From positions 8 to 64,007 of the forward strand of contig CAZFGT010000001.1 in assembly GCA_964518505.1 (NCBI GenBank): 64,000 bases of DNA, given 5' to 3'. The notes under the pieces are model-generated. The model was not told the origin of the DNA. It made no database searches and saw only the letters and a list, made by a program, of their open reading frames with translations. Positions 1 to 64,000 of this stretch are shown one piece after another. Source of the stretch: an uncultured Anaerolineaceae bacterium. Lineage in GTDB: Bacteria; Chloroflexota; Limnocylindria; Limnocylindrales; CSP1-4. A program made the translations under genes and the position numbers. Positions within the stretch are counted from its first letter, which is position 1, and each line of letters begins with the position of its first letter.

Positions 1-630
1 CAGCTCGAAGGTCGGGTCGTTGTTGCCGCTGTACTCGTAGTCGACGATGTGCAGGCGCTGCCCGTCGTCGAGGTAGTTCTCCGCCAGCAGGTCGTTGTGG
101 CACGGCACGGTGGGCAGCGGCCGGCGGCCCAGGGCGCGTTCGAGGTGCGGGACCTCCACGACCAGCTCTCGATAGCCGTCGGGCACCGGGATAGCCCGTT
201 CATCCACGACCGCGAGGTAGTGCTCGGTCAGGCGGAACATGTCGAAGTCGCGCAGGAAGCGCGGCCCACCGTGCAGCGTGCCGAGCGCCTGGGCCACGCG
301 CGCCGGCATCTCCGGGCGGCTCATCGACTCGTTCGACATCGTCCGGCCGGGGATGAAGCCCAGGACCACGACGCCAAGCTCGGGCAGGACGTGGATGACT
401 TCCGGACCGATGCCCACGCTCGCCGCGGCGCGCGTGTTGTACAGCTCGTTCTCCCGGTCGATGGCCAGCAGCTCGGTCTGGGCGCCCGGGATGCGCACGA
501 CATACGGCGTGTCCTCGACGCGGACGAGGTAGTTGTGATTGGTCAGGCCGCCCGACAGGAGGCTGACCTCCGAGACGCGGCCACGCCACGAGGGGACGGC
601 GGCGATGGCCGCTTCGACCGCCGCGCTCAC
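1..630 (-). CDS. Choline/ethanolamine kinase-family phosphotransferase (3' end runs off the window)
   Basis: Not in the ORF track. Manual translation from GTG at 630 gives LSGGLTNHNYLV...CHNDLLAEN...IVDYEYSGNNDP, which are APH/choline-kinase catalytic motifs. Confidence 0.85.
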   Translation of the reverse strand, partial: MSAAVEAAIAAVPSWRGRVSEVSLLSGGLTNHNYLVRVEDTPYVVRIPGAQTELLAIDRENELYNTRAAASVGIGPEVIHVLPELGVVVLGFIPGRTMSNESMSRPEMPARVAQALGTLHGGPRFLRDFDMFRLTEHYLAVVDERAIPVPDGYRELVVEVPHLERALGRRPLPTVPCHNDLLAENYLDDGQRLHIVDYEYSGNNDPTFEL

Positions 631-648
631 GGCCGGCTCAAGGCGCGG

Positions 649-1149
649 TCACCAGCCCTCGGTGCCCGGCTCGCCCTTGAAGGGACCGACGATGCGCGAG
701 GTCACCCAGCCGCCGTAGAAGCGGCCCGGCTGCGGGCTGGCCCGCTCGTCGCCCAGCCACGCGTCGTCGACCTTGCCGGCGTAGAAGGCGAGGTGGCCCG
801 TGATGGCCTCGTAGCCCGGCTTCGGCTGCTCGTAGGTCCAGGCCACGTTGGACACGTCGCGCGTCCCGTCGTGGAGCGACCAGTAACTGGCCTCGCCCTT
901 CCATTCGCACCACGTGCGGTGGGGCGAGGGGCGCAGCAGATCCATGCGTACGTCACTCCGGGGCACGTAGTACACCGGCGCGCCCGCCGTCTCCAGGACG
1001 CGCAGGGCGCTGGTGGAGTCGGCGATCGTGGTGCCACCGACCACGACGCGCACCCGCTCCGGGACCGCCTCCACGCGCGGCGGCCGGGGGTAGTCCCACA
1101 CCGACTCCTGCCCCGGACCGGGGGTGATGGGACGAGGACGCGGGCCCAT
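649..1149 (-). CDS. DUF427 domain protein
   Basis: ESVWDYPRPPRVE, VLETAGAPVYY, CEWKGEASYW and FYGGWVT motifs; start taken at ATG 1149. Confidence 0.85.
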   Translation of the reverse strand: MGPRPRPITPGPGQESVWDYPRPPRVEAVPERVRVVVGGTTIADSTSALRVLETAGAPVYYVPRSDVRMDLLRPSPHRTWCEWKGEASYWSLHDGTRDVSNVAWTYEQPKPGYEAITGHLAFYAGKVDDAWLGDERASPQPGRFYGGWVTSRIVGPFKGEPGTEGW

Positions 1150-1162
1150 GTGGTCGGCCACG

Positions 1163-1867
1163 TCAGTCACGCAGCCAGCCGACCGGCGCCTCATGCCCGG
1201 GCAGCGCCGCCAGCAGGCGCAGCAGCGGCACGGCCCGCGCAAGCGTGTCGGCGACGGTGGCCGGCAGGTCCGGGGAGCAGGCATCGGCGTCCGCCAGCCC
1301 GCGCCCGAAGGTGATGTCCTTGAGGCGGAGGAGATCGAGGTCGGGATCATCGCCGCGGTAGCCGGACGGCGCCCGCTGTAGCCGGTCGCCGTCGAGGGCC
1401 CCGAACATGGCCGTGAAGGCGGGCGAGTCGACCACGGCGTGGACGGCGGCCCGGTCGGCCACGACCGCCGAGCGCCACGCGGCGAGGCGGGCCGGCGACG
1501 GATGCCACATGCCGCCGCCGACATAGACCTGGCCGGGCTGGAGGTGGAAGTAGCCGCCCACCCCACCCCCTTCCCCAGCCCACCCGAAGCTCGCGCTGGC
1601 GGCCGTCTTGTAGGGCGACTTGTCCTTGGAGAAGCGCACGTCGCGGTAGATGCGGAAGGGGGACTTCGCCGGATCGGACGTCAGCGGGATGCCACGGGCA
1701 GCGAACGCTTCGCCCAGCGCCACGCAGAGGGCCTCGAGCGGCGCCTTGAGCAGCCGCTCGTACTCCGCCTTGCGCGGCTGGAACCAGGCCCGATCGTTGT
1801 TCTGGCCAAGGTCGACCAGGAACTGCAGCGCCTGCGGTGTGAACCCGGGGAACCCTGCGTGCGCCAT
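1163..1867 (-). CDS. DUF2461 / TIGR02453 family protein
   Basis: FLVDLGQNNDRAWF, SPFRIYRDVRFSKDKSPYKT and YFHLQPG motifs. Confidence 0.9.
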   Translation of the reverse strand: MAHAGFPGFTPQALQFLVDLGQNNDRAWFQPRKAEYERLLKAPLEALCVALGEAFAARGIPLTSDPAKSPFRIYRDVRFSKDKSPYKTAASASFGWAGEGGGVGGYFHLQPGQVYVGGGMWHPSPARLAAWRSAVVADRAAVHAVVDSPAFTAMFGALDGDRLQRAPSGYRGDDPDLDLLRLKDITFGRGLADADACSPDLPATVADTLARAVPLLRLLAALPGHEAPVGWLRD

Positions 1868-1916
1868 CGCCCTAGCCTAGCAAGGCGGGCGCGAGCGGGG
1901 GCGTATGCTCGTGCCG

Positions 1917-3293
1917 ATGGATGGCTGGCGGACGATCATCGAGCCGTTCCGCATCCATGCCGTCGAGCCGATCCGCCTGACGACCCGTGCCGAGCGCGCC
2001 GGGGCCATCGAGGCGGCCGGCTACAACCTCTTCAACGTCCATGCCGATGACGTCCTCATCGACCTGCTGACCGATTCCGGCACCGGTGCCATGAGCCGGG
2101 ATCAATGGGCGGCCATCCAGCACGGCGACGAGAGCTACGCCGGCAGTCCCAGCTGGTACACCTTCCTGGCCGGCGTCCAGGCCCTCTTCCCGTTCCCCCA
2201 CGTCATCCCGACCCACCAGGGTCGGGCCGCGGAGAAGATCCTCTTCAGCGTGGTGGGCGGCCCGGGCAAGGTCATCCCCAACAACACCCACTTCGACACC
2301 ACCCGAGCGAACATCGAGGCGACCGGGGCGGAGGCCGTGGACCTGGTCATCGCCGAAGGCCGCGAGCCGGCCACGATCCACCCGTTCAAGGGCAACATGG
2401 ACATCGACGCCCTGGAGCACCTCCTCGCCGAGCGGGCGGCGGACGTGCCCGTCGTGTTCATGACCATCACCAACAACTCGGGCGGCGGCCAGCCGGTCTC
2501 GCTGCGCAACCTGCGGGCCGTCCGCGCGGTGTGCGACCGGCACGGCATCCCCCTGTTCCTGGACGCCTGCCGCTTCGCCGAGAACGCCTGGTTCATCCAC
2601 GAGCGCGAGGAGGGCCAGGCGGGTCGGTCGGTGGTGGACATCGTGCACGACATGGCGGCGCTGGCCGACGGCATGACGATGAGCGCCAAGAAGGACGGCC
2701 TGGCCAACATCGGTGGCTGGCTGGCCATGAACGACGGCGCCCTGGCCGAGCAGTGCCGCACGCTGCTCATCCTGACTGAGGGCTTCGTCACGTACGGCGG
2801 GCTGGCCGGCCGCGACCTGGAAGCGATCGCGCAGGGGCTGCGTGAGGTCATCGACGAGGATTACCTGCGCTACCGGATCCGCTCCACGGCCTACCTTGGC
2901 GAAGCGCTCGACGCGGCGGGCATCCCCATCGTCCGGCCGGTCGGCGGCCATGCGGTCTACATCGACGCGCGAGCCCTCCTGCCGCACATCCCGCCCCTCG
3001 CCTATCCCGGCCAGTCGCTCGCGGTGGCCCTGTACGTGGAGGGCGGCATCCGCGCCTGCGAGATCGGCACGGTCATGTTCGGGCGGCATCCCGACGGCTC
3101 GGAGACGCCCGCGGCGATGGATCTGGTACGCCTGGCCATCCCCCGGCGCACCTACACCCAGAGCCACATCGACTACGTCATCGAAGTCGTCCGTGCGGTC
3201 GGCCAGCGCGCCGCCGATCTGCGGGGCTACCGCATCGCCTCCGAGCCGCCGGCCCTGCGCCACTTCACGGCCCGCTTCACGCCGCTCGCCTGA
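1917..3293 (+). CDS. tnaA: Tryptophanase (PLP-dependent beta-eliminating lyase)
   Basis: DLLTDSGTGAMS, HQGRAAE and PLP-lysine MSAKKD motifs. HFDTT (Asp) and LRHFTA (His) match tryptophanase rather than tyrosine phenol-lyase (FTTT, RFFT). Start placed at the ATG 7 nt after TATGCT. Confidence 0.85.
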   Translation: MDGWRTIIEPFRIHAVEPIRLTTRAERAGAIEAAGYNLFNVHADDVLIDLLTDSGTGAMSRDQWAAIQHGDESYAGSPSWYTFLAGVQALFPFPHVIPTHQGRAAEKILFSVVGGPGKVIPNNTHFDTTRANIEATGAEAVDLVIAEGREPATIHPFKGNMDIDALEHLLAERAADVPVVFMTITNNSGGGQPVSLRNLRAVRAVCDRHGIPLFLDACRFAENAWFIHEREEGQAGRSVVDIVHDMAALADGMTMSAKKDGLANIGGWLAMNDGALAEQCRTLLILTEGFVTYGGLAGRDLEAIAQGLREVIDEDYLRYRIRSTAYLGEALDAAGIPIVRPVGGHAVYIDARALLPHIPPLAYPGQSLAVALYVEGGIRACEIGTVMFGRHPDGSETPAAMDLVRLAIPRRTYTQSHIDYVIEVVRAVGQRAADLRGYRIASEPPALRHFTARFTPLA

Positions 3294-3294
3294 G

Positions 3295-3672
3295 GTGGGG
3301 ACGCCGCTCCCCACGGCCGAGGGCCCCGATCCTGGTACGGGGCAGATCGGGTGCGCCTTCGCCGTCGTCGGCGCGCTCGTGGGGGACCTCATCGCCACGG
3401 TCGTCCTGGTGATCGTCCACCCGGACGAGATCTTCCCCAATGGGCCCGACCTGACGACGGCCCTCATCGCGCTGGGGATCGGGTGGGTGGTCGCCTTCGG
3501 TCTCGCCGTGATCGTGAGCGTCATCGTCGTCGGCATCGGGCTGACCCGGGTCGTCGGCCGCCTCACGGCCCGGGCCCGCGAACCCCTGCCGCTCGTCGCC
3601 GCGGCCTGGCTGGTCTGTGCCATGGTCATCGCCGGGACCGCCCTCTGGATCCTGGCGGGCAGCAACGGATAG
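3295..3672 (+). CDS. Hypothetical membrane protein, about 3 TM segments
   Basis: GTG immediately after the tnaA stop; hydrophobic segments; high GC at third codon positions. Confidence 0.6.
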   Translation: MGTPLPTAEGPDPGTGQIGCAFAVVGALVGDLIATVVLVIVHPDEIFPNGPDLTTALIALGIGWVVAFGLAVIVSVIVVGIGLTRVVGRLTARAREPLPLVAAAWLVCAMVIAGTALWILAGSNG

Positions 3673-3772
3673 GCCCGGCTGGACGGCCCGGACGGGCCCA
3701 ACGTCGAACCGGAGTACCGTGTAGGCCCGAACGCTCGGCATCCCCCCATCCACCCCCGAGGTCCACCCATCG

Positions 3773-6700
3773 ATGTCCTACCGGCGACCACCTCGCAGCG
3801 ACATCGGTGACGCGATCCAGGACTGGCTGAACCGCCAGGCGGCCGCCCAGCGCGACCGGGGCGACCGCGGCGGCGACGATGGGCCGCCCGCGGGCACACG
3901 CCGCACCGGGCCGCCGCGCCGGCTCCCGCGCCTGCCGTTCGTCATCTTCGCCATCCTGATCCTCGCCTGGCTGATCGTGGGGGCGGTGATCGACCCGGCT
4001 GCCGACTACCTGTGGTTCACCAATGTCGGCTTCGGCGACGTGTGGACCACGCAGTTCGCCTACGGGGCGGCCCTGTTCGCGCTCGGTCTCGTGGTCGGGC
4101 TGGTCTTCCTGCTCGGCAACCTCGTGCTCGCGTGGCGCTGGGGTCACGAGCCGACCGATGAGGCCTTCGCCGCCCAGGCCCACACCCGGACCTGGCGTGT
4201 CAGCGACGCCGAGGTCGACGTGCTGTCCCTCGCCGCGGCCCTGCCCCGCCGCACGATCCGCACGATCGTGGCCGGCGTCGCCATCTTCTTCGGCCTGCTG
4301 TTCGCGTTCCGCCTGCCGGCCGCATGGCAGACGGTGGCCCTCTGGTTGCACGCCGTCCCGTATGCCCCGACGGGGACCGCCACCCCGGACCCCATCTTTG
4401 GCCTGGATCTGGGCTGGTGGCTCTTCAGCCTGCCGATGCTGCACCTGGTCGCCGACGTGGCCGTGCTGCTGTTCGCCCTGAGCCTCCTGCTGACCGGGGT
4501 CGCCTACGGCCTCGTGGCCCTCCGGGGCGGCGACGTGACGGCACGCCGGCCGATCCTGCACCTGGCCATCCTGGGCGGCGCGTTGCTGCTGACGATCGCG
4601 GGCCTGCAATGGCTGGGCCGCTACGACCTGGCCTACGGCCAGAACGGGGCGGTCCCCGGCGTGACGGCGACGGATGCCGCGGTGCGCCTGCCGCTCATCG
4701 CCCTGACCGCCGTCACCACGGTCGTGCTGGCCGTCGCCATCGTCGTCCTGGCCGTGGTGCGCCGCGGCCGGGCCGCCCGCCTCGTGGCCGCCATCGGGGG
4801 CAGCTGGTACGTCCTGTTGGTGGTCGCCGGCGCCGTCGCGCCGGCCCTCTACCAGCAGCTGGTGGTGACCCCCAACCAGAACTCGGCCGAGGCGCCGTAC
4901 ATCGCCAACAACATCGCCCTCACGCGGCAGGGCTTCGGCCTCGACGGGTGGACGGTGCAGTCCTACAACGGCAAGGCGACGCTCACCGCCAGCGACGTCA
5001 GCAACGACCAGGCTACCTTCGACAACGCGCGCCTGTGGGACTACCGGCCGCTTGGCACGACGCTCGACCAGCTGCAGACGGTGCGACAGTACTACGACTT
5101 CACGTCGGTCGACATCGACCGCTACCTCATCGGCGGCGTGCCGACGGAGGTGATGCTCTCGGCCCGCGAGATGGCGCTGGACAAGAGCCAGACGAATCCG
5201 ACCTGGATCGCCCAGCACGTCCTGTACACGCACGGCTACGGGCTGGCGATGGTGCCCGTCAACGCCGTCGATGCCAACGGCTTGCCCGACCTCATCGTCA
5301 AGGACCTGCCCGTCACGTCAGCCCCCGATGCGCCGCTGGTGAGCCAGCCGCGCATCTACTTCGGCGAGCGGCCGTCCGACTGGGTGCTGGTGGATGCCCA
5401 GACCGACGAGTTCGACTATCCGTCCAGCATCGGCAACGGCAACGACGTCACGGACCAGTACGGCGGTTCGGCCGGCCTGTCCATCGGGTCGCTGCCCGCC
5501 CGCCTGCTGTGGGCGGCCAAGTTGGGCGACCTGAACCTGCTCATCAGCGACCAGGTGACGAATCAGACGCGCCTCGTCCTGCATCGCAGCCTGGCCGACC
5601 GGCTGGGCACGCTGGCGCCGTTCCTGACCCTGGATCCCGACCCGTACCTCGTGGTCGGGCCGGACGGCCGCCTGGTGTGGATCCAGGACGCGTACCTGAC
5701 CAGCGACGGGCTGCCGGCCGCGACACCCACCGATGACGCGGCCCTCAAGAGCCAGTACGACTACATCCGCAACAGCGTCAAGATCACCGTCGACGCCTAC
5801 GACGGCACGACCCACTTCTACGTGGCCGATCCGACCGATCCCCTCATCCGGGCCTGGCAGGGCGTCTTCCCCACCATGTTCCAGCCCCTCTCGGCGATGC
5901 CGGCCGGTCTGGTGGCCCACCTGCGCACGCCCGAGGCGATGTTCAACGCCCAGACCAAGACCTTCGCCCGCTATCACGTCACGGACGTGGCCAGCTTCTA
6001 CAAGAACGACAACATCTGGACAGTGCCGGCGGTGAGCGAAGGCAGCACCCAGGTCGTGCCGCCGGAGGCCTACTACGTCGAGATGCGCCTGCCCGACCAG
6101 GCGGCCCCCGAATTCGTCCTGATCCAACCCATGGTGCCCGCGTCGCGGCCCAATATGATCGCCTGGGTGGCGGCCCGCAACGACGGCACGGCTCGGGGCC
6201 AGGTCACCGTCTACCAGCTGCCGGCCAACACGACCATCCAGGGGCCCAACCAGATCGAGGCCCGTATCGACCAGGATCCGGTCATCAGCGCCCAGATCAG
6301 CCTGTGGAACCAGAGCGGCTCGCAGGTCATCCGGGGCAACCTGCTGGTGATCCCGGTGGGCACCTCCTTCCTGTACCTGGAGCCGATCTTCCTGCAGTCC
6401 ACGAGCGCGGCCTTCCCGCAGCTGACGAAAGTCGTGGTCGCCTCGTCGACCACCATCGGCTGGGGCAGCACGCTGGCCAACGCCCTCCAGGCGGTCACCA
6501 GCGGCGCGGGCACCGGGGGCACCGCCGGCACCGGCGGCGGATCGGGCGGCGGCGGCCCGCAGCCGACCGCCACGCCCGTCCCCACCGCGGCCAACGGCAA
6601 CCTGCCGACCGACATCCCCGGGCTGATCCAGTTCGCCAACGACCACTTCACGGCGGCCAAGGCAGCCCAGGCGCGCGGCGACTTCGTCACCTACGGCCAG

Positions 6701-6787
6701 GAACTCCAGCTGGTCCAGGACGCCCTCGTCGCGTTGCAGGGGCTGACGGGCGCGTTGCCGACGCCGTCGATCTCGCCCGCCCCCTAG
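3773..6787 (+). CDS. UPF0182 family membrane protein
   Basis: 1004 aa; multi-TM N-half; NARLWDYRP, YTHGYG, PRIYFGE, DYIRNSVK and VIRGNLLVIP motifs. Confidence 0.95.
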   Translation: MSYRRPPRSDIGDAIQDWLNRQAAAQRDRGDRGGDDGPPAGTRRTGPPRRLPRLPFVIFAILILAWLIVGAVIDPAADYLWFTNVGFGDVWTTQFAYGAALFALGLVVGLVFLLGNLVLAWRWGHEPTDEAFAAQAHTRTWRVSDAEVDVLSLAAALPRRTIRTIVAGVAIFFGLLFAFRLPAAWQTVALWLHAVPYAPTGTATPDPIFGLDLGWWLFSLPMLHLVADVAVLLFALSLLLTGVAYGLVALRGGDVTARRPILHLAILGGALLLTIAGLQWLGRYDLAYGQNGAVPGVTATDAAVRLPLIALTAVTTVVLAVAIVVLAVVRRGRAARLVAAIGGSWYVLLVVAGAVAPALYQQLVVTPNQNSAEAPYIANNIALTRQGFGLDGWTVQSYNGKATLTASDVSNDQATFDNARLWDYRPLGTTLDQLQTVRQYYDFTSVDIDRYLIGGVPTEVMLSAREMALDKSQTNPTWIAQHVLYTHGYGLAMVPVNAVDANGLPDLIVKDLPVTSAPDAPLVSQPRIYFGERPSDWVLVDAQTDEFDYPSSIGNGNDVTDQYGGSAGLSIGSLPARLLWAAKLGDLNLLISDQVTNQTRLVLHRSLADRLGTLAPFLTLDPDPYLVVGPDGRLVWIQDAYLTSDGLPAATPTDDAALKSQYDYIRNSVKITVDAYDGTTHFYVADPTDPLIRAWQGVFPTMFQPLSAMPAGLVAHLRTPEAMFNAQTKTFARYHVTDVASFYKNDNIWTVPAVSEGSTQVVPPEAYYVEMRLPDQAAPEFVLIQPMVPASRPNMIAWVAARNDGTARGQVTVYQLPANTTIQGPNQIEARIDQDPVISAQISLWNQSGSQVIRGNLLVIPVGTSFLYLEPIFLQSTSAAFPQLTKVVVASSTTIGWGSTLANALQAVTSGAGTGGTAGTGGGSGGGGPQPTATPVPTAANGNLPTDIPGLIQFANDHFTAAKAAQARGDFVTYGQELQLVQDALVALQGLTGALPTPSISPAP

Positions 6788-6908
6788 GGCCCTCCCTCGT
6801 GCGCGGTGCGAAGGTGCACCGCATCCGCGGCCCGGGGGTCCATCGGCACCGTGGAACGGGCAGTTCGGCACTTATCCGAAGCTCGGTCGCGGTCCGTACC
6901 GTCGCATC

Positions 6909-7424
6909 GTGCAGACCCGCCTACCCCCGCGCGACCACTACGAGCTCCTGCAGGTCGTCCGCACCGCCGACCCCGAGGTCATCCGGGCTGCGTACCGGGC
7001 CCTGGCCCAGAAATACCATCCCGATCTGGGCGGCACGGAGACCCAGATGGCGGCCCTCAACGACGCGTGGGCCGTACTCCGCGACCGGCAGGCACGCGCG
7101 GCCTACGACCGCCAGCTCGCCGTCGCGGCCGACCGCGCTGGTGGGTCGGTCGACGGCAACCGCGCCCCCATCATCACGCCGCCGCCGGCCGCGGACCCGT
7201 CCGGGGGCACGATCCTGGACTACGGCCGCTACCGGGGCTGGTCCCTCGCCCAACTCGCCCGCCACGATCCCGACTACCTGCGGTGGCTCGTGCGGACGCC
7301 TGCCGGGCGCGCCTACCACACGGAGATCGAGGCGCTCCTGGCGGATCGGCGGCCGGACCCCGGGCGTACCCGACCCCGTGGCCGCGGCGGGCTGTTCGGC
7401 CGGGTGTCGACCGCCCCCCGCTAG
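6909..7424 (+). CDS. J-domain protein with a C-terminal 'FGKY/YGRY...DPDYLRWL' mini-domain
   Basis: YELLQV...YRALAQKYHPD...LNDAWAVLRD...RAAYD; C-terminus has ILDYGRYRGWSLAQLARHDPDYLRWL. Confidence 0.85.
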   Translation: MQTRLPPRDHYELLQVVRTADPEVIRAAYRALAQKYHPDLGGTETQMAALNDAWAVLRDRQARAAYDRQLAVAADRAGGSVDGNRAPIITPPPAADPSGGTILDYGRYRGWSLAQLARHDPDYLRWLVRTPAGRAYHTEIEALLADRRPDPGRTRPRGRGGLFGRVSTAPR

Positions 7425-7448
7425 GGCGTACCATCTGCGGCGCCAGCC

Positions 7449-7580
7449 ATGAAACGCCTCATCCTGCTGATCCTCACCGCCTGCGCCGGGGCGCTCGTCG
7501 TCTGGCGCGTGACGCGCGACGAAGAGCCCACGGCGGCCGAGCGCTGGGATCCTGACGGCGGGCCGCCTCCGGCCGCCTGA
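7449..7580 (+). CDS. Small single-pass membrane protein (43 aa)
   Basis: Not in the ORF track. MKRLILLILTACAGALVVWRVTRDEEPTAAERWDPDGGPPPAA has a basic N-terminus, a hydrophobic helix and high GC3, and fills the intergenic gap. Confidence 0.55.
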   Translation: MKRLILLILTACAGALVVWRVTRDEEPTAAERWDPDGGPPPAA

Positions 7581-7652
7581 TTCGTCGGAGCAGCCACGGG
7601 GGGCTACGCTTCGCCCGAACTCGCACGTCGCGAGGCGGCTCCCGGAGGCAGC

Positions 7653-8012
7653 ATGAACCTCAACAGCGTCCTCATCGGCTCGGCCGATCCCGAGCGCCTG
7701 GCGGACTACTACACGAAGCTCTTCGGCGCGCCCGGCTGGGGGGCTGGCGGCTACAGCGGGTGGCAGCTCGGTTCCGGCTATGTCTCCGTCGGACCTCACG
7801 ACCAGGTCCACGGCAGTAACACCGAACCCGGACGGATCATGTGGAACATCGAGAGCGGCGACGTCAAGGCCGACTTCGAGCGGCTCAAGGCGGCTGGGGC
7901 GACCGTCGTCAAGGAGCCGTATCAGCCCGGCGAGATGCCCGATGCGTGGATCGCGACCTTCGCCGACCCGGACGGCAACTTCTTCCAGCTCGTCAGCGCG
8001 ATGTCGATGTAA
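7653..8012 (+). CDS. VOC/glyoxalase family protein
   Basis: RBS GGAGG; LADYYTKLFG and IATFADPDGNFFQL motifs. Confidence 0.9.
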   Translation: MNLNSVLIGSADPERLADYYTKLFGAPGWGAGGYSGWQLGSGYVSVGPHDQVHGSNTEPGRIMWNIESGDVKADFERLKAAGATVVKEPYQPGEMPDAWIATFADPDGNFFQLVSAMSM

Positions 8013-8182
8013 GTCGCGCCAAGTCGGGCCGAACGGCCCTTGCCGGGGACCCACCCCCGCGTCACGGTTACCGGTTGGGAACCGGAACCAGCGAGTGGCC
8101 GAGGAACGAGTCCGAATCGGGTCGCCGAACCCGCGCGGTCTCGCTGGCCGATGGAACACAGTCGACCCCGCGGAGGTGCGTC

Positions 8183-8365
8183 ATGGCGCTCCAACGGACC
8201 GTACTCGGCGAGCAGCTGGAAGCCCACCTCGAGCTTGCTCGCGTCCTGCTCATCATCGGCGCGGCCGTCCTCCTGACCGCGGTGATGATGGTCGTCTTCG
8301 GCTGGCACGGGGTCGCACCCTCGTACCAGATCGTGCCCGATCCGGCGGGCGTCCTGCCGTTCTAG
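8183..8365 (+). CDS. Small membrane protein (60 aa)
   Basis: RBS GGAGG at about 8172; MALQRTVLGEQLEAHLELARVLLIIGAAVLLTAVMMVVFGW...YQIVPDPAGVLPF with one TM helix. Confidence 0.65.
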   Translation: MALQRTVLGEQLEAHLELARVLLIIGAAVLLTAVMMVVFGWHGVAPSYQIVPDPAGVLPF

Positions 8366-8504
8366 GGCGTCGGTCATGGGGTAGAGTCCACCGCTAGGCA
8401 GTGGACGTGGGCCCGCTCGACCAAAACGATGTGCATGGCGGCCGCTTGAAGCGGCCGCCGCGCCGTCTGACCGGGTCTCCCGCCCAGCATCAGGAGGACG
8501 CCCC

Positions 8505-8906
8505 GTGCTCGGTGACTACCTCGTCTTCCCCATCCTGCTGTCCAGGGATCTCGCGGTCAGTCGCGCCTTCTACCACGACACCCTGGGTCTGGAGATCCTC
8601 CGCGAGGACGGGGAGCGCATCATCTTCCGCTGCGGGAACGGCTCGCAGCTGTCGGTCACCCTGAGCACGATCGGGACCAGGGACTCGCAGACCCAGCTCG
8701 CGTGGCGGGTGCCCGACCTGAAGGCCGCGCTGGCCGATCTGCGTGCGCGCGGCGTCCGGATCGAGGCCTATGACGCGCCCGACCCGGTGACCGACGCGGA
8801 AGGGATCGCCGACATGGGCTTTGCCTGGTCGGCTTGGATCATCGATCCGAGCGGCAACGCGCTGGCCATCCTCCAGCCGAAGGCACCGCCGTCCCCGTCC
8901 GCCTGA
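8505..8906 (+). CDS. VOC/glyoxalase family protein
   Basis: RBS AGGAGG; SRAFYHDTLGL and AWIIDPSGNALAI motifs. Confidence 0.9.
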   Translation: MLGDYLVFPILLSRDLAVSRAFYHDTLGLEILREDGERIIFRCGNGSQLSVTLSTIGTRDSQTQLAWRVPDLKAALADLRARGVRIEAYDAPDPVTDAEGIADMGFAWSAWIIDPSGNALAILQPKAPPSPSA

Positions 8907-8925
8907 CGGCGGGGTCCGGGCCCTG

Positions 8926-9864
8926 ATGTTCGAAGAGCTAGTCGATCGCGTCCACGCGTTCCTGTTCGGCACGCCCATCGTGCGGCGCGCGGCCCCGCGA
9001 CTGGCCGGCACCTGGCACACCATCGATTCCTCCCTGCCGCTCTACGAGCTGCGACGAACGGCGTGGCAGATCCGGCACGGTCGTCGTCGCGCCCGGTTCC
9101 CGATGCGCGTCGCGTTCACGCCCGAGGCGCCGCGCTACTTCCACGGGGCCTACCAGCTGTGCGAGCGCCTCAACGTGCAGATCACCGCGGCCCCTGAGGC
9201 GGACGTGCTCATCCACTGGCGCAACGCGACCGAGTGGGGCGATCCGCCGCCCGACCTGGATGCCCGCGCCGTCAATGCGCGGGTGCGCGACATCAGCAAG
9301 CGCCACATCAACGAACTGCACGGCCGGGTCTTTGGCTATGACCTCGAGCCGGAGCCCGACGCCACCGAGTTCGTGGCCAAGTCGGACCGCAACGCGACCC
9401 ACGATGGCCGCGTGGTGGCGCGTCGATCGAGCGAGGCGGGCGTGGTGACCCAGCGCCTCATCGACAACCGGCTCGATGCGCACATGGTGACCGACTTCCG
9501 GGTGGTCCTCTTCGATGGCCGGATCGTCCTTTGCGTGGTGCGGTACCGCCCGGTGGCCAACCGCTTCCTGGGCCAGGGTTTCAGCCTGCTGGCCGTGCTG
9601 ACCCCTCCTGACGCGTGCTTCAGCGCGACCGAGCAGGCCCAGCTGGCGGCCATGTGCGACGCAGTTGGCGCCGATTGGGCCGAGCTGGACGTGCTGCGCG
9701 ACCGGGGCTCAGGCCGGCTCTACGTCGTCGACGTGAACCCCACGCCCGGCGCCCCCATCCCGAGCCTGTCGCGGGACGAGGACCGCGCCTGCTGGCGCCT
9801 GCAGGAGGCCGGCTTCGCCCAGCTCCTGCGCGCCCACGCGAGGGGGCTCGGCGCGGGCGCCTGA
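8926..9864 (+). CDS. Hypothetical ATP-grasp-like protein (paralogue 1)
   Basis: KSDRNATHDG, QRLIDNR and ELDVLRDRGSGRLYVVDVNPTPG; the C-terminus resembles the ATP-grasp 'YVxEVN' motif. Confidence 0.65.
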   Translation: MFEELVDRVHAFLFGTPIVRRAAPRLAGTWHTIDSSLPLYELRRTAWQIRHGRRRARFPMRVAFTPEAPRYFHGAYQLCERLNVQITAAPEADVLIHWRNATEWGDPPPDLDARAVNARVRDISKRHINELHGRVFGYDLEPEPDATEFVAKSDRNATHDGRVVARRSSEAGVVTQRLIDNRLDAHMVTDFRVVLFDGRIVLCVVRYRPVANRFLGQGFSLLAVLTPPDACFSATEQAQLAAMCDAVGADWAELDVLRDRGSGRLYVVDVNPTPGAPIPSLSRDEDRACWRLQEAGFAQLLRAHARGLGAGA

Positions 9865-9891
9865 GCTGAGGCCAGCCTCCATACTCGCCGG

Positions 9892-10818
9892 ATGCTCGAG
9901 GAGCTGGTCGACCGGGTCCACGGCTGGGTGCGCGCGACACCGATCGTGCGTCTGGCCGCCCCCACGCTGGCGGCGGCCTGGCACGCGACGGATCGCTCAC
10001 AGCCGCTCTATGCGACGAGACGACGGCTGTGGCAACTCCGCCATGGCCGGCGCAGCCGCTTCCCACTTCGCGTCGGGTTCACGCCCGAGGCGCCGCGCTA
10101 CTTCCACGCGGTCTACATGTTGTGCCAACGCCTGAACGTCGACATCGTCCCCGTCGATGGCGCCGACGTGGTGTTCCACTGGGCCGATGTCACGGTCCGC
10201 GCGGAGCCGCATGACCTGGACCCCACGGCCATCAATGCCCGCGTCCGCGACATCAGCAAGCGCCACGTCAGCGAGGTCCACGCTCAGGTCTTCGGCTACG
10301 ACCTCCAGCCTGACCCCGGCGCCACGGAATACGTCGAGAAATCCGACGCCAACGCCACGCACGATGGTCACGTCGTCGAGCGCGCCTCGGGTGCCGCCGG
10401 CGTCGTCGTCCAGCGTCTCATCGACAACCGGCTCGACGACCACGTGGTCATCGACTATCGCGTGTCGGTGATGGACGGGCGCATCGTCTGTACGCTCCAG
10501 CGCTACCGGCCGGTCGGTGATCGGTTCACCCACGCGGGGCACGTCGTCACGCTGGTGGTCGAGGCAGACAGCACGTTCGACCTGGATGAGCAGGCGCGGC
10601 TCGTCGGGATGTGCGAGGCCATGGGGGTCGACTGGGCGGACCTGGATGTCCTCCGCGACCGGTCGTCCGGCCGCCTCTACGTCGTCGACGTCAATCCCAC
10701 TCGAGGGCCGCCACACCCCAGTCACGTGGGCCCCGAACTGGCCCGGTACTGGCGACTGCAGGAACAGGGTTTCGCTGCCCTCCTCAAAGCCCACGCACGT
10801 CGGCCGCCGGCGTCGTGA
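9892..10818 (+). CDS. Hypothetical ATP-grasp-like protein (paralogue 2)
   Basis: Collinear with 8926-9864: KSDANATHDG, QRLIDNRLD, DLDVLRDRSSGRLYVVDVNPT. Confidence 0.65.
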   Translation: MLEELVDRVHGWVRATPIVRLAAPTLAAAWHATDRSQPLYATRRRLWQLRHGRRSRFPLRVGFTPEAPRYFHAVYMLCQRLNVDIVPVDGADVVFHWADVTVRAEPHDLDPTAINARVRDISKRHVSEVHAQVFGYDLQPDPGATEYVEKSDANATHDGHVVERASGAAGVVVQRLIDNRLDDHVVIDYRVSVMDGRIVCTLQRYRPVGDRFTHAGHVVTLVVEADSTFDLDEQARLVGMCEAMGVDWADLDVLRDRSSGRLYVVDVNPTRGPPHPSHVGPELARYWRLQEQGFAALLKAHARRPPAS

Positions 10819-11427
10819 GGCCGGTGCGGCGCATGAAGAGCCCCCGTCCCGCACCCAGGCAGGACAGGGGCCTTGCACCCACCCGAAGCTGTCGCACCGG
10901 GGGACACCCGGAGAAACGACGCGGCCGGTCGCTTCGTTACGCGGCCGCGCCGGGTCTGGTCACGAGCTGGTCGGCACCGCCGTCGGGGACGTGGCCGGCG
11001 TCACGGTCGGGGCCGAGCTGGCGGCCGGCGTTGACGTGGTCACGGGTGCCATGGTTGGCGACGTGACCGGGGCCACAGAGGCGCTCCGTAGGAGGAGGGA
11101 CGCCCCCGCCGGGTCGGACGGCTCCGCGCTACGGCGAGGTGTGCTCTGATCCCGCGGCCACGCGAAGCCTGGCCATGGTCACGTGGACCGCGTCAGGTGC
11201 GGTGTCTCCGGCCGAGCCCGGGCCGTTGCAAGTCCGTGACGACAGGGACCCGCGACGGCCCTGGGCGCCCAAAGGCCCGACCACCTGCGGTACTGCATGA
11301 CCGCCGGCGACCGGGCCTCTCGGCTATCCAGTTCACCCCTACTCAGCGGGGCGTGTGCTCATCGTGGACCAGCACGGCTGCGCACGTCGTCAACAGTGCG
11401 CACCGCACCCTTACGTTTTCGTGAACG

Positions 11428-11999
11428 TCAGCGCCCCGCCTGGTGCTCATCCTCCGACCAGACGTAGCGGACCGCGCCGTCATCGGCGCACGCGAGCGAC
11501 CGAACGTACCGGCCGCCCGGTAGGTCGATCTCTTCCGCCAGGCCGCGTCCGCGCCCGCCATCCCCGTCCATCGGTCCGCCGACGTAGAGGTAGTGGCCGT
11601 GGGATCCGCGGATGTCGGGCGAGAGCCATCGGATGGCGATCCCCTCGGCGGCGATACGAGCGGCGGCATGGGACGGATAGCCCCGCATCAGCCGCAGGCG
11701 CGTGCCCTTGAGGGTCAGCACGCTGTAATGATCGCTTGAACCTCCATCGGGATGTATGCGGCGCAGGCCCAGCAGGAGCCGGTCGCCGTAGTCGGTGACC
11801 TCGATGACCTGGACCACCTGCCGGGCTGTCCGGTAGCCGCCCAGGGAGCGGAGGACGGCCTCGCGGCCGTGGGAGTCCCACGGCCCGGGAGTGGGAGCCA
11901 GCATCTCGACGTCGGGGTCCAGAAGGTCGCGGATCGCCTCAGGGCCATGGCGCTGAACCGTTCGAAGACCGCCCGGACCCGCTCCTCCAACCGGGCCAT
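11428..11999 (-). pseudogene. SnoaL/NTF2-like gene with an apparent single-base frameshift near 11950
   Basis: One frame gives MARLEERVRAVFERFSA; another continues HGPEAIRDLLDPDVEMLAP...WDSHGREAV. Joined, they form a typical SnoaL-like N-terminus. Confidence 0.5.
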
Positions 12000-12046
12000 C
12001 GTACCCGTGGACACGCCGTCAGCAGGTCCGCTCCTGCGTGCGACCC

Positions 12047-12580
12047 TCAGCCGTCGATGCGAAAGACGGGGTAGGCCGCGGCGATCGGCGCGAACGCCTC
12101 GACGGGGGCCGCGGGATCGACCGGGATGTGCGGGCGCGCTCCGACGGCACGGGCCAGGTACGCCTTGATCACCGGGGCGCGCTCGTCCGGCGGCACCTCG
12201 ACGAGGTGCACCTCGCGTCGTTGCCCGTGGCGGATGACGGCGCGGCCGCCGGCGGCCCTGACATTGCGGACCCACGGCGAGCGCTCACCGAGCATGGAGA
12301 CGAGGTAGCGCTCGCCCTCATGCTCCCCGATGACGAGCGGGATCGAGCCGACGCGTCCGGTGCGATGTCCCGTCGTCTCGAGCGCCACTGCCCAAGACGG
12401 TCCCAGGCCCGATGCGCATGCCGAGGCGTACACGCGCCCGACGGCCCGGCCGGCGCGATTGGGCCGCCCGGCCCGGTAGAAGAGGCGGTTGCCGTTCCGG
12501 TGGGATGCGCTGCGCAGGTAGAGCCCGTAGGCACACGCCAGCCCAAGGACGCCGACCAGGAGCAAGCGTGAGGTTCTCAC
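12047..12580 (-). CDS. Deazaflavin (F420H2)-dependent nitroreductase family protein (DUF385/Ddn-like)
   Basis: LETTGHRTG...PLV...ERYLVSMLG...WVRNVRAAGG and YPVFRI motifs. Start (GTG 12580 versus ATG 12637) is uncertain. Confidence 0.8.
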   Translation of the reverse strand: MRTSRLLLVGVLGLACAYGLYLRSASHRNGNRLFYRAGRPNRAGRAVGRVYASACASGLGPSWAVALETTGHRTGRVGSIPLVIGEHEGERYLVSMLGERSPWVRNVRAAGGRAVIRHGQRREVHLVEVPPDERAPVIKAYLARAVGARPHIPVDPAAPVEAFAPIAAAYPVFRIDG

Positions 12581-12754
12581 CGAGCGACCAGCATGCGCGC
12601 TCGCCGCGGCGGGCCTGAGGAGTCGGACGACCCGCATTCAGGGGCACAACGACCGCTTCGGATGTACGACGCGGGGCTAGGGCCGCCCTAGCGGACGGCA
12701 TGCCGTCCTATGGACGACCGCGCAGGAGCGAGACCCGGAACGCGCTCAGCAGAG

Positions 12755-12831
<77 letters not shown>

Positions 12832-12856
12832 AGGTGACCGATGGTACCCCAGCCGC

Positions 12857-13237
12857 CTACAGGACGAAGGCGGCCACGATGGCGATGAGGGGCGGCACGG
12901 CCTGCAGCGCGGCGGCGGCGGCCAGGCGCCGGTTCGTGGTGCCGAGCACGACGCCGGCTCCCAGCATGCAGGCGCAGGCAAAGACGACGATGGCGCACCC
13001 CGCGGGCTGGTGGCCGCTCGCCACGAGCAGCAACCCGGCCACGACGCCCGCGGCCAGGAAGAGGTTGTAGAAGCCCTGGTTGAAGGCCATCGGCCGGACG
13101 GCCTCGGCTGCCTCCGCGGACCGCAGGCCAAAGCGGCCCCATACGGTCGGCCGGGCGAAGATCAGGCTCTCCAGGACGAAGAACCACACGTGGATGGCGG
13201 CCGCCACGAGCGCGGCGGCCACGGCGATGATCGGCAT
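12857..13237 (-). CDS. DUF1304 family membrane protein
   Basis: [12 protein letters not shown] and [15 protein letters not shown] motifs; start at the ATG 6 nt after CAGAAT. Confidence 0.85.
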
Positions 13238-13297
13238 CCCGGCATTCTGGGGCACGGAGGCCGCCGGCGATACGCCCAGCGGCCGGACCGTCGGGGC

Positions 13298-14236
13298 CTA
13301 GACGATCCCCGAGCGGCGGCGACCGGCGGCGAGCTCGCCCTGGAGGCGTTCCTCCGCGCGCAACTGGGCCGTGTTGATGTCGCCCTCGGGGCCGGGGCTG
13401 GCCCAGCCGAAGGAGAGCTGCAAGGCGACGGCGCCGGCCTGGAGCCAGACGTCGCACGCGGCACGGACGCGCTCGACGTAGTTGATGGCGCGGACCTCAT
13501 CGGTCTCGGGCAGGAGCACGGCGAACCGGGCCGGGCCGACGCGGGCGATGATGTCGACCGCGCGGGCCTGGCGCTTGAGCACCTGGCCGATGGCCGGCAC
13601 GATGCGCCCCGCGGCGCTGGCCCCGACGCGGTCGGCCAGGCGATCCAGGCCGTCGAGCTCGGCGAAGACGATGGCGAACGGGCGACCGTAGCGGCGCAGG
13701 CGGACCGCTTCCTCGCGGATGTGACGATCCCAGGCGAAGGCGCTCTCCAGGCCGGTCACCGGATCGTGCAGCGGATCCAGCGGCGCCTGGAGTTCGAAGC
13801 CGGGCGCGTCCCAGGGGATCTCCTCCTCCACCGGCGCGGCCGGGGGCGGGGCGATGAAAGCAGGCGCTGCGGCGACCGGGGCCGGGGCCGGCGGTTCGGG
13901 GGCGGCCGCAAGCGGTGTGGGTGCCGGCTCGGGGCTCGGTGCGACCGACGGCGGGGGCGCGTCCGCTGACGGCGCCTCGGCCACGACGCTCTCCGGCTGC
14001 AGCAGGCCATAGGCGTCCATCCGCGGGCCGGAGATGGCCCGTTCCAGGCGCGTGGCATCGGCCATCTGGCCCACTTCGGCGGCAGGCCCGCCGGCGGTCG
14101 GGCGCGGCTCCTGGGTCGCGAGCGTCTCCGGCGCATGGCGGCGCCGGACCCACAGGTTCACCACGAGCAACCCCATGATGACCAGGTTGGCGACGATCGC
14201 CACGATGAGGACGGTGATGACGGCATCAGTCGGCAT
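13298..14236 (-). CDS. Membrane-anchored degenerate GGDEF-domain protein
   Basis: N-terminal TM helix, Pro/Ala linker, HDPVTGL, and [21 protein letters not shown] where GGDEF is replaced by GPARF. Confidence 0.8.
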
Positions 14237-14398
14237 ATGCGTTGGTGAACGATCTCCGCGATGGAGGGATGAGTCCGAGCCCGAGTGTAGACGGCCTCGC
14301 CGGACGCGGACCATTTGCCGGCTGTCGCCGGACCATGTTCCGTTGACGCCTCACAACGCGTGGTGCGGTGCAGGGGGGTGTGGGGCGGGGGCGCTTCG

Positions 14399-16015
14399 TC
14401 AGGGCCCGCGGCGAGGCCGCGCGCCCGATGCGGCGCGGCCCGTCCGGGTGGCGCGACCCGGCCGCCCTGATGGGCCCGCTCGTCGCAATCGTGGCAGCTC
14501 CACCTTGGACCGCTCGCGGAAGACGAGACGGAGCGGGGTGCCATCGAAGCCGAAGCGCGTGCGCAGCTCGTTCTCCAGGTAGCGCCGGTAGCTGAAATGC
14601 ACGCGGTCCGCATCGCGGGCGAAGAAGACGAACGTCGGCGGGGCAACGGTGGCCTGGGTGGCGAAGAGGACCTTGGGTCGCTTGCCCTTCACCATCGGCG
14701 GCGTCTGACGGAAGGTGGCCTCGGCGACCATGCGGTTGAGTTCGGCGGTCGGGATGCGGCGACGGCGCTCGGCCGCGATGTCGACCGCCAGCTCAAGGAC
14801 CCGCTCCACGCGCTGGCCGGTGCGGGCGCTGATCGACACGACCGGAGCGAAGTCCAGGAAGGGGACCTGCGCCCGCAGGCGGGCGGCGAACTCGTCGAAC
14901 GTGCGGTCCGTCTTCTCCGCCAGGAGGTCCCACTTGTTGACGGCCACCACGAGGCCCTTGCCCTCCTCCACGACGTAGCCCGCCACGTGCGCGTCCTGGG
15001 CCGTCAGGCCGTCGACCGCATCGATCACCAGGACAGCCACATCGGCCCGCCCGATGGCCTTCAACGCGCGAAGGCTCGAGTAGCGCTCGGCAGCGGGTCC
15101 GCCGGCGACCCTGCCGCGCCGCCGGATGCCGGCCGTGTCGATGAGGCGCAGCGGCTGCCCGTGCCAGTCCAGGGAGGTGTCGATGGCGTCGCGAGTGGTG
15201 CCCGCGGTCTCGCTCACGATGACCCGCTCGTGGCCGAGCAGCGCGTTGAGCAACGAGCTCTTGCCCACGTTGGGCCGGCCCACGATGGCGATGCTGATGG
15301 GGCCGCGGGCGATGTCATCGGCCGCCACACGAGCGTCCCAGGCGGCGGCCGCCTCGTCCGGCGTGGGTGGTGGGCCCGCGGGCCCGAAGTCGGCCTCGTC
15401 CTCCGCCGCGGCCGCGGCCTCCTCCTCCTGCGCCTTGCGGGCCACCTCGGCGGTGGACTCGGGCGGCAGGGCCCACACGACCGCGTCCATCAGGTCGCCG
15501 GAGCCGCGCCCGTGCAGCGCGCTGAGGGCGTACAACTCCTCCCAGCCCAGGCGGTTGAACTCCGCGCCCTGCGCCTCCAGCCGCTCGCTGTCGGCCTTGT
15601 TGACGGCCACCAGGATGGGCACGCTCGAGCGACGCAGCAGCTCGGCGGCCTCCTGGTCGGCCGGTGTCTCCCCGACCCCCGCGTCGACGACGAACACGAT
15701 GACGTCGGCCTCGGCGATGGCCAGCCGCGCCTGCTCCTGGACCTTGGCCTCGATGACGTCGCCGGGATGCTGTTCCAGGCCGCCCGTGTCGACCACGATG
15801 AAGCGGCGGCCGTTCCATTCCGCCACGGCGTAAAGGCGGTCACGCGTGGTACGGGCACGATCCTCCACGATCGCCGTGCGCTCCCCCACGATGCGGTTGA
15901 AGAGCGTGCTCTTGCCCACATTGGGCCGTCCCACGAGGGCTACGACGGGCAGCCCGGCGAGCGGCGCGGTGCGGTCCAGCACGCCCCGCGAGCGCGACGA
16001 ACGACGTGTCGCCAC
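14399..16015 (-). CDS. der: Ribosome biogenesis GTPase Der (EngA)
   Basis: Two GRPNVGKS G1 motifs, DTGG/DTAG, NKAD/NKWD and a C-terminal KH-like domain ([10 protein letters not shown]). Confidence 0.97.
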
Positions 16016-16017
16016 GG

Positions 16018-16992
16018 TCAGGCGGCGCCGGCGATGTCGCGAGGGCGCGCGCCGCCGATCGAGGAGCTGCGGTAGGCCGCCTCGGCCACGGCCTGGAGGG
16101 CTTCGTGCGCCAGGCGCCGGGCGTCCACCTGTACGGCAGGGGTGCCGGCCAGCTCATAGATCCGCGCCGCGACCGCCTCCAGGTCCTCGATGGGGGTGCT
16201 CGTGCCGCCGGAGACGCCGACGAGGCGCGCGTCGCCGAAGGCGGCCGCATCGGCCAGGTCGGCGGCCGATTCGATCTGCAGGACCGGCGTCCCGGCGATC
16301 TCGCAGAGACGCGTCAGCTCGCGGGTGTTGGCGCTGCTCCGACCGCCCACCACGACCATCTGCTCGACGCGCCCGGCGAGTTCCAGGGTGTCTTCCTGGC
16401 GCCGGATGGTGACCGGGCACACGGTGTTGATGATCTTCAGCTCGTGGCTGCGCGACACGAGGAAGGCGGCCAGCTGCTCGAACTTCCACGGCGGCTGGGT
16501 GGACTGGCTGATGAGCGCCATCCGCTTGCGCCGGGGGATGCGCACCCACTCCTCCTGCTCGTCGACCACGATGGCGTCCGGGGCGAAGCCCAGCAAGCCC
16601 ACCGTCTCGGGGTGGTTGGGCGTGCCGAGGAGCACGATGGTGTAGCCGTCCTCGACGAGGCGCTCCATCTCCTTCTGCTCCTGCAGGACCCAGGTGCAGG
16701 TGCCGTCGATGACCTCCAGGCCGCGGCCCTGCGCCTCCGCCATCGTCTCCGGCGTGACGCCGTGGGCGCGGATCACGATGGCCGCCCCCGACTCCACCTG
16801 GCCAAGCGTCTCGACAGCGTGGATGCCCTGGGCGTCGAGCTCGGCGATGACGCCCGTGTTGTGCACGACCTGCCCCAACGTGTGGGTCCGCTTGCCCTGC
16901 GCGGCGGCGAGCTTGGCGTAATCGATGGCCTCGCGCACGCCGTAGCAGAAGCCCGTGCGCTTGGCGATGAGGACCTGTTCCACGCGTGCCAT
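16018..16992 (-). CDS. ispH: 4-hydroxy-3-methylbut-2-enyl diphosphate reductase
   Basis: GFCYGV, IRAHG, DGTC, HPE, NTVC, SSANT and GGTSTP motifs. Confidence 0.95.
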
Positions 16993-17062
16993 CTCACGTT
17001 CGAGTATGGCATGCCCCCGCCTGACGGCCCCTCGCGGGGCCCCGGGATGACCTCCTCGCGGG

Positions 17063-17713
17063 CTAGGGCGCGGCGGACTTCATGGAGCGGGTCAGGGACT
17101 GTCCGGCGGCGTCGACGAGGTAGCAGATCACGGTCCGGTCACCGCTCGCCCAGCCCGTGTCGAGGGGGAAGAAGTAGCCCGCGTCGAGGGTCGTGGCATC
17201 GTCGAAGGAGATGCCCGTGTAGGCCTGGAAGCTCGCCGAACAGCGGTCCGCAGCGAACGTGTCGAAGGCGTCCGTGGGCGGATACGTGTCCGAGGCGGCG
17301 GCCGGATAGGTGAGGACGGCGAAGACCTCGCCGCCGTGCGCCTGGGTGCACGGGTGGTGCTGGACGTCGCCCACGCTCGACGAGGCCGTCGCATCCGCGG
17401 GCAGGTCGAAGCAGTCACCCACGCGGAGGTCGCCGGCGTTGGCGCTGAGCTGGTCCCGGAACACGGCCACCCCGGCGCCGACCACGAGCACGAAGACGAC
17501 CACGACGCCGACGATGACGAGACCCCGCCAGCGCCCCAGCCGCGACGTCCTGGGGGCTGCCCACGCGCCAGTGGGGGGCGTCACGCCGCCGGTGGGAGCC
17601 ATCGGTGGGCCCCCGGCGGGCGGCATCTGCGGCGCCGCCCATCCGGGGACGTCTTCCGGCGTCGAGGCGGGCTCGGGCGTGGCGGCGGGGGTTGGTTGCG
17701 GTGTCTCGTCCAC
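17063..17713 (-). CDS. Membrane protein with a septum-formation-type Cys domain
   Basis: Pro-rich N-terminus, TM helix, VGDCFD...PCTQAHGGEV...RC...DRTVICYL. Confidence 0.75.
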   Translation of the reverse strand: MDETPQPTPAATPEPASTPEDVPGWAAPQMPPAGGPPMAPTGGVTPPTGAWAAPRTSRLGRWRGLVIVGVVVVFVLVVGAGVAVFRDQLSANAGDLRVGDCFDLPADATASSSVGDVQHHPCTQAHGGEVFAVLTYPAAASDTYPPTDAFDTFAADRCSASFQAYTGISFDDATTLDAGYFFPLDTGWASGDRTVICYLVDAAGQSLTRSMKSAAP

Positions 17714-17772
17714 GATGACCTCTTGGCATGCTCGGTCCTGGCCGGCCATGTAGGCAGGTCACGGGGGCCCTG

Positions 17773-18522
17773 TCAAGGACCCCTTTCGGCGACGCTGGGT
17801 GGTGTGGCGGTCGTTCCGTCGCCCCACCTCCCACGCTGCGCGGACGCCAAGAGTGCGGCCAGGCGGGTCATGATCTCGGCGGTCCCCGCCTCCGTCCGCT
17901 GGCGTCGCTGGGCGGCGCCGGTCTGGCCCGGCTCGCCGTCCCCGCTGGCGATGGTGAACGGCTCGCCGACCCGGATCGTGATACGGGTCCCGAACGCCGG
18001 GACACGCCTCGCCCGCGGCAGGAAGCGCTGGGCCCCGGAGATGCCGACCGGCAGGATGGGCACGCCGGCCCGCAGGGCCAGGAGGGCGACCCCCGGGTGG
18101 GCCTCGCCAAGCAGGCCGTCGACGCTGCGCGTGCCCTCGGGGAAGAGGCCCACGACCCCTCCCCCGCGCAGCACCACGAGCGCGTCGTGGTACGCCTGCA
18201 CGTCGCTGCCGCCGGCCCGCACGAGGATCGCCCCGGCATGTCCCAGGAGCGGCCGGAGGGCCGGCACGAAGAGCTGTTCCTTGGCCAGGAACTGGATCGG
18301 CCGCCCCAGGCGCGGCTGGAGCCAGGCGCCGACGAGCGGCGGGTCGATGTTGCTGGTGTGGTTGGCGACGAGGAGCAGCGGCCCGGTCTGGGGCAGCGCC
18401 ACCGGTCCCTCGTAGCGGACCCGCGCCACGGCCCCGAAGACGCCACGCAGGACGAGCGAAGCGAGTCGCAGGAACGGGCTCGTCGAGGTGAGGACGCGCA
18501 CCGGGCTGCGCTCAGCCGGCAT
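17773..18522 (-). CDS. plsC: Lysophospholipid acyltransferase (PlsC family)
   Basis: NHTSNID (HX4D) and FPEGTRS motifs. Confidence 0.9.
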   Translation of the reverse strand: MPAERSPVRVLTSTSPFLRLASLVLRGVFGAVARVRYEGPVALPQTGPLLLVANHTSNIDPPLVGAWLQPRLGRPIQFLAKEQLFVPALRPLLGHAGAILVRAGGSDVQAYHDALVVLRGGGVVGLFPEGTRSVDGLLGEAHPGVALLALRAGVPILPVGISGAQRFLPRARRVPAFGTRITIRVGEPFTIASGDGEPGQTGAAQRRQRTEAGTAEIMTRLAALLASAQRGRWGDGTTATPPSVAERGP

Positions 18523-20011
18523 GTCCGCCTCCGGCGCGCTCGGCGGCCCGCACGCGGGCGACCACGCTGCGGACCGTGTGATCGAACGTCCGGCCGTCGC
18601 TGCGCACGATGACCGCGTCGAGGGGCACCCGCAGCGGCCCCACCGCCCGCTCGCTGTCGAGGGCGTCGCGCTGGCGCAGGTCGGCCAGGACCGCGGTCGC
18701 AGCCGGACTGCGCGGGTCGAGCGCGCGCTGCGCGATGCGGCGCTGGGCTCGCTCCTCCACGCTGACGTCCAGGTACAGCTTGAGGTCGGCGTCGGGCAGG
18801 ATGGCCGTGCCGATGTCGCGGCCGGCCATGATGATGCGCCCGGGTGCGGCGATGGCCCGCTGGACGGGCTGCAGGGCGGCCCGCACGGCGGGATGCTGGG
18901 CCACCTGGCTGACGTGGCGATCGACGGGCGTCTCGTGGACGGCGGTGGTCACGTCCATCCCGTCGGCCGTGACACGGGTCAGCCCCCCGTGGTCGTTGGG
19001 CGCCAGGACCACCTCCGGCACGAGAGCGGCCAGGGCAGCCCCATCGTCGAGGGCCGTCCCGCGCTCCAGGGCCAGCCAGGTCAGGGCCCGGTACAGCAAC
19101 CCGGTGTCGCAGAAGCGGTAGCCCAGGCGGAGCGCTGCGGCGCCCCCGACCGTGCTCTTGCCGCTCGAGGCTGGCCCGTCCAGGCTGACGATGAGGCCCG
19201 GCCGGGCTGCGTCGCGGTGCGCCGTGGTGCCGGGCGCCCCGCCGGCCCCCGGACCGCCCAGCCGGCGGACCTCGGCGGGCTCGAGCTCGCGCGCCTCACC
19301 CGACGCCAGGTCGGCCAGCCACAACGTCCCGATGCGCACCCGCACGAGGCGCAGCACCGGCACCCCGACGGCGGCGAACATGCGGCGCAGCTGGCGGCGC
19401 CAGCCCTGGGCGATCGTGACCCGATACCACCCGTCGGGTGTCGGCGGTGGGACGACCGAGGCGGCCAGCTTGGCCGTCTCGGCCGCGGTCGCGGGTCGCA
19501 GGTCGCCGATCTGGGCCAGACCCTCGTCGAGGGCGACGCCGTTGCGCAGCGTGGCAGCCTGCCGCCCGTCGAGGGTCCCCGCCACCTGCACGGCGTACTC
19601 GCGGGCCAGCTCGTGGCTGGGGTGGGCCACCCGCTGCGACCAGTCGCCGTCGTTGGTCAGCAGCACCAGGCCTTCCGAGTCGCGGTCCAGGCGGCCCACG
19701 GGGTAGATGCGGCCGGCCCGCGCCAGGATCGCCGGCGGAACGAGGTCGATGACCGTCCGCGCGGCGTGGCGGTCGCGGACCGTGCTCGTCACGCCGACGG
19801 GCTTGTTGAGCGCCAGGTACACGTGACCGGCCGGGGCGCGCAGTGGCCGCCCGTCGACCAGGATGCGCGCTGCGCGCGGATCGACGCGCTGGCCAAGATG
19901 GGCGGGGACGCCATCGACCTGGACGCGCCCGGCGACGATAAGGGCCTCCGCCCCCCGGCGGGACGCCACCCCGGCATCGGCGAGGACCTTCTGCAGCCGG
20001 ACCTCAGCCAT
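18512..20011 (-). CDS. cmk: Fused rRNA pseudouridine synthase (RluB-like) and cytidylate kinase
   Basis: S4 domain RLQKVLADAGVASRR, VGRLDRDSEGL, then LDGPASSGKST, FCDTGLLYRA and GRDIGT in one uninterrupted frame. Confidence 0.92.
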   Translation of the reverse strand: MAEVRLQKVLADAGVASRRGAEALIVAGRVQVDGVPAHLGQRVDPRAARILVDGRPLRAPAGHVYLALNKPVGVTSTVRDRHAARTVIDLVPPAILARAGRIYPVGRLDRDSEGLVLLTNDGDWSQRVAHPSHELAREYAVQVAGTLDGRQAATLRNGVALDEGLAQIGDLRPATAAETAKLAASVVPPPTPDGWYRVTIAQGWRRQLRRMFAAVGVPVLRLVRVRIGTLWLADLASGEARELEPAEVRRLGGPGAGGAPGTTAHRDAARPGLIVSLDGPASSGKSTVGGAAALRLGYRFCDTGLLYRALTWLALERGTALDDGAALAALVPEVVLAPNDHGGLTRVTADGMDVTTAVHETPVDRHVSQVAQHPAVRAALQPVQRAIAAPGRIIMAGRDIGTAILPDADLKLYLDVSVEERAQRRIAQRALDPRSPAATAVLADLRQRDALDSERAVGPLRVPLDAVIVRSDGRTFDHTVRSVVARVRAAERAGGGHAG

Positions 20012-20654
20012 CGGCGGCGGCCGCCGGATCACCGCCCTCCGCGGCCCGATCCTGCGCCTCCAGGAAGCCCGCCACTTCAGCCTCCAGCGGCGGCAGGTCG
20101 GCCAGCGAGGTCAGTCCGAAGCGCTCCAGGAACTCGAAGGTCGTGCCGTACAGGTACGGGCGGCCCGGCGTGTCGGCCCGGCCCTGCTCGCGGATGAGCC
20201 GGCGATGCATCAGCGCGCGCACGACGTAGTCCGAGTCGACGCCCCTGATCCGCTCGATGAGGCCGCGCGTGACGGGCTGGCGGTAGGCCACGATGGCCAG
20301 CGTCTCCAGCCCCGCCGGCGACAGGCGCGCGGGATCGCTGCCCACGTAGCGGGCGATGAGCGCACCGGCCGCGGGTGCGGTCGTAAGCTGCACGGATTCC
20401 TCATCGCTGACGAGCCGGATGCCCCGGTCGCGCAGGGCCACCTCGAGATCGCCCAGCCGTGCGTCGACCGTCTCGGCATCGACCCCCGCGAGGGCCGCGA
20501 TCTCGCGCCGGGACAGCGGCCGCTCGGCGACGAAGAGCAGGGCCTCCAGTTCCGGCACCGAGAGCTCCGCGGCGCCCGGGCCCGGCGTGGCCCCCACGAG
20601 GCGCCCCAGGGCCGCGGCCTCCTGCGGGTCCAGGTCCATCGTGTCGGCGCTCAT
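20004..20654 (-). CDS. scpB: SMC-Scp complex subunit ScpB
   Basis: LEALLFVA, LETLAIVAYRQPVTR, GRPYLYGTT and FGLTSLADLP motifs. Confidence 0.95.
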   Translation of the reverse strand: MSADTMDLDPQEAAALGRLVGATPGPGAAELSVPELEALLFVAERPLSRREIAALAGVDAETVDARLGDLEVALRDRGIRLVSDEESVQLTTAPAAGALIARYVGSDPARLSPAGLETLAIVAYRQPVTRGLIERIRGVDSDYVVRALMHRRLIREQGRADTPGRPYLYGTTFEFLERFGLTSLADLPPLEAEVAGFLEAQDRAAEGGDPAAAADG

Positions 20655-21457
20655 GCGGCGACCGGTCCCGCCGCCGGGCCGGCCGGGTTCGCCAGGCGGC
20701 ACTCGATGGGGCCCCACGGCACGGCCTGCACGGCGACCACCTCGCGGCGCTTCACCAGCTCCAGCAGGGCCAGGAACGTGACGGCCATGAAGACCCGGTC
20801 GCGGCCCGTGCCCAGCAGTTCCTGGAGGACCACGGCCGGCGCCTGAGCCAGCGCGGCACGGATGGCCGCGGCCCGTTCGACCAGGGTCACGCTGCGCGCC
20901 ATCACCCGCGGTGGCTCGACCGGTGGCTGGGCCATCGTGACGAGCGCGGCCAGCGCCTCCACGAGGCGGAGGGGATCCATCGGCGGGGCGGGCGCCAGGC
21001 GCGCGGCGGCCTGGGCATCGGCCGCGGCGGCCGTCCCCTCGCGGTGGAAGAGACGCTCGGGCGAGTCCAGCAGCAGGCCCAGGCGCGCCCCGGCATCACG
21101 GAAGCGGCGGTAGACCAGCAGCCGCTCGCGCAGCTCGGCCTCCGGATCGGGCGCCTCTTCGGGGACCGGCTCCGGCCCCGGCGCGGCCGGCAGCATGGCC
21201 CGCGATTTGATGAGGATGAGGTGGGCGGCCACACTCACGAAGGTGCTGAGATGCGGCAGGCGCTCCCCCGGTAGCGCCGCGAGCGCCTCCAGGTAGGCCC
21301 CGGCCAGGTCGCCCAGCGGCACCGTGAGGATGTCCAGCTGGCGCTGCTCGATGAGGGTCAGGAGCAGGCCCAGGGGGCCGTCGAAAGTGGCCACCTGGAC
21401 CAGCGTGGCGAACTCGGGGCGCGGCTCGTCGATGAAGCGGACGGCCGTGGCCAGCAT
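20651..21457 (-). CDS. scpA: Segregation/condensation protein ScpA
   Basis: FDGPLGLLL, AAHLILIKSRAMLP and VTFLALLEL motifs. Confidence 0.95.
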   Translation of the reverse strand: MLATAVRFIDEPRPEFATLVQVATFDGPLGLLLTLIEQRQLDILTVPLGDLAGAYLEALAALPGERLPHLSTFVSVAAHLILIKSRAMLPAAPGPEPVPEEAPDPEAELRERLLVYRRFRDAGARLGLLLDSPERLFHREGTAAAADAQAAARLAPAPPMDPLRLVEALAALVTMAQPPVEPPRVMARSVTLVERAAAIRAALAQAPAVVLQELLGTGRDRVFMAVTFLALLELVKRREVVAVQAVPWGPIECRLANPAGPAAGPVAA

Positions 21458-21969
21458 CAGTTGGCCTCGTCGGCCAGGCGGAGCGCCTCGCCCAGGTGCG
21501 CGTCGACGCCCGAGGCCGGGTCCAGCGGACCTACCTGGGCGCGGATGAGGGCCGCGGTGTGGGCCGAGCAGCCGGCCGCGAGGGCCAACTCAGCCGAGCG
21601 GTCGGCATGGTCCCGCAGCCGCTCGAAGGGCGCGGCAAAGCCGGGCAAGGCGCCCAGGGTGCCCCGCACGCGGGTCCCGTAGTGCTCACCGAGGCTCCAG
21701 GCCACGCGATGCCACAGCCGGACGGTGGGCCCCTTGGCCACGTCGTGCAGCAGGCCGGCCAGACGCAGATCCGGGTCGTGATACCCGGCCGCGTCGAGGG
21801 TGGCGACCACATCCAGGCCATGGCGCCGGTCGGCGGGAGGCATGGTCAGGAACAGCCGCAGCTGCTCCGTGGTGAGCCACCCCCGGAGGGTCGCCAGCTC
21901 GCCCGCCGAGACGCGGGCGGTCACGTGGCGCAAGGCCTGGCGGCTGCGCTGCCACCACCAGGAGTTCAC
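21457..21969 (-). CDS. HD-domain protein
   Basis: DRRHGLDV...AGLLHDVAKG...HADRSA. Confidence 0.8.
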   Translation of the reverse strand: MNSWWWQRSRQALRHVTARVSAGELATLRGWLTTEQLRLFLTMPPADRRHGLDVVATLDAAGYHDPDLRLAGLLHDVAKGPTVRLWHRVAWSLGEHYGTRVRGTLGALPGFAAPFERLRDHADRSAELALAAGCSAHTAALIRAQVGPLDPASGVDAHLGEALRLADEAN

Positions 21970-21985
21970 GACGACGGCAGGTCCA

Positions 21986-22681
21986 TCAGTAGATCAACCC
22001 GGGCAATCCGGTCAGCGCGGTGAAGATGCCGCCCAGGATCGGCGAGAGGAAGGTGGTCCCGCCGAAGAAGATGAGGATGAAGACGATCAGGAAGCCGTAC
22101 AGGCCCACCTGGGCCTGTACGCGGGTCATGTCCCACGCCACCTGCGGGGGCACGAGGCCCCGCAGGACGGCCCACCCATCGAGGGGCGGGACGGGGATCA
22201 GGTTGAAGATGAAGAGCACGATGTCGATGAATACGAAGATCTGCAGAGCACCGAACAGGAGGCGAGCGGCCTGGTTGCTACCGATCAGGTCCAGCCCCGG
22301 TACTGCGACGATGAACCGGATCAGGACCGCTCCGATGGCGGCCAGGATCAGGTTGGAGACCGGACCGGCCAGGGCCACCCACATCTCGCCACGGCGTCCG
22401 CCACGCAGGTTGGAGGGGTTGACTGGCGTGGGCTTGGCCATGCCGATGGCGAACGTGCCGCCGCTGCCGACGAGCGAGAGCAGGAGCAGGCCGCCGCCCA
22501 TGGGATCGAAGTGGGCGATCGGATCCAGCGTCAGGCGGCCCAGGTAACGGGCGGTGCTGTCGCCAAGGCGGTTGGCCATCCAGGCATGCGAGAACTCGTG
22601 GATGGGGAAGGCGACGAGCAGGAACACCGCCCCGAGCACGATGTCCCGGAAGATGGCCTCCGGGGTCAGGATGTCGCCCAT
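21986..22681 (-). CDS. Site-2 protease (M50 family)
   Basis: HEFSH (HExxH), AGPVSN and NLIPVPPLDG motifs. Confidence 0.93.
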   Translation of the reverse strand: MGDILTPEAIFRDIVLGAVFLLVAFPIHEFSHAWMANRLGDSTARYLGRLTLDPIAHFDPMGGGLLLLSLVGSGGTFAIGMAKPTPVNPSNLRGGRRGEMWVALAGPVSNLILAAIGAVLIRFIVAVPGLDLIGSNQAARLLFGALQIFVFIDIVLFIFNLIPVPPLDGWAVLRGLVPPQVAWDMTRVQAQVGLYGFLIVFILIFFGGTTFLSPILGGIFTALTGLPGLIY

Positions 22682-22694
22682 GTGTGCCGGGTCG

Positions 22695-23396
22695 CTACAG
22701 CCGGCCCAGGAGATCGGCCTTCTTGGCGTCGTACTCCTCCTGGGTGAGGGCGCCCTGGTCGACCAGCGTCTTGAGCTCGGCCAGCGTCCGCGTGACCGAG
22801 GCCGGATCGGCCGGCGCCGGAGTCGCGGCGACGGGCTGCGGCGCGGCCGCGGCCCCCACCGGCGGCGTCGGCAGCCGATGCGCCGCCTCGTCGTCGAGGA
22901 GGTTCTTGGCGTTGAGCATCTCGCGCTTGAACTCGGTCGGACGGGCGAGCATGTGGTAGTCGTCGATGTTGGAATCCTCGGCCGCCGTCAGGATGTTGAG
23001 GTCCCCGTAGCCCAGCAGCCGCCCCAGCAGGTTCTGGTCCAGGATCGCGTCGTTGACCTTCTCCAGCGAGCTGTCCGCGGCATGCTTGTTGAGCACGCCG
23101 TCGACCTTCAGTACCCGCCGATTGGTGATGACGTAGTCCTGCGCCGACCAGCGCCACGCCTGCAGCAGGAACAGCACGAGGCCGACCACGAAGCTGATGA
23201 TCCCGACCCAGCTCAGGACGGTCAGGATGGCGCTGCCGCCATCGGGATGCAGGACGGCGATGAGGATGACGTCCACGATCGTCACGGCCCACGCCAGCAT
23301 GGCGTAGCGCGCGTCGAGCAGAAGCGCCAGGGCGTGCTGGCGGGAACGGTAGACGACGACCTCGCCATCGGCCAGCAGGGTGTCGGCGTAACGCAT
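22695..23396 (-). CDS. Membrane protein with bacterial PH (bPH_2) and SHOCT domains
   Basis: Two TM helices, YVITNRRV, GRLLGYGDL, and C-terminal LAELKTLVDQGALTQEEYDAKKADLL. Confidence 0.85.
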   Translation of the reverse strand: MRYADTLLADGEVVVYRSRQHALALLLDARYAMLAWAVTIVDVILIAVLHPDGGSAILTVLSWVGIISFVVGLVLFLLQAWRWSAQDYVITNRRVLKVDGVLNKHAADSSLEKVNDAILDQNLLGRLLGYGDLNILTAAEDSNIDDYHMLARPTEFKREMLNAKNLLDDEAAHRLPTPPVGAAAAPQPVAATPAPADPASVTRTLAELKTLVDQGALTQEEYDAKKADLLGRL

Positions 23397-23414
23397 CGGG
23401 CGGTTCTCCCTCCT

Positions 23415-24368
23415 TCAGGCGCGGGGATGGGCGCGGGCGTAGACCTGCTTGATCCGCTCCCCGGTCAGATGGGTGTACAGCTGCGTGGTGCTGATACTGG
23501 CATGTCCCAGCAGCTCCTGGACCACGCGCAGGTCCGCGCCGCCCTCCAGCAGGTGCGTGGCGAAACTGTGGCGAAGCGTATGCGGAGTGACGTGCCCGTG
23601 CAGCCCCGCCCGTTGCGCGGCGGCCTGCACGGCGCGCCAGGCGGCCATCCGCCCCAGTCGCCGGCCGCGGCTCGACACGAAGAGCGGCCCGCCCCGCGGC
23701 AGGGCCGCGGCGTCGGGCAGCCAGACCGAGCGCGCCGTCGCCTCGTAGGCCGCTAGGGCCGCCAGGGCCGGGTCGCCGACCGGCACCAGTCGCTCGCGAT
23801 CGCCCTTGCCGATGACCCGCACGTAGCCACCCTCCGCGGAGAGGTCCTGCCGGTCCAGGGCCGTCGCCTCGCCGATGCGCAGGCCGGAGGCATAGAGCAG
23901 CTCCAGCAGGGCGTGATCGCGCATCGCGGCTGGGTCGTCGCCCACGCTCGCATCCAGGAGCTGGATGACCTCGTCGGCGGCCAGGGGGTCCGGCAGGCGG
24001 CGGCCCGGGCGAGGCAGGTCCAGGCGACCGGCCACGTCCACGTCGATGAGGCCCTCGGCGAAGGCGAAACGGTAGAAGGCGCGAATCGCCGCCGCGCGTC
24101 GCCGCCGGGTGGCGGGACGGAGGGGCACCGGAGGGTCGCCGAGACCGGACAGGTACGTGCGCGCCGGCTCGACCGACCTGCCCCATGCTCCCACGTCGGG
24201 CGAGGTGGCCCCGAACGCGCGGAGGTCGGAGGCATACGCGGAGCGCGTGCGCGGGGAGAGGCCGCGCTCGACGCGGAGGTAGACGAGATACGCCGCCACG
24301 GCCGCCTGGTAGGCAGGTGGCCCGACCGTCCCCAGGGGTCCGACCCCCACCGGCCCCGCCTGGCTCAC
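23415..24368 (-). CDS. xerD: Chromosomal tyrosine recombinase XerD
   Basis: YASGLR, GKGDRER, HTLRHSFATH, LGHASISTTQLYT; lies in the tlyA-nadK housekeeping operon. Confidence 0.88.
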   Translation of the reverse strand: MSQAGPVGVGPLGTVGPPAYQAAVAAYLVYLRVERGLSPRTRSAYASDLRAFGATSPDVGAWGRSVEPARTYLSGLGDPPVPLRPATRRRRAAAIRAFYRFAFAEGLIDVDVAGRLDLPRPGRRLPDPLAADEVIQLLDASVGDDPAAMRDHALLELLYASGLRIGEATALDRQDLSAEGGYVRVIGKGDRERLVPVGDPALAALAAYEATARSVWLPDAAALPRGGPLFVSSRGRRLGRMAAWRAVQAAAQRAGLHGHVTPHTLRHSFATHLLEGGADLRVVQELLGHASISTTQLYTHLTGERIKQVYARAHPRA

Positions 24369-25213
24369 GGCGGAAGCAGCTCCACCTTGCGGCGCAGCAG
24401 GTCCCAGAACGAGGGCGTGCCGGGGGGCTGCATGAAGCGGATGGGCCGCTCGCGGGCATGCACCTGGACGCTATCACCGACCGCCAGGGCCAGGTCGGTC
24501 TGGCCGTCGATGCTGACCATCACGTCGTAGGCGGCCTCCACCCGCACGGTCACGGTGTGGCGGGGGCTGACGACGATGGAATGGATGCCCGCCAGGTAGG
24601 CGGCGATCGGCGTCACGACCAGGTTCCGGCTGCCGGGATCCAGGATCGGCCCGCCGGCGCTGAAGGAGTAGCCGGTCGAGCCGGTCGGGGTGGCGACCAC
24701 CAGTCCGTCGGCCCGATAGGTCGCCAGGTGCGTCTCGTCGATGGCCACATCAAGGCGGATGAGGCGGGGGGACGATCCGCGCACGATGGCGGCTTCGTTG
24801 AGGGCGACGAAGTGCGCCGCGGTCGTGGTGGTCGCCCCTCCCGGCGCGGGCACGACCCTGACCTCCAGGGCCATCCGCGACTCGGCCTCGAAGGCGCCGT
24901 CACGGGCCTGGCCGAGCACCGCCTCCAGCTGGTCCGCCTCCGCCCGGGCGAGGAAGCCGACCTTGCCGGTGTTGACCCCCAGGAGCGGCACGTCCGTGTT
25001 GGCCAGGGCGCTCACGGCCCGCAGGATCGTCCCGTCGCCGCCCAGGATGAGCAGCAGCTCGGTGCCCGGGAGATTGGTGCGCACCAGGGCCGTATCGGCC
25101 CCAGGCGAGGTCCAGACGGCGAGGTCGTGCCGCGTGCACCACGCGACGGCCCGCTCCAGGAGCGCCACGGCGAGCGGATTCGTGGCGTTGAAGACGATGC
25201 CCAGGCGGTTCAT
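24365..25213 (-). CDS. nadK: NAD(+) kinase
   Basis: GGDGT, NE, and DGLVVATPTGSTGYSFSAGGP motifs. Confidence 0.95.
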   Translation of the reverse strand: MNRLGIVFNATNPLAVALLERAVAWCTRHDLAVWTSPGADTALVRTNLPGTELLLILGGDGTILRAVSALANTDVPLLGVNTGKVGFLARAEADQLEAVLGQARDGAFEAESRMALEVRVVPAPGGATTTTAAHFVALNEAAIVRGSSPRLIRLDVAIDETHLATYRADGLVVATPTGSTGYSFSAGGPILDPGSRNLVVTPIAAYLAGIHSIVVSPRHTVTVRVEAAYDVMVSIDGQTDLALAVGDSVQVHARERPIRFMQPPGTPSFWDLLRRKVELLPP

Positions 25214-25980
25214 GCGGCCACCGGCGGGCGGCGCAGGTGCAGGAAGATCTCGATGTTGCCGGCCGGCCCCGGCAGGCCCGACACGGCCTCGCCGCGAACC
25301 TCCAGACCAAGCGCGCGAGCCGCCCCGGCGACCCGTTCGACCGCTGCCGCGCGCACCCCGGCGTCACGTACGACGCCCTTGGGCACGTCCCCGGGGCGCG
25401 ATTCGAACTGCGGCTTGACGAGCACCACGAGCTCCCCACCGGGCACGACCTGGGCCGCCATCCCCGGCAGCAGGCGGGTCAGCGAGATGAACGAGACGTC
25501 GGCCACGACCAGCGTGATGGGCTCCGGCAGGCGGATGGCCTCGGCATCGGCCGGCTCCAGCCGGCGGGCGTGGGTCCGTTCCATGCTGGTCACCCGCGGG
25601 TCCGCGCGGAGCGCCTCGGCCAACTGTCCTCGGCCCACGTCGAGAGCATAGACATGGCGGGCGCCGCGCTGCAACAGGCAGTCGGTGAAGCCGCCGGTGC
25701 TGGCCCCGACGTCCAGGCAGACGCGATCGCGCGGCTCCACCCCGAACGCATGGAGGGCACCTGCCAGCTTCTCCCCGCCGCGCGAGACGTACGGCGGTGG
25801 CTGGTCCAGGGTGACGGGCGTGTCAGCGGCGACCAGGTCGCCCGGCTTGCGGTCGCGACGGGCGGCGGGTCCGTCCCCGACGCGGACACGCCCGGCCAGG
25901 AGGAGGGCCTGTGCCTGGGCCCGGCTTGCGACGAGGCCGCGGGCAAGGATGAGCTGGTCCAGCCGGGTGCGAGCCGGCAC
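25210..25980 (-). CDS. tlyA: TlyA family rRNA methyltransferase
   Basis: S4-like N-terminus, YVSRGGEKL, DVGASTGGFTD and VKPQFE motifs. Confidence 0.95.
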   Translation of the reverse strand: MPARTRLDQLILARGLVASRAQAQALLLAGRVRVGDGPAARRDRKPGDLVAADTPVTLDQPPPYVSRGGEKLAGALHAFGVEPRDRVCLDVGASTGGFTDCLLQRGARHVYALDVGRGQLAEALRADPRVTSMERTHARRLEPADAEAIRLPEPITLVVADVSFISLTRLLPGMAAQVVPGGELVVLVKPQFESRPGDVPKGVVRDAGVRAAAVERVAGAARALGLEVRGEAVSGLPGPAGNIEIFLHLRRPPVAA

Positions 25981-26003
25981 GCTGGTGCTCCGGTCGGCGG
26001 TGG

Positions 26004-28001
26004 TCAGGCCGTGCGCCTGGCTGGCCGCCGGGCCGCCGTGGCGCTGGGCCGGGCGCCGACGGTCGCCAGCGCCTCGGCCAGCTGCTCGACCAGGCCGTCG
26101 ACGTCCAGACGCAGGATGCGACGCAGGTCGGCCGCCGATCCGTGATCCACGAACTGCTCGCCCGAAAGGCCGATGAGGTGCACCGGCACCGACCGCAGGC
26201 CCGGATCTTCCAGGCCCGCCTCCGCCAGCGCCTCGAGCACGCCAGCCCCGAACCCGCCGGTGATGACGCTCTCCTCCACGGTGGCCACCAGCTGCCGCCC
26301 GGCGGCATGGGTGACGATGAGCTGTCGGTCGAGCGGCTTGGCGAACCGGGCGTTGATCACCCCGACGGACCAGCCATCCAGGCCGAGCCGGTCGGCCGCC
26401 TCCATGGCGCGCTGGACGATGGGCCCGAAGGCGACGATGAGGAGGTCCTGGCCGGCGCGCAGCAGCTCACCCTGGCCCACCGGGATGGGATCGGGAGCGA
26501 CGGCCGGCAGGTCCAGACCCGCGTCGCGCGGGTAGTGGAGGGCGAAGGGATGGTCCTGCCCGAACGCGGTGCGCAGCAGGCGGCGCAGCTCCTGCTCGTC
26601 CTTCGGCGAGGCGATGACCAGGTGCGGCAGCTGGCGCTGCGCGGGGATCGTGAACATGCCCTGGTGGCTCGTGCCGTCCTCGCCGACGATGCCGGCCCGG
26701 TCCACCCCCAGGACGACCGGCTGGTCGTTCTGGCAGATGTCGTGGACGGTCTGGTCGAAGGCGCGCTGCAGGAACGTGGAGTAGATGGCCACGAACGGCC
26801 GCATGCCGCCGAGCGCGAGGCCCGTCGCCAGCGTCAGGGCGTGCTGCTCAGCGATGCCCACGTCGTACATGCGGTGGGGGAACTCACCGGCGAAGCGGTT
26901 CAGGCCGGTGCCGGTGGGCATGCCGGCGGTGATGGCCACGACCCGCGGATCCTCGCGCGCGATGGCCAGCAACTCGGCGACCGCGACCGCCGTGTAGTTG
27001 GGTGGCCGCTTGAGGGCAGCCGCGGCCTGCGCGGCGGACGGGGTGGCGTCGCCGTCACTCGTGCCGGGGGCGGAGGGCGGCGGCAGGACGGCCATCGGCG
27101 GCAACGCCGCACCATGGAAGCTGACCTGGTCGGCCTCAGCCGGCCGGAAGCCGTGCCCCTTCTGGGTCCGCACGTGGACGATGACGGGACCCTCGTTGGT
27201 GAGGGCGCGCCGGAAGGTCGCGTCCAGGGCCTGCAGGTCGTGCCCCGGGACCGGGCCGATGTAGGTGATGCCCAGGTCCTCGAAGAGCTGGCCCGGCTGC
27301 ACGAACTGGACGACCGAGGCCCGCAGGCGCCGCGAGATCTCCAGGGCCTGCTCGCCCACCAGCGGCAGCCGCCGGATGGCCCGGTCGTAGGCGCGCTTGG
27401 ACCCCCGCCACGTCTTCGACAGCTTGATCCGCGAGAGGTACTGGCTGAGCGCCCCCACGGTCGGCGAGATGCTCATCTCGTTGTCGTTGAGGACGATCAT
27501 CATGCGCGTCTGGCGGTGGCCAAGGTCGTTGAGCGCCTCCAGCGAGAGGCCGCTGATGAGGGCCGCATCGCCGACCACGACCGCCACGCGCTCCGTCCCG
27601 CCACGCTCGTCCCGGGCCAGGGCCAGGCCTTCCGCGATGGACAGGCCGGTACCGGCATGGCCGCCGTCGAAGACGTCGTGCGGACTCTCCGCGCGGCGCG
27701 GGAAGCCACTGATGCCGCCCAGCTGGCGAAGCGTCCCGAAGCGTTCCAGGCGGCCGGTCAGCAGCTTGTGCGGGTACGCCTGGTGGCCGGTGTCCCACAC
27801 GACGTGGTCACGGGGGCTGTCCATCAGCCGGTGGAGGGCCACGGCGATCTCGACGACACCGAGCGAGCTGCCCAGGTGGCCGCCCGTGCGAGCCACCGTG
27901 GCGATGATCGTGGTGCGCAACTCGGTGCACAACTGAGCCAGCTCGTCGTCCGACAGCTTGCGCAGGTCGGCCGGCCCCTGGAGCGAGGCAAGGATGCTCA
28001 C
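26004..28001 (-). CDS. dxs: 1-deoxy-D-xylulose-5-phosphate synthase
   Basis: GGHLGSSLG, WDTGHQAY, GDAAL, DVGIAEQH and GEDGTSHQG motifs; GTG start at 28001. Confidence 0.96.
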   Translation of the reverse strand: MSILASLQGPADLRKLSDDELAQLCTELRTTIIATVARTGGHLGSSLGVVEIAVALHRLMDSPRDHVVWDTGHQAYPHKLLTGRLERFGTLRQLGGISGFPRRAESPHDVFDGGHAGTGLSIAEGLALARDERGGTERVAVVVGDAALISGLSLEALNDLGHRQTRMMIVLNDNEMSISPTVGALSQYLSRIKLSKTWRGSKRAYDRAIRRLPLVGEQALEISRRLRASVVQFVQPGQLFEDLGITYIGPVPGHDLQALDATFRRALTNEGPVIVHVRTQKGHGFRPAEADQVSFHGAALPPMAVLPPPSAPGTSDGDATPSAAQAAAALKRPPNYTAVAVAELLAIAREDPRVVAITAGMPTGTGLNRFAGEFPHRMYDVGIAEQHALTLATGLALGGMRPFVAIYSTFLQRAFDQTVHDICQNDQPVVLGVDRAGIVGEDGTSHQGMFTIPAQRQLPHLVIASPKDEQELRRLLRTAFGQDHPFALHYPRDAGLDLPAVAPDPIPVGQGELLRAGQDLLIVAFGPIVQRAMEAADRLGLDGWSVGVINARFAKPLDRQLIVTHAAGRQLVATVEESVITGGFGAGVLEALAEAGLEDPGLRSVPVHLIGLSGEQFVDHGSAADLRRILRLDVDGLVEQLAEALATVGARPSATAARRPARRTA

Positions 28002-28057
28002 GTCAGGCGGATTGTAGAGGCCGCCCGACTTCGCGCCCGGGGGCTGGTGTTTCGTGG

Positions 28058-28987
28058 TCAGGCGACGCCGGGTCGCGCCATCGACCAAGGGAAGACGGCC
28101 CCGCCGGGCAGCAGCACGAAGGGCGTGGCGACGGGCCGCGCGGTCGCCGTGGCGCGAGGGGCGGCCGCGGGTGCTGCGGTGCGCGGGATGGGCTGGATCG
28201 TGATGAAGCGGCCCTCCCACACCATGTGCACGCGCGCGTAATGGAACGGGGTGAAGAACGTCCGGAAGGCGGCCGCGGAGAGCTTCGTGTCGGGCGGCAT
28301 GTCGTAGCCGTTGACGCTCTGGCGGCCGTACAGCGGGCCGGTCACGCGGACGCTCGTGACCGTGAAGTCGCTGGTGCGGGCCGGGTCGGCCGTGGCGGTG
28401 AAGCCGTTCAGGACCCAGGCGTGGTTGCCGTGCATGACCGCCAGCGACACGGGCAGGCCCGTCAGGCGCATGCGGGTCACGGCGTCGTGGAGGGCCGCAT
28501 CCAAGCTGGCGTAGGTGACCAACCGGTAGCGGCTGTCGACGTACCGGGCCAGCCCGTCCGCCCACCCCTGGGGATCCGTGCCGTCACTGATGGGGATGGT
28601 GTACCGGTCGTGGGCACGCATGTAGGAGAAGTACCGAGACTGGTCGGCCGTGCTGTGGTCCGTCTGGTGGAACGCCATGTTGGCCATGATCTGGGCGTTG
28701 GCGGCCGTGCACCAGTACCACGTCGCCTGCATCGTGTAGACCCCGGGTCGATACAGGTCGATGCCACCCGTCCACGTGGCCAGGGCCGCTTCGGTCGCTG
28801 ACGCGGGCGTGGTCGCCGGGAGGGGTGCGTCTGCCGCAGGTGCTGCCACCGAAAGGGGCGCTGCGGCGACCGGGGCCGGCGTCGCGGCGGCGCCCCAGGT
28901 CCAGCCTGCGAGCCCCACGGCGAGGGCGGCCAGCACCGCCATGAGCGCACGGTGCCACGATCGGACGCCCCCCGCTCGATCCGTCAT
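28058..28987 (-). CDS. Secreted peptidase C39-like (papain-fold) protein
   Basis: Signal-like N-terminus, QATWYWCTAA (Gln/Cys) and HAWVLNG (His); Pro/Ala/Thr-rich flanks. Confidence 0.65.
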   Translation of the reverse strand: MTDRAGGVRSWHRALMAVLAALAVGLAGWTWGAAATPAPVAAAPLSVAAPAADAPLPATTPASATEAALATWTGGIDLYRPGVYTMQATWYWCTAANAQIMANMAFHQTDHSTADQSRYFSYMRAHDRYTIPISDGTDPQGWADGLARYVDSRYRLVTYASLDAALHDAVTRMRLTGLPVSLAVMHGNHAWVLNGFTATADPARTSDFTVTSVRVTGPLYGRQSVNGYDMPPDTKLSAAAFRTFFTPFHYARVHMVWEGRFITIQPIPRTAAPAAAPRATATARPVATPFVLLPGGAVFPWSMARPGVA

Positions 28988-29090
28988 GCACCCATGGTGC
29001 GCCCCTCAGCCGGATCCCGCCAGCGGCTCGATGGTCCCGTGCGGAGGGTCCGGGCATCGGCGGCGCCCGGGCCAGTGGCGGCCTCCCTGG

Positions 29091-29245
29091 CCCCTAGAGG
29101 CCCGCCTTACCACCCCCATTCATGCATAGGGTCGATCGGGGCCTTAAGCCGGCCCGCTCCTGGCCTTGGGGGCCTCCTTGCGGGCGTAGCGTCCGAACTT
29201 GTGCTCAGACCAGCCATGGAGGGAATACGAACTCGCCCAAGCCCC
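29091..29245 (-). ncRNA. Candidate rod-shaped ncRNA (6S/SsrS-like)
   Basis: Long imperfect hairpin: GUUCGU/GCGGGC, CCUCCAU/AUGGGGG, GGUC/GACC and apical GCCCGC/GCGGGC. G-U wobbles favour the minus strand. No model search was done. Confidence 0.35.
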
Positions 29246-29307
29246 TCGCGCAAGGCGTGCCGCGGGCGTGCCGCGGCCGCTCCGGGGCGCGTCAGGCGGT
29301 CAGGCGG

Positions 29308-29613
29308 TCAGGCGTCCTCGGCGTCGTCGGGGGTGAGGTCGAGTGCCCGCAGGGCCCCGCCGGCCGACTCGACCAGGCGCTGGACACGCAGCTCGGCGTC
29401 GGTGAGCAGTCGGGCGCAGTGCTCGTGCAGGGCCACGCCGCGTTCGTAGAGGGCGATCGACTCCTCGAGCGGCAGGTTGCCCTGCTCCAGTCGGCCCACG
29501 ACCCCCTGGAGCTCGGCGAGGGCGGCGTCGAAGGGCATCTCGGCCACGCCTACGGCCGCGGCCTCGGTCCCGGCGGCTGCGGTGGGGGCGGCGCCGGCGG
29601 CAGGGTCGCTCAT
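29308..29613 (-). CDS. xseB: Exodeoxyribonuclease VII small subunit
   Basis: FDAALAELQGVVGRLEQGNLPLEESIALYERG motif. Confidence 0.93.
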   Translation of the reverse strand: MSDPAAGAAPTAAAGTEAAAVGVAEMPFDAALAELQGVVGRLEQGNLPLEESIALYERGVALHEHCARLLTDAELRVQRLVESAGGALRALDLTPDDAEDA

Positions 29614-31058
29614 GGAAGCGAGTCTCGCACGTGCTCCACCCGAGCGTCCAACCCGCCATGGGCGAGGCGCACGTCCACGCGCTCCCCCGGCGCCACCGTC
29701 GACGCGTCGCGGAGCAGCCCGCCGCGCTCGTCCCGCACGATGGCGTAGCCGCGCTCGAGCGTGGCATACGGACCGAGTGCCAACAAGCTGGCACGGGCGG
29801 CATGCAGACTCGTGGATGCCCGCACGACACGACCGCGGGCGGCCACCGGCAGGCGCTCCCCTGCCCTGCCCAGCACGGTCCGCGCCGACCCGAGCCGCGC
29901 ATCCATGGCGACCCGGGCGCGATCGAGCAGCAGGCCGACCCGCTCACGTTCACCGGCCAGCACCGCCGCCGGATGGAGGTGGTCCAGTGCCCGGCCCTCG
30001 GCCGTGACCGCATCCCGGGCGTGTCGCAGCGACCGCTGCGTGCCCGCATCGAGCCGCGCGCGGAGGGCGCGCAGGGCCAAGGCCTGGTCGTGACGGGCGG
30101 GCACCGCCAGCTCGGCCGCCACCGAGGGCGTCGCGGCGCGGAGATCGGCCGCGAAGTCGGTCAGCGTGACGTCGGTCTCGTGGCCGACGCCTGAGATGAC
30201 CGGCACGGGGTGGTTGGCGACCGCACGCACGACTCGCTCGTCGTTGAAGGGCCACAGGTCCTCCAGGGACCCGCCGCCGCGGGCCAGGATGACGACCTCT
30301 GGGCGCAGGCCGGTCAGCGGATCGCGCCACGCGGCGAGCCGCCGCAGGGCGGCCACGATGCTGATGGGCGCCGCGTCGCCCTGGACCAGGCATGGCGCCA
30401 GGACGACGCGGGCCAGCGGCCAGCGGCGCTCGAGCACGCGGCTGATGTCGTGGAGCACGGCGCCCTGGGCGCTGGTGGCCACGCCGATGAGGCGCGGCCA
30501 GACCGGCAGTGGCCGCTTGCGGGCGGCTTCGAACAAGCCTTCCGCAGCCAGCCGGGCCTTGATGGCCTCGAGTCGGAGGGCCAGGTCCCCCAGGCCTGCC
30601 GGCTGGAGCATGTCCACGTACAGCTGGTAGTGGCCCTGCTGCTCGAAGACGTCGACACGACCGTGCGCCACGATGCGGAGGCCGGTGCGTGGTTCGAACG
30701 GGATGGCGCGGCGCTCGTCGCGGAAGATCACGGCCCGCAGCTGGGCCCGATCGTCCTTGAGCGTGAAGTAGCAGTGGCCGGCGGCGCTCATGGAGACCTG
30801 GCCGACCTCCCCCTCCACCCATAGGTCACGCAATGCGGGCACCGCGCGGAGGCGATCCTTGATCTCGCGCGTGACCTCGGCGACGCTGCGGATGCGCGGG
30901 CCAAGGGTGGGCGCAGCTCCAGCGGTCGCGGGCGTCGGCCCTGGCCCCGGTGCCGGGGCGGCCCTCGGCGGCTCGGCCGGCGCATCGTCCCAGGTGGGGC
31001 GCAACCAGTCGTTCCAGGGGCGCTCGGGATCGAGCGGCGCGCGACGCTCCTCGCTCAC
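29610..31058 (-). CDS. xseA: Exodeoxyribonuclease VII large subunit
   Basis: WVEGEV, GHCYFTLKD, RGGGSLEDLW, GVGHETD, AATPS and LERGYA motifs. Confidence 0.95.
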   Translation of the reverse strand: MSEERRAPLDPERPWNDWLRPTWDDAPAEPPRAAPAPGPGPTPATAGAAPTLGPRIRSVAEVTREIKDRLRAVPALRDLWVEGEVGQVSMSAAGHCYFTLKDDRAQLRAVIFRDERRAIPFEPRTGLRIVAHGRVDVFEQQGHYQLYVDMLQPAGLGDLALRLEAIKARLAAEGLFEAARKRPLPVWPRLIGVATSAQGAVLHDISRVLERRWPLARVVLAPCLVQGDAAPISIVAALRRLAAWRDPLTGLRPEVVILARGGGSLEDLWPFNDERVVRAVANHPVPVISGVGHETDVTLTDFAADLRAATPSVAAELAVPARHDQALALRALRARLDAGTQRSLRHARDAVTAEGRALDHLHPAAVLAGERERVGLLLDRARVAMDARLGSARTVLGRAGERLPVAARGRVVRASTSLHAARASLLALGPYATLERGYAIVRDERGGLLRDASTVAPGERVDVRLAHGGLDARVEHVRDSLP

Positions 31059-31591
31059 CCGAACCGCCAGCGGGTGGCGTCGCCCGGGTAGCCATGAGAC
31101 GTCCAGCCGAAGCCGACCGTGGGATCGAGCCGCCACAGGCCACCCGTCCGCCAATTCGCCGGATCGACGGTGTAGTCGAAGGGCCCGGCGTACTTGCCGA
31201 AGGCGGCCACGAGCTCAGCCTCCAGCGCCGCGTCGGGATCGGACACCCGCACGGCGTGGCCCTCGATGATCACGGCCGCCTCATCCCCGCCGACGCTCAC
31301 CGCGACGTCACTGCGGAGCGCCAGGTTGCGGGCGCGGCGTGTCTGCAGGCCGCCCTCCCAGTAGAACGCGTCGGCGACCCAGACGCCCCACGTGGGCATG
31401 AGGTGCGGCCGGCCGTCGGGTCGCGCGGTGGCGACCCAGTAGGTGAGGGCCGCCTGGAGCTGCTCGCGAGCCCAGGCCCACGGCAGGGTCCCCTCGGCGG
31501 AGGTGGGGATGCCGTATTCGGGGACGTCCGGGCGTTCGGTGCGCGGCGTCCGGACGGCGCCGGGGCCGTCAGAGCCGGGTCTGGTACTCAC
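31055..31591 (-). CDS. Pyridoxamine 5'-phosphate oxidase-like (PPOX, possibly F420-dependent) protein
   Basis: YWVATARPDGRPHLMPTWGVW and RRARNL motifs. Confidence 0.85.
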   Translation of the reverse strand: MSTRPGSDGPGAVRTPRTERPDVPEYGIPTSAEGTLPWAWAREQLQAALTYWVATARPDGRPHLMPTWGVWVADAFYWEGGLQTRRARNLALRSDVAVSVGGDEAAVIIEGHAVRVSDPDAALEAELVAAFGKYAGPFDYTVDPANWRTGGLWRLDPTVGFGWTSHGYPGDATRWRFG

Positions 31592-32126
31592 CGGTCCGCG
31601 TGTCGATGCGCAGCGTGTCGCCCTCGTTGACGAAGAGCGGCACCTGGATGACAAGCCCGGTGGAGAGGGTCGCACCCTTGCGCGCGCCGGTCGCGGTGTC
31701 ACCGGCGTAGCCGGGCTCCGTCTCCTGGACCACGAGGTCCACCGTGATGGGCAGCTCGACGCCGATCGTCTCGCCCTCATACGTGGTGCGGTCGACCATC
31801 ATGCCGTCCTGGAGGTAGAGGGTCGCGTCGCCAAGCTGGTCGGCGTTCATGGAGAACTGGTCGTACGACTCCGTGTCCATGAAGTGGAAGTCGTCGCCGT
31901 CGCGATAGAGGAACTGCACCTGGCGCCGGTCCAGGCGCGCGCGGGGCCACTTGTCGCCGGCCTGGAAGCTGCGCTCGACGATGCCGCCCTTCTTGACGTT
32001 GCGGAGCTTGATGCGCACCTGGGCGGACCCGCGGCCCATCTTGATGTGGTGGTAGTCCAGGATCTGCCAGAGGTCGTTGTCGAGCTCGATCACGACGCCC
32101 TTGCGCAGCTCACCGGTGGAGATCAT
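31569..32126 (-). CDS. efp: Translation elongation factor P
   Basis: HIKMGRGSAQVR, FHFMDTESYDQ, GDTATG and VPLFVNEGD motifs. Confidence 0.96.
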   Translation of the reverse strand: MISTGELRKGVVIELDNDLWQILDYHHIKMGRGSAQVRIKLRNVKKGGIVERSFQAGDKWPRARLDRRQVQFLYRDGDDFHFMDTESYDQFSMNADQLGDATLYLQDGMMVDRTTYEGETIGVELPITVDLVVQETEPGYAGDTATGARKGATLSTGLVIQVPLFVNEGDTLRIDTRTGEYQTRL

Positions 32127-32224
32127 GGGACGGGGCACTCCTTCGGGACGGCGCTCGCGCCGTGGCAGGGATCAGTGGAGGATCTGATTCTACCCGAGCC
32201 GCCTTACCGGCCGACTCGCGGGAG

Positions 32225-33442
32225 CTACGCCTTGATGATCGTGACCTCACGCGGGAAACGGGTGAGCCGCTCCAGGCGGTGGGCATCCGGGTCGAACAGG
32301 ACCAGATCCTCGATGCGCACGCCCGTGCGGCCCTCCAGGTAGACACCGGGCTCGACGGAGAAGACGGTCGGACTGGGGAGCGGCGCGTCGGACGCCGCCT
32401 GCCGACCAAGCGAGGGCGACTCATGCGTCGCCAGCCCGATGCCGTGGCCCAGGCCGTGCCCGAACTGGTTGCCGCGGCCGGCTGCCTCGATCACTCGCCG
32501 CGCGGCCGTGTCCACCGCCCGCGCGATCGGATGGTCCCCGGCCGCGACGGCCTGGGCCAGCAGCTCCAGCGCGGCCTCCTGGGCCGCCGCAACGAGGCGG
32601 TACAGGTCCAGATCCGCTTCCGTGGGCTCGCCGACGAACAGGGTCCGGGTCATGTCGCTGCGGTAGCCCGCCACCTGGGCCCCGAAGTCGAACAACAGCA
32701 CTTGGCCCGCCTGGATCCTGCGGGCCCCCGGCGAGCCGTGCGGCAGGGCCGCCTGCGGGCCGGCGAGGACGGCGACATCGAAGGCCAGGGCGTCGGCCCC
32801 GTTGGTCCGCATCCCCCACTCCAGGTCCAGGGCGACCTGGGCCTCGGTCATGCCCGGGCGGATGGTCGGCAGCAGTCGGGCCAGGGCGGCGTCGGCCACG
32901 GCGCAGGCGGCCGCGATGCGCTCGACCTCCGACGGCTCCTTGGTCGCCCGCAGCGCCTCCACCCAGCCCTCGACCGGCACGAGTTCCACGTCGGGCGCGG
33001 CGGCCGCGAGCCGGTCCCAGGTGAGCCGCGAGACGTACGCGCCCTCCACGGCGACCCGGCGGCAGCCACGCACGAGGTCCGGCCAGCGCTCGGACAGGTC
33101 GTGGTACGCAGGCACGATGCGTGCGTCGGATGCCTCGTCGGCGGCCTGCTCCGTGTAGCGCGAGTCGGCCAGGAGCGCGACCTCGTCCGCTCGCACCAGG
33201 AACTGCCCGGAGTTGCCGGCCACGCGGTCCTCGCCGTCGCGGAGGGCGAACCCGGTGAGGTAACGGCTGTTCTCCGAGCGGACCCCGAAGTACGCGTCAA
33301 CCTCAGCCGTCACCAGCTGGTCGCGCAACCGGGCCAGGCGGGCAGGACGTGCCGCGCGATCGGCCGCCGCCCACCGCTCGCGATCCGCGGCGCTCGGCGG
33401 GGCGACGGCCGCCGGGGTCGCCAGCGTGGGCTCCGGGCTCAC
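32225..33442 (-). CDS. Xaa-Pro aminopeptidase (M24 family)
   Basis: DFG, SDMTRT, HGLGHGIGL and EPGVY...GVRIED motifs. Confidence 0.93.
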   Translation of the reverse strand: MSPEPTLATPAAVAPPSAADRERWAAADRAARPARLARLRDQLVTAEVDAYFGVRSENSRYLTGFALRDGEDRVAGNSGQFLVRADEVALLADSRYTEQAADEASDARIVPAYHDLSERWPDLVRGCRRVAVEGAYVSRLTWDRLAAAAPDVELVPVEGWVEALRATKEPSEVERIAAACAVADAALARLLPTIRPGMTEAQVALDLEWGMRTNGADALAFDVAVLAGPQAALPHGSPGARRIQAGQVLLFDFGAQVAGYRSDMTRTLFVGEPTEADLDLYRLVAAAQEAALELLAQAVAAGDHPIARAVDTAARRVIEAAGRGNQFGHGLGHGIGLATHESPSLGRQAASDAPLPSPTVFSVEPGVYLEGRTGVRIEDLVLFDPDAHRLERLTRFPREVTIIKA

Positions 33443-34878
33443 GGGATGTAGCCGTACTGCTTCAGCAGGCGCTGGAAGTCGGCGTTCGTCTTGGCGAAGG
33501 CGTGGGTGTGGCTGCCGTCGTTCTTGGCCACGAAGAAGAGGTAGCCGGTCGACGTAGCAGGCGCGGCGGCGGCCTGGATATCAGGCAGCGTCGGCGAGCA
33601 GATGGGCCCGTCGGGCAGGCCCGGATGGTCGTACGTCTGATAGCTCTGCAGGGCCGGCGGCGGCTTCACGTTGGCGATCGTGACTGGGTTCCAGAACGAG
33701 TACTGCTGCCACTGGTCCAACGGCCGTTGGGCCAGCTGCATGGTGTCGTTGGCATAGAAGACCGTGGGATCGGCGTTGAGGAGCCCCGTGGACCAGATCT
33801 TGGGGTTCAGACGGTTGGCGTACACGCCGGCGATCAGCGGGCGTTCGCTGTCGACGGCCACCTCTTTGTTGACGATGCTGGCCAGCGTCAGCGTGTGGTA
33901 GAAGGCAGCTCCCTGGGTCGTGGCCTCGGTCACGATCGTCTGGCCGACCTGCGTGGCCCAGGTGGTGAGCAGCAGCCGCACGATGCCCTCACCGGTGGCG
34001 TCGGGCTTGAGGCTGAAGGTGCCCCAGCCCAGGAAGCCCTCGAGCGAGCGGCCGTCCGGCAGAGCGGCCAGGAAGGGGTAGTCGGCTCGCAGGGCGGCCG
34101 TCGGCTTGGTGGCCAGATCGTAGAAGTCCTTGGCCACGTCCTTCTGGAGCGGCAGCGTCTCCAGGTAAGCGGTGACCTGCTCGATCCGCAGGCCGCTGCG
34201 CAGGGCCATCGTGATGTACGGGTTCACGGGCACCGGATCCTGGAGGGCCGACAGCAGTTGCGTCGGCGTCATCTGCTGGTTGAGGTAGTAGGTGCCGGCC
34301 TGGATGTTGCCGGACTCGCCGCTGGTGATGGCCACGAACTCGAAGGCCAGCGGCTCGGTCAGCAGCTGCTGGCTGGCGAGCAGGTTGGCGATGTCGGCCG
34401 CGCTCGCGCCCGCCGGCACCACGAACTGCACGGGCGACGCGTCCTGCCCCGCGGGGTCGGTCAGCTGGCTGCCCAGCTGTTCGCGCACCAGGTCGGCCAG
34501 GAAGGGCACCCGCATCGTCTGCGGGTTGGCCTGCGCGATATCGACGGCCAGCGTGCGCAGCAGCGGCCGGCCGACGCTGGCCAGCACGACCAGCACCAGC
34601 ACCCCCATCACCAGCACGACCAGCAGGCCGCGCACGCGGTGGTGCCGGGCCGGTGGCTGCAGCATCCCGTAGCCGTTGCGGCCGCCGTGGCGCCCGAGGT
34701 CCATCCGGCTCATGGTCCCCGACGCGGCCGGTGCGGGCGACTGCGGGGTCGGCGGCTCGTCCTCGTACGAGGGCTCGCCCGCGGCGTCCCAGCCCGCCTC
34801 GGGCGCTCCCGTATCGGGCGGGCCGATGCGGTGGGCCATGCGGATGGGCGGGTGATCCGGGTGGCCCAGGTCGCTCAC
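33439..34878 (-). CDS. mltG: Endolytic transglycosylase MltG (YceG)
   Basis: TM anchor, LASIVNKE, YANRL, LNADPT, GLPDGPICSP and YLFFV...HTHAF motifs. Confidence 0.92.
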   Translation of the reverse strand: MSDLGHPDHPPIRMAHRIGPPDTGAPEAGWDAAGEPSYEDEPPTPQSPAPAASGTMSRMDLGRHGGRNGYGMLQPPARHHRVRGLLVVLVMGVLVLVVLASVGRPLLRTLAVDIAQANPQTMRVPFLADLVREQLGSQLTDPAGQDASPVQFVVPAGASAADIANLLASQQLLTEPLAFEFVAITSGESGNIQAGTYYLNQQMTPTQLLSALQDPVPVNPYITMALRSGLRIEQVTAYLETLPLQKDVAKDFYDLATKPTAALRADYPFLAALPDGRSLEGFLGWGTFSLKPDATGEGIVRLLLTTWATQVGQTIVTEATTQGAAFYHTLTLASIVNKEVAVDSERPLIAGVYANRLNPKIWSTGLLNADPTVFYANDTMQLAQRPLDQWQQYSFWNPVTIANVKPPPALQSYQTYDHPGLPDGPICSPTLPDIQAAAAPATSTGYLFFVAKNDGSHTHAFAKTNADFQRLLKQYGYIP

Positions 34879-35330
34879 GGCCGCACCCCGGGGCGTGCGT
34901 CGAGCGCCGCCTGGAGGATGCGCCGAGCCGCTTCACGGTCGACCGCCGCGCGCTGGCCAGACCTGGCGCCTCGACCGGGCGGCCCGCCGTCGTGGCGGCG
35001 TCGTGCCGGGCCGACCGTGACTTCAGCGGCGACGCTGGTGAAGCGCTCGTCCTGCATCGTGACCGGCCGGCCCAGCCGGCGAGCGATCCCGTCAGCCCAG
35101 GCCCGGGCGGCCGCCGCCTGGTCGCCCTCGTCGCCGGATGGCAGGAGCGGCAGGCCCACGACCAGCTCATCGATGCGCTGTTCCGCCACCACGTGCGCCA
35201 GGGCCGCGGCATCATCGTCGAGCGTGCCGCGCATGACGGTCGCGAGACCGCGGGCCGTGCCCGTGTCGGTCGCCCCGACAGCCAGGCCGATGCGCCGGTC
35301 GCCCAGGTCGATGCCGAGGAGGCGGCTCAT
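34875..35330 (-). CDS. ruvX: RuvX/YqgF nuclease
   Basis: LGIDLGDRRIGLA, VVGLP, QDERFTS and VDREAARRILQ motifs. Confidence 0.94.
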   Translation of the reverse strand: MSRLLGIDLGDRRIGLAVGATDTGTARGLATVMRGTLDDDAAALAHVVAEQRIDELVVGLPLLPSGDEGDQAAAARAWADGIARRLGRPVTMQDERFTSVAAEVTVGPARRRHDGGPPGRGARSGQRAAVDREAARRILQAALDARPGVRP

Positions 35331-37144
35331 CAGCCGCTCGGGGTGGCGGTCGGGCCCGGCACGCTCGTCGCCGGCGCGGCGGTCGCGGCCGGCGTGGCGG
35401 TCGGGGCGAAGGTGCCCGGCGCGCCGGACGCACCTGGCTGCGGCGGCTGGACGGTGATCGTCACGCGCGACGGGTCATCGGGGATGCTCGACACGTAGAA
35501 CGGCGACGTCTCGATGGTCACCGTGCCGAGCGCCCCCAGGATCGTCCGCGCCTGGCCCACCGTCTTGCCCCGCACCTGCGTCAGCAGTACGGCCGGGTCC
35601 AGGGTGGCCGCGATCTGGCCCGTGGCGGAGGCGGAGAACGAGATCTGGCCGCCGCTCACGACGGCGGGTCCCACCTGCGTCTGGACCGTGCTGGGGAAGA
35701 GCTGGTAGCCGCTCGGCACGGACGCCGTCAGTCGGGCGGCCGCGACCTGCTCGACTTGCGTCTGATCGACGCCGTCGATCGTGCCGTTGCCGCTGACCGT
35801 GAGCGTGAAGGTGTCCTTCTGCTTGTTGACGAGGGCGCTCGCCGCCTGGTCCGCGGCCGTCGTGCCCACCGTCGCGCTGGCGGCGATGAGCGTCACGCCG
35901 GCGGGGACATTGGTGGGGTCCAGGCCGGCCGCATCGAGTTGCGTCTTGAGCGTCGCCCGGAGGCTGGCCACGGCCGCGTCATAGTCGGACTGCTGGATGA
36001 CCTGGATCACCGTATGCGCGCCACCGGTCGTGGGCGCGGCGTTGTTGACAACCGGGTGGCCTGGCTGTCTCGCCAGAGCGATCGCGACAGCGGTCGACGT
36101 GCGATCGATCGTGCCAGCGGCCACGTTGCCAGATGGGCCGCTGTTGACGGCCTGAACACCCACATCCGCCCGCCCGGCGGTGGCCGGAAAGAACGTGGCG
36201 CGAGGGACAGTGACTTGTTTGGTCGTGGCAAAGGTGATGCCGCTATCAGTAGAAACGACCGTCCCCTGCGGAAGCGTGTGCGATCCGCCGGTGTCGTAGT
36301 TCATGAATGTCACGGTGCCCGTCGCGGCCGTGTCGACCGGTTTCGTACCTGTGGCGTTGAACGTGTCGGTCGCGGTCAGGGGGATCGTCACGACCTGCGC
36401 CGGGACCACGCCGCGCGTGGTGTCGACGGTCGTCGCGGTCGGGTCGGCGATGACGGTGAGGTCGACCGGCTGCGCGGCCTGCGTGCGCGGCACGACCGTG
36501 ATCGTGGCCGTGGGCAGCACGTTGAAGGCGATCCAGCCGGCCGCCACCACGAGGGCCACCACGAGCACACCGGAGATGCCGATCCAGGCCCACCGTCGGC
36601 CCCCGCCGTCCGATCGATCCCGCGCGGTGACGACCGGCAGGTCGGGCACGCCACCGCGGTGCACGGCGCCGACCGGCGCACCCGCCATCGCGGGCGACAC
36701 GGGGGTCGCCGATGCCACCCCCGCGGCCGTCGCCGCGACAGCCAGGTCGTCCACCGGTGCGCTCTTGCCCGCCCGGGCCCGGCTCCGGGTCGACTTGGGG
36801 GCGGGGCCGGCGCTCTTAGGCTCGATCGCGGTCACCGCCCCGGCCAGCTCGGCGGCGCGCCCGGCCGACGCCTCCTGCAGGGCCGCCTCGTATTCGACCA
36901 CCGTGGCGTAGGCGGGCAGGCCGGCCGAGATGGCCACGGCACGGACACCCGGTTCGGCGGCCACGATGGCCAGCCGGCGCGTGTGGGCCAGGGCCTCGTG
37001 CGCCAGCAGCCGGAAGTTGATGCGGCTGGTGGCGATGCGCGAGCCGGTCGGCAGGACGAGCGCGATCCGCACGTCCTTGCTCGCGCGCAGGCGAGCCACC
37101 GCGTTGGTGATCTCGTCGTCCGGATCCAGATAGGCGATGCTCAT
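35330..37144 (-). CDS. Bitopic membrane protein with an extracellular baseplate-J/gp47-like region
   Basis: N-terminal YLDPDDEIT domain, low-complexity linker, one TM helix, then ATGTKP...ATGTVTFMN...GITFATT...GPSGNVAAGTI...TTGG typical of Baseplate_J-like annotations. Confidence 0.7.
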   Translation of the reverse strand: MSIAYLDPDDEITNAVARLRASKDVRIALVLPTGSRIATSRINFRLLAHEALAHTRRLAIVAAEPGVRAVAISAGLPAYATVVEYEAALQEASAGRAAELAGAVTAIEPKSAGPAPKSTRSRARAGKSAPVDDLAVAATAAGVASATPVSPAMAGAPVGAVHRGGVPDLPVVTARDRSDGGGRRWAWIGISGVLVVALVVAAGWIAFNVLPTATITVVPRTQAAQPVDLTVIADPTATTVDTTRGVVPAQVVTIPLTATDTFNATGTKPVDTAATGTVTFMNYDTGGSHTLPQGTVVSTDSGITFATTKQVTVPRATFFPATAGRADVGVQAVNSGPSGNVAAGTIDRTSTAVAIALARQPGHPVVNNAAPTTGGAHTVIQVIQQSDYDAAVASLRATLKTQLDAAGLDPTNVPAGVTLIAASATVGTTAADQAASALVNKQKDTFTLTVSGNGTIDGVDQTQVEQVAAARLTASVPSGYQLFPSTVQTQVGPAVVSGGQISFSASATGQIAATLDPAVLLTQVRGKTVGQARTILGALGTVTIETSPFYVSSIPDDPSRVTITVQPPQPGASGAPGTFAPTATPAATAAPATSVPGPTATPSG

Positions 37145-37169
37145 GGCTGGATCGTTAGCCTACCCGGCA

Positions 37170-38435
37170 CTAGACCTTCATGGCCCGCAGGACGCGGCGG
37201 AGGGCCGCATCCAGGGGGGCTTCCTGCGAGGCCATCTCGATGGCCTGATAGGCCAGGCCAAGGGGCGTCACGTCCTGCTGGTCGACCAGGAGCTTGGTCG
37301 CGTCGCGGATGGATTCGATCTCCCCCGGCTCCATGATGGAGACCTCGGGCGGGCGCGAGAAGGGCAGCCGCCGGGCGAAGCCCTCGTCGCGCAGGGCATC
37401 GATGAGGTTGACCAGTCGCGAGCCGCCGCCGCAGACGTAGATGCGGCCGGGCAGCAGGTCCCCGCCGGCCAGCTCCTCCAGCACCAGCTCCACCCCGGCC
37501 GCCCAGACCGCGGTGTCCTCGGCCAGGATGGAGGCGACCGTCTTGGCCTCGTCCACCGGCAGGCCGCGGGCGTGATCCACCTTGATCGCCTCGGCGCGCG
37601 GGAAGGGCAAGTCCAGGCGATCGGCCAGCGACTTGGTGAAGGCGCGGCCGCCCAGGGCGAACATGCGCGTGCCCTCGATACCGCCCTGGCGCACGAGGGC
37701 CACATCGGTGGTGCCGCCGCCGACGTCGATGAACAGGGCCCCGGCCTTCTGCACCTGCTCGCCGCCCAGCACGCGGGCCACGGCGTACGGCTCGGCCACG
37801 ATGGCCAGCAGCTCCAGGTCCAGCTGGCTGGCCACGCTCTGCAGCGCGCCAAGGTGCACCAGCGGGGCGAAGGCGTTGAAGATGCTGATGCGCACGTGGC
37901 GGCCCTGGAAGCCGACCGGGTTGGTCACGGCGTAGCCGTCGATGGACGCCCCCGTGACCGCCGCATGGACCAGGCGCACGTCCACGTTGGGCAGGCCGGT
38001 CTCCCAGGTGATGGCCCGCTCGGCGTCGCGCAACGCCTCGTGCTGGACGCCATCGATGAGCTTCTGCAGTTCGGCATCGTTGATGGGCGCGTCGGGCCGC
38101 TTGCGTTCCTGGGTGTGGGTCGTGGTGAAGCCCTTGACCAGCTCGCCGGCGATGCCGATGACGACCTGGCTGGGCCGGAAGCCGGCCATCTCCTCCGCTT
38201 CCTGGAGCGCCACCGAGCAGTTGTCCACGACGGCCGCGATGTCGGCCACGGTGCCCGACTGCATGTGGGAGAGGCCCTGTCGCTGCCGGCCCACGCCGCG
38301 CACCGTGCCGCGCCCGTCCTCGCCGATCTCGAAGACGAGCGCCTTGGCGAACTCGGTCCCGACGTCGAGCGCGGTGCAGGCCGCGGGGCCGGCCTGGCCC
38401 TCGCCGCGCTGCAGGAAGCGTCGCCAGAAGGCCAT
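37170..38435 (-). CDS. FtsA-like actin-family ATPase
   Basis: LDVGT (phosphate 1), IDVGGGTTD (phosphate 2), CGGGSRL (adenosine) and a 1C-like insert. Confidence 0.85.
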   Translation of the reverse strand: MAFWRRFLQRGEGQAGPAACTALDVGTEFAKALVFEIGEDGRGTVRGVGRQRQGLSHMQSGTVADIAAVVDNCSVALQEAEEMAGFRPSQVVIGIAGELVKGFTTTHTQERKRPDAPINDAELQKLIDGVQHEALRDAERAITWETGLPNVDVRLVHAAVTGASIDGYAVTNPVGFQGRHVRISIFNAFAPLVHLGALQSVASQLDLELLAIVAEPYAVARVLGGEQVQKAGALFIDVGGGTTDVALVRQGGIEGTRMFALGGRAFTKSLADRLDLPFPRAEAIKVDHARGLPVDEAKTVASILAEDTAVWAAGVELVLEELAGGDLLPGRIYVCGGGSRLVNLIDALRDEGFARRLPFSRPPEVSIMEPGEIESIRDATKLLVDQQDVTPLGLAYQAIEMASQEAPLDAALRRVLRAMKV

Positions 38436-41224
38436 CAGGCGGGGCGCCCGGCGAGACGGTCGGCGACCGCGGCCGTGATGCCCTCGAGGGCGCGTTGCAG
38501 CCCGGTCGGGTCGGAACCCCGGGCCTGGGCCATCTCCGGCCGCCCGCCGCCCTTGCCGCCGATGAGCGGCGCAGCATCGCGAACGAGATCGCCGGCGGCG
38601 ACCCCGCGGGCCACGAGATCCGCGCTGACGGTCACGAACAACTCCGGTGCGGGGCCGACCAGGCCCAGGGCGATGACGCCCTCGGGGAACGCCCCGCGCA
38701 CGTCGCGGGCGAGGGCCTTGAGTTCGTCCGCCGACGGCACGTCAACGGCCCGCGCGACCAGGCGCGCGCCACCGGGCAGCGTGACCGCCTCGCGGATCAG
38801 GTCGGCCGGCCGCGGCACGGCCCCGCCGCCCGCCTTGAGGCGCTTCTCCAGGTCCTTGACCTGGGCCTGCAGTTCGGCCACACGCGCCGGTACCGCGTCG
38901 GTCCCCTGCGCACCGACCGCCTCGGCGGTGCGCGACAGGGTCGTGCGCGCGGCATCCAGGTACGCGTCGGCGGCGTCGCCGGTGAGGGCCTCGATGCGCC
39001 GCGTGCCCGAACCGATCGATCGCTCGCCGGCGATGACGAAGCCGCCGACCTGGCCGGAGGCGCCGCAATGGGTCCCACCGCACAACTCCAGGCTGTAGCC
39101 CTCGACCGCCACCGTGCGCACGTCCTCGCCGTACTTCTCATCGAAGAAGGCGTCGGCGCCCCGGGCGGCGGCGCGCGGCATGGGCATCACCTCCACGATG
39201 ACGGGCCGGTCCTCGCGGATGATGCGCCGGACCTCGACCTCGATGGTGGTCAGCTCACGGGCCGTCAGGGCGCGGTCGAAGGGGAAGTCGAAGCGCAGGC
39301 CCTCCGGCGTGACCAGCGAGCCGGCCTGGCGGGCCGACTGGCCGACCGTGTTGCGCAGCGCCCGATGCAGCAGGTGCGTGCCCGTGTGGTTGCGCATCGT
39401 GCGCGCCCGCCGCTCGGCGTCCACGACCGCCTCCACCGTGCCGCCGACCTTGAGGCGGCCGTGGAGCATGCCGCGGTGGACGGTCAACCCGCCGATGGCC
39501 CCGCCGACCGGGCGCTGGGTGTCCTCCACCTGGAAGAGCAAGGACCCACCCCCGGGCTCGCGCAGCACGCCGCGATCGCCGACCTGGCCACCGCCCTCGG
39601 CGTAGAACGGCGTCGCGTCCAGCACGACCTCCGCCGGCCCGTGGCCCTGCAGCTCCTCGTACTCGATGTCATCGCGCACGATGGCCACCACGCGACCCTC
39701 CGCCGTGGTGGCCGCGTAGCCCACGAAGTCGGTCGGCCCGGCCCGATGCAGCAGCGCCTCGTAGCGCGAGGCCGACTGGGCCTGCGCCGAAAGGCCAGCC
39801 TTGGTGCCCTTGCGCGAGCGCGCCCGCTGCGCCCCCAGGGCCTCCTCGTAGCCGGCCAGATCGACGCCCACCCCGGCCTCGGCGGCCAGTTCCACGGTCA
39901 GGTCGATGGGGAACCCGTACGTGTCGTGGAGGCGGAAGGCGACCTCGCCGGGCAGCCGCGGCGCCGCCGCCGGCAGGTCCTCCGGCCGTCGTCCCACGGT
40001 CCGCTCCTGATCACCGGGCACGATCTCCTGGAGGCTCCGCTCCAGCAGGCGGGCCCCGGCATCCAGGGTTCGCGCGAACTGGGCCTCCTCGCGCCCCAGC
40101 ACCTCATGGATCTCGGCGGCACGTTCCACGACGATGGGATAGGCGTCGCCCATGGTGGCGATGACGACCGACGCGAGATCGCCCAGGAACGGCTCCGTGC
40201 GGCCCAGCAGCCGGCCGTGGCGCACCGCGCGTCGGACCAGCTTGCGCAGGACGTAGCCGCGGCCCTCGTTGGACGGATGCACCCCGTCGGCGACGAGGAA
40301 CGTCACCGCCCTGGCGTGGTCGGCGACGACCTGGTAACTGAAGCGCTGGGCCTCGAACCGGTCGGGGTCGTGGCCCAGCAGCTCGCGCATGCGCGCGTGC
40401 AGGGGCAGGAAGAGGTCGATGTCGAAGTTGCTGGGGACCTGCTGCATGACGCTGGCGAGGCGTTCCAGGCTCATGCCGGTGTCCACGCTGGGGAATGGCA
40501 ACGGGACCCGCCCGTCGGGCCGCTGATCGAACTCCATGAAGACGAGGTTCCAGATCTCCAGCCAGCGTGGGCAGTTCTCCGAGTGATCGGGGATGCACTG
40601 CGGTCCCTCGGAGAACTCGGGCCCGCGGTCGAAGTGGATCTCACTGCAGGGGCCGCATGGACCCGTCTCCGCCATGCGCCAGAAGTTGCTGTCGTCGCCG
40701 GCGTCGACGTCGCCCCACACGGCCATGCGGTCGGGGGTGAGGCCGATCTCATCCCGCCACACCGCGCGCGCTACCTCGTCGTCCTTGTAGGTCGTGGCGG
40801 CGAGCCGCTCGGGGGGGATGCCCAGGTCGTCGGTCAGGAACTCCCACGCGAGGTGGATGGCCTCGCGCTTGAAGTAGTCACCGAAGCTCCAGTTGCCCAG
40901 CATCTCGAAGAAGGTGTTGTGGCGGCTCGTCCGCCCCACCTCCTCGAAGTCGTTGTGCTTGCCCGCGACCCGCAGGACGCGCTGGTAGTCCACGGCCCGC
41001 TTGTAGGACCGCGTCTCGACCCCGGTGAACACGTTCTTGAACTGGACCATGCCCGAGTTGGTGAAGAGCAGCGTCGGGTCGCCGGCCGGCACGAGGCTGG
41101 CCGACGGCACGGCCGTGTGACCGCGGGCCTCGAAGAAGGCCACGAAACGGGTGCGGAGTTCGGCCGCCGGCAACGCGTGCAGGCGGGGATCGTGTCGCGC
41201 CTGGGATGGCGGGCGATGGGGCAT
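38435..41224 (-). CDS. alaS: Alanine--tRNA ligase
   Basis: LLFTNSGM, EMLGNWSFGDYFK, GPCGPCSE, DTGM, editing HTGTH and LCGGTH, GGGR motifs. Confidence 0.98.
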   Translation of the reverse strand: MPHRPPSQARHDPRLHALPAAELRTRFVAFFEARGHTAVPSASLVPAGDPTLLFTNSGMVQFKNVFTGVETRSYKRAVDYQRVLRVAGKHNDFEEVGRTSRHNTFFEMLGNWSFGDYFKREAIHLAWEFLTDDLGIPPERLAATTYKDDEVARAVWRDEIGLTPDRMAVWGDVDAGDDSNFWRMAETGPCGPCSEIHFDRGPEFSEGPQCIPDHSENCPRWLEIWNLVFMEFDQRPDGRVPLPFPSVDTGMSLERLASVMQQVPSNFDIDLFLPLHARMRELLGHDPDRFEAQRFSYQVVADHARAVTFLVADGVHPSNEGRGYVLRKLVRRAVRHGRLLGRTEPFLGDLASVVIATMGDAYPIVVERAAEIHEVLGREEAQFARTLDAGARLLERSLQEIVPGDQERTVGRRPEDLPAAAPRLPGEVAFRLHDTYGFPIDLTVELAAEAGVGVDLAGYEEALGAQRARSRKGTKAGLSAQAQSASRYEALLHRAGPTDFVGYAATTAEGRVVAIVRDDIEYEELQGHGPAEVVLDATPFYAEGGGQVGDRGVLREPGGGSLLFQVEDTQRPVGGAIGGLTVHRGMLHGRLKVGGTVEAVVDAERRARTMRNHTGTHLLHRALRNTVGQSARQAGSLVTPEGLRFDFPFDRALTARELTTIEVEVRRIIREDRPVIVEVMPMPRAAARGADAFFDEKYGEDVRTVAVEGYSLELCGGTHCGASGQVGGFVIAGERSIGSGTRRIEALTGDAADAYLDAARTTLSRTAEAVGAQGTDAVPARVAELQAQVKDLEKRLKAGGGAVPRPADLIREAVTLPGGARLVARAVDVPSADELKALARDVRGAFPEGVIALGLVGPAPELFVTVSADLVARGVAAGDLVRDAAPLIGGKGGGRPEMAQARGSDPTGLQRALEGITAAVADRLAGRPA

Positions 41225-41273
41225 GCGTGCCGAGTGTACCCAACCGCACCCCTGCGGCGGCCCCGCCCGGCCC

Positions 41274-41558
41274 TCAGCGCGTCGGCGGCCTCCGCTGGGG
41301 CGGCACGAGGAGGCCCACCAGGACGACGACGAGGATGCCCAGCCAGGCGAAGCCGGCCGCCCAGAGGACCCCGAAATCGCCGATGCGCAGCGGGTCGGGG
41401 AGATGCAACGCCAGGGCCTGCCCGGCGTACGCACCAAGGACGGCGGCCGGGAAGAGCAACACCAGGCGGGTGCGTTCGGCACCCAGGAGCAGGATGAAGA
41501 CCGCCGCGTTGGCGATGCCGACCAGAGCTGCCAGCAGGGGTGCCGGCCCGATCGCCAC
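41274..41558 (-). CDS. Small hypothetical membrane protein (94 aa)
   Basis: GTG start just after mnmA; about 3 hydrophobic segments. Confidence 0.6.
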   Translation of the reverse strand: MAIGPAPLLAALVGIANAAVFILLLGAERTRLVLLFPAAVLGAYAGQALALHLPDPLRIGDFGVLWAAGFAWLGILVVVLVGLLVPPQRRPPTR

Positions 41559-41563
41559 CCCGG

Positions 41564-42691
41564 TCAGGCGTCCGCCGGGGCGATGCGGCCGCCGCCCAGG
41601 ACCTCGCCGGCGGTGTAGAAGACGGCCGCCTGGCCCGGCGCGGGCGCCCAGACGGGCTGCTCCACCTCGACGTCCCACAGGGCGGGCGCGGCCGGGTCCG
41701 TGCTTGCCCGGCGGCTGATGCGGCCTGGCACGGGCGCGGCACGGTGACGGATCCGCACCTCGGCGGCGAAGCCCGAGGGATGTGGCGGCGCGCCGTCCAC
41801 GAACGACGCGTCGCGGACGGTGAACGTGCGGCGCTGCAGATCGGCCCGCCGGCCCAGCTGCACGAGGTTGGTGGTCGCGTCGATGCGGGTCACGTAGCGT
41901 GGCTCGCCGAGGGCCACGCCAAGGCCCTGGCGCTGGCCCACCGTATAGGCGGCGGCGCCCTGGTGCCGGCCGACGGTCCGGCCGTCGACGTCGATGAGCG
42001 GTCCCGGCTGCGGCGCCCACCCGGCCCGCTCGCGCAGGGCGGTGCGGTAATCGCCGTCCGGCACGAAGCAGATCTCCTGGCTCTCCGGCTTCGCGGCGGT
42101 GGCCAGGCCGTACTCGTGCGCCAGCGCCCGCACCTGCGGCTTGGTCAGCTCGCCAAGGGGGAACCGCGTGTGGGCCAGTTGCGCCTGGCCCAGGCCGTAC
42201 AGGAAGTAGGACTGGTCCTTGTCGCGGTCCCGGCCCGCGAGCAGGCGGTAGCGGGTCGCGCCGGTGACGGAGTCGACCGTGCTGGCCACACGCGCGTAGT
42301 GCCCGGTGGCCACGGCGGCGCAATCGAACAGGTGGCGCGCCTGGCCCAGGAGCGCCCCGAACTTGACCGTGCTGTTGCAGTCGACGCACGGGCTGGGGGT
42401 CTCGCCGGCCTGGTACGCACGCAGGAACGGCTCCAGGACGCCGCGTCCGAAGGCCTTCTCCAGGTTCAGGATGTGGAACGGGATGCCCAGTTGGCCGGCC
42501 ACCCGGCGGGCATCGTCCGCCGCGTCGGCCGAGCAGCAGCTACGCCGCGACTCGCTGTACGTGTCGGCCACGTCGTGCAGGCGCATCCAGACGCCCACCA
42601 CGTCCACGCCGTCGCGGCACAGGAGCGCGGCCGCGACCGACGAGTCGACGCCACCCGACATCGCCACGAGGACGCGCTCGCGGGGGCTCAG
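41564..42691 (-). CDS. mnmA: tRNA 2-thiouridylase MnmA
   Basis: AMSGGVDSS, PSPCVDCN, ATGHY, KDQSYFL, ESQEICF and PGQAAVFY motifs. Start is probably CTG overlapping the upstream stop. Confidence 0.95.
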   Translation of the reverse strand: MSPRERVLVAMSGGVDSSVAAALLCRDGVDVVGVWMRLHDVADTYSESRRSCCSADAADDARRVAGQLGIPFHILNLEKAFGRGVLEPFLRAYQAGETPSPCVDCNSTVKFGALLGQARHLFDCAAVATGHYARVASTVDSVTGATRYRLLAGRDRDKDQSYFLYGLGQAQLAHTRFPLGELTKPQVRALAHEYGLATAAKPESQEICFVPDGDYRTALRERAGWAPQPGPLIDVDGRTVGRHQGAAAYTVGQRQGLGVALGEPRYVTRIDATTNLVQLGRRADLQRRTFTVRDASFVDGAPPHPSGFAAEVRIRHRAAPVPGRISRRASTDPAAPALWDVEVEQPVWAPAPGQAAVFYTAGEVLGGGRIAPADA

Positions 42692-43872
42692 GCGCTCATC
42701 TCCACGCTCAGGACGCCACTCGTGAGCGCCGTCGCGGCCGCCCGGTGACGTTCGACGGCGATGCGGATGAGGTCCGTGGCGGCCAGGATCTCCGCCTCCG
42801 TCGTGCTCCGGCCGACGCTCAGGCGCAGGGCGCCGCGCGCCTCGTCCTCGGGGTAGCCCATGGCCGTCAGCACGTGGCTGGGTTCGGTCGAGCCCGTGGT
42901 GCACGCGGATCCGGTCGAGCAGGCCAGGCCGTCCAGGTCCAGGGCCATCTGGAGCGCGGCGCCGTCGGCGTCGCGCACGATGATCGAGAGGAGCCCGGGC
43001 AGGCGCTCCATGGGATGGCCCGTCAGCTCGATGCCCGGCATGGCCGTGAGGCCCTCGCGCAGGCGCTCGCGCAGGCGGCGCGCCCGACGGGCCGTCTCCA
43101 CGCGCTCGGCCGTGGCCAGGCGCAGGGCGACCGCGGCACCCACGGCGCCCGCCACGTTCTCCGTCCCGGCCCGCCGGTAGCGCTCCTGCGTGCCGCCGTG
43201 GACCTGGGCCAGCAGCGTCGTGCCGCGCCGGATGAAGAGCGCGCCGACGCCCTTGGGGCCGCCGAACTTGTGGGCCGACAGCGACACCAGGTCCACGTCC
43301 AGCGCCCCCAGGTCGATGGCCACGGCCCCCGCCGCCTGCACGGCATCGACGTGGATGAGGATGCGGCGGTGATGACGGATCCGTTCGACGACCGCGTCGA
43401 GCGGCTGCAGCGTACCCACCTCGTTGTTGGCGAGCGCGAGCGAGACGAGGGTGGTGCGGTCGGTGATCGCGCCGGCCAGCTCATCGGGGTCCACCCGTCC
43501 GTAGCGGTCCACGGGCAGCACCGTGACTTCGAAGCCGAACTTCTCCAGGTGGTGCACCGCGTTGAGCGTCGCCTGGTGCTCCACGGCCGTCGTGATGATG
43601 TGGTGGCCGTAGGGCTTGGCCGCCCACGCGGCGCCCTTGAGGGCGAGGTTGATGGACTCGGTGCCGCCGCTGGTGAAGACGATCTCGCGGTGATCGGCGC
43701 CGAGCGCCGCGGCCACCTGCTCGTGGGCCTCGTCCAGGCCGGCCCGCGCTCGCCGGCCCTCGCCGTGCGGCGACGACGGGTTGCCGAAATGCTCGGTCAG
43801 GTAGGGCAGCATCGCCTCGAGCGCCTCCGCCCGCAGCGGTGTCGTCGCGGCGTGGTCGAGGTAGATGGCCAT
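42688..43872 (-). CDS. iscS: Cysteine desulfurase (IscS/NifS family)
   Basis: YLDHAATT, SGGTES, HVDAVQ, SAHKFGGPKG and STGSAC motifs. Confidence 0.93.
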   Translation of the reverse strand: MAIYLDHAATTPLRAEALEAMLPYLTEHFGNPSSPHGEGRRARAGLDEAHEQVAAALGADHREIVFTSGGTESINLALKGAAWAAKPYGHHIITTAVEHQATLNAVHHLEKFGFEVTVLPVDRYGRVDPDELAGAITDRTTLVSLALANNEVGTLQPLDAVVERIRHHRRILIHVDAVQAAGAVAIDLGALDVDLVSLSAHKFGGPKGVGALFIRRGTTLLAQVHGGTQERYRRAGTENVAGAVGAAVALRLATAERVETARRARRLRERLREGLTAMPGIELTGHPMERLPGLLSIIVRDADGAALQMALDLDGLACSTGSACTTGSTEPSHVLTAMGYPEDEARGALRLSVGRSTTEAEILAATDLIRIAVERHRAAATALTSGVLSVEMSA

Positions 43873-43901
43873 GCGCCCGGATTGTACGTCCGGGCCTTCG
43901 C

Positions 43902-45827
43902 TCAGGCGGTCTCGGCCTCGGCTTCCGCGCGCTGGCGGTCATACTCGCGCCCGGCCGCGCGCCGCCGCTCGTGCACCGACAGGCTCCGCTTGCGCAGGCG
44001 CAGGGAGAGCGGCGTGACCTCCACCAGCTCATCGGCGGCGATGAACTCGATGGCCGATTCCAGGGTCATCGGCCGCGGCGGCGTCAGCCGCAGGGCCTCG
44101 TCATGGGCGTGGGTGCGGATGTTGGTGAGCTTCTTCTCCTTGGTCACGTTGACGTCCATGTCCCCGGGGCGGCTGTTCTCGCCGACCACCATGCCCTCAT
44201 AGACCTCCACGCCGGCATCGATGAACAGCTCGGAGCGCTCCTGGAGGTTGAACAGGCCGTAGGCGTTGGAGGTGCCCAGGCGGTCGGCCACCAGGACGCC
44301 CGAGGTGCGATGGGCCACCTCGCCGGCCCACGGCCCGTACCCCTCCCCGATCTGGTGCAGCAGGGCTGTGCCGCGCGTCTCGGTCAGCAGCTGGCCGCGA
44401 TAACCCACCAGGCCGCGGACGGGGATCACGTACTCCAGTCGCACGCGGCCGTCGGCGTCGCTGCTCAGCTGCTCGAGACGGCCCTTGCGGGCCGCCAGCG
44501 CCTGCTGGACCAGGCCGATGAACTCGGGCGGCATGTCGATGGTGATGCGCTCGTACGGCTCGTGGACCGCCCCTGCGACCTCGTGGAGGATCACCTCCGG
44601 GCGCGAGACCTGCAGCTCGTAGCCCTCGCGCCGCATCTGCTCGATGAGCACGGCGAGCTGGAGCTCGCCGCGGCCGCGCACTTCGAACGTGTCGGCCGAC
44701 TCCGTCGGGCGGACCTCGATGGCGACGTTGCCCAGCACCTCGCGGTCGAGTCGCGCCTTGAGCTGGCGGCTCGTCACGAACTTGCCCTCGCGGCCGGCCA
44801 GCGGCGAGGTGTTGACCCCGAACGTCATGGCCAGGGTGGGCTCGTCGAGCTCCAGGCGCGGCAGGGGCCGGGGATCGGCCGGGTCGGTCAGCGTGTCGCC
44901 GATGGTGACCTCCGGCAGCCCCGCCACGGCCACGATGTCGCCCGGGCTGGCCGACTCGATGTCGACGCGTTCGATGCCCCGCGCGGTGGTCAGGCTCGTG
45001 ACGGTGCCGGTGAGAACGACCGAGCGGCCCGGCTCCACGCTGCCGTCGGCCGACTCCGGCGCCTCGCGCACGACGGTCACACGCCCGCCCATGCGGATCG
45101 TGCCGTTCCACACGCGGCCCACGGCCATCCGGCCGACGTACTCGTTAGCCGACAGATTGGTCACCAGCAGCTGCAGGGGGTGGCCGGGCTCGTACACCGG
45201 CGCCGGCGTATGGGCCACGAGCTGGTCCAGCAGCGGCCGCAGGTCGCGCCCCGGTTGCGCCAGGTCCATCGTCGCGGTGCCCGCCTTGGCGTTGGTGTAG
45301 ACGACCGGGAAGTCGATCTGCTGGGCGTCCGCGCCCAGATCCATGAAGAGCTCGTAGATGGCGTCGAGGACCTCCGCCGCGCGGGCGTCACCGCGGTCGA
45401 TCTTGTTGACGGCGACCACGACCGGCAGGCGGCGGGCCATCGCCTTCTGCAGCACGTAGCGCGTCTGCGGCAGGGGGCCCTCCGCGGCATCGACGAGCAG
45501 GAGCACGGAGTCGACCAGGTTCAGCGAGCGCTCGACCTCGCCGCCGAAGTCGGCATGGCCCGGCGTGTCGACGATGTTGAGGTGCACCCCGTCGTACTCG
45601 AAGGCCGTCTGCTTGGCCAGGATCGTGATGCCCTTCTCGCGCTCCAGGTCGCCCGAGTCCAGCACCCGGTCCACCACCGCCTGGTTGGCCCGGAAGGCGC
45701 CGGTCTGGCGCAGCATCGCGTCCACGAGCGTCGTCTTGCCGTGGTCGACGTGGGCCACGATGGCGATGTCACGCACGTCGGCGCGAGTGGCGAGGGCAGC
45801 AGCGGACGGGGACGCGGGGGTGCTCAT
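43902..45827 (-). CDS. typA: Translational GTPase TypA/BipA
   Basis: [31 protein letters not shown] and KEKKLTN motifs. Confidence 0.96.
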
Positions 45828-45893
45828 GGGGAGTGCTGATTGTCGCACAGGCGTGGCCGGCCGGCCCGCGGGTCCACTGGTAGCATCGCGGCC

Positions 45894-48739
<2,846 letters not shown>

Positions 48740-48778
48740 TCAGCGGACCCTCAGGGAAGCGTGCTACCGTCCGCTGCC

Positions 48779-50323
48779 GTGACAGCATCGTGGTCGCGGC
48801 GACGCTTCCTGCAAGCCTCCGTGGGCGCTGTCGCCGGGGCCTTCGCCGTCGGCGTCGCGGCCGATGAGATCTTCCTTGGCCGCGTCGGAGCGCGTGGCGC
48901 CAGCGCCACTGCCTCGCCCACACCCACCGGCCCGGCGAAGTCCATCCCGCCGGTGGCCCGCGCGCTGTATCGCTCGCGTGGCGACCTCGCGCCGCAGGTC
49001 ATGACCGTCTCCACGCCGGCCATCGGCACGGCGCCCGGTTTCCTGTTCACCACGCCGTCGTACAACTTCAAGAGCGACGGCCCGGCCATCTACGACGACC
49101 GCGGCTCGCCGGTGTGGGTGCATCCGCTGACCGGAACCACGACCGCGGAAGGGTTCCGCGTGGCGTCCTTTGGTGGCACGCCCGTGCTCACGTGGTGGGA
49201 GGGGACCGTCTCCGCCCAGGGCCTTGGCGCGGGCCAGTACGTCATCGCCGACGACACGTATCGCGAGATCGGCCGTTTCGGGGCCGCCGATGGCGTGGCC
49301 GGCGACCTGCATGAGTTCCTCATCACGCCGCAGGGCACGGCCCTGATCATCGCCGGCCGCGAGGTCCAGCTGGCGTCCCCGGTCACGGTGGCAGCTTCGG
49401 GCAGCGTCGCCCCCACGATCGTGACGACCGCCTGGGAGGGCATCGTCCAGGAGATCGACATCGCGACCCAGAAGGTCCTCTTCGAGTGGCACAGCATGGA
49501 CCACGTCGATCCGGCCGAGTCGTACCTCCCGTTGCCCAGCACCCCCGGCCAGGCCTACGACTACCTGCACATGAACTCGATCGATGTCGATACGGACGGC
49601 AACCTGCTGCTGTCGGCTCGCCATACGTTCTGCGTCTACAAGATCGACCGCACCAGTGGCGCCGTCATGTGGCGCCTGGGCGGCAAGAAGGGCGACTTCA
49701 CGATGGGCCCGGGCACGGCCTTCGCCTGGCAGCACGACGCGCGCCGGCAGGCCGATGGCACGATCACCGTGTTCGACGACGACCAGGCCCCCAACGGGTC
49801 ACGTGGCCTCGTGCTTGAGGTGGATGAGACGGCCAAGGCGGCGAGCCTCATCCGCGCCTACGCCCACCCGCCGTCGATCCAGTCGACCAGCCAGGGCAAC
49901 ATGGAGGTCCTGCCGAACGGCGACGTGTTGATCGGCTGGGGTAGCCAGCCCAACGTCACGGAGTTCGATCAGCCGGGCAAGGTCGTCTTCGATGCGGCCC
50001 TGCCGCCGGGCGGCTCGTCGTACCGCGCCTTCCGTTTCCCCTGGGTGGCCCGCCCGACCGAGCCGCCGGCCATCGCCCTGGACCTCAGCGAGCCCGGCAC
50101 CCTGACGGCCTTCGTCAGCTGGAACGGCGCGACCGAGGTAGCCAGCTGGGAGCTGCTGGGTGGCGGCACGCCGGCCACCCTCACGCCGCTCGCCTCGGCG
50201 CCACGTGACGGCTTCGAGACGGCCTTCGCGATCCCCAAGCGACCGGCCTTCGTGGCGGCCCGCGCCCATAGCTTCACGGGCCTCGTCCTGGGCACCTCAC
50301 CGGTCATCACGACGACCCTGTAA
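48779..50323 (+). CDS. Tat-exported arylsulfotransferase (ASST) family protein
   Basis: SRRRFL twin-arginine signal; LTWWEG, DLHEF, HMNSI, SARHT, WQHDAR and SYRAFR motifs. Confidence 0.85.
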   Translation: MTASWSRRRFLQASVGAVAGAFAVGVAADEIFLGRVGARGASATASPTPTGPAKSIPPVARALYRSRGDLAPQVMTVSTPAIGTAPGFLFTTPSYNFKSDGPAIYDDRGSPVWVHPLTGTTTAEGFRVASFGGTPVLTWWEGTVSAQGLGAGQYVIADDTYREIGRFGAADGVAGDLHEFLITPQGTALIIAGREVQLASPVTVAASGSVAPTIVTTAWEGIVQEIDIATQKVLFEWHSMDHVDPAESYLPLPSTPGQAYDYLHMNSIDVDTDGNLLLSARHTFCVYKIDRTSGAVMWRLGGKKGDFTMGPGTAFAWQHDARRQADGTITVFDDDQAPNGSRGLVLEVDETAKAASLIRAYAHPPSIQSTSQGNMEVLPNGDVLIGWGSQPNVTEFDQPGKVVFDAALPPGGSSYRAFRFPWVARPTEPPAIALDLSEPGTLTAFVSWNGATEVASWELLGGGTPATLTPLASAPRDGFETAFAIPKRPAFVAARAHSFTGLVLGTSPVITTTL

Positions 50324-50388
50324 CCCCTCCCGGGCAGGCGCGGCCGGCGCGGCGCGGCACAGCGCGCGGGCCCGAGATGTGCGCGTCT

Positions 50389-50515
50389 TTGCACCCCATG
50401 ACGCATCCGACGGCTGAACGCACCCTCACCTGCCCTTCCGTTCGCGCCGCGCAACGCACATCACCCGAGCCCGCCAGTTGGAGCCTTCCCACGTCCGATA
50501 CGTCACGCCATGCAA
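50389..50515. repeat. Inverted-repeat element family B, copy 1 (REPIN/MITE-like)
   Basis: TTGCA-N6-GACGCATCCGAC (50389-50411), 81 nt spacer, GTCCGATACGTC-N4-CATGCAA (50493-50515). Second copy at 60020-60147. Confidence 0.75.
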
Positions 50516-50566
50516 CAAGCGTGCGGCACCGCTGCCCGCGGCCTGAGGCCAGGGCCAGCGGCGGGG

Positions 50567-53272
50567 CTAGGAGCCCGAGACCTCCAGGTTGGCCAGGCTG
50601 GCCAGGAGGCGTTTCACACCGTGGTCGGGAAAGGCGACCGTGACTTCCTCGTCGTCACGGGTCAGCTTGGAGGTCACGACGCGCCCCTCGCCGAAGGCGC
50701 GATGCCGCACCCGGTCGCCGTCGCGGTAGCGCCGCTGGCCGGGGATGGCGGGCGTGGCCGGCACCGCCCAGGCGGCCGGGCTGGCGGGAGAGGCGCCGCT
50801 CGGTCGGTCGGTGGCATCGGGCGCCGTCCCGTAGTACGCGGCGCGCTTGGCGGCCAGATCGCGCGTGGGCCGGAACGCCTCGCCGGGCCGCGGCGCGCCG
50901 ACCGACTCCGCCACGTAGCCCCCGCCCGGTGGCAGGATGCGCGGACCCATGGGCCGCGATCGCCCGCGGTCGTACAGCCGCGCCGTACCGCGTCGCCCGA
51001 GCACCACGTCCAGGTCCAGCGGGCCGCCGGCGCGCTCGTCCGGTGAGCGCTGGTCGTCGTCGTAGCCGTCGTCGGCCAGGACGAGACGCGGGCCGTGCAT
51101 CAACTCCCCGGGGATCTCCATGAGGAAGCGGCTCGGCGTGGAGAAGCCGCCGCGGCCCCAGGTCGCCCGCTGCGCGGCGTGGGTCAGGTACAGGCGGTGG
51201 CGCGCCCGGGTCAGGCCCACGTAGGCCAGGCGCCGCTCCTCCTCCATCTGGCGTGGGTCCTCCAGCGCCCGGCTGTGGGGGAAGACGCCCTCTTCCAGGC
51301 CGGTGATGAACACCACGTCGAACTCCAGGCCCTTGGCCGCGTGGAGCGTGATGAGGGTGACGGCGTCGGAATCGCGGTCGTAAGCGTCCTGGTCGGCCAC
51401 CAGGGCGGTCTCCTCGAGCAGGCGGTCGAGCGCGTCGTCGGGAGCCAGGTCGGCGTAGCGCTGGAAGACCTCGCGCAGCTCGAGCAGGTTGGCCCAGCGT
51501 TCCTCGCCCTCCTCGGTCCCGTCGGCGAGCATGGCCCGGTAGCCCGACTCCTCCAGCACCGCGTCCAGGAGCTCGGGCAGCGGCAGGACCCCGATGCGCG
51601 TCCGCAGGCGCCGCACGATCTCCGCGAAGGCCCCGAGGGCCGCCCGCGTCCGTGTGGCCATCTCGGGGTCGTCGATGGCCAGGAGGATGCCCTGCCACAC
51701 GTCCCCCTCGACGGTCGCGGCGAGGCGGCGGATGGTGGCCAGCGTCTTCTCGCCGAGGCCACGGGCCGGCACGTTGAGGATGCGCTCGAAGGCCGCCACG
51801 TCGCGGTCGTTGCGCAGCACCCGCAGGTAGGCCAGGGCGTCCTTGACCTCACGGCGCTGGTAGAAGCGCACGCCGCCGACCAGCTGGTAGCGCAGGCCGT
51901 AGCGCAGGAACGCTTCCTCGATCGGCCGGGACTGGGCGTTGGCGCGGTACATGATGGCGATGTCACGCAGGTGGTAGAGGCGCTCGTCGCCCTCGTCGGC
52001 GCGCCGAGCCAGCACCGACCCACCGGCCCCGCGCCCGTGCACCAGGGCGTCGGCCTGGCGGGCGATCCACTCGGCTTCCTCGTCCTCCCGGTCGGCCTCG
52101 AAGCGCTCGATCAGCACGCCGCGCGGGTTCTCCGTCCAGAGACGCTTGTCCTTGCGTCCCTCGTTGCGGCTCACCACGGCGTGGGCGGCGTCCAGGATGA
52201 GCTGCGTGGAGCGGTAGTTCTGCTCCAGCTTGACCACCGTGGCCTGGGGGTAGTCCTTCTCGAACTCCAGGATGTTCGTGATGTCCGCGCCGCGCCACGA
52301 GTAGATGCTCTGGTCGTCGTCGCCGACCACGGCCAGGTTGTGGTGGCGTGCCGCGAGCGCGCGGACCCACAGGTACTGGGCGCGGTTGGTGTCCTGGTAT
52401 TCATCGACGTGCAGGTAGCGCCAGCGCTCCTGGTAGCGAGCGAGGACCGCCGGCGCCTCGTCGAAAAGGTGCACGGCCTCGATGAGCAGGTCGTCAAAGT
52501 CAAGCGCCCCGGCGGCGTGGAGCCGCGCCTGGTAGCCGCGGAAGGCACGGGCGGCGAGTTGCTCGTGGTAGGTGTGGGCGGCCTTGGCCGCCTCGTCGGG
52601 CCCCAGCAGCTCGTTCTTCCAGCGGCTGATCGTGCCCAGCATGACCGACGGGCGGGTCTCGCCGGTCCCGGCCAGCTCCAGGTCGCGCAGGACCTGCTTC
52701 ATGAGGCCGTTCTGGTCGTCCGTGTCGTAGATGGCGAAGCGCGCATCCAGGCCGATGGCCGACCCGTCGCGCCGCAGGACCCGCGCGCAGAGGCCGTGGA
52801 AGGTGCCCATCGCCACCTGACGGCCGGCGTCCGGCCCCACCAGCGTCATGATCCGCTCGCGCATCTCGGCGGCGGCCTTGTTGGTGAACGTGACGGCCAG
52901 GATCTGCCACGGGCGGACGCCCTTGACGCCGATGAGGTAGGCCACGCGGTGGGCCAGGACACGGGTCTTGCCGCTGCCGGCACCGGCCAGGATGAGGAGC
53001 GGACCCTCGGTCGTCGTGACCGCCCGGGCCTGTTCTGCGTTTAGGCGGGCGACGATGTCGCGGGCCAGCGCCTCGCGGTCGACCGGGGCCGCAGGCGCCC
53101 CGTCAGGGCCGGCCGCCGCCGCCGGAAGTCCGACCGCCCCGAACCATGCCGCGAACTCGGCCGGTTCCTGGGGCGTGGCATCCAGCAGCTCGTCCGGCAG
53201 CTCCAGGGCCGCGTCCGGCGCGTCCTCGGGCGGCGCCTCCAGCTCCCCCACCGACCTGCGCGTCGCCTTCAC
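50567..53272 (-). CDS. pcrA: ATP-dependent DNA helicase PcrA/UvrD
   Basis: AGAGSGKT, VDEYQDTN, QNYRS, TLHAAKGLEF, EEERRLAYV and a C-terminal Tudor-like domain. Confidence 0.96.
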   Translation of the reverse strand: MKATRRSVGELEAPPEDAPDAALELPDELLDATPQEPAEFAAWFGAVGLPAAAAGPDGAPAAPVDREALARDIVARLNAEQARAVTTTEGPLLILAGAGSGKTRVLAHRVAYLIGVKGVRPWQILAVTFTNKAAAEMRERIMTLVGPDAGRQVAMGTFHGLCARVLRRDGSAIGLDARFAIYDTDDQNGLMKQVLRDLELAGTGETRPSVMLGTISRWKNELLGPDEAAKAAHTYHEQLAARAFRGYQARLHAAGALDFDDLLIEAVHLFDEAPAVLARYQERWRYLHVDEYQDTNRAQYLWVRALAARHHNLAVVGDDDQSIYSWRGADITNILEFEKDYPQATVVKLEQNYRSTQLILDAAHAVVSRNEGRKDKRLWTENPRGVLIERFEADREDEEAEWIARQADALVHGRGAGGSVLARRADEGDERLYHLRDIAIMYRANAQSRPIEEAFLRYGLRYQLVGGVRFYQRREVKDALAYLRVLRNDRDVAAFERILNVPARGLGEKTLATIRRLAATVEGDVWQGILLAIDDPEMATRTRAALGAFAEIVRRLRTRIGVLPLPELLDAVLEESGYRAMLADGTEEGEERWANLLELREVFQRYADLAPDDALDRLLEETALVADQDAYDRDSDAVTLITLHAAKGLEFDVVFITGLEEGVFPHSRALEDPRQMEEERRLAYVGLTRARHRLYLTHAAQRATWGRGGFSTPSRFLMEIPGELMHGPRLVLADDGYDDDQRSPDERAGGPLDLDVVLGRRGTARLYDRGRSRPMGPRILPPGGGYVAESVGAPRPGEAFRPTRDLAAKRAAYYGTAPDATDRPSGASPASPAAWAVPATPAIPGQRRYRDGDRVRHRAFGEGRVVTSKLTRDDEEVTVAFPDHGVKRLLASLANLEVSGS

Positions 53273-53336
53273 CGGCCGATTCTACGGGAAGGCCCTTGGC
53301 AGGCCATGGCTGCGCCCCGACGCTATCCTCGGGGCG

Positions 53337-54284
53337 ATGGCACGGTATGGGGTGGCGCGGCTGCTGGCAGCCCTCCTCACGAGCGCCCTGCTCGTTGCCT
53401 GCGGATCGACATCAGTGACCCCGACGCCAACTCCCTCGTCGGTGGCGTCCACCGTCCCGACGAGCACCCCGACGGCCTTGCCCACCCCGACCCCGACGCC
53501 GTCACCGACACCCACCCCCACACCCGTCGCCACACCGCCGCCGCTCGTCCTGCACCACTGTCCCGGTCGCGCGGCTACCGCCCTCGGCGGCGCGGTGAAC
53601 TTCGAGTCGACCAACTGGAGTGGCTACGTCGCAGGCAACGGCCGGAGCCGCCAGGTCACGTGCGTCGAGGGCGCCTGGATCGAGCCGATCGTGACCTGCC
53701 CCAAGTCGGGCACGAGCGATGTCGCCATCTGGGTCGGCCTCGACGGCTCGTCCAGCGAGCACCTGGGTAACGCGGCCATCGGGCCCGAGCAGGTCGGGAC
53801 CCAGGTCGACTGCCGCGATGGGGCGCTCTCACACGGCGCCTGGTGGGAGACCGTCCCCAGCCTGGATCATTCGATCGACTTCGGCGACGTCATCCGGCCC
53901 GCCAGCGGAGACCACATGTGGGCCCAGGTCATCTATGGCCCGCACGGTTTCACGATGACCCTGACCGACCTCACCAGCCAGGAGACGGACTCGATCACGC
54001 AGCAGGTCAAGGGCGCGCCGCGTCTGACCGCCGAGTGGATCGTGGAGGCCCCCAGCGAGGCCTGCGGCAAGGCCACCTGCACGGTGCTGGCGCTGGCCAA
54101 GTTCGCCAAGATCGTCTTCACCGGCGGCCTGGCGGTGATCGCCGGCCGACTCGGGTCGATCGGCGACCGCCACTGGTCACGCGACGAGATCACGGACGTC
54201 ACCACCAGCGGGACACACCGCACGACCGTCTCGGGCCTCGCCTCCAAGGGCCAGTCGTTCACCGTGACCTGGCACCACGTCTAG
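53337..54284 (+). CDS. Lipoprotein with a glutamic peptidase G1 (eqolisin/Peptidase_A4) domain
   Basis: Lipobox LLVAC, PT linker, STNWSGY, WVGLDG, EQVGT (Gln) and AEWIVE (Glu). Confidence 0.85.
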   Translation: MARYGVARLLAALLTSALLVACGSTSVTPTPTPSSVASTVPTSTPTALPTPTPTPSPTPTPTPVATPPPLVLHHCPGRAATALGGAVNFESTNWSGYVAGNGRSRQVTCVEGAWIEPIVTCPKSGTSDVAIWVGLDGSSSEHLGNAAIGPEQVGTQVDCRDGALSHGAWWETVPSLDHSIDFGDVIRPASGDHMWAQVIYGPHGFTMTLTDLTSQETDSITQQVKGAPRLTAEWIVEAPSEACGKATCTVLALAKFAKIVFTGGLAVIAGRLGSIGDRHWSRDEITDVTTSGTHRTTVSGLASKGQSFTVTWHHV

Positions 54285-54368
54285 CGTCGCGCTAGCAGCC
54301 GGCCGTCGGGTTCCGCGGCCCCTGAGGTCGGCGGCGCTCCCATCGGCCCCCACCTATCTGGTCGTACA

Positions 54369-54514
54369 TGACTGGGGGGCACGTTAGAGCCGAAATCCGG
54401 CCCCGAAAGCGCCGCCCGAGTGGCCGCCGAGGTCTCGATCGAGCGTGGATACGGCCTGACCTGCCAACGCCCGCTCCGGAATGCTGCTCTAACGTGCCCC
54501 GGTATCAGATCTGA
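54369..54514. repeat. Inverted-repeat element family A, copy 1 (REPIN/MITE-like, 146 bp)
   Basis: Perfect 15-bp inverted repeat GGGGCACGTTAGAGC (54376-54390) / GCTCTAACGTGCCCC (54486-54500), ending in palindrome TCAGATCTGA. Second copy at 55525-55670. Confidence 0.8.
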
Positions 54515-54542
54515 CCGCGTGGCTGCGGCGTGCGGCCGCCGA

Positions 54543-55469
54543 TCAGGCCGGCGGACGGCGATAGCGGCGCAGGACTGACCGGCGGCGAAACCCGACCGAC
54601 GTGTAGAGCGCCTCGGCAGCGTCGTTCGCCGTATCGGACAGGACCTGGACGAGGCGCGCCCCGAGCGCCGCGTAGCGATGGAGCGCATGGTCGAGCAGGG
54701 CGCCCCCGAGGCCCAGCCGCTGATGGTCGGGATGCGTTCCGACCGGCTCGAACTCACCGACCTTGGCGACCGGATCCCACCAGGCCATGGTGAAGGCGGC
54801 GAATGACCCGTCGGAAGCCTCGACGACGAGGTCGTCCTCGAAGCGGTAGTTGGGCAGCCCGACGAGCCGTTCGTACTTGTCGACGCTCATCCGCGAGGGC
54901 GCGAAGGCGGCCCGGTGGACCTCGACTCGGGCCGGGATCTCGGCCAGGCCAGCGACCGGGCGGATCCGATAGCCCGGCGGCAGCGGGCGTCGTGGCCGGT
55001 CCGCGATGTCGGCGACCGTCCGCTGGAACTGGGAGAACGCCGGGTGGCCGCTGCCCGGTGTGGGAGCAAGGATGAAGCCGGACGTCTCAAGGCGACCGAT
55101 CAAACCCACGTCGTCGGCCCACATCACCAGGGCCCCATCCGCACCTGCTGCGGCACGATGCGTAGCCCCAGCGATGGCCCAGTCCAGGAGGGCGGCCTGG
55201 ACCGCCGCATCGACCTGCGGGTCGCCGCTCCAGACCTGGGCCGCGAGTTCGACCTCATCGACCCAGCTCCAGCCGACGACGCGCTTTCCGGCCGACCACA
55301 GCCGGAGGTGCTGCGACAGGTCGGCCGGCCAGGCCTGGGCGTACCACCACGAGAGATCGCCCGGCGTCACATCCACGAACGGCGCGCGCGCGAGCCATGC
55401 CTGGCTGAGGACGTCGGCGGCGGCCTGCAGATCGGCGATGCCGACGGCCGGCCGCGAGGTGACATGCAC
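54543..55469 (-). CDS. GNAT family N-acetyltransferase
   Basis: GEFEPVGTHPDHQRLGLG and AEALYTSVGF motifs; GTG start 6 nt after TACCCT. Confidence 0.88.
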   Translation of the reverse strand: MHVTSRPAVGIADLQAAADVLSQAWLARAPFVDVTPGDLSWWYAQAWPADLSQHLRLWSAGKRVVGWSWVDEVELAAQVWSGDPQVDAAVQAALLDWAIAGATHRAAAGADGALVMWADDVGLIGRLETSGFILAPTPGSGHPAFSQFQRTVADIADRPRRPLPPGYRIRPVAGLAEIPARVEVHRAAFAPSRMSVDKYERLVGLPNYRFEDDLVVEASDGSFAAFTMAWWDPVAKVGEFEPVGTHPDHQRLGLGGALLDHALHRYAALGARLVQVLSDTANDAAEALYTSVGFRRRSVLRRYRRPPA

Positions 55470-55524
55470 CGGCCAAGGGTACGGCGCGGGCCCGCAAGGT
55501 TGGAGGGCAGAACCTGTCCAAACG

Positions 55525-55670
55525 TGACTGCGGGGCACGTTAGAGTCGCTTTCGACCCGCCCGCGGGGGCTTCAAACGGCCTCGGCCGCACAGGCTCAGC
55601 GTGATCCGGGCGATCGGCGGTGTCCTGCGGCTCTGACAACCGCCCTAACGTGCCCCCGAGTCAGATCTGA
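55525..55670. repeat. Inverted-repeat element family A, copy 2 (146 bp)
   Basis: Left arm matches copy 1 at 22/24 nt and right arm at 25/29 nt; the interior is not similar by eye. Confidence 0.8.
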
Positions 55671-55690
55671 GCATCTTGCCCCGGCACGCC

Positions 55691-56269
55691 TTACCGGAGC
55701 GCCTCGTAGTGGAGGAGGATCTCCTTGTTCTTGCCCGGCTTCGTCTCGATGAGACTCAGCGTCGTCTGACCGTCCATCGGTCCCCAGTACCGAGGACCCT
55801 TCCCGTAGACGACAGGCATGACGAAGAACCAATAGTCGTCGGCGAGGTTGCGGCGGAGGCACTCCCGGACCACGGCGGGGCCCCCCTCGAGGATGATGTT
55901 CCCGCCCTCCTCACGCTTCACCTGCTCGAGGATCTCAGCGAGATCACCGCTCAGGATCCGCGAGTTCTCCCAGTCGGTGGACGCGAGGCGGTGCGAGAGG
56001 CAGACCTTCTCGACCCGGTCCAGGTAGCGTCGATAGTCGATGAGCCATGCCGGCTCGCTCGGATCGAGCGCCTTCTCGCTCCACGTCTGCTGGTGACCGA
56101 GAAAGGATCGTCGGCCCATGACGACCGTCGTAACGTCGTCGAACCGGTCGTACCACATGTTTCGAAAGAGCGGGTTGGGCTCGGTCGACGGCTGACCCGA
56201 CGTCGGATACTCCGGGAAGACGCCGCGGCCGTCCAGGGTCATGTACACGTTCGCCGTGATCTTCCGCAT
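55691..56269 (-). CDS. Dihydrofolate reductase / RibD C-terminal family protein
   Basis: YMTLDG, VMGRRSF, EGGPAVV and VMPVVYGKG motifs. Confidence 0.88.
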   Translation of the reverse strand: MRKITANVYMTLDGRGVFPEYPTSGQPSTEPNPLFRNMWYDRFDDVTTVVMGRRSFLGHQQTWSEKALDPSEPAWLIDYRRYLDRVEKVCLSHRLASTDWENSRILSGDLAEILEQVKREEGGNIILEGGPAVVRECLRRNLADDYWFFVMPVVYGKGPRYWGPMDGQTTLSLIETKPGKNKEILLHYEALR

Positions 56270-56470
56270 CCCCTCATCCTCCGAGCCGTCCGACCATTCG
56301 CCGTGGAGGTTCCGCTTCCGAGGTAGGGAAGGATAGGCATCGAGACACATCCGTGGGCATGGGGTCCAGCGCGGCCGAGGTCGTTTCTGGCTCGTCGCGA
56401 GAACCTGGTCGAACTTGCCTCGCCTCGCCGCCAGGCGCGGGCGCACGAGCGATGGCCTCCGTATCAGTCG

Positions 56471-56866
56471 TCAGTCGCGTTGCGGCAGCGCCCCTGCATC
56501 GAGAAGGGCGGCGTGGGCGGCAAGGAAGGCCTGCCGGCCGGCCGGGCTGCCGCAGTAGGCCGTGACATGGACCATGACCTCGCGGATCTCGTCGACCGTG
56601 GCGCCGCAGTTGAGGGCGCCGCGGGTGTAGATGGAGACCTCTTCAGACCGCCCGAGCGCGGCCAGGATGCCGAGGCTCAGGAGGCACTTGGTCTTCCGGT
56701 CGATCGCCGTTCCGGTCCAGGCCCGTCCCCAGGCCTGCTCGGTGACCAGATCCTGGAAGGTCATCATGAAGTCGTCTGCGGCCGCCAGGTTGCGATCGAC
56801 GTAGGCATCGCCGAGGACAGCCCGACGCGCCGCCAGCCCATGCCGATAGGTATCCGTGCGGTCCAT
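56471..56866 (-). CDS. Carboxymuconolactone decarboxylase family protein
   Basis: GLAARRAVLGDAYV, AWGRAW and HVTAYCGSP motifs. Confidence 0.88.
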   Translation of the reverse strand: MDRTDTYRHGLAARRAVLGDAYVDRNLAAADDFMMTFQDLVTEQAWGRAWTGTAIDRKTKCLLSLGILAALGRSEEVSIYTRGALNCGATVDEIREVMVHVTAYCGSPAGRQAFLAAHAALLDAGALPQRD

Positions 56867-56977
56867 GGAGTCTCCTCCGTGCAGCGTGAGAGCCGGCCAT
56901 CCGCGGACGGACGACCGGCTCTCACCGTTCCCTGATCGGACGATCCGACGGCGCGGACGCCGGCGGACGCGAGCGGA

Positions 56978-58684
<1,707 letters not shown>

Positions 58685-59014
58685 TCAGTCTTCGAGGACG
58701 GCGAGGATGTCCTTCTGGCTGACGATGAGGAGCTCATCGCCTTCGATCTTGAACTCGGTGCCGGCGTACTTGGCGTAGAGGACCCGCTGGCCCTCCTTGA
58801 CGTCCATGGACTCACGCTTGCCGTCGTCGAGGATGCGGCCAGGGCCGGCGGCGAGGATCGTGCCCTCCTGGGGCTTCTCCTTGGCCGTGTCGGGCAGCAC
58901 GATGCCGCTCTTGGTCATCTCTTCACGGGCGGTGGGCTTGATCACGCAGCGGTCGCCCAGGGGGCGGAGCTTGGTCTTGCCCGAGGTCTTCTTGGTCGCC
59001 GAAGCGGTCGCCAA
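58685..59014 (-). CDS. groS: Co-chaperonin GroES
   Basis: LRPLGDR, SGIVLPDTAKEKP and KYAGTE motifs; TTG start after RBS AGGAGG. Confidence 0.97.
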   Translation of the reverse strand: MATASATKKTSGKTKLRPLGDRCVIKPTAREEMTKSGIVLPDTAKEKPQEGTILAAGPGRILDDGKRESMDVKEGQRVLYAKYAGTEFKIEGDELLIVSQKDILAVLED

Positions 59015-59158
59015 CGCGGATCCCTCCTGAAGGTTCCTGATGGGTGCGGGACCCCGGCGTGGGACAGGTCGCGGCCGCGGCCCTGCTGGGCTGGGATCGA
59101 CCGCGCGGCACACCGGCCGCAGCGTCCCGAAGCGGTCGGGGTCGACCGCGATGTGAGA

Positions 59159-59185
59159 TTAGCACTCCCAACGCGAGAGTGCTAA
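59159..59185. promoter_or_regulatory. CIRCE operator (HrcA binding site)
   Basis: Exact TTAGCACTC-N9-GAGTGCTAA upstream of groES-groEL. Confidence 0.97.
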
Positions 59186-59186
59186 C

Positions 59187-59216
59187 AGCCTACCGGAGGT
59201 GTCGGGGGCCTGTCAA
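59187..59216 (-). promoter_or_regulatory. Sigma70-type promoter of groESL
   Basis: TTGACA-N18-TAGGCT directly upstream of CIRCE. Confidence 0.75.
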
Positions 59217-59239
59217 GCGGGAGACCGTAGACTCGCCTG

Positions 59240-59983
59240 GTGGTCGTTCCCGTGCGGCTCGAGCTGCCCCTCCGCGTCCGTTTCGACGAGTGTGGCGCCG
59301 ACGGCTGGCTGCGCTCGTCCGCGGCGCTGCGCTACGCGCAGGACCTGGCGTGGGCCCATTCCGAGTCGGCCGGCTTCGACCGCCGCTGGTACGCCGATCG
59401 GGGCCTGATGTGGCTCGTCCGATGCCTCGGGCTCAAGATGCGAGGCACCGTCGCGAGCGGGGCCACGGTCGCCGTGTCGACCCAGGTGACGGGCTGGCGG
59501 CGCGTGTGGGCCCGTCGCCGGAGCGAGATCCATGCGGACGGCGGGGCGCTCCTCGCCGTCGTGACCACCGACTGGGTCCTGCTTGGCGCGAGTGGTGCGC
59601 CGGTCCGCATCCCGGCCGACATCCTGGCCGCCTTTCCCGGCCGCTTGCCCGACTTCCAGCCCGCCCGGGTCGAGCTGCCCGAACCACCCGGGGATGCGCG
59701 GTCGGGCCGGCTGACCGTCCGCCGCCACGAGCTGGATCCGATCGGCCACGCCAACCACGCCGTCTACGCCGACTGGGTGGAGGAGGCCGTGGCGGCGGCG
59801 GGTGGCGAGGGCGTCATCGCGGCCGTACCGCGGACCATGGACCTGGAGTTCGTGCGCTCGGCCACGGCCGCCATGGCCGTGACCTCCGCCACCTGGCGGC
59901 TCCCCGATGGCGCCTGGGCCTGCCGCCTCACCGATCCGTCGGGCGCCGAGCTCCTGCGGGCGAGGGTCGCGGCCGAGCGCTGA
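59240..59983 (+). CDS. Acyl-ACP thioesterase family (double hot-dog) protein
   Basis: VRFDECGADG in the N-half; ELDPIGHANHAVYADW in the C-half. Confidence 0.85.
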   Translation: MVVPVRLELPLRVRFDECGADGWLRSSAALRYAQDLAWAHSESAGFDRRWYADRGLMWLVRCLGLKMRGTVASGATVAVSTQVTGWRRVWARRRSEIHADGGALLAVVTTDWVLLGASGAPVRIPADILAAFPGRLPDFQPARVELPEPPGDARSGRLTVRRHELDPIGHANHAVYADWVEEAVAAAGGEGVIAAVPRTMDLEFVRSATAAMAVTSATWRLPDGAWACRLTDPSGAELLRARVAAER

Positions 59984-60019
59984 GCCGCAGTGGCCGGCCC
60001 ATGAGCGCACCCCCCTGGT

Positions 60020-60147
60020 TTGCAGGCGAAGACGCATCGGACGCCGGAACGAGCGCTCGGCCGTCGACCGTGTCACGCGACGCACCGGATCGCAGCGGAG
60101 CAGACGGATCCTGGCCTTTCGTCGGTCCGATACGTCGTGGCATGCAA
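60020..60147. repeat. Inverted-repeat element family B, copy 2
   Basis: TTGCA-N6-GACGCATCGGAC (60020-60042), 82 nt spacer, GTCCGATACGTC-N4-CATGCAA (60125-60147). Confidence 0.75.
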
Positions 60148-60168
60148 GGGATCTCGGCCCGGCGAGCA

Positions 60169-60987
60169 TCAGGCCCCTCGGAAGATGCGGTCGTAGTTGG
60201 CCACGAGCTGGTCGCCCAGGGCATCCGGAGCCAGCTGCCGTTGGTCGGCCAGCCAGTGCGCCGTGACGGTCACCCAGGCCGGCTCGTTGCGGCGCCGCGG
60301 AGCACCGGGCGGTGACAGGTACGGCGAGTCCGTCTCCACGAGCAACCGGTCGGCGGGCACGCGGCGCGCGACGGCGGCCGAGGCCTCCTCGCCGTTGCGA
60401 AAGACCAGCCCGCTGAAGCTGATGGCGAGGCCCAGCTCCAGCGCCGCCTCGGCATAGGCCACGGGTCCCGAGAACGAGTGCAGCAGGGCCGGCGGCCGCC
60501 CACCGAACGCCTCGCGCCACGCCTGGTCCCCCACCCCGGCCCTGCGCAGCTCGGCGATGAGCTCGTCCTGGGCGTCGCGAGCGCCGTTCGCGGAGCGGCA
60601 GTGGATCACGGCCGGCTTGCGCGTGGCAAGAGCCAGGGCCAGGTTGCGCCGCAGGTTCGCCAGCTGGGCGGGACGCGGCGAGAAGGCCCGGTCGTAATCC
60701 AGCCCGGTCTCGCCGATGGCCACCACCCGGTCACCACCGGCCAGGCCTACGATGGCCGACCACCCGGCGTCATCGACCTGCGCAGCGACGTGCGGGTGCA
60801 CCCCCACCGCCACATCGATCCACGCGTGGCGCCCGGCCAGCTCGAGCGCCCCGGATGACGACGGCACGTCCCACCCGGGGTCCAGGATCCGCTCGACGCC
60901 AGCCGCAGCAGCGGCCGTGGCCACCTTGTCCGCGTCCGCGGCGAAGGCCTCCGCCTGCAGATGCGCGTGGGAATCGATCAGGCGCAT
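60169..60987 (-). CDS. tatD: TatD family hydrolase
   Basis: DSHAH, GVHPH, GETGLD, IHCR, HSFSG and ETDSPY motifs. Confidence 0.93.
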   Translation of the reverse strand: MRLIDSHAHLQAEAFAADADKVATAAAAAGVERILDPGWDVPSSSGALELAGRHAWIDVAVGVHPHVAAQVDDAGWSAIVGLAGGDRVVAIGETGLDYDRAFSPRPAQLANLRRNLALALATRKPAVIHCRSANGARDAQDELIAELRRAGVGDQAWREAFGGRPPALLHSFSGPVAYAEAALELGLAISFSGLVFRNGEEASAAVARRVPADRLLVETDSPYLSPPGAPRRRNEPAWVTVTAHWLADQRQLAPDALGDQLVANYDRIFRGA

Positions 60988-61014
60988 GCGAGTTCGGGCC
61001 TCCGGCCCCCAGCC

Positions 61015-62649
61015 TTAGCCGGCAGGAGTGGCGACGTCGACGTCCAGGCGCGGGAAGACCGGGGTGGCCGTCCCGACGCGTCCCCGCTCCGCCGCGTGGG
61101 CGCCCCAGCGCAGCTCGTCGGCCAGCGGCGGGCCACCGTTGCCGTCGGGTCCATAGAGGTACTCGTACCCCAGTTGCGCGAGGATCCGCGGGGCCGCCTG
61201 GGGCATGAACGGGGCCGCGGCGAGCGCCACCAGCCGGCAGGCCTCGACGAGGTCGCCCAGGACACCGCGTAACCGCTCCCCTGCCCCGGCATCCCCACTC
61301 GCGGCCGCCTTGGCCAGGACCCACGGCTTCTCCAGGTCGACCAGCTGGTTGGCCGCCCCCACGAGGCCCCACAGGCCGGCCAGCGCATCGTGCAGCAGGT
61401 ACCCCGCCAGCCCGGCCGACCACGCCGCCTGCGCGTGCGTCCACGCAGCGACGATGGAGCCTACGACGGCCGTGGGCGCCGGTCGCTCGCCCTCGAGGTA
61501 GCGGTTGGCCATCGTGACGGTCCGGTTGACGAGGTTGCCCAGGTCGTTGGCCAGGTCGGCGTTATAGCGACGGACGAACGAGTCCCACGACACGTCGCTG
61601 TCACGGTCGAACGCCACTTCCCGCAGCGTGCAGTAGCGGGCGCCGTCCGAGCCCAGGGCCGCCACGACGTCGATCGGGTCGAGGAAGTTGCCGCGGCTCT
61701 TGCTCATCCGCTCGCCCTGCACGAGCAGCCAGCCGTGGACCCAGACGAGGCGCGGCAGCGGCAGGCCAGCGCTCATCAGCATGGCCGGCCATACGATGGT
61801 GTGGAGGCGGTTGATGTCCTTGCCGATGATCTGGACATCGGCCGGCCACCACCGTTCGAAGCGGGCGGTGTCATCGGGGAAGCCCACCCCGGTGATGTAG
61901 TTGGTCAGGGCGTCGAACCAGACGTAGACCGTGCCCGCCGCGGGGTCCCACGACCCGTCGGGCAGCTGCGCGGACGAGCCGTCCTCGCGGATGGGGAACG
62001 GGATGCCCCACGGCGCCCCCTCACGGCTGACCGAGAAGTCCTCCAGGCCCTGGCGCATGAAGCCCAGCATCTCGTTGCGGCGGTACTCGGGCTGGACCCA
62101 CTCGGGATGGTCGGCGAAATAGCGCTCCAGGCGCTCCTGGTAGGCCGAGAGGCGGAAGAACCAGTTGCGCTCGGACAGCCACTGCAGCTCGATCGTGGGG
62201 TGGTTGGCGCAGTGGGTGCCGCTGGCATCCTCGACCAGCTGTGACGGCGGGATGAAGCCCTCGTTGGGGCAGTACCAGCCCTCGTACGTGCCCTTGTAGA
62301 GGTCGCCGTTGGCGTAGGCCCGGCGCAGCATCTCGTGGACCGCCACCTGGTGGTCGGGATCGGTGGTCCGGATGAAGCGGTCGGGCGAGATGGTCAGGGC
62401 GTCCTCGGCGGTGCGGAAGAGGGCGACCATGTCGTCCACGAAGGCCTTGGGGGTCGTGCCCCGCTCGGTGGCCGTCTGGGCGATGTTGACCGAGTACTCG
62501 TCCGTGCCGGTCAGGAAGTACGTGTCGTCGCCCCGCATGCGGTGCCAGCGGGCGATGGTGTCGGCCCCCACGACCTCGAAGAGCGTATGCAGCCCGGGCC
62601 GGCTGTTGGCATACGCGATGGCCGTCGTGAGGTAGAAGCGATCCGTCAT
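61015..62649 (-). CDS. metG: Methionine--tRNA ligase (short form)
   Basis: TGTDEY, YVWFDAL, IGKDI and RMSKSRGN motifs; the HIGH position reads GLHT. Confidence 0.92.
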   Translation of the reverse strand: MTDRFYLTTAIAYANSRPGLHTLFEVVGADTIARWHRMRGDDTYFLTGTDEYSVNIAQTATERGTTPKAFVDDMVALFRTAEDALTISPDRFIRTTDPDHQVAVHEMLRRAYANGDLYKGTYEGWYCPNEGFIPPSQLVEDASGTHCANHPTIELQWLSERNWFFRLSAYQERLERYFADHPEWVQPEYRRNEMLGFMRQGLEDFSVSREGAPWGIPFPIREDGSSAQLPDGSWDPAAGTVYVWFDALTNYITGVGFPDDTARFERWWPADVQIIGKDINRLHTIVWPAMLMSAGLPLPRLVWVHGWLLVQGERMSKSRGNFLDPIDVVAALGSDGARYCTLREVAFDRDSDVSWDSFVRRYNADLANDLGNLVNRTVTMANRYLEGERPAPTAVVGSIVAAWTHAQAAWSAGLAGYLLHDALAGLWGLVGAANQLVDLEKPWVLAKAAASGDAGAGERLRGVLGDLVEACRLVALAAAPFMPQAAPRILAQLGYEYLYGPDGNGGPPLADELRWGAHAAERGRVGTATPVFPRLDVDVATPAG

Positions 62650-62849
62650 CCGGGCGACCAGTCGCGATAGGGACCAGTCCAGGTGATGGCCGCCTCGGCT
62701 ACCTCGTGGGCGGCATGGACCAGCGCCTCGCGGGGTTTGGGCTTGGGCACGTCGCCGTGCGTGATGGTGGCCGGATAGGTGATCGCGGCGACCTGGTCGG
62801 CCGGCAGCAGCGCCCGCTTGCAGATGTCGCAGGTGCGCGGTCGGGGCAT
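62646..62849 (-). CDS. Small putative Zn-binding protein (67 aa)
   Basis: CDIC...HAAH; stop overlaps the metG start (ATGA); upstream GAGG. Confidence 0.55.
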   Translation of the reverse strand: MPRPRTCDICKRALLPADQVAAITYPATITHGDVPKPKPREALVHAAHEVAEAAITWTGPYRDWSPG

Positions 62850-62901
62850 CGATGGGACCTCACTGGAAGCACGAAGGCCTGGGAGCCCGATGGTAGAGGC
62901 T

Positions 62902-63735
62902 TCAGCCGCCGGGGTGCTCGGGCGACGGGTGGTCGGCGGCCGCCGCCAGCACGGCCTTGAGCTCGAACGGCGTCAGGCCGGGGTGCTTGCTCAGGACGAG
63001 CGCGGCCAGGCCGGCCACGTGCGGGGCGGCGAAGCTGTTGCCGGTGGCCACGATCCGCCCGCCCTCGCGCCAGGCGACCGGGACGTCGACGCCCCAGGCC
63101 CCGAATTCCACCGGCGGTTCCGGGTTGTAGTAGAGCCGGAAGGGGTCGGGCACGTCGTGGGCCGCCACCGAGCAGACCGACGCGAACAGCGACGGGTAGC
63201 TGGGGCCGGGCACGTTGTTGGCGGCGCAGACGAGCGCCGTGCGGTGGAAGTAGGCCTCGTCGGCGACCGCATGGAAGTCCCCGAACAGGGCCTCGCTCTT
63301 CGACGAGAGGCTGAGATTGGCCACGGGCACGCCGTGCTCGATGGCCCAGTCCAGGGCAGCCAGGAAGGCCGCACCCTTGCCCCGCAGGTCGGCCCCGAGC
63401 ACGCGGATGGAGACCAGCTCGACCTCCGGGGCCAGGCCCACGATGATGCCGCCGCAGGCGGTGCCATGGCCGAAGAGGTCGCCCGCGTCGTCGGCCACGA
63501 GGCGCGGCTCGCCGTCGACCAGCTCCACGGCCACCGATTCCACGAGGCGGCCGGCAAGGGCCGGGTGGTCGCGTTCGAGCCCCGAGTCGATGATGGCCAC
63601 GGTGACCCCGCGGCCCGTCGCGCCCTCCCACGCCCAGGCACGATCGAGGCGTTCCAGGCTCGCGTCGCGTGCCAGCCGGGCCCGTGCCTCGACGGCGAAC
63701 GGCTCCGACCACGCGGGGAGCGCCTCTTCGGTCAC
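62902..63735 (-). CDS. Subtilisin-like serine peptidase (S8), no signal peptide
   Basis: IIDSG, GHGTACG and TGNSFAAPHVAG catalytic triad motifs. Confidence 0.92.
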   Translation of the reverse strand: MTEEALPAWSEPFAVEARARLARDASLERLDRAWAWEGATGRGVTVAIIDSGLERDHPALAGRLVESVAVELVDGEPRLVADDAGDLFGHGTACGGIIVGLAPEVELVSIRVLGADLRGKGAAFLAALDWAIEHGVPVANLSLSSKSEALFGDFHAVADEAYFHRTALVCAANNVPGPSYPSLFASVCSVAAHDVPDPFRLYYNPEPPVEFGAWGVDVPVAWREGGRIVATGNSFAAPHVAGLAALVLSKHPGLTPFELKAVLAAAADHPSPEHPGG

Positions 63736-64000
63736 CTGGCCGTGCGGGACGCCCTCGCGCCGGGGCGACGCGCGGCGGAGGCATAGGCCCCCAGCGCGGC
63801 CACGATGTCCGCCGCCAGCGCCTGCTCGCGCTCGCCGATGCCCTGCAGGCCGGCGAGCCCGTCGACGAGGCGCCAGAACGGCATGTCGCCCGCGCCATCC
63901 AGGCCCTGCGTGAGATCCGCCACGAGTCGTTCGAGGCCGGCCGGGTCGAGGTCGCCGGCGTCGTCGATGCTGCGCAGCGCCTCGCGCATCAGGCTGGCCA
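63732..64000 (-). CDS. C-terminal part of a hypothetical helical protein (5' truncated by the window)
   Basis: Frame is open to the window edge; stop overlaps the S8 start (GTGA). Confidence 0.55.
   Translation of the reverse strand, partial: ASLMREALRSIDDAGDLDPAGLERLVADLTQGLDGAGDMPFWRLVDGLAGLQGIGEREQALAADIVAALGAYASAARRPGARASRTAR

Follow-up and report, generated by a model that had tools for sequence, protein, structure and literature searches.

We find that two short intergenic elements in a 64-kb stretch of DNA (the window) from an uncultured, 72% G+C, Limnocylindria-like (Chloroflexota) soil bacterium each carry one 32-bp motif three times in a set order. Sequence comparisons indicate that these elements, together called family B, form a small low-copy family that is selectively conserved and vertically inherited; they appear to be neither a mobile high-copy repeat nor a known RNA. 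Element 1 (50389..50515, 127 bp) and element 2 (60020..60147, 128 bp) are both assigned to the minus strand, on which the first motif copy, R1, comes first (by definition for element 1). Element 1 lies between the stop of ASST at 50323 (plus strand) and that of pcrA at 50567 (minus strand), and element 2 between the stop of a thioesterase gene at 59983 (plus strand) and that of tatD at 60169 (minus strand). Pfam assignments (ASST and PcrA/UvrD around element 1, acyl-ACP thioesterase and TatD around element 2) agree with the sequence-only reading from which we started, which had placed two stretches with common arms at these positions, each between convergent genes.

Four exact arms of the form TTGCA-N6-GACGYATCSGAC build the two elements. 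The 23-nt arm pattern TTGCANNNNNNGACGYATCSGAC matches exactly four sites in the 64-kb window, all with 0 mismatches (50389(+), 50515(-), 60020(+) and 60147(-)), and no fifth site is found in the window when up to 3 mismatches are allowed (chance expectation, 0.74). The similarity between the elements is far above chance. A paired-arm score scan of 10 shuffled windows gave 0 matches. The spacer between the 23-nt arms is 81 nt in element 1 and 82 nt in element 2, as first described, and the arms reach inward to 32 nt, with …GAC-N4-GAA-N-G present in 4/4 window arms. Besides the arm length, two details of the initial description need correction. The arms had been given an unequal gap, N6 on one side and N4 before CATGCAA on the other; both are symmetric (TTGCA-N6-core), and the “N4 + CATGCAA” is the same N6. 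The spacers had also been called non-similar, and in fact they hold a degenerate third copy of the arm as well as small common islands, including GCTC and CGTTGC.

The 32-bp motif has the consensus TTGCAyGCCATGACGyATCsGACG-N3-GAAsG, and its three copies have a fixed arrangement: R1 and R2 run in the same direction, 62 bp apart from start to start, and R3 is inverted and abuts R2. In element 1, R1 (TTGCATGGCGTGACGTATCGGACGTGGGAAGG; 50484..50515, minus strand) and the inverted R3 (TTGCACCCCATGACGCATCCGACGGCTGAACG; 50389..50420, plus strand) have PWM scores of 44.1 and 44.9. The degenerate R2 between them (TTGCGCGGCGCGAACGGAAGGGCAGGTGAGGG; 50423..50454, minus strand, the direction of R1) scores -6.2, near the 99.9th background percentile and lower than any of the other four R2 copies; its position (62-64) matches that of R2 in the other four elements. 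In element 2, R1 (TTGCATGCCACGACGTATCGGACCGACGAAAG; 60116..60147, minus strand) scores 44.8, R3 (TTGCAGGCGAAGACGCATCGGACGCCGGAACG; 60020..60051, plus strand) scores 38.9, and R2 (GTGCGTCGCGTGACACGGTCGACGGCCGAGCG; 60054..60085, minus strand) scores 9.8, above the 99.99th background percentile (2.8). The five elements compared are the two in the window, one from a metagenome contig (L048) and two from a related species (L053). A directly oriented R2 is present at position 62-64 in 5/5 of them, and the summed R2 score of 42.9 compares with -147 ± 16.5 in shuffles of the interior (maximum -70, n=2000). Total lengths are 127, 128, 128, 128 and 129 nt, and all copies begin TTGCA and finish TGCAA (or TGCAG / TCCAA). 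By PWM, no isolated single motif elsewhere in the window scores above 7.2 (true arms, 39-45), and the R1-R2 linker holds no consistent match to a fourth repeat.

Evidence for selection comes from L053, in which each element has a counterpart at the gene junction it occupies in the window (L053:19164-19292, 129 bp, for element 1; L053:10927-11054, 128 bp, for element 2). These orthologues are 76-78% identical to the window elements with at most 4 gap columns, despite fourfold-degenerate sites in the flanking genes that are saturated (46-58% identical) and flanking spacers that are unalignable and differ 2- to 6-fold in length; this indicates purifying selection. The interior is conserved between the species too (67-77% identity). 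Given junctions shared by two species, the copies were inherited and did not insert recently. Strain variants of element 2 occur in L014, L016, L020 and L021; no further variants came from Logan contigs of diverged strains, which were too fragmentary. In the closest clade of relatives (L011, L012, L013 and L054) both elements have been lost together, with clear decay in L054 (an R3 remnant) and an outright deletion in L011 (a 10-bp gap).

A scan of metagenomes uncovered one more locus, a 128-nt copy at L048:2309-2436 on a rhizosphere contig of the same sample series. With this third locus and the 128- and 129-bp orthologues, the earlier view of a real repeat family with inverted arms and constrained length is upheld. 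A site between convergent genes, which it called a classic REP location, is not a rule: the L048 copy sits between divergent genes, and the contexts found so far, all intergenic, are two convergent and one divergent. The L048 neighbours encode a membrane protein, a GNAT protein, a LigD-like protein and a luciferase-like/UbiA fusion, and Pfam shows no partner gene among them. The known copy number is low: the metagenome scan gave three loci, each in about two contigs, from a collection that is incomplete (L022 carries element 2, yet was not returned by the scan). Scanning 185,579 species-representative genomes with both 12-nt cores found 0 true family copies. A widespread family is rejected, as each of the 10 loci from that scan is a look-alike; 7/10 are proteobacterial prophage-like loci after a D5-type primase gene, and the others are from Pseudomonas, Beijerinckiaceae and Rhodococcus. 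Single-arm scans of metagenome and viral contigs returned only the known loci plus chance single matches, and searches of plasmid, phage and viral sequences found no match to the elements. The mobility and REP-like abundance once proposed for these repeats therefore find no support in three loci, and no autonomous partner bounded by the arms turned up among the genomes, metagenomes and viral, plasmid and phage sequences searched.

We tentatively favor a reading in which family B works as double-stranded DNA, its repeats being binding sites for a putative protein and the whole serving as a boundary module. The protein would be sequence-specific and probably multimeric; by occupying R1, R2 and R3 it would keep about twelve helical turns of intergenic DNA looped or wrapped in a fixed way. 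The complex might then serve as a transcription roadblock or insulator, or as a topological barrier between neighboring transcription units; the proposal does not extend to gene-specific regulation, mobility or a stable RNA. R2 speaks for conservation of sequence rather than of pairing, since a direct repeat is superfluous in a simple hairpin, and the joint absence of both elements from the closest clade is what would be expected if a trans-acting partner had been lost. Three observations weigh on the other side. A 32-bp site present three times could equally represent ends to which a transposase once bound, the 91% complementarity of the inverted arms allows a hairpin or cruciform, and an R3 able to pair with either R1 (91%) or R2 (78%) also fits a switch in RNA or single-stranded DNA.

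A rather unlikely, though possible, alternative is a REPIN/BIME-like hairpin, in which the inverted arms would base-pair with each other, within read-through transcripts or single-stranded DNA, and the folded base would be recognized by a protein (such as a RAYT-type enzyme, gyrase or an RNase), either as a transcript-end hairpin or as a persistent, formerly mobile replicator. The architecture fits the published description of REPINs as two conserved inverted ends around a spacer that is less conserved in sequence but matters in its length (PMC3116915): family B has conserved inverted 32-nt arms and a length held at 127-129 nt. It is also extragenic, with two copies between convergent genes, and R1:R3 pairing is 91% in register compared with 21-40% when slid. 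Long persistence by vertical inheritance is another shared trait, and retention at orthologous sites followed by joint loss in one clade resembles what is reported for REPIN populations once their RAYT is lost (10.1101/2021.07.10.451892).

Pairing itself, however, does not appear to be what is conserved. R1:R3 covariation is no different from the shuffled control, where 349/500 shuffles reach it, in a comparison that has little power with five independent sequences. The N6 and N4 gaps keep their length and not their complementarity, the 12-nt cores of R1 and R3 differ at position 5 in 5/5 elements and at position 9 in 3/5, and in L053 sequence changes disrupt 3-4 of the 12 core pairs. Folded on the strand with R1 in front, the interior has an MFE no better than that of dinucleotide shuffles (z from -0.7 to +2.5). 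Single arms do not fold alone (-0.7 to -4.3 kcal/mol; z from -0.15 to +1.1 against shuffles), whereas each REP is an imperfect palindrome, and REPIN spacers fold with compensatory changes, neither of which holds for family B. G·U pairs let the minus strand pair better in the window species, a point in favor of a hairpin, but in L053 this preference flips to the plus strand (a count over aligned arms), and with z-scores that are not significant we reject a minus-strand RNA hairpin. The ends had been read as either protein-recognized or structure-constrained; with no covariation and an interior no more stable than shuffles the second option finds no support, and a protein-recognized end remains the better of the two.

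REPINs have further features that were not seen here. They number tens to hundreds per genome, compared with three loci known from an incomplete contig collection, and their RAYT gene is flanked by the repeats; no RAYT/Y1 transposase was seen among the Pfam-scanned genes (about half of the window genes, those beside the L048 copy and precomputed tables for the relatives' loci). A U-tract is absent, and the directly repeated R2, which REPINs do not have, would go unexplained unless it were used in alternative pairing. E. coli BIMEs and RIP/RIB elements, in which REP pairs surround an IHF site and are bound by gyrase or IHF, come close in organization: they are composite intergenic modules of about 100 bp with inverted repeats and a central protein site, are frequent between convergent genes, and have proposed roles in DNA organization or at transcript ends. 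BIMEs nevertheless differ in their unrelated sequence, phylum, high copy number in E. coli and known binding proteins.

The elements could instead be a cis-acting or processed RNA, located in the 3' UTRs of pcrA and tatD (or of the genes facing them) and, in L048, in a 5' region. Selection would then maintain the paralogue-specific interiors, perhaps because the RNA is a protein-binding platform or a small RNA derived from the UTR. We consider this unlikely. In its favor, conservation between species covers the whole 128 nt, interior included, and does not extend to the flanks, and paralogues with common ends and a few islands but different insides recall sRNA paralogues. An RNAalifold consensus gives a closing stem and three small hairpins with a few double changes; it is weak, however (-19.6 kcal/mol, with a covariation term of -0.6), and we reject a rod-like or cloverleaf consensus fold because it is weak and lacks covariation. 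Fold energies cannot be told apart from those of shuffles. The element has no promoter or terminator of its own: neither window gap holds a sigma-70-like promoter, or an intrinsic terminator (a G+C-rich hairpin with a U-tract behind it) on either strand. A known RNA is also rejected, as Rfam gives no match at gathering score and none at E ≤ 5 for 49900-60400 and the L053 gap. The L048 copy lies upstream of a likely extended -10 element (TGGTAGCGT) of the co-oriented gene, as read from the sequence, and thus may not be transcribed with that gene. Finally, no metatranscriptome reads fell over the elements in the runs reached, where only the conserved groEL was covered.

We think it very unlikely that family B is an old MITE relic, whose 32-bp terminal repeats and sub-terminal site once bound a DDE transposase and which is now immobile and either decaying or exapted. 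MITEs, too, are short non-coding elements that occur in several copies and are bounded by inverted repeats of about 30 bp. Family B has such terminal repeats (about 32 bp), ends that read TG…CA, a size of about 128 bp, and a block structure with an internal extra copy like the ends of multi-site transposons; it is also patchy among relatives, with the clear decay and outright deletion described above, and a second repeat family of similar size, family A, lies nearby. On the other hand, none of the five copies has a target-site duplication, near-identical copies are lacking, and the searches of genomes, metagenomes, viruses, plasmids and phages found no parent insertion sequence or other autonomous element that has these ends. 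Unlike MITEs, the elements occupy orthologous positions between species with evidence of purifying selection, and conservation of interior and length across a divergence that saturated synonymous sites argues against neutrality.

Other known systems share parts of this layout. Integron attC sites, located just after genes, are imperfect inverted repeats (57-141 bp) whose ends are conserved and whose center varies, and attI sites combine direct repeats with an inverted core. The attC ends, however, have opposite polarity (R'' RYYYAAC … R' GTTRRRY, compared with TTGCA…TGCAA), and no family B copy matches them; no integrase was seen, and the flanking genes are syntenic housekeeping genes rather than cassettes. 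Iteron and operator arrays similarly repeat a single motif, both directly and inverted, over about 100-130 bp. Among the look-alikes, TGACGCAT repeats follow the D5-type primase gene in the seven prophage-like loci (L001-L004, L007, L008 and L010), which share with family B the 12-mer GACGCATCCGAC / GTCGGATGCGTC, at a spacing of 79-81 nt. This match is forced by the search pattern, with independent hits near chance, and the remaining sequence and gene context are unrelated. A replication terminus or origin marker (no GC skew switch occurs at the elements) and a small ORF (a frame starting at the ATG within R1 of element 2 runs through the window copy but, read by eye, stops after two codons in L053) are both rejected.

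Limnocylindria-like Chloroflexota are abundant in soil and freshwater and are represented here by metagenome assemblies only; to our knowledge, their non-coding DNA is unexplored. Family B provides a clean case of a non-coding module that species have kept in common amid scrambled surroundings, and its three-copy motif grammar makes a concrete prediction of one protein with three footprints. Should this prediction hold, it would offer a handle on transcription-unit separation or local DNA organization in such genomes, and warn that not every inverted-repeat pair should be classed as a mobile REP or MITE; a decaying transposon relic would be ordinary. It seems doubtful, if conceivable, that the elements are an undescribed and selectively kept type of boundary module, with three 32-bp sites in a fixed → … →← layout over about 12 helical turns, a dedicated protein, and a role in marking transcription-unit ends as a roadblock terminator, insulator or supercoil barrier. 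If so, such modules would be important to this very G+C-rich lineage, where the two gaps scanned hold no canonical intrinsic terminator, and together with family A and element X they would point to a lineage-specific repertoire of 125-150-bp intergenic nucleoprotein elements. Family A has no third internal repeat, and the two families thus differ in layout; this second nearby family is 125 bp long and brackets variable cargo genes. Element X, of about 150 nt, is found in relatives.

The pattern TTGCA-N6-GACGYATCSGAC occurs at four exact sites (0 mismatches) in the 64-kb window, forming two inverted pairs, 50389/50515 and 60020/60147. No further site was found in the window at up to 3 mismatches (0.74 expected by chance), and a scan scoring both arms found no match in 10 shuffled windows. 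The sequence-only reading had described these two stretches, 50389-50515 (element 1) and 60020-60147 (element 2), and the sequence is exactly as claimed. All four arms also share GAA-N-G, 4 bases inward of the core; the conserved arm is therefore 32 nt, TTGCA-N6-GACGYATCSGAC-N4-GAA-N-G. The arms are inverted as described, but they are symmetric, with N6 in both rather than a gap varying between N4 and N6. We scanned the five family B elements (the two in the window, their orthologues in the related species L053, and a third locus on rhizosphere contig L048) with a weight matrix derived from their ten arms. A third motif copy (R2) is found in 5/5 elements at position 62-64, in the same direction as R1. 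The R2 scores are -6.2, 9.8, 15.3, 13.6 and 10.4, compared to a background 99.99th percentile of 2.8, and their sum of 42.9 compares with -147 ± 16.5 for shuffled interiors (maximum -70 in 2000 shuffles). Therefore, in element coordinates, the module opens with R1 (1-32, forward), continues through a linker of about 30 nt to a degenerate R2 (63-94, forward) and closes with an inverted R3 (97-128), and the interiors, previously called non-similar spacers, hold both this third copy and, in the linker, a small conserved GCTC island. R1 is more conserved than R3 and usually reads GACGKATCGGAC where R3 has GACGCATCCGRC, so that pairing of the arms would usually leave two mismatches within the 12-nt core. 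The weight matrix detected no isolated copies elsewhere in the window (best other score 7.2). Within the ASST gene of L053 (20456-20521), two family-B-like motifs lie next to each other in inverted orientation (scores 2.1 and 10.3), which may be chance.

To compare relatives, we collected their tatD neighbourhoods using TatD homologues. In L053 (TatD 81% identical), both elements stand at the same gene junctions as in the window: a 128-nt orthologue of element 2 after tatD (10927-11054) and a 129-nt orthologue of element 1 after pcrA (19164-19292). These are 76-78% identical to the window elements with at most 4 gap columns (interiors 67-77%). Over the same comparison, identity at fourfold-degenerate sites is only 46% for tatD and 58% for the thioesterase gene, and the spacers flanking the elements differ 2- to 6-fold in length and are not alignable. 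The contrast between a conserved element and saturated fourfold sites with unalignable flanks indicates that the whole 128 nt is under purifying selection. L011 is nearer to the window than L053 (fourfold identity 69%), yet it lacks both elements, and its pcrA/ASST gap is 10 bp. Both are also missing from L012, L013 and L054, the last retaining a one-arm remnant (1689-1720), and the tatD copy is absent from L056, L057 and L061. It follows that both elements are ancestral and dispensable, and that one or more clades lost the two jointly.

Element 1 lies between an ASST-domain gene (plus strand, stop 50323) and a PcrA/UvrD gene (minus strand, stop 50567), and element 2 between an acyl-ACP thioesterase gene (plus strand, stop 59983) and a TatD gene (minus strand, stop 60169). 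These Pfam assignments, strands and stops place both window elements between convergent genes, as first noted, but this setting does not extend to the third locus (L048:2309-2436, 128 nt; one arm perfect, the other 16/21 positions). This copy is between divergent genes, a membrane-protein gene (minus strand, frame start at or before 2215) and a luciferase-like/UbiA gene (start 2598). The elements are surrounded by ordinary chromosomal genes (metG, tatD, groES/EL, pcrA, ligA, der, ispH, cmk, scpAB). The window has 72% G+C, and its sequence is also present in 18 or more metagenome runs from rhizosphere. Named homologues of its TatD (73-74% identity) come from Candidatus Limnocylindrales and Chloroflexi bacterium CSP1-4, which points to an uncultured member of the Chloroflexota, probably Limnocylindria-like, as the host.

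A single-arm scan of metagenome contigs returned 28 loci: 5 come from further samples within the same series and carry the window's two elements or the L048-type locus, and 22 are single-arm matches without a partner arm. L024 is a truncated copy of the third locus. Scanning 185,579 species, represented by a single genome each, for both 12-nt cores, 70-100 nt apart, yielded 10 loci with no relative among them, and the count of independent matches is about the chance expectation. Seven are prophage-like loci of proteobacteria in which TGACGCAT repeats follow a D5-type primase gene, and the other three are single matches (Pseudomonas, Beijerinckiaceae and Rhodococcus). Plasmids and phages gave no match, viral contigs gave only one single-arm match, and a profile search over 540 kb of collected sequence found no additional full copy. 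Each known locus is represented by about 2 contigs. The count of three is a lower bound because the scan missed at least one contig (L022) that carries element 2; a family with hundreds of copies would have been detected. Family B is a small set of 128-bp modules, each with three ordered copies of a 32-bp motif, in convergent and divergent gaps. The earlier suggestion of a mobile or REP-like family holds as to a small repeat family, but the known copy number is low and there is no sign of present mobility.

Recognition of sequence in double-stranded DNA is a better fit than folding of a single strand, given that conservation is in sequence and not in pairing, the gaps are of fixed length yet unpaired, R1 and R2 form a direct repeat, the interior does not fold, and R1 and R3 differ consistently at two core positions. 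We tentatively propose that the three copies are binding sites for one protein, which would occupy all three and so set up a fixed nucleoprotein module between genes. Such a module would probably serve at the boundary between transcription units, where it could be a roadblock, an insulator or a topological barrier. The main rival, a REPIN/BIME-like hairpin, is in our view unlikely. The published REPIN architecture is strikingly like that of family B (PMC3116915), and the R1:R3 stem has 91% standard pairs in register versus 21-40% when slid (R2:R3, 78% in register). However, the arms of family B are not palindromic REPs, its spacer does not fold, the five elements show no excess of compensatory changes, and the three known loci (a lower bound) suggest low abundance. 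In the covariation check over aligned copies, R1:R3 covariation does not exceed shuffles (349/500 reach it), the RNAalifold consensus is weak (-19.6 kcal/mol, covariation term -0.6), and orthologue pairs contribute just two or three double changes plus several broken pairs. With arms fixed, interiors on the R1-first strand are not more stable than dinucleotide shuffles (z -0.7 to +2.5), and single arms do not fold; the structure-constrained ends once suggested are not borne out. An RNA element in UTRs is less probable still. The window elements fold better on the minus strand, via G·U pairs (z -1.96 and -1.79), than on the plus strand (z -0.7 and +0.2), but the L048 copy has no strand bias and L053 substitutions favour the plus strand (manual count over aligned arms). 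Family B has no Rfam match even at E ≤ 5, and neither window gap contains a hairpin followed by a U tract or a promoter of the sigma-70 type. An old MITE relic is the least probable reading. Family B fails defining tests for MITE, REPIN, attC and intrinsic terminators. The sequence is undescribed, and its novelty lies in the threefold repeat arrangement and in the evidence that it is under selection. Family B is a solid, testable conserved non-coding element from a little-studied phylum.

The tatD/thioesterase gap (window 59984-60168) is a variable spot, as seen also in L052, L056, L057, L058 and L061. Its length is 35 bp (L057), 185 bp (window), 341 bp (L011), 461 bp (L053) or 2.7 kb (L052, where oxidoreductase and MFS genes are inserted); in L061 there is no spacer and the gene calls overlap. 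In several relatives this gap holds element X, a very conserved non-coding stretch of about 150 nt that is absent from the window (L011:10990-11145, L012:10855-11010, L013:11595-11750, L053:11085-11240, L054:1755-1905). Its closing stem is about 30 bp (TTTGCGGCCAGCGGTCACAGTGACGGAGC / GTTCCTCCGTCGTTGTCGACGCTGGATGCAAA), and the L053 copy has no Rfam match. Element X may be a distant relative of family B, since its central part gives a weak alignment with positions 45-103 of that family (nhmmer E 0.002-0.02). In several relatives (for example, L052:10611-10724 and L058:2508-2673), tatD ends in codons (ACTACGACCGCATC) whose complement recurs in a block conserved further downstream (GATGCGGTCGAAGT); the window lacks this block. 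The pairing may represent a structure at the transcript end.

As for other window features, the 1444-aa ORF labelled ASST (45989-50323) is probably not a single gene: the match is confined to its last ~500 aa, ASST genes of relatives are 495-520 aa, and an opposite-strand high-GC3 ORF (46559-48703) occupies the ligA position of relatives. Direct repeats (9085-10721; 73-76% identity, spacing 957-963 bp) correspond to a tandem pair of paralogous genes, 8821-9864 and 9892-10818, both of them lacking a Pfam match. Family A, as the earlier reader named it, comprises two 125-bp elements (54376-54500 and 55532-55656) with terminal inverted repeats GGGGCACGTTAGAGC, dissimilar interiors and no third internal repeat. 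The pair brackets a GNAT acetyltransferase gene (54543-55469, minus strand). L011 has neither this gene nor family A, its RibD_C to Peptidase_A4 spacing being 44 bp, and in L053 family-A ends (14438 and 15903-16026) enclose a different gene, a Na/Ca exchanger. This arrangement looks like cassette-type variable cargo. Contigs X42 and X43, from two runs of unrecorded type, join 54390 to 54486 and omit a family-A interior; either a relative has a genuinely shorter allele or the assembly could have collapsed across the inverted repeat.

In Rhodococcus xishaensis (L006:7027-7151), a 125-nt inverted-repeat stretch lies downstream of dnaG, flanked by a tRNA gene and an RNase_T-like gene. In addition to the 12 search-forced bases, it has TGACGCATCGGACGTGGG(C)AAGG in common with element 1 R1, and it contains TGACGCATCG a second time in direct orientation. 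The stretch may be distantly related to family B, in an actinobacterium, or may match by chance. The proteobacterial prophage-like regions (L001:3758-3899 and matching regions of L002-L004, L007, L008 and L010) carry three TGACGCAT-type repeats, two direct and one inverted 79-81 nt away. The gap that holds them is bounded by a D5_N primase-helicase gene on one side and, on the other, by a gene with no Pfam match whose product starts MTTTILALDLGTTTGWA; DUF6362 and ParB-methylase genes come next. This gap is probably an iteron or origin region.

Follow-up and report, generated by a model that had tools for sequence, protein, structure and literature searches.

The window, a 64,000-bp stretch of DNA from an uncultured bacterium of the Limnocylindrales, contains an interval in which two copies of a palindromic repeat, elements A and B, flank a gene for a GNAT acetyltransferase. 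The interval, hereafter the pepA4-groEL hotspot, is variable in content and lies between two conserved anchors, the peptidase A4 gene pepA4 on the left (53337..54284, plus strand) and groEL on the right (56978..58609, minus strand). Between the anchors are the GNAT gene (54543..55469), a gene for a RibD_C-domain protein (55691..56269) and a carboxymuconolactone decarboxylase (CMD) family gene (56471..56866), all three on the minus strand. For the GNAT gene we chose a GTG start codon giving a product of 308 amino acids; the homologue P0024, also of 308 amino acids, is 99% identical over the full length. Element A (54359..54517, plus strand) is placed between the convergent 3′ ends of pepA4 and the GNAT gene, and element B (55515..55673, plus strand) between the stop codon of the RibD_C gene and the start codon of the GNAT gene. 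The two elements are co-oriented with a start-to-start offset of exactly 1156 bp, which is also the offset within each of the direct-repeat families D1 and D2, and the inverted pair I1 links the arms of A. The right flank of A (36 nt, 54515..54550) contains the 14-mer CCGCCGATCAGGCC at 54536-54549 and the GNAT stop codon. This flank is kept in a relative (L001, see below) though GNAT is missing there, and in another relative (L006) CCGCCGATCAGGCC is found to the left of the element.

Both elements consist of two inverted arms around an interior of 95 nt. In A the left arm spans 54359-54390, the interior 54391-54485 and the right arm 54486-54517; the corresponding positions in B are 55515-55546, 55547-55641 and 55642-55673. 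An earlier note on this DNA had described two 146-bp elements bracketing the GNAT gene, and they are present as claimed, with left arms (TGACTGGGGGGCACGTTAGAGCCG in A and TGACTGCGGGGCACGTTAGAGTCG in B) that are identical at 22 of 24 positions and right arms that read CTAACGTGCCCC...TCAGATCTGA in both. The arms themselves proved longer than described, as the interval given for the first element, 54369-54514, lies inside element A and the inverted repeat continues outward to at least 32 nt, with the formula TGGTCA-N4-TGACT-NN-GGGGCACGTTAGAGC when read inward (the first hexamer can also be read as TGGYCA). Beyond these 32 nt a weaker palindromy fades outward. The 14-mer GGGGCACGTTAGAG, allowing up to two mismatches, had four matches in the 64 kb, all within the four arms of A and B; shuffled windows gave a mean of 0.57 matches, and none of 100 shuffles reached four. 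The interiors had been taken to be without similarity, which does not hold: they show a weak but real relation (36 of 95 positions identical in an ungapped comparison versus 27.8 ± 4.3 in shuffles, p = 0.035) and share a central box on the plus strand, GAGCGTGGAT in A (54441-54450) and, in register with it, TCAGCGTGAT in B (55596-55605). In A, about 50 nt lie between the left inner arm and the start of the box, and 35 nt between its end and the right inner arm.

A scan of the GTDB representative genomes with the exact left arm found only two loci, both with short elements. One (L001) belongs to a Candidatus Limnocylindrales MAG that carries the orthologue of A and is the closest named contig, with 88% DNA identity, and the other (L002) to an uncultured Chloroflexia MAG. 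Scanning of JGI metagenomes for arm pairs yielded L003, L004, and L005, the last of which is the window locus with 99.9% identity. Contigs L006 to L022 were obtained via homologues of the peptidase, the GNAT protein, and the MFS transporter. A profile search identified 19 elements on 11 contigs of related Limnocylindrales, in agreement with the earlier proposal that a family of non-autonomous inverted-repeat elements occurs outside the Proteobacteria. These 19 copies make up one superfamily, in which an A and an M arm type can be told apart. Copies of type M have different inner arms, for example GGGGTGGTGTTAGAGC or CGGGTGGTACTCGAGC, and adjoin A-type copies in L002, L004/L016, and L018. The two types agree in their outer ends (..CCTGGTCAGAT..), in the length of the interior and in its box.

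For the population from which the window derives, about six copies of the superfamily were found, namely A, B, C, DA, M1, and M2, and so more than the two copies known at the outset. The additional ones come from a tetR-MFS locus with the order C, M2, MFS gene, tetR, A-type copy L016_DA, M1, which adds a third and a fourth copy as well as two of type M. At this locus in L016, doublets of elements bracket the two-gene tetR-MFS unit; tandem doublets without an intervening gene occur. The unit is conserved in four of four relatives, and the depth of the locus follows that of the window locus across seven metagenome runs. When all contigs of run X1 were compared with the arms at a likeness of at least 80%, a threshold that would miss more diverged copies, one extra copy only was obtained. 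Other genomes have copies at other loci, too. The family is a previously undescribed low-copy palindromic DNA repeat of soil Chloroflexota (Limnocylindrales), and we know of no autonomous partner for it.

Alignment of the 19 copies at the end of the left inner arm revealed that, with inverted arms of 32 to 45 nt present in all of them, the interiors fall into only three length classes: 116/115 nt (n = 10), 105/106 nt (n = 2), and 95 to 97 nt (n = 7). The longest class comprises L002_A, L016_M2, L016_DA, L016_M1, L018_UM, L018_DA, L019_UA, L019_DA, and L020_U with 116 nt and L002_M with 115 nt. The intermediate class consists of L016_C (106 nt) and L018_DM (105 nt), and the shortest one of elements A and B of the window (W_A and W_B) and the copies in L001, L006, L022, L003, and L021. 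The spacer is therefore more strictly constrained in length than the two copies of the earlier note could reveal. Its sequence is unrelated between copies (alignment z-scores of 0 to 3 for most pairs), the exceptions being orthologues and the pair L019_UA/L019_DA. The box, 10 to 12 bp with the consensus (C/T)TGAGCGTGGAT (also written (T)GAGCGTGGAT; variant GGTTCGTGCKTGGCAAC), starts at position 49-50 in all 19 aligned copies and is strongly degenerate in L002_M, L016_C, and L019_DA. All shortening is taken by the distance between the box and the right arm, which decreases from 56 to 46 to 35 nt. Copy L018_DM (105 nt) is orthologous to L016_M1 (116 nt). As judged from three independent shortening events (−10, −11, and about −20), the interior changes in steps of approximately one helical turn.

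The two ends of the unit are consistently unlike each other. One, the G-end, reads TGGTCA-GATS-TGACT-CC-GGGG... and the other, the T-end, TGGTCA-TACR-TGACT-GG-GGGG.... In the lineages of the pepA4-groEL hotspot the T-end is located 5′ of the box, whereas all other copies have the G-end in this position, which indicates at least one inversion of the interior with respect to the arm ends.

Genomes whose flanking proteins are 84 to 90% identical have copies at the same intergenic sites, which lie downstream of the peptidase gene and of tetR and upstream of the MFS gene. At orthologous sites the arms are about 90% identical and the interiors drift. Copy C is present in L016 and absent from L018, the M copies are absent from L019, and both elements downstream of tetR are absent from L020, in which the "empty" site lacks more than just the elements; a precise empty site was not found among the relatives compared. 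One orthologous site carries type A in L019 (L019_UA) and type M in L016 and L018 (L016_M2 and L018_UM); the outer ends and the box do not change with the type. Furthermore, both W_A and W_B have CAGATC in place of the CACATC of their orthologues, and L019_UA and L019_DA have CTCTACCGTGCCCCCC in common. Such derived arm variants shared within a genome point to gene conversion between copies and suggest that it homogenises the copies of a genome. At five independent loci inspected by eye (W_A/L001, W_B, L002_A, the A-type copy of L004, and L004 M1) the TG..CA ends were not bordered by a direct repeat of 2 to 10 bp that would represent a target-site duplication; instead, the flanks continue the palindrome. 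Different species keep copies at orthologous positions, so that nothing indicates a recent spread, and the family behaves like an old, retained repeat of the REPIN/BIME type rather than an actively spreading MITE.

The hotspot was found in several states. In L007 only an 82-bp terminator and in L022 only an A-type element separates pepA4 from groEL. A B-type element follows pepA4 in L003, with groEL directly after it, and in L021, in which the contig ends before groEL. L006 has the order pepA4, A-type element, RibD_C gene, groEL, and the window the order pepA4, A, GNAT, B, RibD_C, CMD, groEL. In L001, A is followed by the 3′ end of a gene for a luciferase-like oxidoreductase in the place of GNAT, where the contig ends. 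Of the variable cargo genes, that for the RibD_C protein is thus absent from L003, L007, and L022 and that for the CMD family protein additionally from L006. An exchange between the left arms of A and B would create the arrangement pepA4 - B-type element, and an exchange between their right arms the arrangement pepA4 - A-type element - RibD_C; either event would remove or add a unit composed of one element and GNAT. Both predicted arrangements exist among the relatives. The states of the hotspot are compatible with deletion or insertion, in either order of change. Two candidate intermediates were rejected: L003 has too few diagnostic positions to pass as a clear chimera of the left part of A and the right part of B and was treated as B-type, and the terminator loop of the L007 type is not a precise empty site, as L003 and L006 each still have a full groEL terminator of their own.

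The earlier note had suggested that A and B form a composite cassette that moves or deletes the GNAT gene. This idea, like the note's description of the elements, largely holds up. GNAT is missing from some of the relatives compared, which have one element at the site; presence/absence variation thus exists as the idea predicts, and the exchange-type arrangements fit it as well. The notion that GNAT travels with the arms had to be given up: homologues of the GNAT protein with 66 to 74% identity are encoded elsewhere without elements, which argues against GNAT and the arms being a travelling cassette. Contigs from eight metagenome runs of rhizosphere samples did not contain the joint expected from a 1156-bp deletion; as contigs drop rare variants, this negative is a weak one. 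An apparent joint in metagenome contigs that resembled an excision (54390->55645) turned out to be a third copy located elsewhere, with 109 nt between the arms and identical to L016_C.

The open reading frames of the window were screened with Pfam, and the region from 43 to 64 kb was also compared with the gene tables of L006 and L007, which share with the window the neighbours UvrD, peptidase A4, groEL/groES, TatD, a tRNA synthetase, and peptidase S8. In line with the earlier note, no transposase or HUH protein was found in the 64-kb window. A Y1-HUH protein (RAYT) was likewise not found among the gene calls with Pfam hits in L006 to L022 (about 200 kb), where numerous calls, small or truncated, lack a Pfam entry. 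The only tyrosine recombinase of the window is encoded at 23415-24470 beside the genes for NAD kinase and ScpA and scored as Xer-type (303 bits versus 123 bits with the integron-integrase model, cut-off 265). The arm-pair pattern was not found in viral contigs.

In architecture, the closest counterparts of the elements are REPIN and BIME-1 (RIP, RIB) repeats of Enterobacteria and Pseudomonas, with two inverted repeats and a central box. The likeness extends to the intergenic position, often after stop codons, and to the occurrence of copies alone, as doublets or in clusters. BIME-1/RIP elements have a central box that binds a protein (IHF) between two inverted REPs; the box described here, a putative protein-binding site, has a fixed place, 49 to 50 nt into the interior of the 19 aligned copies, and is strongly degenerate in a few of them. 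There are also clear differences, as the arms are longer (32 to 45 bp versus 20 to 40 bp), the spacer is much longer (95 to 116 bp) and quantised, about six copies were seen instead of tens to hundreds, different species have kept copies at orthologous sites, and no RAYT was found in the sequence searched. Each REP carries a conserved tetranucleotide, GTAG or CGTC, at one end (PMC3733652). Read by eye, this tag is not conserved in the arm ends ..CCTGGTCAG.. / ..CTGACCAGG..., and GTAG was seen only in the flank of L001 (CCATGTAGC). What stands of the REPIN architecture proposed earlier are the inverted arms around a length-constrained spacer, which is far longer than usual. With neither tag nor RAYT found, about six copies seen, a long phased spacer, and no sign of recent spread, a specific REPIN/RAYT mechanism is unsupported.

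MITEs, including the Tn3-derived TIMEs, resemble the elements in being short non-coding units with long terminal inverted repeats that are dispersed and present or absent between relatives. MITE copies usually share their interior, however, whereas the interiors here are unrelated between copies, and the place of a target-site duplication is taken by a palindrome that fades out. In addition, a blastn search of 72,556 plasmids with element A gave only short GC-rich chance matches and no IS end. By eye, Tn3-type 38-bp ends (GGGG...ACGTTAAG) and the ssoA CS-6 motif (TAGCGT) showed a loose likeness only. Di Nocera et al. (2013, PMC3733652) described TIR families linked to TIRYT, a RAYT-like Y1 protein, as moderately abundant long inverted repeats ("TIRtrons") of non-enterobacterial phyla; some form dimers or clusters, and some share the G-rich motif GGGGWSAS. 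The arms studied here hold GGGGCAC, which does not fit this motif exactly, and an arm-flanked Y1-HUH gene was not found in the sequence searched.

We propose that the family consists of low-copy, long, imperfectly palindromic DNA repeats, with A and M arms sharing their outer ends, that function as protein-bound double-stranded DNA with a phased spacer, a reading that we consider roughly an even call. The unit would comprise two inverted arms of about 32 to 45 bp, a spacer of free sequence and fixed length (116 bp, or 116 bp minus about one or two helical turns), and the box about 50 bp from one arm. The arms are putative binding sites of a sequence-specific protein encoded elsewhere, which might be either a nucleoid protein or an enzyme (recombinase or transposase), and the box may be a third site or the site of a bending factor. 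Arms and box together could allow the two arms to come side by side, in which case only helically in-phase spacer lengths would survive. A spacer that is fixed in steps of about 10.5 bp and free in sequence is expected for two DNA sites on the same face of the helix, which argues for this reading. By-eye comparisons gave no sigma-54 site in the elements and no IHF consensus in the box.

If the palindrome were transcribed together with the flanking genes, it would form a long hairpin that could act as a terminator, a 3′-end protector, or an RNase III-type processing site. Such roles have been proposed for REP and ERIC sequences. Single copies were indeed predicted to fold into stems of 30 to 45 bp (z-scores of −2.4 and −2.6), many copies lie right next to a stop codon (of pepA4, GNAT, RibD_C, or tetR), where long stems would suit an RNA, B is located like an intercistronic element between the RibD_C and GNAT genes on the same strand, and the strand of the box is fixed. 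The arms alone produce this folding, however. RNAalifold revealed no conserved interior structure in a gap-free alignment of eight 116-nt copies (−15.9 kcal/mol versus −17.7 ± 1.7 for column shuffles), and the covariation term in an alignment of five copies was positive (+3.5) and thus gave no covariation support. Selection of the stem as RNA would be expected to enrich G·U pairs on one strand, but the 293 non-Watson-Crick arm positions, read on the box strand (43 G·T, 53 A·C, and 197 others), had no wobble bias, which argues against an RNA role. The mismatch blocks (4x4, 2x2) are conserved as sequence rather than as pairs, and it is hard to see why an RNA would need a spacer quantised in 10 nt. 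The boxes of B and of L002 lie on the strand antisense to the adjacent genes, and with these two counted, a bias of the box strand toward the sense strand of neighbouring genes was not significant. Searches with Rfam 15 gave no match at the elements, either in the window at the gathering threshold or at four loci at E ≤ 1. No T-tract terminator was detected in or beside A or B, as the single match of the scan (55711-55724) lies inside the RibD_C gene, and a promoter scan found no sigma-70 promoter inside the elements. We therefore favour a protein-bound DNA structure over an RNA, and consider the hairpin explanation unlikely.

Two further explanations also operate at the level of DNA. The elements might be attC-like or dif-like hairpins used by a dedicated site-specific recombinase, with GNAT, RibD_C, and tetR-MFS units being inserted or excised and the site being duplicated. 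Like attC sites and CALINs, they are imperfect palindromes with conserved outer boxes and unpaired positions, a variable centre, a consistent asymmetry of the ends and conserved internal loops, they are co-oriented, and they bracket a single gene, GNAT, in the window and the tetR-MFS unit in L016. The tandem doublets without a gene between them, the variable gene content between conserved anchors, and the outermost motifs common to different arm types would also suit such a system. On the other hand, the core motifs occur in the reverse of the canonical attC order (R″ RYYYAAC 5′ and R′ GTTRRRY 3′ expected, GTTAGAG found 5′ of CTCTAAC on either strand) and are inner rather than outermost, the units of 159 to 200 bp are outside the range of 57 to 141 bp, and the array has only two sites. 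No integron integrase was found in the window, and the Xer-type recombinase sits among housekeeping genes. Conservation in four relatives means that the tetR-MFS unit is not variable, GNAT homologues occur elsewhere without elements, and the metagenome contigs contained no circular or excision joints; we regard this explanation as quite improbable. The arms could also be the sites of an invertase that flips the box-carrying interior as an on/off switch. A short segment with an oriented box flanked by inverted arms has the appropriate form, at least one inversion of the interior with respect to the arm ends separates the hotspot lineages from the other copies, and phase-constrained short loops are typical of invertase synapses. 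But all orthologues at three sites, each represented in at least three genomes, have one orientation, no promoter-like site was found, an invertase gene is absent nearby, and strand-switch joints are absent from the metagenome contigs, which leaves a switch of this kind very improbable.

To our knowledge, palindromic intergenic repeats are well studied in Proteobacteria and hardly in Chloroflexota, and Limnocylindria are without a cultured model. The repeats occur at three of the four gene boundaries in the pepA4-groEL slot, and in this single slot between two core genes, close relatives carry between zero and three accessory genes, indicating that the repeats shape gene content. A more specific version of the proposed protein-bound DNA, for which we see only a small chance, would have arms and box form the synaptic site of a site-specific recombinase of the Limnocylindrales and the elements bound a non-integron gene-cassette system. 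Were it correct, resident elements would be the places where units such as an element plus GNAT enter and leave the genome, and the helical phasing would mirror the geometry of the recombination complex. The family offers a clean signature, with conserved arms and one box around unrelated spacers of 116 bp or shortened by whole helical turns. This signature makes the question of RNA hairpin versus DNA site testable, and it predicts an arm-binding protein that would need the two arms in phase.

The central box of element A, GAGCGTGG (54441-54450), was found to be similar to the right inner arm of the element (54486-54498) in the same orientation. In L001, the contig of a Candidatus Limnocylindrales MAG with an orthologue of element A, and in L004, a contig with a tetR-MFS locus, the right inner arm likened to the box reads CTAGCGTGCC. 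The central box might be a third half-site for the putative arm-binding factor. In L003, where a B-type element follows pepA4, GAGCGTGGATC is present twice (4131-4141 and 4227-4237). One copy is the central box; the other is located 20-30 nt past the right arm and adjoins a remnant similar to the 3′-end of RibD_C (CCGGAGCG). Directly upstream of the L003 element, at 3930-4040, there are three to four tandem units of ~40/20 nt (CCGATCCTGGTCATTCGCCGG...), which show likeness to the outer left arm and are present in a shorter version in L021.

Within the same superfamily as the A-type elements, M represents a second arm type. Copies of this type were identified in L004 (1713-1905 and 4526-4715), L018 (9578-9778 and 12488-12671), and the uncultured Chloroflexia MAG contig L002 (~6454-6642), and none was found in the window. 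An M-type copy is usually paired with an A-type copy, the two forming a doublet with a separation of 35-57 nt, and such element doublets bracket the tetR-MFS gene pair in L016/L004. The only recombinase gene in the window is of the Xer type (tyrosine recombinase; 23415-24470, minus strand), with NAD kinase and ScpA genes as neighbours; no link between it and the elements was found.

In the window (54536-54549) and in L001, the 14-mer CCGCCGATCAGGCC is on the right side of element A, but in L006 (10964-10977) it is on the left side of the A-type element. L001 also contains a close variant of it on the left, so that the L001 element lies between the two copies of a 19-nt direct repeat that differ from each other at two positions. 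A low-depth contig (3.2-3.7x) in the rhizosphere metagenome runs X4 and X8 has window positions 54531-54560 in common but diverges beyond 54531, on the side towards element A (...GCCTGGGCGATC), and thus represents a co-occurring variant with a different junction just right of this element. The luciferase-like (F420-type) oxidoreductase gene of L001 (1-230) ends at the position of the GNAT gene end in the window, and in L012, L013, and L015 the GNAT homologue has such a gene immediately upstream. This gene end and gene order hint that the LLM-GNAT pair is the older arrangement.
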